Shown here: positions 1 to 18,814 of the stretch, one piece after another
Numbering within the stretch: the stretch's first letter is position 1
Layout of the letters: every line of letters begins with the position of its first letter
From: Candidatus Rokuibacteriota bacterium
GTDB lineage: Bacteria; Methylomirabilota; Methylomirabilia; Rokubacteriales; CSP1-6
DNA length: 18,814 bases
NCBI GenBank assembly: GCA_016184305.1
Contig: JACPCX010000159.1
Location: 1-18,814, forward strand
Direction: 5' to 3'
The notes under the pieces: generated by a model
Told to the model about the DNA's origin: nothing
Database searches by the model: none
What the model saw: only the letters and a program-made list of their open reading frames with translations
Made by a program: the position numbers and the translations under genes

Positions 1-563
1 CCGGGGGCAATGGCGTTCACGCGAATCCCGTGCGGACCGAGGTGCCTCGCCAGGTTCCGCGTCATGCCGATGATGGCGGCCTTCGCGGCGCTGTACTGGG
101 GACTCACCAGCTCCGTCCCTCCCCGCCCCGAGATGGAGGCCATGTTGATGATGGATCCGCCGCGGACCTTCAGATGCGGCAGGGCGGCCTTGGCGCAGAA
201 GAAGGTGCCGCGCACGTTCCAGGCCATCACGCGATCGAAGTGCTCCTCGGTGACGTCCTCGATGCGGAGCGGCGTCTGGGCGCTGCCGCCCGCGTTGTTG
301 ACCAGGATGTCGAGCCGGCCGAAGGCGGTGATGGCGGCGCCCACCATGGCCTCGACGTCCTGGACCACGGCGACATTGCCCGCGACTGCCACAACCTGGG
401 CTCCCGCGGATCGGAGCTGTTCCTGGGCCGCGCGGCACCCGTCCGCGTTCATGTCGGCCAGGACCAGACGGGCGCCGTGCCGCGCCAGGGTGGAGCCGAT
501 GGCATAGCCGATGCCCTGCGCGCCGCCGGTGACGAGAGCGACCTTTTCCGTAAGCGTGGCCAA
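1..563 (-). CDS. Classical short-chain dehydrogenase/reductase (FabG-like SDR), 3' end truncated by the window edge
   Basis: Not in the ORF track. Manual minus-strand translation from TTG at 563 gives MATLTEKVALVTGGAQGIGYAIG...LVLADMN...GRLDILVNNAGG...GSIINMASISG...QYSAAKAAIIGMTRNLARHLGPHGIRVNAIAP, with the TGxxxGxG, NNAG, catalytic Ser and YxxxK motifs. The Asp at the end of beta2 suggests NAD(H). Start codon uncertain. Confidence 0.93.
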   Translation of the reverse strand, partial: MATLTEKVALVTGGAQGIGYAIGSTLARHGARLVLADMNADGCRAAQEQLRSAGAQVVAVAGNVAVVQDVEAMVGAAITAFGRLDILVNNAGGSAQTPLRIEDVTEEHFDRVMAWNVRGTFFCAKAALPHLKVRGGSIINMASISGRGGTELVSPQYSAAKAAIIGMTRNLARHLGPHGIRVNAIAP

Positions 564-568
564 TCCTC

Positions 569-2542
569 CTATAGCGTGATGGCGGCCAGCGTCCCTTCCT
601 CGATGGCCTCGAAGAACTTCCTCGAGCCGAGGACATCCCCCACCAGCTGAACGGGGACGCCCAGGGCCGCCAGCGCTGCGTGATGCTCGGTCCTCGGCCC
701 GTAGCCTGTGCAGAGGATCACGCTGTCGACGTCCTTCAACACGCGGCGCCAGCCGTTGGGCGGCTCGACCTCCACGGTGTCGGGGCCGATCTCGCGCACC
801 TGCGTGTGGGTGAGCACCTCGATGCCGAGGTCGCGGATGCGGTCCAGGAAGTAGACCCGGTCAGCGTGGACGGCCTTCTTCAAGGGGGCGGAGCGGGCGA
901 TCATGATCACCCGCTTGCCACGGTGGGCCAGGTAGTCCGCCACCTCCATCCCCACGAGGCCGCCCCCGATGATGACGCAGTTCCGGCCCGTCTCCTCGAG
1001 CCCGGCGATGACCCGCCAGCCCATGATCACGTGGGGCAGGCCCACGCCCGGCACGTCAGGCTTCCGGGATTCCGCGCCCGTCGCCAGGATGATGGCGTCG
1101 GGCTTGAGCTCCCGGGCGTCCTCCGGGGTGAAGAGCCTGTTCAGGTGGACCGTGACGCCCAGCCGCTTCACTTCGCGCTCGAAGTAGCGAAGCGCGTTCT
1201 CGAGCTCTTCCCGGTGCGGGGGCCGATAGGCCAGCAGGAGCTGCCCCCCGAGGGCGCCGTCCCTCTCGAACAGGTGGACCTCGTGGCCGCGGCTTGCGGC
1301 CGTCACGGCCGCCGCCATTCCGGCGACGCCGCCCCCGACCACGGCCACCCGCCTGGCAGGGGCCTCGCGGGCCAGGAGGTGCTTGAACTCCAGCTCCCGG
1401 CTGACCATGGGGTTCACGGTGCAGGCGATCCCCTTGTGCCTGTGGATCGTGGCCAGGCACTCGTTGCAGGCGATGCACGGGGCGATGCGCTCCACGAGTC
1501 CCGCCGCGGCCTTGGCGGGGAAGAAGGGATCAGCCAGCAGGGCCCGGCTGAGGCAGATGAAGTCGGCCTGTCCCTTGGCCAGGATCTCCTCGGCCAGCTC
1601 GGGGGTATTGATGCGCCCCACGGTCATGACGGGAATACCGAGCCGCGCCTTGAGGGCCTCGCCGTAGGGCACATAGCAGCCGCGAGGCACCGACATGCCG
1701 GGCACGATCATGTAGGGCCGTGAGGCGTGGATGCCCCCGGAGATGCTGACGGAGTCGGCGCCCGCGGTTTCCAGCAGGGCGGCGATCTCCACCGCTTCGT
1801 CGAGCTCGAGCCCGCCCGGGATATGGTCGCTGCCGTTCATCCGGCAGATGATCGGGAACTCTCCGCCGAGCTCCTTCTTGATCCCCTGGACCAGCTCGAC
1901 GAAGAACCGGGCGCGCCTCCGGGTGTCGCCACCGTACTCGTCCTCGCGCCGGTTCGCTTCCGGTGAGACGAACTGCCCGATCAGGTAGCCGTGGGCGCCG
2001 TGGAGCTCGACGGCATCGAACCCGGCCTGCTTGGCGCGGAGCGCCGCCTCGACGTAACGCCGGATGATCCGCTGGATCGCCGCCACGTCGAGCTCCTTCG
2101 GCACCACCGGCTCCCCCACGGCGGTGAAGCGCGACGGCACGGGAGAGGGAGCCAGGGGCACCGACCCCGAGATCTCCGGGATCGACTCGCGACCTCCGTG
2201 ATTGAGCTGGACGGCGATCCTGGCCCCGGCCGCGTGGACTGCCTCGGCGATCCGTCTCATGCCCGGGACATGGCGGTCGTCGTGGAGCATGGCGTTGTGA
2301 TGGAGGCGCTTGCCTTCCTGCTCCACGTAGGTCGCCTCGACGATGAGCAGGCCTGTGCCGCCCCTGGCCCGCTCGGCATAGAACTCCACCATGTCGTCGG
2401 TGACGAAGCCGTCGTGGTCCGCCAGCTCGGAGCTGGTGGCGGCAAACACCAGGCGGTTCTTCACCTCGAGCGTGCCGACACGCCCGGGGGAAAACAGATG
2501 CGTGAATCCGTCCGCGCGGTGACCCGCCGGTGCAGGGCTCAC
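569..2542 (-). CDS. Multi-domain old-yellow-enzyme-family NADH:flavin oxidoreductase (FMN TIM barrel + 4Fe-4S + FAD/NAD(P) Rossmann domains; 2,4-dienoyl-CoA reductase/BaiCD-like architecture)
   Basis: ORF 569..2590. Probable start is GTG at 2542 after GAGGTGA. Motifs: LFSPGRVGTLEVKNRLV, ELHGAHGYLIGQFVSP..NRREDEYGG, CIACNEC-x11-C cluster motif, VVGGGVAG and IIGGGLVG dinucleotide-binding loops. Confidence 0.92.
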   Translation of the reverse strand: MSPAPAGHRADGFTHLFSPGRVGTLEVKNRLVFAATSSELADHDGFVTDDMVEFYAERARGGTGLLIVEATYVEQEGKRLHHNAMLHDDRHVPGMRRIAEAVHAAGARIAVQLNHGGRESIPEISGSVPLAPSPVPSRFTAVGEPVVPKELDVAAIQRIIRRYVEAALRAKQAGFDAVELHGAHGYLIGQFVSPEANRREDEYGGDTRRRARFFVELVQGIKKELGGEFPIICRMNGSDHIPGGLELDEAVEIAALLETAGADSVSISGGIHASRPYMIVPGMSVPRGCYVPYGEALKARLGIPVMTVGRINTPELAEEILAKGQADFICLSRALLADPFFPAKAAAGLVERIAPCIACNECLATIHRHKGIACTVNPMVSRELEFKHLLAREAPARRVAVVGGGVAGMAAAVTAASRGHEVHLFERDGALGGQLLLAYRPPHREELENALRYFEREVKRLGVTVHLNRLFTPEDARELKPDAIILATGAESRKPDVPGVGLPHVIMGWRVIAGLEETGRNCVIIGGGLVGMEVADYLAHRGKRVIMIARSAPLKKAVHADRVYFLDRIRDLGIEVLTHTQVREIGPDTVEVEPPNGWRRVLKDVDSVILCTGYGPRTEHHAALAALGVPVQLVGDVLGSRKFFEAIEEGTLAAITL

Positions 2543-2546
2543 GGTG

Positions 2547-4355
2547 TCACCTCGCTTCAGCCGGGTGGCCGGGGACGGCTCCCGGCGCATCCGGCAGCGC
2601 GGCCCTCAGCAGGGTCGTGGCCGTCCGGTCCAGGGTCCAGGAGACGAGTCCGTCCGAGCCCGCGCGCGGATCGAGGACGACGCCGTACTCCTCCCGGGCC
2701 TGCTCTCGGCTGATGTAGCCCAGGACGGCATCGCGCAACACCCGTTCGGGGTCGCGCTCCAGCGGGTCGCCGTAGCCGCCACCGCCGGGGGAGAGGTACT
2801 CCACCACCTCACCCCGCGCGAGATTCCGGCGGCCTTTCGTGACGAAGGGCAGCCGGAACCCGCCCTCGGGGCCGCCGAAGACGACATCGGCGCCCCCGGC
2901 CGGCTTGCCCCCGAGGACGCCGAAGGGGAGGAAGTCCCGCCTGTCCCCGAGCACCGCCACCGCGATCTCGCCGGTGAGGCTGCGATAGCGGTACGCCGTG
3001 CCGCAGCCCCCGCGATGGCGTCCGGCCCCGCCCGAGCCATCTCTGATGGCCAGCCTTTCCACTCGCACCGGCACCCGATGCTCCACGGATTCCACCGAGG
3101 GAAAGTTGGCGGCGCCCAGCGCCGTGGTCCCGTTGACCAGTCCGTCCCCCTGGGGATTGCCCCCGTAGCCACCGGCCCCGGGGAAGAGCATCACGTAATA
3201 GTTGCCGCGCTCGGGATGCGTCCCGGCCATGGTGATGACGCCGGTGGTGCCGAACAGGTCGGCGGGGGTGCGCTCGGGGAGCGCCTGGCTCATGGCTCCG
3301 AACACCACCGAGATGACGCGTCCCACCGATTCCAGGTAGCCGCTGATGGGATACGGGTACTCCGCCCCCACGAACGTGCTCGGCGGAATCACGTAGTCGA
3401 AAGGCCGGAAGCAGCCCCCGTTGATCGTGACCTCGGGGAAGATGTGCTTGATGGCGATCTGGCACGAGGCGATGCAGGTCTTGCGGGGCAGATTCACCGG
3501 CCCGCGGGCAGGGGCCGAGGACCTGGTGAAGTCGAAGGTCATGCGGTCCCCGGCCACCGCCAGCGCGAGGTGGACGAGCAGCGGACTCGGGACGTGGCCG
3601 TCATTGTCCACGGCGTCCTCGAAGACGTAGGTGCCGTCGGGAATCTCGCGGATCAGGGCGCGCATGTGCTGCTCCGAGCGGTCGTTCAGCTCGTCGAAGC
3701 AGGCATTGACCGTGTCCGCTCCGTAGCGGGCGATGAGGTCGGTGTAGCGACCGGCCCCGACTTGCAGGGCGGAGACGACGGCCTGGAGGTCGCCCCGACG
3801 CTCCTCCGGGACGCGGACATTGTCGAGGAGAAGCCCCAGCAGATCCTCCTGGAGCCGTCCCTCCCGGTAAAGCGGGACCGGGTTGATGAGAAGGCCTTCC
3901 TGGTGGATCTCGGTGGCGCCCGGGGCGAACCCCCCCGGGGTCGAGCCCCCGATGTCGTTCCAGTGGCCACACGCCGCCAGCAGCGCCAGGATCTCCTCGC
4001 CCTGGAACACGGGCATGACGAGCTTGACGTCCGGCAGGTGGGTGCCCCCGAGATAGGGATTGTTCAGGATGTAGATGTCTCCCGGCCTGAAGCCGCCCCG
4101 GCGCCCTGCCGCGGCCATCGCCGCCTGGACGGAGAACTGCATCGCCGTCATGAAGATGGGCAGGGTGAGCCGTCCCTGGGCCACCACCTCGCCCGTCCGC
4201 GGATGGAAGACGCCGCTGGCCCGGTCCAGCTGCTCCGAGATGACGGGGGAGAACGCGGCCCGGACGATGATGGCGTCCATCTCGTCGACGATCTGCTCGA
4301 GGCCGCCCTTCACCACCGCGAGGGTGATGGGATCGACGAGCGTCGAGGGATTCAT
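2547..4355 (-). CDS. hyuB: Hydantoinase B/5-oxoprolinase-family subunit (metal-binding subunit of an ATP-dependent lactamase/carboxylase)
   Basis: Start MNPSTLVDPITLAVV at 4355 overlaps the upstream stop (ATGA). Motifs: RAAFSPVISEQLD, NNPYLGGTHLPD, GHWNDIGGSTPGGF...EIHQEG, DGSGGAGRHRGGCG, SPGGGGYGDPLERDPERV..D...GYIS. Confidence 0.92.
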   Translation of the reverse strand: MNPSTLVDPITLAVVKGGLEQIVDEMDAIIVRAAFSPVISEQLDRASGVFHPRTGEVVAQGRLTLPIFMTAMQFSVQAAMAAAGRRGGFRPGDIYILNNPYLGGTHLPDVKLVMPVFQGEEILALLAACGHWNDIGGSTPGGFAPGATEIHQEGLLINPVPLYREGRLQEDLLGLLLDNVRVPEERRGDLQAVVSALQVGAGRYTDLIARYGADTVNACFDELNDRSEQHMRALIREIPDGTYVFEDAVDNDGHVPSPLLVHLALAVAGDRMTFDFTRSSAPARGPVNLPRKTCIASCQIAIKHIFPEVTINGGCFRPFDYVIPPSTFVGAEYPYPISGYLESVGRVISVVFGAMSQALPERTPADLFGTTGVITMAGTHPERGNYYVMLFPGAGGYGGNPQGDGLVNGTTALGAANFPSVESVEHRVPVRVERLAIRDGSGGAGRHRGGCGTAYRYRSLTGEIAVAVLGDRRDFLPFGVLGGKPAGGADVVFGGPEGGFRLPFVTKGRRNLARGEVVEYLSPGGGGYGDPLERDPERVLRDAVLGYISREQAREEYGVVLDPRAGSDGLVSWTLDRTATTLLRAALPDAPGAVPGHPAEAR

Positions 4356-6388
4356 GGCTGTCTCGCCTCCAGGATGAGGTTGCCGAGCCTGTCCACGCGC
4401 GCCGTCGTGTCCGGCTCCAGGACGGTGGTGCAATCGGCCTGCTCCACGATGGCCGGACCGGCCAGCTCGCTGCCGGGGGGCAGGGCGGCCCGGGCATACA
4501 CCGGCGTGTCGTGATAGCGGCCGTCGAAGTACACGGCCCTCCGTCCCTGCGGGATCCCTGTCAGGGCGGACCCGGCGGCCACCCAGCTGCCGATGTCGAG
4601 CCTGGGCCGCAAACCCAGCACCGTCACCCTGAGCGTGGTGAGCCGCACCGGCAGCCCGTCCAGGGTCTGCTTGTACTCGCTCCGGTAGGCCTCGGCGAAG
4701 GCGGCGGTGATCCCCTCCGGGCTGAGCTCGGGGGGGAGGGTGACCCGGATATTGTGCCGCTGGCCCTCGTACGCCATGTCTGCCGCCAGCAGCACCTCCA
4801 CCCGCTCCACCGGCACCCCCTCGTCCTGGATGAGCCGGGTTCCGTCCGCCACGGTCTCCCTGACCATGGCGCGGAAGCCCTCCGGATCCAGCTCATCCAG
4901 GCTCCGCATCACCGTGCGCACGAAGTCATGGCGCACGTCCGCCGTCACGCAGCCGAGCGCGCAGAGGACCCCGGGATAGTACGGGATGAGCGAGCGGCCG
5001 ATCCCCACGTCCTTCATGAGGGCCGCGGCGTGCAGCGGCCCGGCGCCCCCGAAGGCCACCAGGGCGAAGTCCCGGGGATCATGGCCCCGCTCCACGGACA
5101 CGACCCGGATGCGGCCCGCCATGTTGTTGTTGGCCACCCTGATGATCGCGCTGGCGGCCTCCTCGAGCGCGAGCCCCAGGGGCTTCCCCACCTCGGCCTC
5201 GATGGCCCGGGAGGCCGTTTCCGGATCCATCTTCAGGCCGTGCTCGCCCCCGAGAACAAAGCCCGGGTTGATCCGGCCGAGGACGAGGTTGGCGTCGGTC
5301 ACCGTGGGTCGGGTGCCGCCCCGGCGGTATGCCGCCGGACCCGGGTCCGCTCCCGCCGATTCCGGGCCCACCTGGAGGATGCCCGCCCTGTCGATCCAGG
5401 CGATGCTGCCGCCGCCGGCCCCGATGGTATGCACGTCGATCAGCGACACCCGCAGCGGCAGGCGAAAATCCAGATTGGTCTCCTCGGTCGTGCGCGGACG
5501 GCCACCCGGGATCAGGCAGACATCGAAGCTGGTGCCGCCCATGTCCGCCGAGATGACATTGTCGAAGCCGGCCAGCCGCGCCAGGTAGCTCGCTGCGGTG
5601 ACCCCGGCGGCCGGCCCCGAGCGCGCGAGGTTCGCCGGCCGCTGGCAGGCCGTGGCGCTGGACATGATGCCGCCGTTGGATTGCACGAACAGCACGTCCC
5701 GGCGAAAGCCGCCTTCCGCCAGCCTCTGCTTCAGCGCGCCGACGTACCGGGCCACCATCGGCTGCAGGTAGGTGTGCACGACGGCCGTGCTGAGCCGCTC
5801 GAACTCGTAGAGCTCCGGCAGGAGCTCCGCGGAGAGGGTGATCAGCCACCCGGGATGGAATGCCTGGAGAACCTCCTTCGCCCGCCGCTCGTGGACGGGG
5901 TTGGCGTACGAGTGGAGAAAGCAGACCACGACCGCCTCCACGCCCTTGGCCCGAAGGATCCGCGCGGCCTCGAGCACATCCGATTCGTCGAGGGGCTCCA
6001 CCACGTCGCCGCGGTGGTCCAGGCGCTCCCGCACTTCCAGCCGCAAGTCCCGCGGGATCAGCGGCTCCTGGACGCCGTGCAGGCCGTAGAGGTGGGGCCG
6101 ATCGCGGCGCCCCAGCTCGAGGACGTCCCGGAAGCCCAGCGTGGTGATGAGGCCGCAGCGGGCGCCCTTTCGCTCGATGATGGCGTTGGTCGCCATGGTG
6201 GTGCCATGGATGAAGAGGTCGATGTCACCGGCGGATACCCCGATATGGCCCATGGCGTCGAAGAGGCCGACGGACAGGTCGCGGGGCGTCGTCGACGCCT
6301 TGCTGATGCTGACGCGGCCGGTGGCCTCGTCCAGGTAGAACAGGTCGGTGAAGGTGCCACCGACGTCGATCCCGAGGAGCTTCGCCAC
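4352..6388 (-). CDS. hyuA: Hydantoinase A/5-oxoprolinase-family ATP-binding subunit
   Basis: 678 aa, GTG start. Motifs: GIDVGGTFTD, HGTTMATNA, LITTLGFRDVLE, SGPAAGV, DMGGTSFDV, TIGAGGGSIA, GPESAGADPGP, PTVTDAN, FGGAGPLH. Confidence 0.94.
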   Translation of the reverse strand: MAKLLGIDVGGTFTDLFYLDEATGRVSISKASTTPRDLSVGLFDAMGHIGVSAGDIDLFIHGTTMATNAIIERKGARCGLITTLGFRDVLELGRRDRPHLYGLHGVQEPLIPRDLRLEVRERLDHRGDVVEPLDESDVLEAARILRAKGVEAVVVCFLHSYANPVHERRAKEVLQAFHPGWLITLSAELLPELYEFERLSTAVVHTYLQPMVARYVGALKQRLAEGGFRRDVLFVQSNGGIMSSATACQRPANLARSGPAAGVTAASYLARLAGFDNVISADMGGTSFDVCLIPGGRPRTTEETNLDFRLPLRVSLIDVHTIGAGGGSIAWIDRAGILQVGPESAGADPGPAAYRRGGTRPTVTDANLVLGRINPGFVLGGEHGLKMDPETASRAIEAEVGKPLGLALEEAASAIIRVANNNMAGRIRVVSVERGHDPRDFALVAFGGAGPLHAAALMKDVGIGRSLIPYYPGVLCALGCVTADVRHDFVRTVMRSLDELDPEGFRAMVRETVADGTRLIQDEGVPVERVEVLLAADMAYEGQRHNIRVTLPPELSPEGITAAFAEAYRSEYKQTLDGLPVRLTTLRVTVLGLRPRLDIGSWVAAGSALTGIPQGRRAVYFDGRYHDTPVYARAALPPGSELAGPAIVEQADCTTVLEPDTTARVDRLGNLILEARQP

Positions 6389-6407
6389 CTTGATCCCCCC
6401 CTATCTA

Positions 6408-7115
6408 CTAAAGCCCCAGGTATGAGCGCTGGACCTGGGTATTGTTCAGCAGCTCCTGCCCGGTGCCGGACAGGGTGACCCTGCCGGTTTCCATGACGTA
6501 GGCGCGGTCGGACAGCCGCAGGGCCATCCGGGCGTTCTGCTCCACCAGGATCACGGACACGCCGCGGGCGTGAATGCGCTGGACGATGCTGGCGATATCG
6601 CGGACGACCAGGGGCGCGAGCCCCAGGGACGGCTCGTCCAGGAGCAGAAGCTGCGGGCCCGACATGAGCGCCCGGCCGATGGCGACCATCTGCTGCTGGC
6701 CCCCCGAGAGACTGCCGGCGAGCTGACGCTTGCGCTCCGTCAGGATCGGAAAATAGCCATAGACCTCGCCCAGCACCAGCGCCGCCCGCCGGCTGTCCCT
6801 TTGGTAGGCGCCGATCATGAGGTTCTCCTGGACCGTCATCTCCGGAAACAGCCGCCGCCCCTCGGGACAGATGGCCACGCCGGCCCCGACGATGCCGGGA
6901 GGGGACATGCGGTCCAGACGTCGGTCGCCGAAACGCATCTCCCCGGAGGCGACGGGCACCAGGCCCATGATGGCCTTGAGCACCGTGCTCTTCCCGGCGC
7001 CGTTGGCCCCCACGATCGAGACGATCTGCCGCTCCTCCACGGTGAGCGTCACGCCCTGGAGCGCCCGCACCTTGCCGTACGAGACATGGAGGTCGCGGAC
7101 CTCAAGCCTGGGCAT
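6408..7115 (-). CDS. livF: Branched-chain amino acid-type ABC transporter ATPase (LivF-like)
   Basis: Walker A GANGAGKST, PEGRRLF, signature LSGGQQQM, Walker B LLLLDEPSLGLAP, LVEQN, C-terminal SYLG. Tandem TAG TAG stop. Confidence 0.93.
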   Translation of the reverse strand: MPRLEVRDLHVSYGKVRALQGVTLTVEERQIVSIVGANGAGKSTVLKAIMGLVPVASGEMRFGDRRLDRMSPPGIVGAGVAICPEGRRLFPEMTVQENLMIGAYQRDSRRAALVLGEVYGYFPILTERKRQLAGSLSGGQQQMVAIGRALMSGPQLLLLDEPSLGLAPLVVRDIASIVQRIHARGVSVILVEQNARMALRLSDRAYVMETGRVTLSGTGQELLNNTQVQRSYLGL

Positions 7116-7878
7116 CCTCGTCCACCCCCAGGTAGGCCGCCACCACGGCCGGGTCGTTGCGGATGCGCTCGGGCGGTCCCTCGGCGATCTTCTTGCCGTA
7201 GTTCATGACCACGATCTCCCGGCAGAGCTGCATGACGAAGCTCATGTCGTGCTCGACCACCACGATCGTGGTGCCACGCGCGTTGACCCGACGGATCAGC
7301 CGCGCCATGTGCGCGGTCTCCTCGGGGTTCATCCCCGCGACGGGCTCGTCGAGCATCAGGAGCTCCGGTTCGGTCGCGAGGCCGATGGCGACGCCGAGCG
7401 CGCGCTGGTGCCCGTACGGGAGGTTCCGGGCCAGCTCGTCCCGCGCGGCGGCGAGCTCCACGAAGTGGAGCAGCTCGAGGGCCCGCTCCCGGACCTTCTC
7501 GTCTTCCCGGGTCGCCTGCCGCGAGCCCGCGAGCCCCCTCCAGAACCCGACCCGGCTCCGAACGGCGCAGCCGCGGAGGACGTTCTCGAGCACCGAGGAC
7601 TCGCTGTACAGCACCATCGACTGGAAGGTGCGGACCAGGCCCAGCTTGACCAGGTCATAGGGCGGCGTCCCGGTGATGCGCCGGCCCTTGAAATGCACCT
7701 CGCCCGCGCTGGGCCGGAGCTGCCCCGTCACCAGGTTGAAGACCGTGGTCTTGCCGGCACCGTTGGGTCCGATCAGCCCCACGATGCTTCCCTCGTCCAC
7801 GGTCAGGGAGAGGCCGTCGACGGCGTGAAGGCCGCCGAACTGTTTCGAGAGGCCGCGGGCCTCGAGCATGGCGCTCAC
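7102..7878 (-). CDS. livG: Branched-chain amino acid-type ABC transporter ATPase (LivG-like)
   Basis: FGGLHAV, GPNGAGKTT, RTFQ, LPYGHQR, LDEPVAGMN, VEHDM, DPAVVAAYLG. GTG start overlaps the livM stop. Confidence 0.93.
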   Translation of the reverse strand: MSAMLEARGLSKQFGGLHAVDGLSLTVDEGSIVGLIGPNGAGKTTVFNLVTGQLRPSAGEVHFKGRRITGTPPYDLVKLGLVRTFQSMVLYSESSVLENVLRGCAVRSRVGFWRGLAGSRQATREDEKVRERALELLHFVELAAARDELARNLPYGHQRALGVAIGLATEPELLMLDEPVAGMNPEETAHMARLIRRVNARGTTIVVVEHDMSFVMQLCREIVVMNYGKKIAEGPPERIRNDPAVVAAYLGVDEDAQA

Positions 7879-8909
7879 CGGTCACGTCCCTGCGCGCGCG
7901 CCGGCACCGGTTCCTCGACCGGGGCGGGCCGGCCCAGGCGGCCCAGCCAGCTGGCGAGCGCCCGGTACCGGGGGGCCAGCAGCGAGGTGACTCCGTCCGG
8001 CAGGAACCGCATGAACAGCATCAGGACGAGGCCGTAGAGGACCTGCTGCCAGACCACGTAGGCCCGCAGGAACTCCGGCAGGGGCGTGATGATCATCGCG
8101 CCGATGATCGGGCCCGCCAGAGACGAGGTTCCGCCCACGATGTTCATGAGCAGGAAGTTCACGGACTCCCAGAACGTGAAGCTGAAGGGGGCGATGTAGA
8201 GAAGGAAATGGGCGAAGAGGCTGCCGCCGAAGCCCGCCAGGAGGCAGCCGATGGAAAAGGCGATGACCTTGATCCGCATGGGGTTGTAGCCCGTGGCCGC
8301 GGCCAGCAGCTCGGACTCGCGCACGGCGTTCATCGCCCGGCCGAAGGGCGACCGGTAGAGGGCGGCGACGAAGGCCACGCCCAGCGCCAGGACCACCAGG
8401 GCCAGGTAGTAGAACGCCGCCTTCGAGCGCAGGGGCTCGGCGAGGAAGGGCAGCGTCGGGGGCTTGATGCCCACCACCCCCGTGTTCCCGCCGGTGAGCG
8501 CCGTGGCGTTCTTGCTCAGGAGGAACAGGAACTCGCTGAGAGCAAAGGTGAAGAGCAGAAAGTAGACGCCCTTCAGCCTGAGAATGACCCGGCCAACGAC
8601 GAAGGCGGCCAGCGCGGCCAGGAACCCGCCGAGGAGGAAGCCCGCGAGAAACGGGAGCCCGAGCTTCACCGTGAGCTGCGCCGAGGTATACGCCCCGATG
8701 GCCATGAACCCGGCATGGGCCAGCGAGATCTGCCCCGTCTTCAGGATCACGTTCAGCCCGAGCGCCATCAGGGCGTTGATCAGCATCATGTCGAAGAGAT
8801 GCAGCCAGAAGCTGCTCTCGAAGAGCGTGGGCACCAGGAACGCGAAGACGACCGCCAGCAGCAAGAGCCCCGGCGTGACCCAGCGGCCTCCGCGATTCGG
8901 GGAGGCCAT
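7875..8909 (-). CDS. livM: Branched-chain amino acid-type ABC transporter permease (LivM-like)
   Basis: Hydrophobic 344 aa protein with GLNVILKTGQISLAHAGFMAIGAY, RLKGVYF, LTGG..G, SPFGRAMNAVRESELLA, IVGG..SLAGP. Confidence 0.9.
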   Translation of the reverse strand: MASPNRGGRWVTPGLLLLAVVFAFLVPTLFESSFWLHLFDMMLINALMALGLNVILKTGQISLAHAGFMAIGAYTSAQLTVKLGLPFLAGFLLGGFLAALAAFVVGRVILRLKGVYFLLFTFALSEFLFLLSKNATALTGGNTGVVGIKPPTLPFLAEPLRSKAAFYYLALVVLALGVAFVAALYRSPFGRAMNAVRESELLAAATGYNPMRIKVIAFSIGCLLAGFGGSLFAHFLLYIAPFSFTFWESVNFLLMNIVGGTSSLAGPIIGAMIITPLPEFLRAYVVWQQVLYGLVLMLFMRFLPDGVTSLLAPRYRALASWLGRLGRPAPVEEPVPARAQGRDR

Positions 8910-8910
8910 G

Positions 8911-9780
8911 TCAGGCCTCGGCCCGGCCCAGGAGACCCGTGGGTTTCCAGAGCAGGATGACCATGATCATCAGGAACCCCAGCATGTCGGAGGTGAGCCC
9001 GCCGAAGAGCGTCGCGAAGATGCTCTCGGCGAACCCCAGCACCAGCCCGCCGACGAGGGCGCCGGGCACGCTGCCGAGTCCCCCCAGGATCACCACGACG
9101 AAGGCCTTCAGGAGCGCGGCCTGCCCCATGTACACGTGAAGCGAGAACACCGGTCCGATGAGCCCGCCGGCGATGGCGGCCAGCGCGCAGCCGACGGCGA
9201 AGGCGAGGCTGTAGATCCGGTTCACGGGAATGCCCTGCATGAGCGCCGCCTCGCCATCCTGGGCGACGGCGCGCAGCGCCTGCCCGACCCTGCTGTGCTT
9301 GATGAAGACGTAGAAGCCGGCGAGCACGACGAAGGCCACCGCCACGACCAGCAGCCGCTCGTGGGGAAAGGTGATCCAGCGGCTCCGGTAGATCCCGCTC
9401 ACGGGGGACGCGAGCGACAGCCCCTCGATCCCTTCCATCACGGCCATGATCCCCTGGATGGCGATCTGCAGCCCGAGGGCGCTCATCAGCATGCTCAGCT
9501 CCCGCGAGCGCAGCGGGGCGAAGACCACCTTCTCGACCACGATGCCGATCACGCCGACGGCCACCGCGGAGGCCGCCAGGGCGGCAAAGAAATTGAGCCC
9601 CATCTGGGCGTAGAGGTGATAGACGACGAATGCGCCCAGCATGTAGAACTCGCCGTGGGCGAAGTTGACCAGCCTGAGAATGCCGAAGATCAGGGTGAAC
9701 CCGAGCGCCATCAGGACATAGAACGCCCCGGCGGTCAGGCCGTTCACCAGGATCTGCGCGATCGACGACGCGGTCAGCAC
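8911..9780 (-). CDS. livH: Branched-chain amino acid-type ABC transporter permease (LivH-like)
   Basis: Probable GTG start at 9780 (the track ORF extends to 9918). QILVNGL...YVLMALGFTLIFGILRLVNFAHGEFYMLGA, GQALRAVAQD, KAFVVVILGGLGSVPGA. Confidence 0.92.
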   Translation of the reverse strand: MLTASSIAQILVNGLTAGAFYVLMALGFTLIFGILRLVNFAHGEFYMLGAFVVYHLYAQMGLNFFAALAASAVAVGVIGIVVEKVVFAPLRSRELSMLMSALGLQIAIQGIMAVMEGIEGLSLASPVSGIYRSRWITFPHERLLVVAVAFVVLAGFYVFIKHSRVGQALRAVAQDGEAALMQGIPVNRIYSLAFAVGCALAAIAGGLIGPVFSLHVYMGQAALLKAFVVVILGGLGSVPGALVGGLVLGFAESIFATLFGGLTSDMLGFLMIMVILLWKPTGLLGRAEA

Positions 9781-9798
9781 GGGCGCCCCGCCGGGGCA

Positions 9799-9824
9799 TC
9801 GGGCCCGGCCGTGGCCGGGCCCGA
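9799..9824 (-). promoter_or_regulatory. Perfect GC-rich intergenic inverted repeat downstream of the Liv-type binding-protein gene (putative mRNA-stabilising stem-loop)
   Basis: TCGGGCCCGGCC-GT-GGCCGGGCCCGA: 12-bp perfect arms. No poly-U tail on either side. Confidence 0.6.
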
Positions 9825-9845
9825 CAGCTCCAACGGCGATGGTTC

Positions 9846-11030
9846 CTACGGCTCGATCTTGGTCAGCATGACTTCCTTGCCCTTCTGCACCTGCCCGACG
9901 TAGAACGGCGCGATCCACTGGTGCCGGATGCCGTACTCGGCCTCGCCGCCCCAGACGTAGCGGCCCAGCAGCCCCTTGAACTCCTTCTGGCCCTCGAGGT
10001 GCTGGCGGAGCCCGTCGGAGGTGACGGTCTGCGCCTTCTTGATGGCGTCGAACAGCATGTGGCCCCCTTCGTAGAAGAAGATTCCCAGCGGGTTGAACGG
10101 CATCTTGTACTTGGCCTCGAACCGTTCCATCAGCGACCTGATCCTGGCGTCGTTCGGGTCCCAGGGGCTGTAGTACAGGAGCCCTTCGGCGTTGTCGGCG
10201 CCCGCGACCCTGATGATCTCCAGGGTCCCGGGGCCTCCGCCCTTCAGGAACTGCCCCTGATACCCGATCTGCCGGGCCTGTTTCAGGATGACCCCCGAAT
10301 CCACCGGGGTGGAACCGTCGAAGTCGATGATGTCGGGCTTGGCCGCCACCACCTTGGTCAGGATGGGGACGAAGTCCTGGGTCCCCCGCTCGTAGAACTC
10401 CTTGAGGACGACCTTCATGCCGGCCTTCTCGTAGCCCTTCTCGTTGTGCGACATGACCTCCTTGCCCGACTCGTCGTTGGGGGAGATGATGGCCGCCGTC
10501 CTGAGCTGGGGCCGGTTCTTCGCGAGCCAGCCGATGAGCGGCGCCGAGAACTCGCCGGTGGTGGGAGTCAGCCTGAAGGTGTAGGGCTTCTTCGCGCTGA
10601 GCGCCTTGCTGGTGTAGCTGTTGGAGAGCACCAGCACCTTGCTGCTCTCGGTGATATCGGCGATGGCCAGCATCGGGACGGACCCGAGCGGCCCCACGAT
10701 GATCTTGACCCCGTCCTGGGAGATCAGCCGCTGGGCGGCCTGGGCCGCGCCCGGACCCGTGTACTTGTCGTCATAGGCCGTGACCTTGATGGTGTAAACC
10801 GTCTCGCCGACCTGGATGCCGCCGCTCTTGTTGACATCCTCGGCGGCCAGCTCGAGGCCGCCCAGCATGCCCATGCCCCACCCGATGCCGGGGCCCGACA
10901 GGGCGGAGATGAAGCCGATATTGAGTTCCCCCTTCTTGGCCGCCTGGGGCTGAACCGGCCCCTGGGTGACCTGGAGGGCCAGCCCGACCACCGCGCAGAT
11001 GAACGCTGCCTTCAGCACTCTCCCTCGCAT
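9846..11030 (-). CDS. Branched-chain amino acid-family (LivJ/LivK-like) ABC substrate-binding protein
   Basis: Start MRGRVLKAAFICAVVGLALQV (Sec-type signal) at 11030 after GGAGGAG. IGFISALSGP, AAEDVNKSGGI, YDDKY, IVGPLGS, YTFRL, QDFVPILTKV. Lies directly upstream of livHMGF. Confidence 0.9.
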   Translation of the reverse strand: MRGRVLKAAFICAVVGLALQVTQGPVQPQAAKKGELNIGFISALSGPGIGWGMGMLGGLELAAEDVNKSGGIQVGETVYTIKVTAYDDKYTGPGAAQAAQRLISQDGVKIIVGPLGSVPMLAIADITESSKVLVLSNSYTSKALSAKKPYTFRLTPTTGEFSAPLIGWLAKNRPQLRTAAIISPNDESGKEVMSHNEKGYEKAGMKVVLKEFYERGTQDFVPILTKVVAAKPDIIDFDGSTPVDSGVILKQARQIGYQGQFLKGGGPGTLEIIRVAGADNAEGLLYYSPWDPNDARIRSLMERFEAKYKMPFNPLGIFFYEGGHMLFDAIKKAQTVTSDGLRQHLEGQKEFKGLLGRYVWGGEAEYGIRHQWIAPFYVGQVQKGKEVMLTKIEP

Positions 11031-11086
11031 CTCCCGTTCTCCTCCCCTGTCGGCTCTGAGCCGCTGTCGTGACCAGGACAAGTCCC

Positions 11087-12025
11087 CTACGGCGCTCCGG
11101 CCTCCACCTCCTTTCCAGACCCTGCCGCCGCCCCGCGCACCTTCACCCCGGCCCATTGCTCGTAGAGCGCGGTCACGGCGGCCATGTCCAGCCCCCCCAG
11201 GCCCTGCGCGTGAGCCGCCTCGTACACCTGGCGGACCGTGGAGGTGGCCAGCATGGGCATGCCCAGGCTCGCCGCCAGGCCCAGGGCCAGGGACAGGTCC
11301 TTGCGCGACAGGGCGACGCTGAAGTGCGGCGTGAAGTCTCCGGCGAGCACCTTGGGGAAACGCTTGAGGAAGTGGTGAGAGCGCCCCCCGCTGGTGGCCA
11401 GGATATCGAACAGGCGCTGGGGGTCTAGCCCCGCTCTCACCCCGAGCACCATCGCCTCGGCGGCCACGACCATGTTGCCCATGGACATGACATTATTCAC
11501 CAGCTTCACGACGTGCCCGGACCCCAGCGGGCCCACGTGGTGAATCTCGGCGCCCAGCGTCTTCAGGACGGACCGGCACCGCTCCAGCACCGGCGCCTCC
11601 CCGCCCACCAGAAAGACCAGCTTGCCACTGCCCGCCTCCGCGGGGCCCCCGCTCACCGGAGCGTCGAGGCAGTCCGCCCCTCGGGCGGCGGCCGCCGCGG
11701 CGACCTCGCGCCACGTGTCAGGATCGATGGTGCTCATATCGACCAGGGTCATCCCCGGGCGCAGGCTCGAGACGACACCGTCAGGGCCGAGATAGGCCCG
11801 CCTCACGGCCGGGGGATCGGTGAGGCTCGACAGGACGATCTCCGATGCCTCGGCCACGCGGGCCGGCGAGGGGGCCAGGGTCACGCCCGCCGCCGCCGCC
11901 CGGGCCGAGCGGGACGCGTCCACGTCGTACCCGGTCACGGCATACGCGCTCGCCGCGAGGCGCCGCGCCATCGCCCCGCCCATATTGCCCAGCCCGAGGA
12001 ACCCGATTCTCGGCGTTGCCATCAT
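11087..12025 (-). CDS. NAD(P)-dependent beta-hydroxyacid dehydrogenase (3-hydroxyisobutyrate dehydrogenase/tartronate semialdehyde reductase family)
   Basis: IGFLGLGNMGGAMA, VDMSTI, LDAPVSGG, GSGHVVKLVNN (catalytic Lys), F....KDL. GGGAGG upstream. Confidence 0.92.
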   Translation of the reverse strand: MMATPRIGFLGLGNMGGAMARRLAASAYAVTGYDVDASRSARAAAAGVTLAPSPARVAEASEIVLSSLTDPPAVRRAYLGPDGVVSSLRPGMTLVDMSTIDPDTWREVAAAAAARGADCLDAPVSGGPAEAGSGKLVFLVGGEAPVLERCRSVLKTLGAEIHHVGPLGSGHVVKLVNNVMSMGNMVVAAEAMVLGVRAGLDPQRLFDILATSGGRSHHFLKRFPKVLAGDFTPHFSVALSRKDLSLALGLAASLGMPMLATSTVRQVYEAAHAQGLGGLDMAAVTALYEQWAGVKVRGAAAGSGKEVEAGAP

Positions 12026-12098
12026 GCCCCCTCCCTGCTGAGGCCCGTGCTCATGCCCGGCGCCCGCTCATGACGCCGCTGTCTGACCCGATCGGCCC

Positions 12099-13741
12099 TC
12101 AGACCTGCACCGGGTGGTCGACGAACTCGCCAAAGACCTTCCGCCACACGTCGCAGATCTCGCCGACGGTCGCGTACGCCTCGACGGCCTGGAGCGTGGC
12201 CGGAACCACGTTCTCGCCGCTCACGCTGACCTCGCGCAGCCGCTCGAGAGCCCGGTCCACCGCGGCCTGGTCCCGGTTGCGACGGAGATCCCCGAGCCGC
12301 CCGATCTGCCGGCGCTCCGACTCGGGGTTGGGGCGGAAGATCGGCATGTCCGGCTCCTCGTCCGTCCGGTACTTGTTCACCCCGACGATCACCGTCTCCC
12401 CGCGCTCCACCGCCCGGTGCTGCCGGTAAGCGCCATCCGACAGCTCCTGGGCATAGAACCCGCGCTCGACGGCGCCGAGGGCGCCCCCCATCGCGTCGAT
12501 CTTGGCGATGTAGTCGCCGATGCCGTCCTCCATCTTCTTCGTCAGCCACTCGATGTAGTACGACCCGCCCAGCGGATCGACGACATCCGCAATCCCCGTC
12601 TCGTGGGCGATGATCTGGTTCGTCCGCACGGCCAGCGTCACCGCCTCCTCGCTGGGAATGGCGAGCGCCTCGTCGTAGGAGGCGGTGCGTCCGCCCTGGA
12701 TCCCGCCGAGCATCTGCGCCAGGACCTGGAGCGTGAGCCGGATGATGTTGTTCTTCGGCTGCTGGGCGGTGAGGGGGAGCCCCGAGGTGGCCGAGTGCAG
12801 CCGGCCGCGGATGGCCAGCGGGTTGGTGGCCCCCCACCGCTCGCGCATCAGCCGCGCCCACACCTTGCGCACCGCCCGGTGCTTGGCGATCTCCTCGAAG
12901 AACTCCATGTCCGTGCAGAAGTGGATCTCGATGCCCGGCCCGAACTCGTCGACGTGCAGCCCCTGGACGCGGCCTCCTGGAGGCAGCTGCCGCCGGCCTG
13001 CTTCATGTGGGAGCCGGAGACGCTGATGGGCAGCCAGTTGGGATGCTGCCGGCTCGTGTAGGCGACGGCATCAGCCGCCAGCTTGACGGCGGGGGCGATG
13101 GGGAAGATCTGGGTGCCGCGGGCCACGTACTCCTTGATGGGGTCGTTCTGGATCTGGAGCGTGAACCGCCCCGGATCGATGCCGCGCTTGCGGCACAGCG
13201 CGATGATCCACGCCAGGAAGATCGGTCCGATGGCGTTGGCGGTGGTGAAGACATGCCCCGCCTGCTCGACGTCGATCCCGTCGAAGAGCCGCTCGACATC
13301 CGCCAGGGAGCAGAGCGCCACGCCCACGCGCCCGACCTCCCCCTGGGCCAGCGGGTGGTCGGAATCCAGCCCGATCTGCGTCGGCAGGTCCAGCGCCATC
13401 GAGACGCCGCCGGTGGCGCCCTGATCGAGGAGGAACCGGTACCGCCGGTTGGCTTCCTCGGCGGAGCCGAACCCCGCGTAGAACTCCCAGTGCCAGAAGG
13501 CATTGCGATAGCCGGCGGCATCGCGTCCGCGCGTGTACGGGTACTCGCCGGGCAGCCCCAGGTCGGCGAGGTAGTCCCATCCGGTCTGCGCCAGCTCGGC
13601 GGGCGTGTACACCGGGCGCAGATCGAAGCCGCTGGGCGTCGTGAAGCGCGGCTTCCGCCCCGCCGCCAGCGTCTCGCGGTGGTAGCGCTCCCATTGCTCG
13701 ACCCGCTCCCGGATCTCCCTCTCCGTGTCCTCGTTCGACAT
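12099..13741 (-). pseudogene. Methylmalonyl-CoA-mutase-family large (substrate-binding TIM-barrel) subunit, divergent, interrupted by a frameshifting deletion at about 12966-12967
   Basis: N part 13741..12968 (258 codons): PGEYPYTRG, YAGFGSAEEANRRY, DLPTQIGLDSD..A.GEVGRVGV, QNDPIKEYVARGT, SGSHMKQAG..QEAA. C part 12965..12099 in another frame: QGLHVDEFGP...FFEEIAKHRA, LTAQQPKNNIIR, DEALAIP, DPLGGSYYIE, VGVNKY, ATVGEI. No DxHxxG B12-binding domain. GAGGAGG RBS. The break may be a sequencing artefact. Confidence 0.88.
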
Positions 13742-13768
13742 GCGCGCCTCCTCGGCGGTTCTCTCGGC

Positions 13769-14161
13769 CTACGACTGCGCGGGCCGGAACTGGAACACTG
13801 GTGTCCCGCCGGGCCGGGCGGGCGCCACGGTGAGCTCGACGGCCGTCCCCGGCGCCGCCGCCCCCTCCTGCGGCGGGCAGCCGGTGATCGGGCAGAAGAC
13901 GATCGGTCCCTCCTCCAGCTCGACGAGCGCGACGATATACGGCGGCTCGAAGCCGATCGGGGCGTGGTGGACCACCGCGCTCGATCGAATGCGGCCGCGG
14001 CGCCCCACGGGCACCTCGTCGGTAGGCTCGGCCCCGCAGCCGCCACAGACCGGGCGCGCCGGGAACGAGATCCAGCCGCAGCCGCGACACCGGCTGCCGA
14101 CGAGATGCGGCGGCTCCCCGGAGGGCTGGCGATACGCGCGGGCGCCGGGCGCGGCCGTCAT
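13769..14161 (-). CDS. DUF35/ChsH2-type rubredoxin-like Zn-ribbon + OB-fold protein (thiolase partner)
   Basis: Start ATG at 14161 overlaps the thiolase stop (ATGA). LVGSRCRGCG...FPARPVCGGCG (two CxxC), GRIRSSAVVH, PYIVALVELEEG. About 130 aa. Confidence 0.9.
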   Translation of the reverse strand: MTAAPGARAYRQPSGEPPHLVGSRCRGCGWISFPARPVCGGCGAEPTDEVPVGRRGRIRSSAVVHHAPIGFEPPYIVALVELEEGPIVFCPITGCPPQEGAAAPGTAVELTVAPARPGGTPVFQFRPAQS

Positions 14162-15324
14162 CGGGCGAGCACCGTTGCCACACCCGCCGCCGAGTCGCCT
14201 TCGATCCACCCGCCACTGTTCTGGGCCAGCGCGACCCGGACCCTCGCGATCTGCCGCCCCTCGGCCTCGCCGCGGAGCTGCCACACGGCCTCGGCGATCT
14301 GCGCCAGCCCGGTAGCGCCGACCGGATGGCCGCGCGAGGTGAGGCCGCCGCTCGGGTTGAACGGGATCCGCCCCGTGTGGCAGGTGTCCCCATTCTCCAG
14401 CAGGCGGGCCGCCTCGCCCGCCTTGCAGAAGCCGAGGTCCTCATAGTACAGCAGCTCCCCCGGCGAGGTGGCGTCGTGGCACTCGACCATGTCGATGTCC
14501 TCGGGCCCGAGCCCCGCCTGCTCGTAGGCGGCATTGACGGTGCGCGCCGCCGTCGAGAGCTGGCCCTCGCGGCCCGCGCCGAGTGCGCCGGAGCGGAGCT
14601 GGCAGGCGAGCACCCGGATGGCGGTGGCGCTCGCCCGGCGGCGCGCAACCTCGGCGCTGCACACGACCGCCGCCGCCGCCCCGTCGCTGACCGACGAGCA
14701 CATCAGGAGCCGGATCGGCCCGGCGATCGGGCGCGAGGCGAGGACCTCCTCGGCCGTGACTTCCTTGCGGTGCTGCGCGTACGGGTTCAGCCGCCCGTGC
14801 CGGTGGCTCTTCACGGTGACCTCGGCGAGGTGGCGCAGGGCGAGGCTGCCGCTGGCCAGCCGCGCCTGGATACGCATCGCGTAGATGGCGGTGAACTGCA
14901 GCCCCATGTCATGCGTCAGTTCCACATCCGCCGACGCGGCCAGTGCGCGCAGCGTCTGGCCGGTGTCGCCCACGAACATCTTCTCGGCCCCGACGGCGAG
15001 CGCAATGTCGCAGGCCCCGGCGCCCACCGTGAGGACGGCCTGGTGAAAGGCGGTGGCGCCGCTCGCGCAGGCGTTCTCGACGTTCACGACGGGCACGCCC
15101 GCGACCCCGGCCTCGCGCAGCGCGATCTGGCCGCGGATCGACTCCTGCCCGGTCAGGAGCCCGCCGAGGGCGTTGGCGAAGTACGCCGCCTGCACCTCGC
15201 GCGGCCCGACGCCGGCGCCGCGGAGGGCCGCCCGGGCCGCGCCCCCCGCCAGCGCCCGCAGCGGCGTGTCGGGAAACCGCCCGAAGGGGTGCATGCCCAC
15301 GCCGAGGACGAAGACCTCGCGCAT
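14158..15324 (-). CDS. SCP2-type (lipid-transfer-protein-like) thiolase-family protein
   Basis: VLGVGMHPFG, VNVENACASGATA (nucleophilic Cys), GAEKM, NPYAQ, CSSVSDGAAA, ECHDAT, NPSGGL.SRGHPVGATG, QLRGEAEGRQ. Confidence 0.92.
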   Translation of the reverse strand: MREVFVLGVGMHPFGRFPDTPLRALAGGAARAALRGAGVGPREVQAAYFANALGGLLTGQESIRGQIALREAGVAGVPVVNVENACASGATAFHQAVLTVGAGACDIALAVGAEKMFVGDTGQTLRALAASADVELTHDMGLQFTAIYAMRIQARLASGSLALRHLAEVTVKSHRHGRLNPYAQHRKEVTAEEVLASRPIAGPIRLLMCSSVSDGAAAAVVCSAEVARRRASATAIRVLACQLRSGALGAGREGQLSTAARTVNAAYEQAGLGPEDIDMVECHDATSPGELLYYEDLGFCKAGEAARLLENGDTCHTGRIPFNPSGGLTSRGHPVGATGLAQIAEAVWQLRGEAEGRQIARVRVALAQNSGGWIEGDSAAGVATVLAR

Positions 15325-15332
15325 ATGCCGGC

Positions 15333-16783
15333 TCAGCGATCCAGCCAGGCCCGCGTGAGCCCGCCGCCCGCGAAGTTCAGATACCCGCCCGCGTTGGTCT
15401 CGAAGCCCTTCAGCGCGCCGGTCCAGCCGAGGCTGGCGTCCGGGATATTCGTCCAGATCAGGGGCGCCTCGTCGATGACTGTCTGGAGCGCCCGCGTGTA
15501 CAGCTTCTTGCGCTCGCCGGGGTCCCGGGTCGTGGCCGCCAGCTCCAGCAGGCCGTCGAGGGCCGGCGTCTTGAAGCCGGAGCGGTTGTTGCTCGCCTCC
15601 TCGGAAGAGTGGAACATCCGGCGGTAGAAGTCGTCCGGATCATACCGCGCGCTGTACCAGAGATAAAACAGGTTGAAGTCGCGCTTGTTCACGCGGGCCA
15701 CCCACTCGACATGAGGATGGGCACCTCGATGCCGCCGGCGAGGCCGGCGTCCGCCATGAGCTTGCGGGCCCTGCTGAGGTCGTGCTCGCGCTCCTTGACG
15801 TCGAGGTGCCAGGGCGAGCCCTTGGAGAAGGGCTGGTTCGTCACCTGGGCGTGACCCCACAGATGCCCGTCGATCAGCGCTCTCTTGTCCACGGCGTGGG
15901 CAACGGCCTGGCGCAGCCGCGGGTCGTCGAAGGGCGGCTTGCGGGTGTTGAAGACGATGTACGAGGGGAACGAGCCGGGCCCCGTGTAGATCGTGAGGTT
16001 CCTCGCCCCGCCACGGAGTCCGTCCACGTCCTTGAACGGCACCTCCTGGATGAAGTCCAGGTCGCCGGCCCGCAGACCCGCGAGACGCGTATTGCCGTCG
16101 GCGATCGGGCGAACGACGACCTCGTCGATGTGGGGCAGCCCCTTCTCGCGATACTCCTTGAACCGCCGGAGGCGGACGTACTCGTTGGTCTTCCACTCGA
16201 CCAGCTCCCAGGGGCCGGTCCCCACCACCTTGCTCACGCCTCCCTCCGCGGGCAGCGTGCTGGCGGGAAGGATCGGCACGCGAACGGTGGCGACCTTCGT
16301 GAGGAACGGGGCGAACGGTTGCTTCAGCACGATCTTCACCCGCTGGGGATCGACGGCGCTGATGCCCTGGACGAGGGCGAAGTCGCTCCGCTGGGCGGAG
16401 GCGGTCCTGGGGTTCATGATCCGCTCGAGCGAGGCCTTGACGTCCTCGGCGGTCAGGGTCTGGCCGTTGTGGAACTTCACCCCCCGCTGGAGATTGAAGA
16501 CGTACTCGAGGCCGCTGGCGGACACCTGCCAGGACTCGGCCAGCCCGGGTTTCAGCTCGAAGTTCTTCCCGACGTCGGTGAGGCCGTCGAGGCAGAGCGT
16601 GAACAGGTTGAAGTTCGTGATCGACCGGTACTTGTGCGGGTCGGGATCGTCGAAGGCCGTCGAGAGCGCCACGCGCAGCGTCCCCCCCGCCTTCGGCCCC
16701 TGCTGGGCCGCCGCCGTCCCCCGGACACCCGCGAGCATCACCGCCGCGCCCGCCGCCCTCAGCACCTCTCGCCGACTGACCAT
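15333..16783 (-). pseudogene. Family-5 (peptide/nickel-type) ABC substrate-binding protein with twin-arginine signal, interrupted by a frameshifting deletion at about 15705-15709
   Basis: Start MVSRREVLRAAGAAVMLAGVRGTAAAQ at 16783 after GGAGGAG. PKAGGTLRV, PGLAESW, GVKFHNG, GTGPW, FNTRKPPFDDPRLRQAV...GGIEVPILMSS, then a stop at 15689. The C-terminus continues in another frame (EWVARVNKRDFNL...DPDDFY...ERKKLY...DEAP...AWLDR) to 15333. Confidence 0.86.
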
Positions 16784-16868
16784 GATCTCTCCTCCCTGTT
16801 CTCTCAGGCGCTCCTCGGCCGCGCCTGCCTCCGGCCCGGCCGACAGCCCGCGGTTTCGCACTCCGGCT

Positions 16869-17816
16869 TCACGCGACACGGACCCGCGGATCGAGGACCG
16901 AGTACATCACATCGACCGTCGTGTTGATCACGACGAAGAGCACCCCGACGACCAGGGTGACCCCCTGCACCACCGGGTAGTCCCGCGCGAAGATCGACTG
17001 GACGACCAGCCAGCCGATTCCCGGCCAGGAGAAGACCTGCTCGACGACCACCGCCCCGCCCAGGAGGGTCCCGAACTGAAGCCCGACCACGGTGACGGTG
17101 GGGATCAGCGCGTTCTTGAGCGCGTGCTTCCACACGACGCCGCGCTCGCTGAGGCCCTTGGCCCGGGCCGTCCGCACATAGTCCTGCCCGATGGCCTCGA
17201 GCACCGACGAGCGGACCATGCGCGTCACGACGCCGGCCATGGCGAGGCCGAGGGTGAGGGCGGGCAGAAGGAGGTACTGCAGCGCCTGCACCGGCTGCAT
17301 GACCACACTCGCGTACCCCTGGGACGGCAGCCACCCGAGCCCGACGGCGAAGGCGAGGACGAGGAGGATGCCGAGAAAGAAGTTTGGAACGGAGACGCCG
17401 AGGAGCGCGAAGACCATCGCGGCATAGTCGGCGCCGGTGTTGCGGCGGACGGCGGCCAGGATGCCGAGCGGCAGGGCCACCACCAGCGCCACCAGCGAGC
17501 TCGCGGCGGTCAGCAGCAGGGTCTTCGGCAGCTTGTCGGCGATGAGCGCGACGACGCTCTCGCGGTTCCGCACCGACCGGCCGAGATCGCCGCGCACCAC
17601 CCGTCCGACCCACCGGAGATACTGGTGCGGCAGGCTCAGGTCGAGGCCGAGCTCGTGGCGGAGGGCCTGCCGCGTCTGGGCGTCCACCTGGTCGGCGCCC
17701 ATCATGACGTCCACCGGGTCGCCGGGGATGAGGCGCAGCACCCCGAAGACGATGACGGACATGAAGAAGAGCACCGGGATCAGCACGAGGAGGCGGCGCG
17801 CCAGGAACTCGATCAT
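16869..17816 (-). CDS. dppB: Peptide/nickel-type ABC transporter permease (DppB/OppB-like)
   Basis: LIPGDPV, LGLD, GDLGRS, SVPNFFLG, RMVRSSVLEAIGQDYVRTARAKGL, HALKNALIP, GAVVVEQVFSWPGIG, RDYPVVQG, DPRVR. Confidence 0.92.
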   Translation of the reverse strand: MIEFLARRLLVLIPVLFFMSVIVFGVLRLIPGDPVDVMMGADQVDAQTRQALRHELGLDLSLPHQYLRWVGRVVRGDLGRSVRNRESVVALIADKLPKTLLLTAASSLVALVVALPLGILAAVRRNTGADYAAMVFALLGVSVPNFFLGILLVLAFAVGLGWLPSQGYASVVMQPVQALQYLLLPALTLGLAMAGVVTRMVRSSVLEAIGQDYVRTARAKGLSERGVVWKHALKNALIPTVTVVGLQFGTLLGGAVVVEQVFSWPGIGWLVVQSIFARDYPVVQGVTLVVGVLFVVINTTVDVMYSVLDPRVRVA

Positions 17817-18694
17817 CGCCCGCCCCTCGCCGGCACCAGCGCCATGGCGCCGCCCGCGCTGCGGCCGAGCTCGGAGCGCAGCCGCGGGTCAAGGGCGTCG
17901 CGGAGCCCGTCGCCCATGAGGTTGAAGCCGAGGACGGCCAGGCAGATGGCCAAGCCGGGGAAGATCGCCACCAGCGGCGCGCGCTCGAGGAAGCCACGCG
18001 CCTCGAAGAGCATGGTGCCCCAGCTCGGCGTGGGGGGCGGCATACCGACTCCGATGAAGCTCAGGCTCGACTCGATGATGATGGCCTGCGCGAAGCTCGC
18101 GCTCGCCTGCACCAGCAGCGGCGCCCAGCAGTTCGGCAGGATCTCGCGGGTCAGGATGGCGAAGCCGGGCTGTCCCAGCGCCTGCGCCGCCACCACGTAC
18201 TCCTTCTCGCGCTCGGCGAGCACGGCGGCGCGAGCGATGCGCGCGAAGATCGGCGCGTAACGGACGCCGATGGCGATCATCACGTTCGTGATGTCGGGAC
18301 CGAGCGCGGCGACGATGGCGAGCGCGAGGAGGATGGCGGGAAACGCCAGGATGGCATCCATGATCCGCATCGCGAGGTGGTCGACCATCCCGCCGAGGAA
18401 GGCGGCGGTCGTCCCGAGCGGGAGGCCCAGGGCGAGCCCGATGGCCACCGCCACCAGGCCCACCTGCACCGAGATGCGGGCGCCGTGGAGAATCCGGGCG
18501 AGCAGGTCGCGGCCGAACTGGTCCGTCCCCAGCGCGTGCTCACCGCTCGGGGCCTGCAGGCGGGCGCCGAGGTCCATCGCCAGCGGGTCCTGCGTGCTCA
18601 GGACGGGGCCCATCGCGGCCGCCGTGACCACGAGCACCACGAGCACGGCCCCGCCCAGGGCCAGGCGGTTGTGGGCGAACAGCCGCAGCGTCAC
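17813..18694 (-). CDS. dppC: Peptide/nickel-type ABC transporter permease (DppC/OppC-like)
   Basis: HALGTDQFGRD, GARISV, MRIMDAILAFP, EYVVAAQALG, ILPN, ESSLSFIGVG..PPTPSWGTML, FNLMGDGLRDALDPR. GTG start. Confidence 0.92.
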   Translation of the reverse strand: MTLRLFAHNRLALGGAVLVVLVVTAAAMGPVLSTQDPLAMDLGARLQAPSGEHALGTDQFGRDLLARILHGARISVQVGLVAVAIGLALGLPLGTTAAFLGGMVDHLAMRIMDAILAFPAILLALAIVAALGPDITNVMIAIGVRYAPIFARIARAAVLAEREKEYVVAAQALGQPGFAILTREILPNCWAPLLVQASASFAQAIIIESSLSFIGVGMPPPTPSWGTMLFEARGFLERAPLVAIFPGLAICLAVLGFNLMGDGLRDALDPRLRSELGRSAGGAMALVPARGGR

Positions 18695-18716
18695 GGCGCC
18701 TCCGGCAGCTCGATCG

Positions 18717-18814
18717 TCATGACCGCACGCAACACTCGACCAGCGTCTTGACGGAGGCGGCGCCGTCGATCGCGAGCGCCGCGTCGACCAGCCGGCGCAC
18801 CTGCGCGGCGGGGA
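18717..18814 (-). CDS. C-terminal fragment of an upstream gene, possibly MmgE/PrpD family
   Basis: Manual translation PAAQVRRLVDAALAIDGAASVKTLVECCVRS* with GC-rich third positions, ending just before dppC. It resembles the terminal helices typical of MmgE/PrpD proteins, but only 31 residues are visible. Confidence 0.4.
   Translation of the reverse strand, partial: PAAQVRRLVDAALAIDGAASVKTLVECCVRS

Follow-up and report, generated by a model that had tools for sequence, protein, structure and literature searches.

Among AdoCbl-dependent acyl-CoA mutases, only a handful of specificities have to our knowledge been characterised (MCM, ICM/IcmF, ECM, HCM/RCM and PCM). Each further specificity has given access to a pathway, or to branched or rearranged acids by a biotechnological route. 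Methylmalonyl-CoA mutase (MCM; MutB, 1REQ; human MMUT, 2XIJ) is fused to its B12 domain. HcmA (4R3U) is split into a large subunit and a separate small B12-binding subunit. In MutB, we take Tyr89 and Arg207 to hold the substrate carboxylate and His244 and Gln197 to hold the thioester carbonyl. Catalytic roles are assumed for His244, Gln197 and Glu370, and pocket roles, from the MCM structural literature, for Tyr243, Gln330, His364 and Asn366. Ser164, Thr195, Ser285 and Arg87 presumably line the pantetheine path in the barrel channel. Ile for Tyr89, Asp for Ala116 and Gln for Arg207 are taken here as the defining residues of HCM, and Phe (or Leu) for Tyr89 together with Gln for Arg207 as the mark of ICM, IcmF and PCM.

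Mutases for larger substrates have also been proposed. ActD and MatB are proposed in PMC5719088 as hexylmalonyl-CoA mutases of actinonin and matlystatin biosynthesis, split enzymes of an 'HCM subclass', and the ActD small subunit is encoded elsewhere in the genome of one producer. In anaerobic indoleacetate degradation, PMC8360864 proposes IaaGH as a phenylsuccinyl-/benzylmalonyl-CoA mutase and describes an iaa operon with a CoA ligase and a binding protein, and an acyl-CoA dehydrogenase, IaaF, with 'GGG' instead of 'YEG'. A search of full-text literature returned no paper on the mutase clade described below or on its operon, ActD/MatB and IaaGH/IaaF being the only analogies.

The gene under study lies in a window of 18,814 nucleotides, the whole stretch of DNA analysed (Candidatus Rokuibacteriota bacterium, contig JACPCX010000159.1). 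A first-pass annotation had read it as a B12 mutase subunit with a rebuilt active site and a candidate new radical enzyme.

Results

Two reading frames are halves of one split mutase large subunit

The minus-strand ORFs 12848-13741 (297 aa) and 12099-12908 (269 aa) were found to be the two halves of one mutase large subunit (Table 1). Pfam PF01642 (cut-off 22.1) matched the N-terminal ORF over profile positions 1-220 (E 2.6e-66, 224.7 bits) and the C-terminal ORF over 255-512 (E 1.6e-89), a match that extends to 236 in the stop-to-stop frame (301-319 bits). The intact orthologue scored 566.6 bits with TIGR00641 (cut-off 303.8). With NF006944, the NCBIfam methylmalonyl-CoA mutase equivalog, the score was 456.8 against a cut-off of 876, but this model spans the fused 721-position enzyme and has little meaning for split enzymes; the MCM-signature split paralogue L002 also falls below the cut-off (625). 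No NCBIfam equivalog matched the mutase or any of its operon partners.

The AF2 model of the large subunit (pLDDT 92.4, pTM 0.93) was matched best in Foldseek by HcmA (4r3u_A, TM 0.95, rmsd 1.5, 40% identity), the next matches being MCMs (TMq 0.87-0.92; 4req_A 0.92). Thus, the TIM-barrel fold of the solved mutases is present. HcmA was also the closest chain in the PDB sequence search (E 2.1e-134, 452 bits). In this search catalytic chains scored 322-452 bits and beta chains 78-86 bits; IcmF was the most distant catalytic chain (209 bits). Relatives carry the automatic name 'methylmalonyl-CoA mutase' in the database sources. The source genome holds about ten further PF01642 loci, one of them with the MCM signature, so the window gene is not the sole candidate for MCM activity.

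Table 1. Features of the mutase locus in the window.
Feature	Coordinates	Strand	Basis and remarks
Mutase large subunit, N-terminal part	12967..13741	-	Residues 1-258 of the 561-aa intact form; ORF translation, Pfam, 1REQ_A mapping; motifs 'WEFYAGF' (Tyr89), 'QIQNDP' (Gln197), 'ARGTQ' (Arg207), 'SGSHMKQAG' (His244 kept, Tyr243→Ser)
Junction with 43 nt missing	12966..12967	-	DNA alignment with G001, G003, G018
Mutase large subunit, C-terminal part	12099..12965	-	Residues 274-561 and stop; Pfam, 1REQ_A mapping; motifs 'GIEIHFC', 'HSATSG' (Gln330→Ala), 'QGGRTASYDEA' (His364→Arg, Asn366→Ala, Glu370 kept)
DUF35 protein (ChsH2-type zinc ribbon and OB fold)	13769..14284	-	Directly upstream of mutase; Pfam PF12172, PF01796
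SCP-x-type thiolase-like protein, DUF35 partner	14158..15324	-	Pfam Thiolase_C_1, Thiolase_N
3-hydroxyisobutyrate-dehydrogenase-family oxidoreductase	11087..12025	-	Immediately downstream; Pfam NAD_binding_2, NAD_binding_11
Liv-type ABC transporter	6408..11156	-	Downstream of mutase, same strand; Pfam
Liv binding protein	9846-11156	-	Pfam
Liv permeases	8911-9918, 7875-8909	-	Pfam
Liv ATPases	7102-7878, 6408-7115	-	Pfam
Hydantoinase/oxoprolinase A and B subunits	2547..6388	-	Pfam

The break in the window copy

The first-pass annotation had spoken of two frames to be joined. The split was confirmed, but it is not a simple frameshift. The orthologues in the related genomes G001, G003 and G018 are open frames of 558-561 aa, and in comparison with these three intact forms 43 nt are missing from the window copy, which accounts for its change of frame. 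The missing stretch is 14 codons plus 1 nt, residues ~259-273 ('FTINNGIAYVEAVRA'), and falls in helix 253-272 of the AF2 model. A GCG/GCGC microhomology leaves the placement of the junction uncertain by a few bases.

Taken at face value, the mutase gene would be a real recent pseudogene in the source organism, with a barrel helix ruined by the deletion and the small subunit gone from the operon. The deletion and frameshift are present in the deposited contig, the microhomology fits replication slippage, and in the window's genus the small subunit and MeaB are missing from the operon. However, both halves share 99% identity with intact G001 at a dN/dS of 0.04-0.09. The intact form was present in contigs of 4/4 public runs examined, with 38 extra letters and a 5-nt overlap at the junction, and the deleted form was absent from the contigs of all four. 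Flanks of the junction showed 0 mismatches in runs X1 and X2, 2 in X5 and 6 in X9, joints from low-identity contigs of other organisms having been set aside, and the best-matching run (0.94 of sampled words) carries the intact form. An SBP_bac_5 gene 3 kb from the mutase has a similar internal gap, of 97 nt, which neither G001 nor G003 shows; this suggests an assembly problem in the window contig.

A cognate-looking small subunit also speaks against decay. In the window's genome, an orphan on contig C93, away from the mutase, is the strongest candidate; it shares 75-80% identity with the small subunits of rokubacterial clade members, against 54-58% for the next-best paralogue of the same genome. 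On this similarity, the cognate small subunit in the window's genus is probably the one on C93. Its usual place next to the mutase is held by the oxidoreductase gene at 11087..12025, an arrangement shared by G001 and G003. With intact contigs in all four runs, we regard the break as probably due to faulty assembly or to a rare variant, and a genuine pseudogene as decidedly improbable. A minority deleted allele may exist in the population, as Logan contigs drop rare variants.

Active-site residues compared with MutB

Residue states were assigned from a HMMER alignment of the intact orthologue with P. shermanii MutB (1REQ_A; chain index +1 = residue number). Tyr89, Gln197, Arg207, His244 and Glu370 are kept, as had been claimed from comparison by eye, and correspond to Tyr88, Gln198, Arg208, His245 and Glu372 of the intact form. 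The changed positions are Arg87→Glu, Gln88→Phe, Thr195→Gln, Tyr243→Ser, Gln246→Lys, Glu247→Gln, Arg283→Gly, Ser285→Glu, Phe287→His, Gln330→Ala, His364→Arg and Asn366→Ala. Nearly all of the replacements listed earlier were borne out by this alignment. The exception was 'SMT' to FTT, since MutB 'SMT' aligns to V-F-T (Ser164→Val, Met165→Phe, Thr166 kept). Apart from the Tyr89/Arg207 pair, the MCM pocket signature is thus absent, with Ser244, Ala332, 'QGGRTA' and 'AFWHWEFY' in place of Tyr243, Gln330, 'QSLHTN' and 'RPWTIRQY'.

HcmA shares the split layout, but it keeps 'SGYH', 'HCQT' and 'QSLHTN' where the clade of the window protein has 'SGSH', 'HSAT' and 'QGGRTA'. The assignment as a 2-hydroxyisobutyryl-CoA mutase (HCM/RCM) was rejected, as Tyr88, Ala116 and Arg208 of the window protein stand against Ile, Asp and Gln in 4R3U. 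Isobutyryl- and pivalyl-CoA mutases (ICM, IcmF, PCM) were likewise rejected, since Tyr88 and Arg208 are present.

The rebuilt pocket is fixed in a separate clade

The changes are shared by a clade with the signature SGSHMKQ, ExH, H[SA]A and RTA. Glu86, Tyr88, Gln198, Arg208, His245, Lys247, Gln248, Glu286, His288, His330, Arg366, Ala368 and Glu372 were found in 36/36 distinct clade sequences (species genomes), and Ser244 and Ala332 in 34/36 each (two Ala and two Val, respectively), counts that are partly circular because the clade was picked by residue signature. In 120 database cluster representatives (56-96% identity) the same residues occur at these positions in 116-120, and those equivalent to MutB His244, Gln197 and Glu370 in 120/120. 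Position 164 is Val or Ile in the clade in place of Ser164. In the tree, for which all columns were used, the 38 rows of the clade formed one split (SH-aLRT 100), separate from a 15-row group (SH-aLRT 100) with ICM-, HCM- and MCM-signature sequences. dN/dS among orthologues, the comparison of the window with G001 included, was 0.04-0.17.

The pocket changes are thus invariant or almost invariant in the clade. The substitutions are not private to this copy, nor does the alignment return canonical residues in their place. Invariance, monophyly and purifying selection together indicate that the pocket changes reflect divergence of function, as had been suggested from the sequence, rather than decay; they are fixed across a monophyletic and widely distributed clade. 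The clade is a widespread, conserved and so far uncharacterised branch of the known B12 mutase family. The term 'new radical enzyme' goes too far for what is an uncharacterised subfamily of a known radical enzyme family. According to the database sources, cultured relatives within the clade are Hydrogenophaga sp. BPS33 and Ramlibacter sp. G-1-2-2.

Pockets rebuilt in other ways, in similar ligase/thiolase/OYE contexts, occur in several sister clades.

Operon of the clade

Genes near the mutase were counted at 39 clade loci, many of which are cut by contig ends. The B12-binding small subunit was found at 34 of these, a thiolase-like protein at 31, an acyl-CoA ligase and a PrpD-family protein at 27 each, DUF35 at 24, IclR at 21, MeaB at 19, Fe-ADH at 16, TctC at 12 and DctM at 10. 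The conserved operon comprises about ten genes. The PrpD-like partner was assigned to the generic MmgE/PrpD family only in the ESM Atlas and showed weak similarity to IRG1/CAD and IDS epimerase in the PDB sequence search (E 5e-13 or weaker). The PDB relatives of the ligase are unspecific (fatty-acyl-, feruloyl- and malonyl-CoA synthetases).

The small subunits of the clade keep DxHxxG, as 'GLDGHDRG'. This argues against an altered cofactor mode, and the ligase at 27 loci argues against a non-CoA substrate, both of which had been offered as options in the first-pass annotation. The third option, a non-catalytic subunit, fares no better, since the clade has the catalytic residues as well as MeaB and a small subunit of its own. 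A paralogue with a regulatory role or without catalysis, comparable to the MutA beta chain, could be argued from the changes in the barrel channel (Ser164→Val/Ile, Thr195→Gln, Ser285→Glu, Arg87→Glu). However, none of the catalytic residues Tyr, His, Gln and Glu varies in the clade, and among PDB chains the beta chains lie at a much greater distance than the catalytic ones. We consider such a paralogue, a substrate other than a CoA ester or another mode of cofactor use very improbable.

The residue and operon data also bear on whether the gene encodes an ordinary methylmalonyl-CoA (or ethylmalonyl-CoA) mutase isozyme with neutral or compensatory pocket changes. The window protein has the family, the fold and the five kept residues in common with MCM, among them all four that bind the carboxylate and thioester of methylmalonyl-CoA. 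A MeaB-type chaperone and a canonical small subunit accompany the clade mutase, and the relatives bear the MCM name in databases. That name is automatic, however, and the clade enzyme, split where MCM is fused, differs from MutB at at least nine pocket or channel positions that are invariant in the clade. It stands apart from MCM-signature sequences in the tree, and the genome already has an MCM-signature paralogue. The PrpD-like protein, ligase, BbsB-like thiolase/DUF35 pair, Fe-ADH and carboxylate transporters are foreign to propionate and ethylmalonyl-CoA metabolism. An MCM isozyme thus appears quite unlikely, though with all four binding residues kept, plain MCM or ECM-like activity is conceivable.

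Neighbouring genes and comparison with iaa and ActD/MatB

In the window, the thiolase-like protein has as its closest solved chain the benzoylsuccinyl-CoA thiolase subunit BbsB (7pxp_C, E 5e-66), and its DUF35 partner shows weak BbsA similarity, below the cut-off. The DUF35 ORF overlaps the thiolase gene, and its true start therefore probably lies downstream of 14284. The oxidoreductase scored 221 bits with NCBIfam HIBADH, below the cut-off of 291.6. A LivK-like gene adjoins the operon at 4/39 clade loci, the window included. With the NCBIfam models for caprolactamase and for acetophenone carboxylase, the hydantoinase/oxoprolinase genes stayed below the cut-offs. Four other clade loci (L025, L061, L058 and L034) likewise have HydA or HydB near the mutase, and hydantoinase A/B is possibly part of the mutase's catabolic unit. 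The iaa cluster presumably also encodes hydantoinase-like enzymes, although the word 'hydantoinase' does not occur in PMC8360864.

By description, IaaGH is likewise a B12 mutase for a bulky substituted succinyl-CoA in a catabolic operon with a CoA ligase, and the window, for its part, carries hydantoinase A/B genes and a transporter of Liv type on the mutase strand. A more specific version of the explanation preferred below is an aryl-/alkyl-succinyl-CoA or substituted-malonyl-CoA mutase, like those proposed in print as IaaGH or ActD/MatB. The BbsB-like thiolase is in keeping with this, and the smaller residues at 243, 330 and 366 would leave room for a substituent. The dehydrogenase IaaF and the CoA-transferase IaaL, however, have no counterpart near clade mutases. 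The acyl-CoA dehydrogenases adjoining clade mutases have the motif 'IEG', not the 'GGG' of IaaF, in 6/6 full-length cases read. No CoA-transferase is among the recurrent neighbours of clade mutases, and no family III CoA-transferase was seen near them. In place of IaaF and IaaL the conserved partners are the PrpD-like protein, Fe-ADH and thiolase/DUF35; the PrpD-like protein, Fe-ADH and TTT/TRAP carboxylate transporters in most operons are left unexplained by the iaa pathway. The family of G041 (the genome of locus L083, Propionivibrio sp.) was sampled with 151 genomes; seven of these gave a match at E <= 1e-130, and none of the seven had the clade signature. The four neighbourhoods examined in these genomes for an iaa operon contained no hydantoinase or dehydrogenase, and no IaaG was identified there. 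This specific version is considered unlikely.

One 'long' acyl-CoA dehydrogenase was considered as methylsuccinyl-CoA-dehydrogenase-like and rejected: its extension is a stop-to-stop frame (match from residue ~246) and its motif is IEG.

Ecm/MeaA and ActD/MatB are, by description, precedents for a carboxylate-binding pair kept with a larger 2-substituent, and the distant small-subunit gene of ActD parallels the arrangement in the window's genus. They differ from the clade in context: no CCR, epimerase or biosynthetic cluster was found in the clade operons, whose context is catabolic.

Discussion

The fixed pocket and the conserved operon point to a working AdoCbl mutase for a carboxylated acyl-CoA other than methylmalonyl-CoA. 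We consider it probable that the window gene encodes a split-type AdoCbl-dependent acyl-CoA mutase of a distinct uncharacterised clade, with a substrate most likely different from methylmalonyl-CoA. By homology, a separate B12-binding subunit of ~140 aa (His-on, DxHxxG) would deliver AdoCbl, with MeaB as chaperone. Homolysis of the Co-C bond would generate the 5'-deoxyadenosyl radical, which would take a hydrogen from a CoA thioester bearing a free carboxylate. The carboxylate would be held by the equivalents of Tyr89 and Arg207 and the thioester carbonyl by those of His244 and Gln197, and 1,2-migration of the thioester group would interconvert a substituted malonyl-CoA and a substituted succinyl-CoA.

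Tyr243→Ser, Gln330→Ala, Asn366→Ala, His364→Arg, Gln246→Lys, Glu247→Gln, Ser285→Glu and Phe287→His would enlarge and re-charge the pocket. With a pocket of this kind, the substrate is most likely a dicarboxylyl- or tricarboxylyl-CoA that is bulkier or bears additional negative charge. The earlier suggestion of a carboxylate-bearing, probably bulkier substrate agrees, at the level of residues, with the kept Tyr89/Arg207 pair and the smaller side chains at 243, 330 and 366. The operon acyl-CoA ligase may make the substrate, and the BbsAB-like thiolase/DUF35 pair and the PrpD/IRG1-like enzyme may process the product.

More tentatively, the clade could carry out a B12 rearrangement that has not yet been described, on a substituted succinyl-/malonyl-CoA with an extra bulky or anionic group, as the key step of a widespread undescribed catabolic pathway; this is plausible, at somewhat less than even chance. 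The extra group may, for example, be tricarboxylate-derived. The hosts of such a pathway may be soil, groundwater and freshwater bacteria, its other enzymes may be the PrpD/IRG1-like protein, the acyl-CoA ligase and the BbsAB-like thiolase, with DUF35 as a possible docking point between thiolase and mutase.

For genome interpretation the locus carries a caution, in that an apparent pseudogene in a MAG is here most likely an assembly artefact. The clade, with its residue signature and conserved operon, is a defined target for study. Since members occur in cultured relatives, discovery of the substrate by assay or genetics is directly feasible. The sister clades with rebuilt pockets suggest that a substantial diversity of radical enzymes, still unexplored, lies concealed under the automatic name 'methylmalonyl-CoA mutase'.

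Gene, family and fold

The mutase large subunit is encoded on the minus strand in two overlapping reading frames (see table), and in the stop-to-stop translation of the second frame the match to PF01642 extends back to profile position 236. The window has a G+C content of ~70% and is contig C117 of a 3.2 Mb genome (239 contigs, 89% complete) whose closest relatives, by public record names, are Candidatus Rokubacteria/Rokuibacteriota MAGs. Uninterrupted orthologues were found in the relative genomes G001 (561 aa, 99% identity), G003 (561 aa, 95%) and G018 (about 558 aa, 85%).

Coordinates of the mutase frames and associated features
Feature	Sequence	Position	Strand	Details
Mutase N-terminal ORF	window	12848-13741	minus	297 aa; Pfam PF01642 profile positions 1-220
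Mutase C-terminal ORF	window	12099-12908	minus	269 aa; Pfam PF01642 profile positions 255-512
Junction of missing 43 nt	window	near 12966/12967		short GCG/GCGC microhomology
SBP_bac_5 solute-binding protein gene	window	15333-16879	minus	ORFs 15689-16879 and 15333-16196; 3 kb upstream of the mutase
Gap of 97 nt in SBP_bac_5 gene	window	near 15705		with frameshift
Hydantoinase/oxoprolinase A and B, FadH/OYE-type Fe-S flavoenzyme	window	569-6388	minus	downstream, same strand as the mutase
Orphan B12-binding small subunit P0121	L116 (contig C93, 3.6 kb, of the window's genome)	1822-2355	minus	

The one NCBIfam model whose cut-off the intact orthologue exceeds is the general domain model TIGR00641 (566.6 bits against 303.8). 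Its score of 456.8 against the methylmalonyl-CoA mutase (MCM) equivalog cut-off of 876 carries no information on the split form, because the model covers the fused enzyme, and in the same genome the split paralogue with the MCM signature falls short of it too (625). Of the solved proteins, HcmA (4R3U) is nearest both by sequence (452 bits) and by fold (TM 0.95, rmsd 1.5, 40% identity), followed by the solved MCMs (322-355 bits, TMq 0.87-0.92) and then IcmF (209 bits). The non-catalytic mutase beta chains reach just 78-86 bits. The AlphaFold model of the intact mutase had a pLDDT of 92.4 and a pTM of 0.93.

The B12-mutase set of the window's genome is unusually large for the genome size. There are 13 PF01642 matches, making up about 10 loci, and 19 B12-binding-domain matches; the PF01642 paralogues include copies with isobutyryl-CoA mutase (ICM), 2-hydroxyisobutyryl-CoA mutase (HCM) and MCM signatures and two very divergent ones (L005, L006).

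The break in the reading frame

When aligned with the DNA of its relatives, the window lacks 43 nt, which correspond to the codons for residues ~259-273 (FTINNGIAYVEAVRA) and one additional base. Such a deletion would be destructive if real, the residues lying within barrel helix 253-272 of the AlphaFold model. Contigs of four public runs, which stem from three or more studies, were aligned to window 12400-13500. A junction-spanning contig with 38 extra letters and a 5-nt overlap, equal to the missing stretch, was present in all four runs, and its flanking pieces had no mismatches in X1 and X2, 2 in X5 and 6 in X9. No contig of these four runs carried the deleted form, although contigs drop rare variants and a minority allele could escape. 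Both mutase halves are 99% identical to the G001 orthologue, with a dN/dS of 0.04-0.09.

The solute-binding protein gene upstream is likewise in two frames. It lacks 97 nt that are present in G003 and G001, and a short repeat resembling GGGTGGGC/GTGGGTGG flanks the gap; the G003 frame is open (556 aa). Two internal gaps at most 3 kb apart hint at faulty assembly of this contig. The break in the mutase thus most likely reflects an assembly artefact or else a rare variant, and not a pseudogene that has become fixed, because the intact form is found in all four runs, identity is 99% with low dN/dS and a second gap is present nearby.

The rebuilt pocket

Pocket and motif residues were compared by HMMER alignment of an intact orthologue with Propionibacterium shermanii MutB (1REQ_A; chain index +1 gives the residue number). 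In MutB, Tyr89 and Arg207 bind the substrate carboxylate, His244 and Gln197 the thioester, and Tyr243 packs against C2; Gln330, Asn366 and Glu370 are close to the adenosyl ribose, and small Ser/Thr residues line the pantetheine channel. Tyr89 (Y88 here), Gln197 (Q198), Arg207 (R208), His244 (H245) and Glu370 (E372) are retained, as are Ser114, Ala116, Thr166, His328 and Thr365 (MutB numbering). The replacements up to residue 210 are Tyr75 to Asp, Thr77 to Ala, Met78 to Gly, Arg82 to Ala, Thr85 to His, Arg87 to Glu, Gln88 to Phe, Phe117 to Leu, His122 to Gln, Ser164 to Val, Met165 to Phe, Thr195 to Gln, Asn208 to Gly and Tyr210 to Gln. Further along they are Tyr243 to Ser, Gln246 to Lys, Glu247 to Gln, Arg283 to Gly, Ser285 to Glu, Phe287 to His, Gln330 to Ala, Trp334 to Leu, Ser362 to Gly, Leu363 to Gly, His364 to Arg and Asn366 to Ala. 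The retained and replaced residues listed by eye in the first-pass annotation agree with this alignment almost letter for letter.

Conservation and spread of the clade

A protein database search returned at least 7998 mutase-family proteins, the best 120 at 56-96% identity. A scan for 'SGSHMKQA' or 'S[IM]ALDLPTQ' in one genome per species (185,579 species) gave 203 stretches, 189 of them encoding relatives, and the best 80 (79 loci) were taken on. The rebuilt-pocket signature is common to 38 rows (36 distinct) of a 93-sequence alignment. All 36 distinct sequences have Glu86, Tyr88, Leu117, Gln122, Phe165, Gln198, Arg208, Gly209, His245, Lys247, Gln248, Glu286, His288, His330, Arg366, Thr367, Ala368 and Glu372, while Ser244 (2 Ala) and Ala332 (2 Val) are each found in 34. 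The same residue stands at the clade positions in 116-120 of the 120 database representatives (best 120 of at least 7998). Positions 75, 77, 82, 85 and 283, on the CoA-adenine side, are variable in the clade. Pairwise dN/dS among rokubacterial orthologues is 0.07-0.16.

In a maximum-likelihood tree built from all alignment columns, one branch (SH-aLRT 100) separates the 38 clade rows from the rest, with a 3-row group carrying 'YHRD/HSGG/QSLRTS' as their sister. Rows whose signatures are of the ICM type (Phe/Gln), the HCM type (Ile/Asp/Gln) or the MCM type form a separate 15-row group (SH-aLRT 100); the ICM-type row L024 is from the unpublished genome G012. The pocket changes are thus clade-wide and not drift private to this copy, and the earlier reading of functional divergence is supported.

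By record titles, the clade is carried by Rokubacteria, Binatia, one Thermodesulfobacteriota MAG, many Actinomycetota (Solirubrobacteraceae, Conexibacter, Actinophytocola, Gaiellaceae, Acidimicrobiaceae, Nitriliruptorales), Burkholderiales (Comamonadaceae, Ramlibacter, Limnohabitans, Aquabacterium, Lautropia, Casimicrobiaceae), Rhodobacteraceae and Xanthobacteraceae. Its spread is patchy: of 40 genomes related to the window's, just 3 have the orthologue. At some positions adjacent to the pocket the two branches of the clade differ: the rokubacterial sub-branch has Phe87, Leu336 and 'QGG' before Arg366, and the main branch has Met, Arg and 'EQT'. The mutase of L044, titled 'Bacteroidales bacterium' MAG, groups tightly with L037 and L057 (Rhodobacteraceae/Pararhodobacter) and has the same operon order, so that this contig may have been mis-binned or the gene recently transferred.

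Loci L062-L103 hold at least three more mutase clades that are uncharacterised. They retain Tyr89/Arg207 and 'SALDLPTQ' with pockets rebuilt otherwise: YHRD / FAYG / QT[IL]ATS (Chloroflexota, Bacillota, Acidobacteriota, Nitrospirota), YHRE / VNFS / QSLFPC (Desulfobacterota-type MAGs) and YHRD / HSGG / QSLRTS. Their frequent neighbours are AMP-ligases, thiolase/DUF35, OYE-type reductases and enoyl-CoA hydratases. In the family of G041 (locus L083, titled Propionivibrio sp.), 151 genomes were sampled and gave 7 matches, none with the clade signature. Still other variants occur in that family (L127/L129 on G184:C1; L125/L126), with pockets 'NHAQ / LGGT / QICDLR' and 'AHRD / GVVS / QSIFTC'; both have a small subunit nearby and one also a ligase or MeaB.

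Operon and partner genes

The window and 38 other loci were compared, 36 of the latter with the signature and two (L041, L063) added on 58-59% identity over shorter alignments; neighbours were identified by BLAST to Pfam-checked representatives. Among these 39 loci, many of which end at contig ends, the mutase is accompanied by a B12-binding small subunit (34), an SCP-x-type thiolase (31), an AMP-forming acyl-CoA ligase and an MmgE/PrpD-family protein (27 each), DUF35 (24), an IclR regulator (21), MeaB (19), Fe-alcohol dehydrogenase (16), TctC (12), DctM (10), acyl-CoA dehydrogenases (9 and 7), enoyl-CoA hydratase (8), HpcH/HpaI lyase (7) and hydantoinases A and B (4 and 5). The typical Burkholderiales order is IclR, Fe-ADH, MeaB, two TctC, large subunit, small subunit, thiolase, DUF35, ligase and PrpD. 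The clade small subunits retain the B12-binding motif 'GLDGHDRG'.

No operon partner reached an NCBIfam equivalog cut-off, and the PrpD-like partner had no NCBIfam match at all; among solved proteins it comes closest to IRG1/cis-aconitate decarboxylase and IDS epimerase (E 5e-13 or weaker). The closest solved protein to the window's thiolase is the benzoylsuccinyl-CoA thiolase BbsB (7PXP_C, E 5e-66), with an archaeal acetoacetyl-CoA thiolase just behind. The window's hydantoinases score below the caprolactamase and acetophenone-carboxylase model cut-offs, and its flavoenzyme below those of BaiCD and mycofactocin-OYE. Hydantoinase genes lie near the clade mutase in four other loci (L025, L061, L058, L034).

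The window, G001 and G003 share the order thiolase, DUF35, large subunit, 3-hydroxyisobutyrate-dehydrogenase-family gene and Liv-type transporter, and in none of the three does a small subunit adjoin the mutase. It does so in the rokubacterial loci L025 and L016. The orphan small subunit on C93, flanked by an NAD-epimerase/dehydratase gene and LivG/LivF/LivK genes, retains DxHxxG and is 75-80% identical to those of L025 and L016, the next-best paralogue of its own genome reaching 54-58%. It is likely to be the relocated partner of the window's mutase. A remote small subunit has a reported precedent in the actinonin cluster (PMC5719088).

Function and substrate

The protein is read, from its residues and gene context, as a probable working AdoCbl-dependent acyl-CoA mutase, because the machinery for catalysis and cofactor use is intact and under selection, the enzyme has a small subunit and a chaperone of its own, and the operon includes a CoA ligase. 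Because Tyr89 and Arg207 are kept, a substrate of the malonyl/succinyl type is favoured, with its free carboxylate beside the migrating centre. The smaller residues at Tyr243, Gln330 and Asn366, and the new charged or polar groups at His364, Gln246, Ser285 and Phe287, all of them invariant or nearly so in the clade, argue that this substrate may be larger or may bear another polar or anionic group.

Among known analogues, ActD/MatB are proposed as hexylmalonyl-CoA mutases (PMC5719088). The indoleacetate (iaa) operon encodes IaaGH, proposed as a phenylsuccinyl-/benzylmalonyl-CoA mutase; in IaaF-type dehydrogenases 'GGG' replaces 'YEG', and loss of the Tyr fits alpha-substituted substrates (PMC8360864). 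Dehydrogenases adjoining the clade mutase read 'IEG' in 6/6 full-length cases, in contrast to the 'GGG' of IaaF, and by this hallmark the clade operon is therefore distinct from the iaa operon.

Full-text literature, covering few subscription journals, yielded no description of the clade or its operon. The partner genes would suit the breakdown of a substituted di- or tricarboxylic acid: the PrpD/IRG1-like enzyme would by family act on tricarboxylates, the TTT/TRAP transporters would carry carboxylates, and the BbsB-like thiolase may, by analogy, cleave a 2-acyl-succinyl-CoA. 'New radical enzyme', as first proposed, is too strong a wording; what stands is a widespread subfamily of B12 acyl-CoA mutases, as yet uncharacterised, whose pocket is rebuilt and which has a conserved operon of its own.
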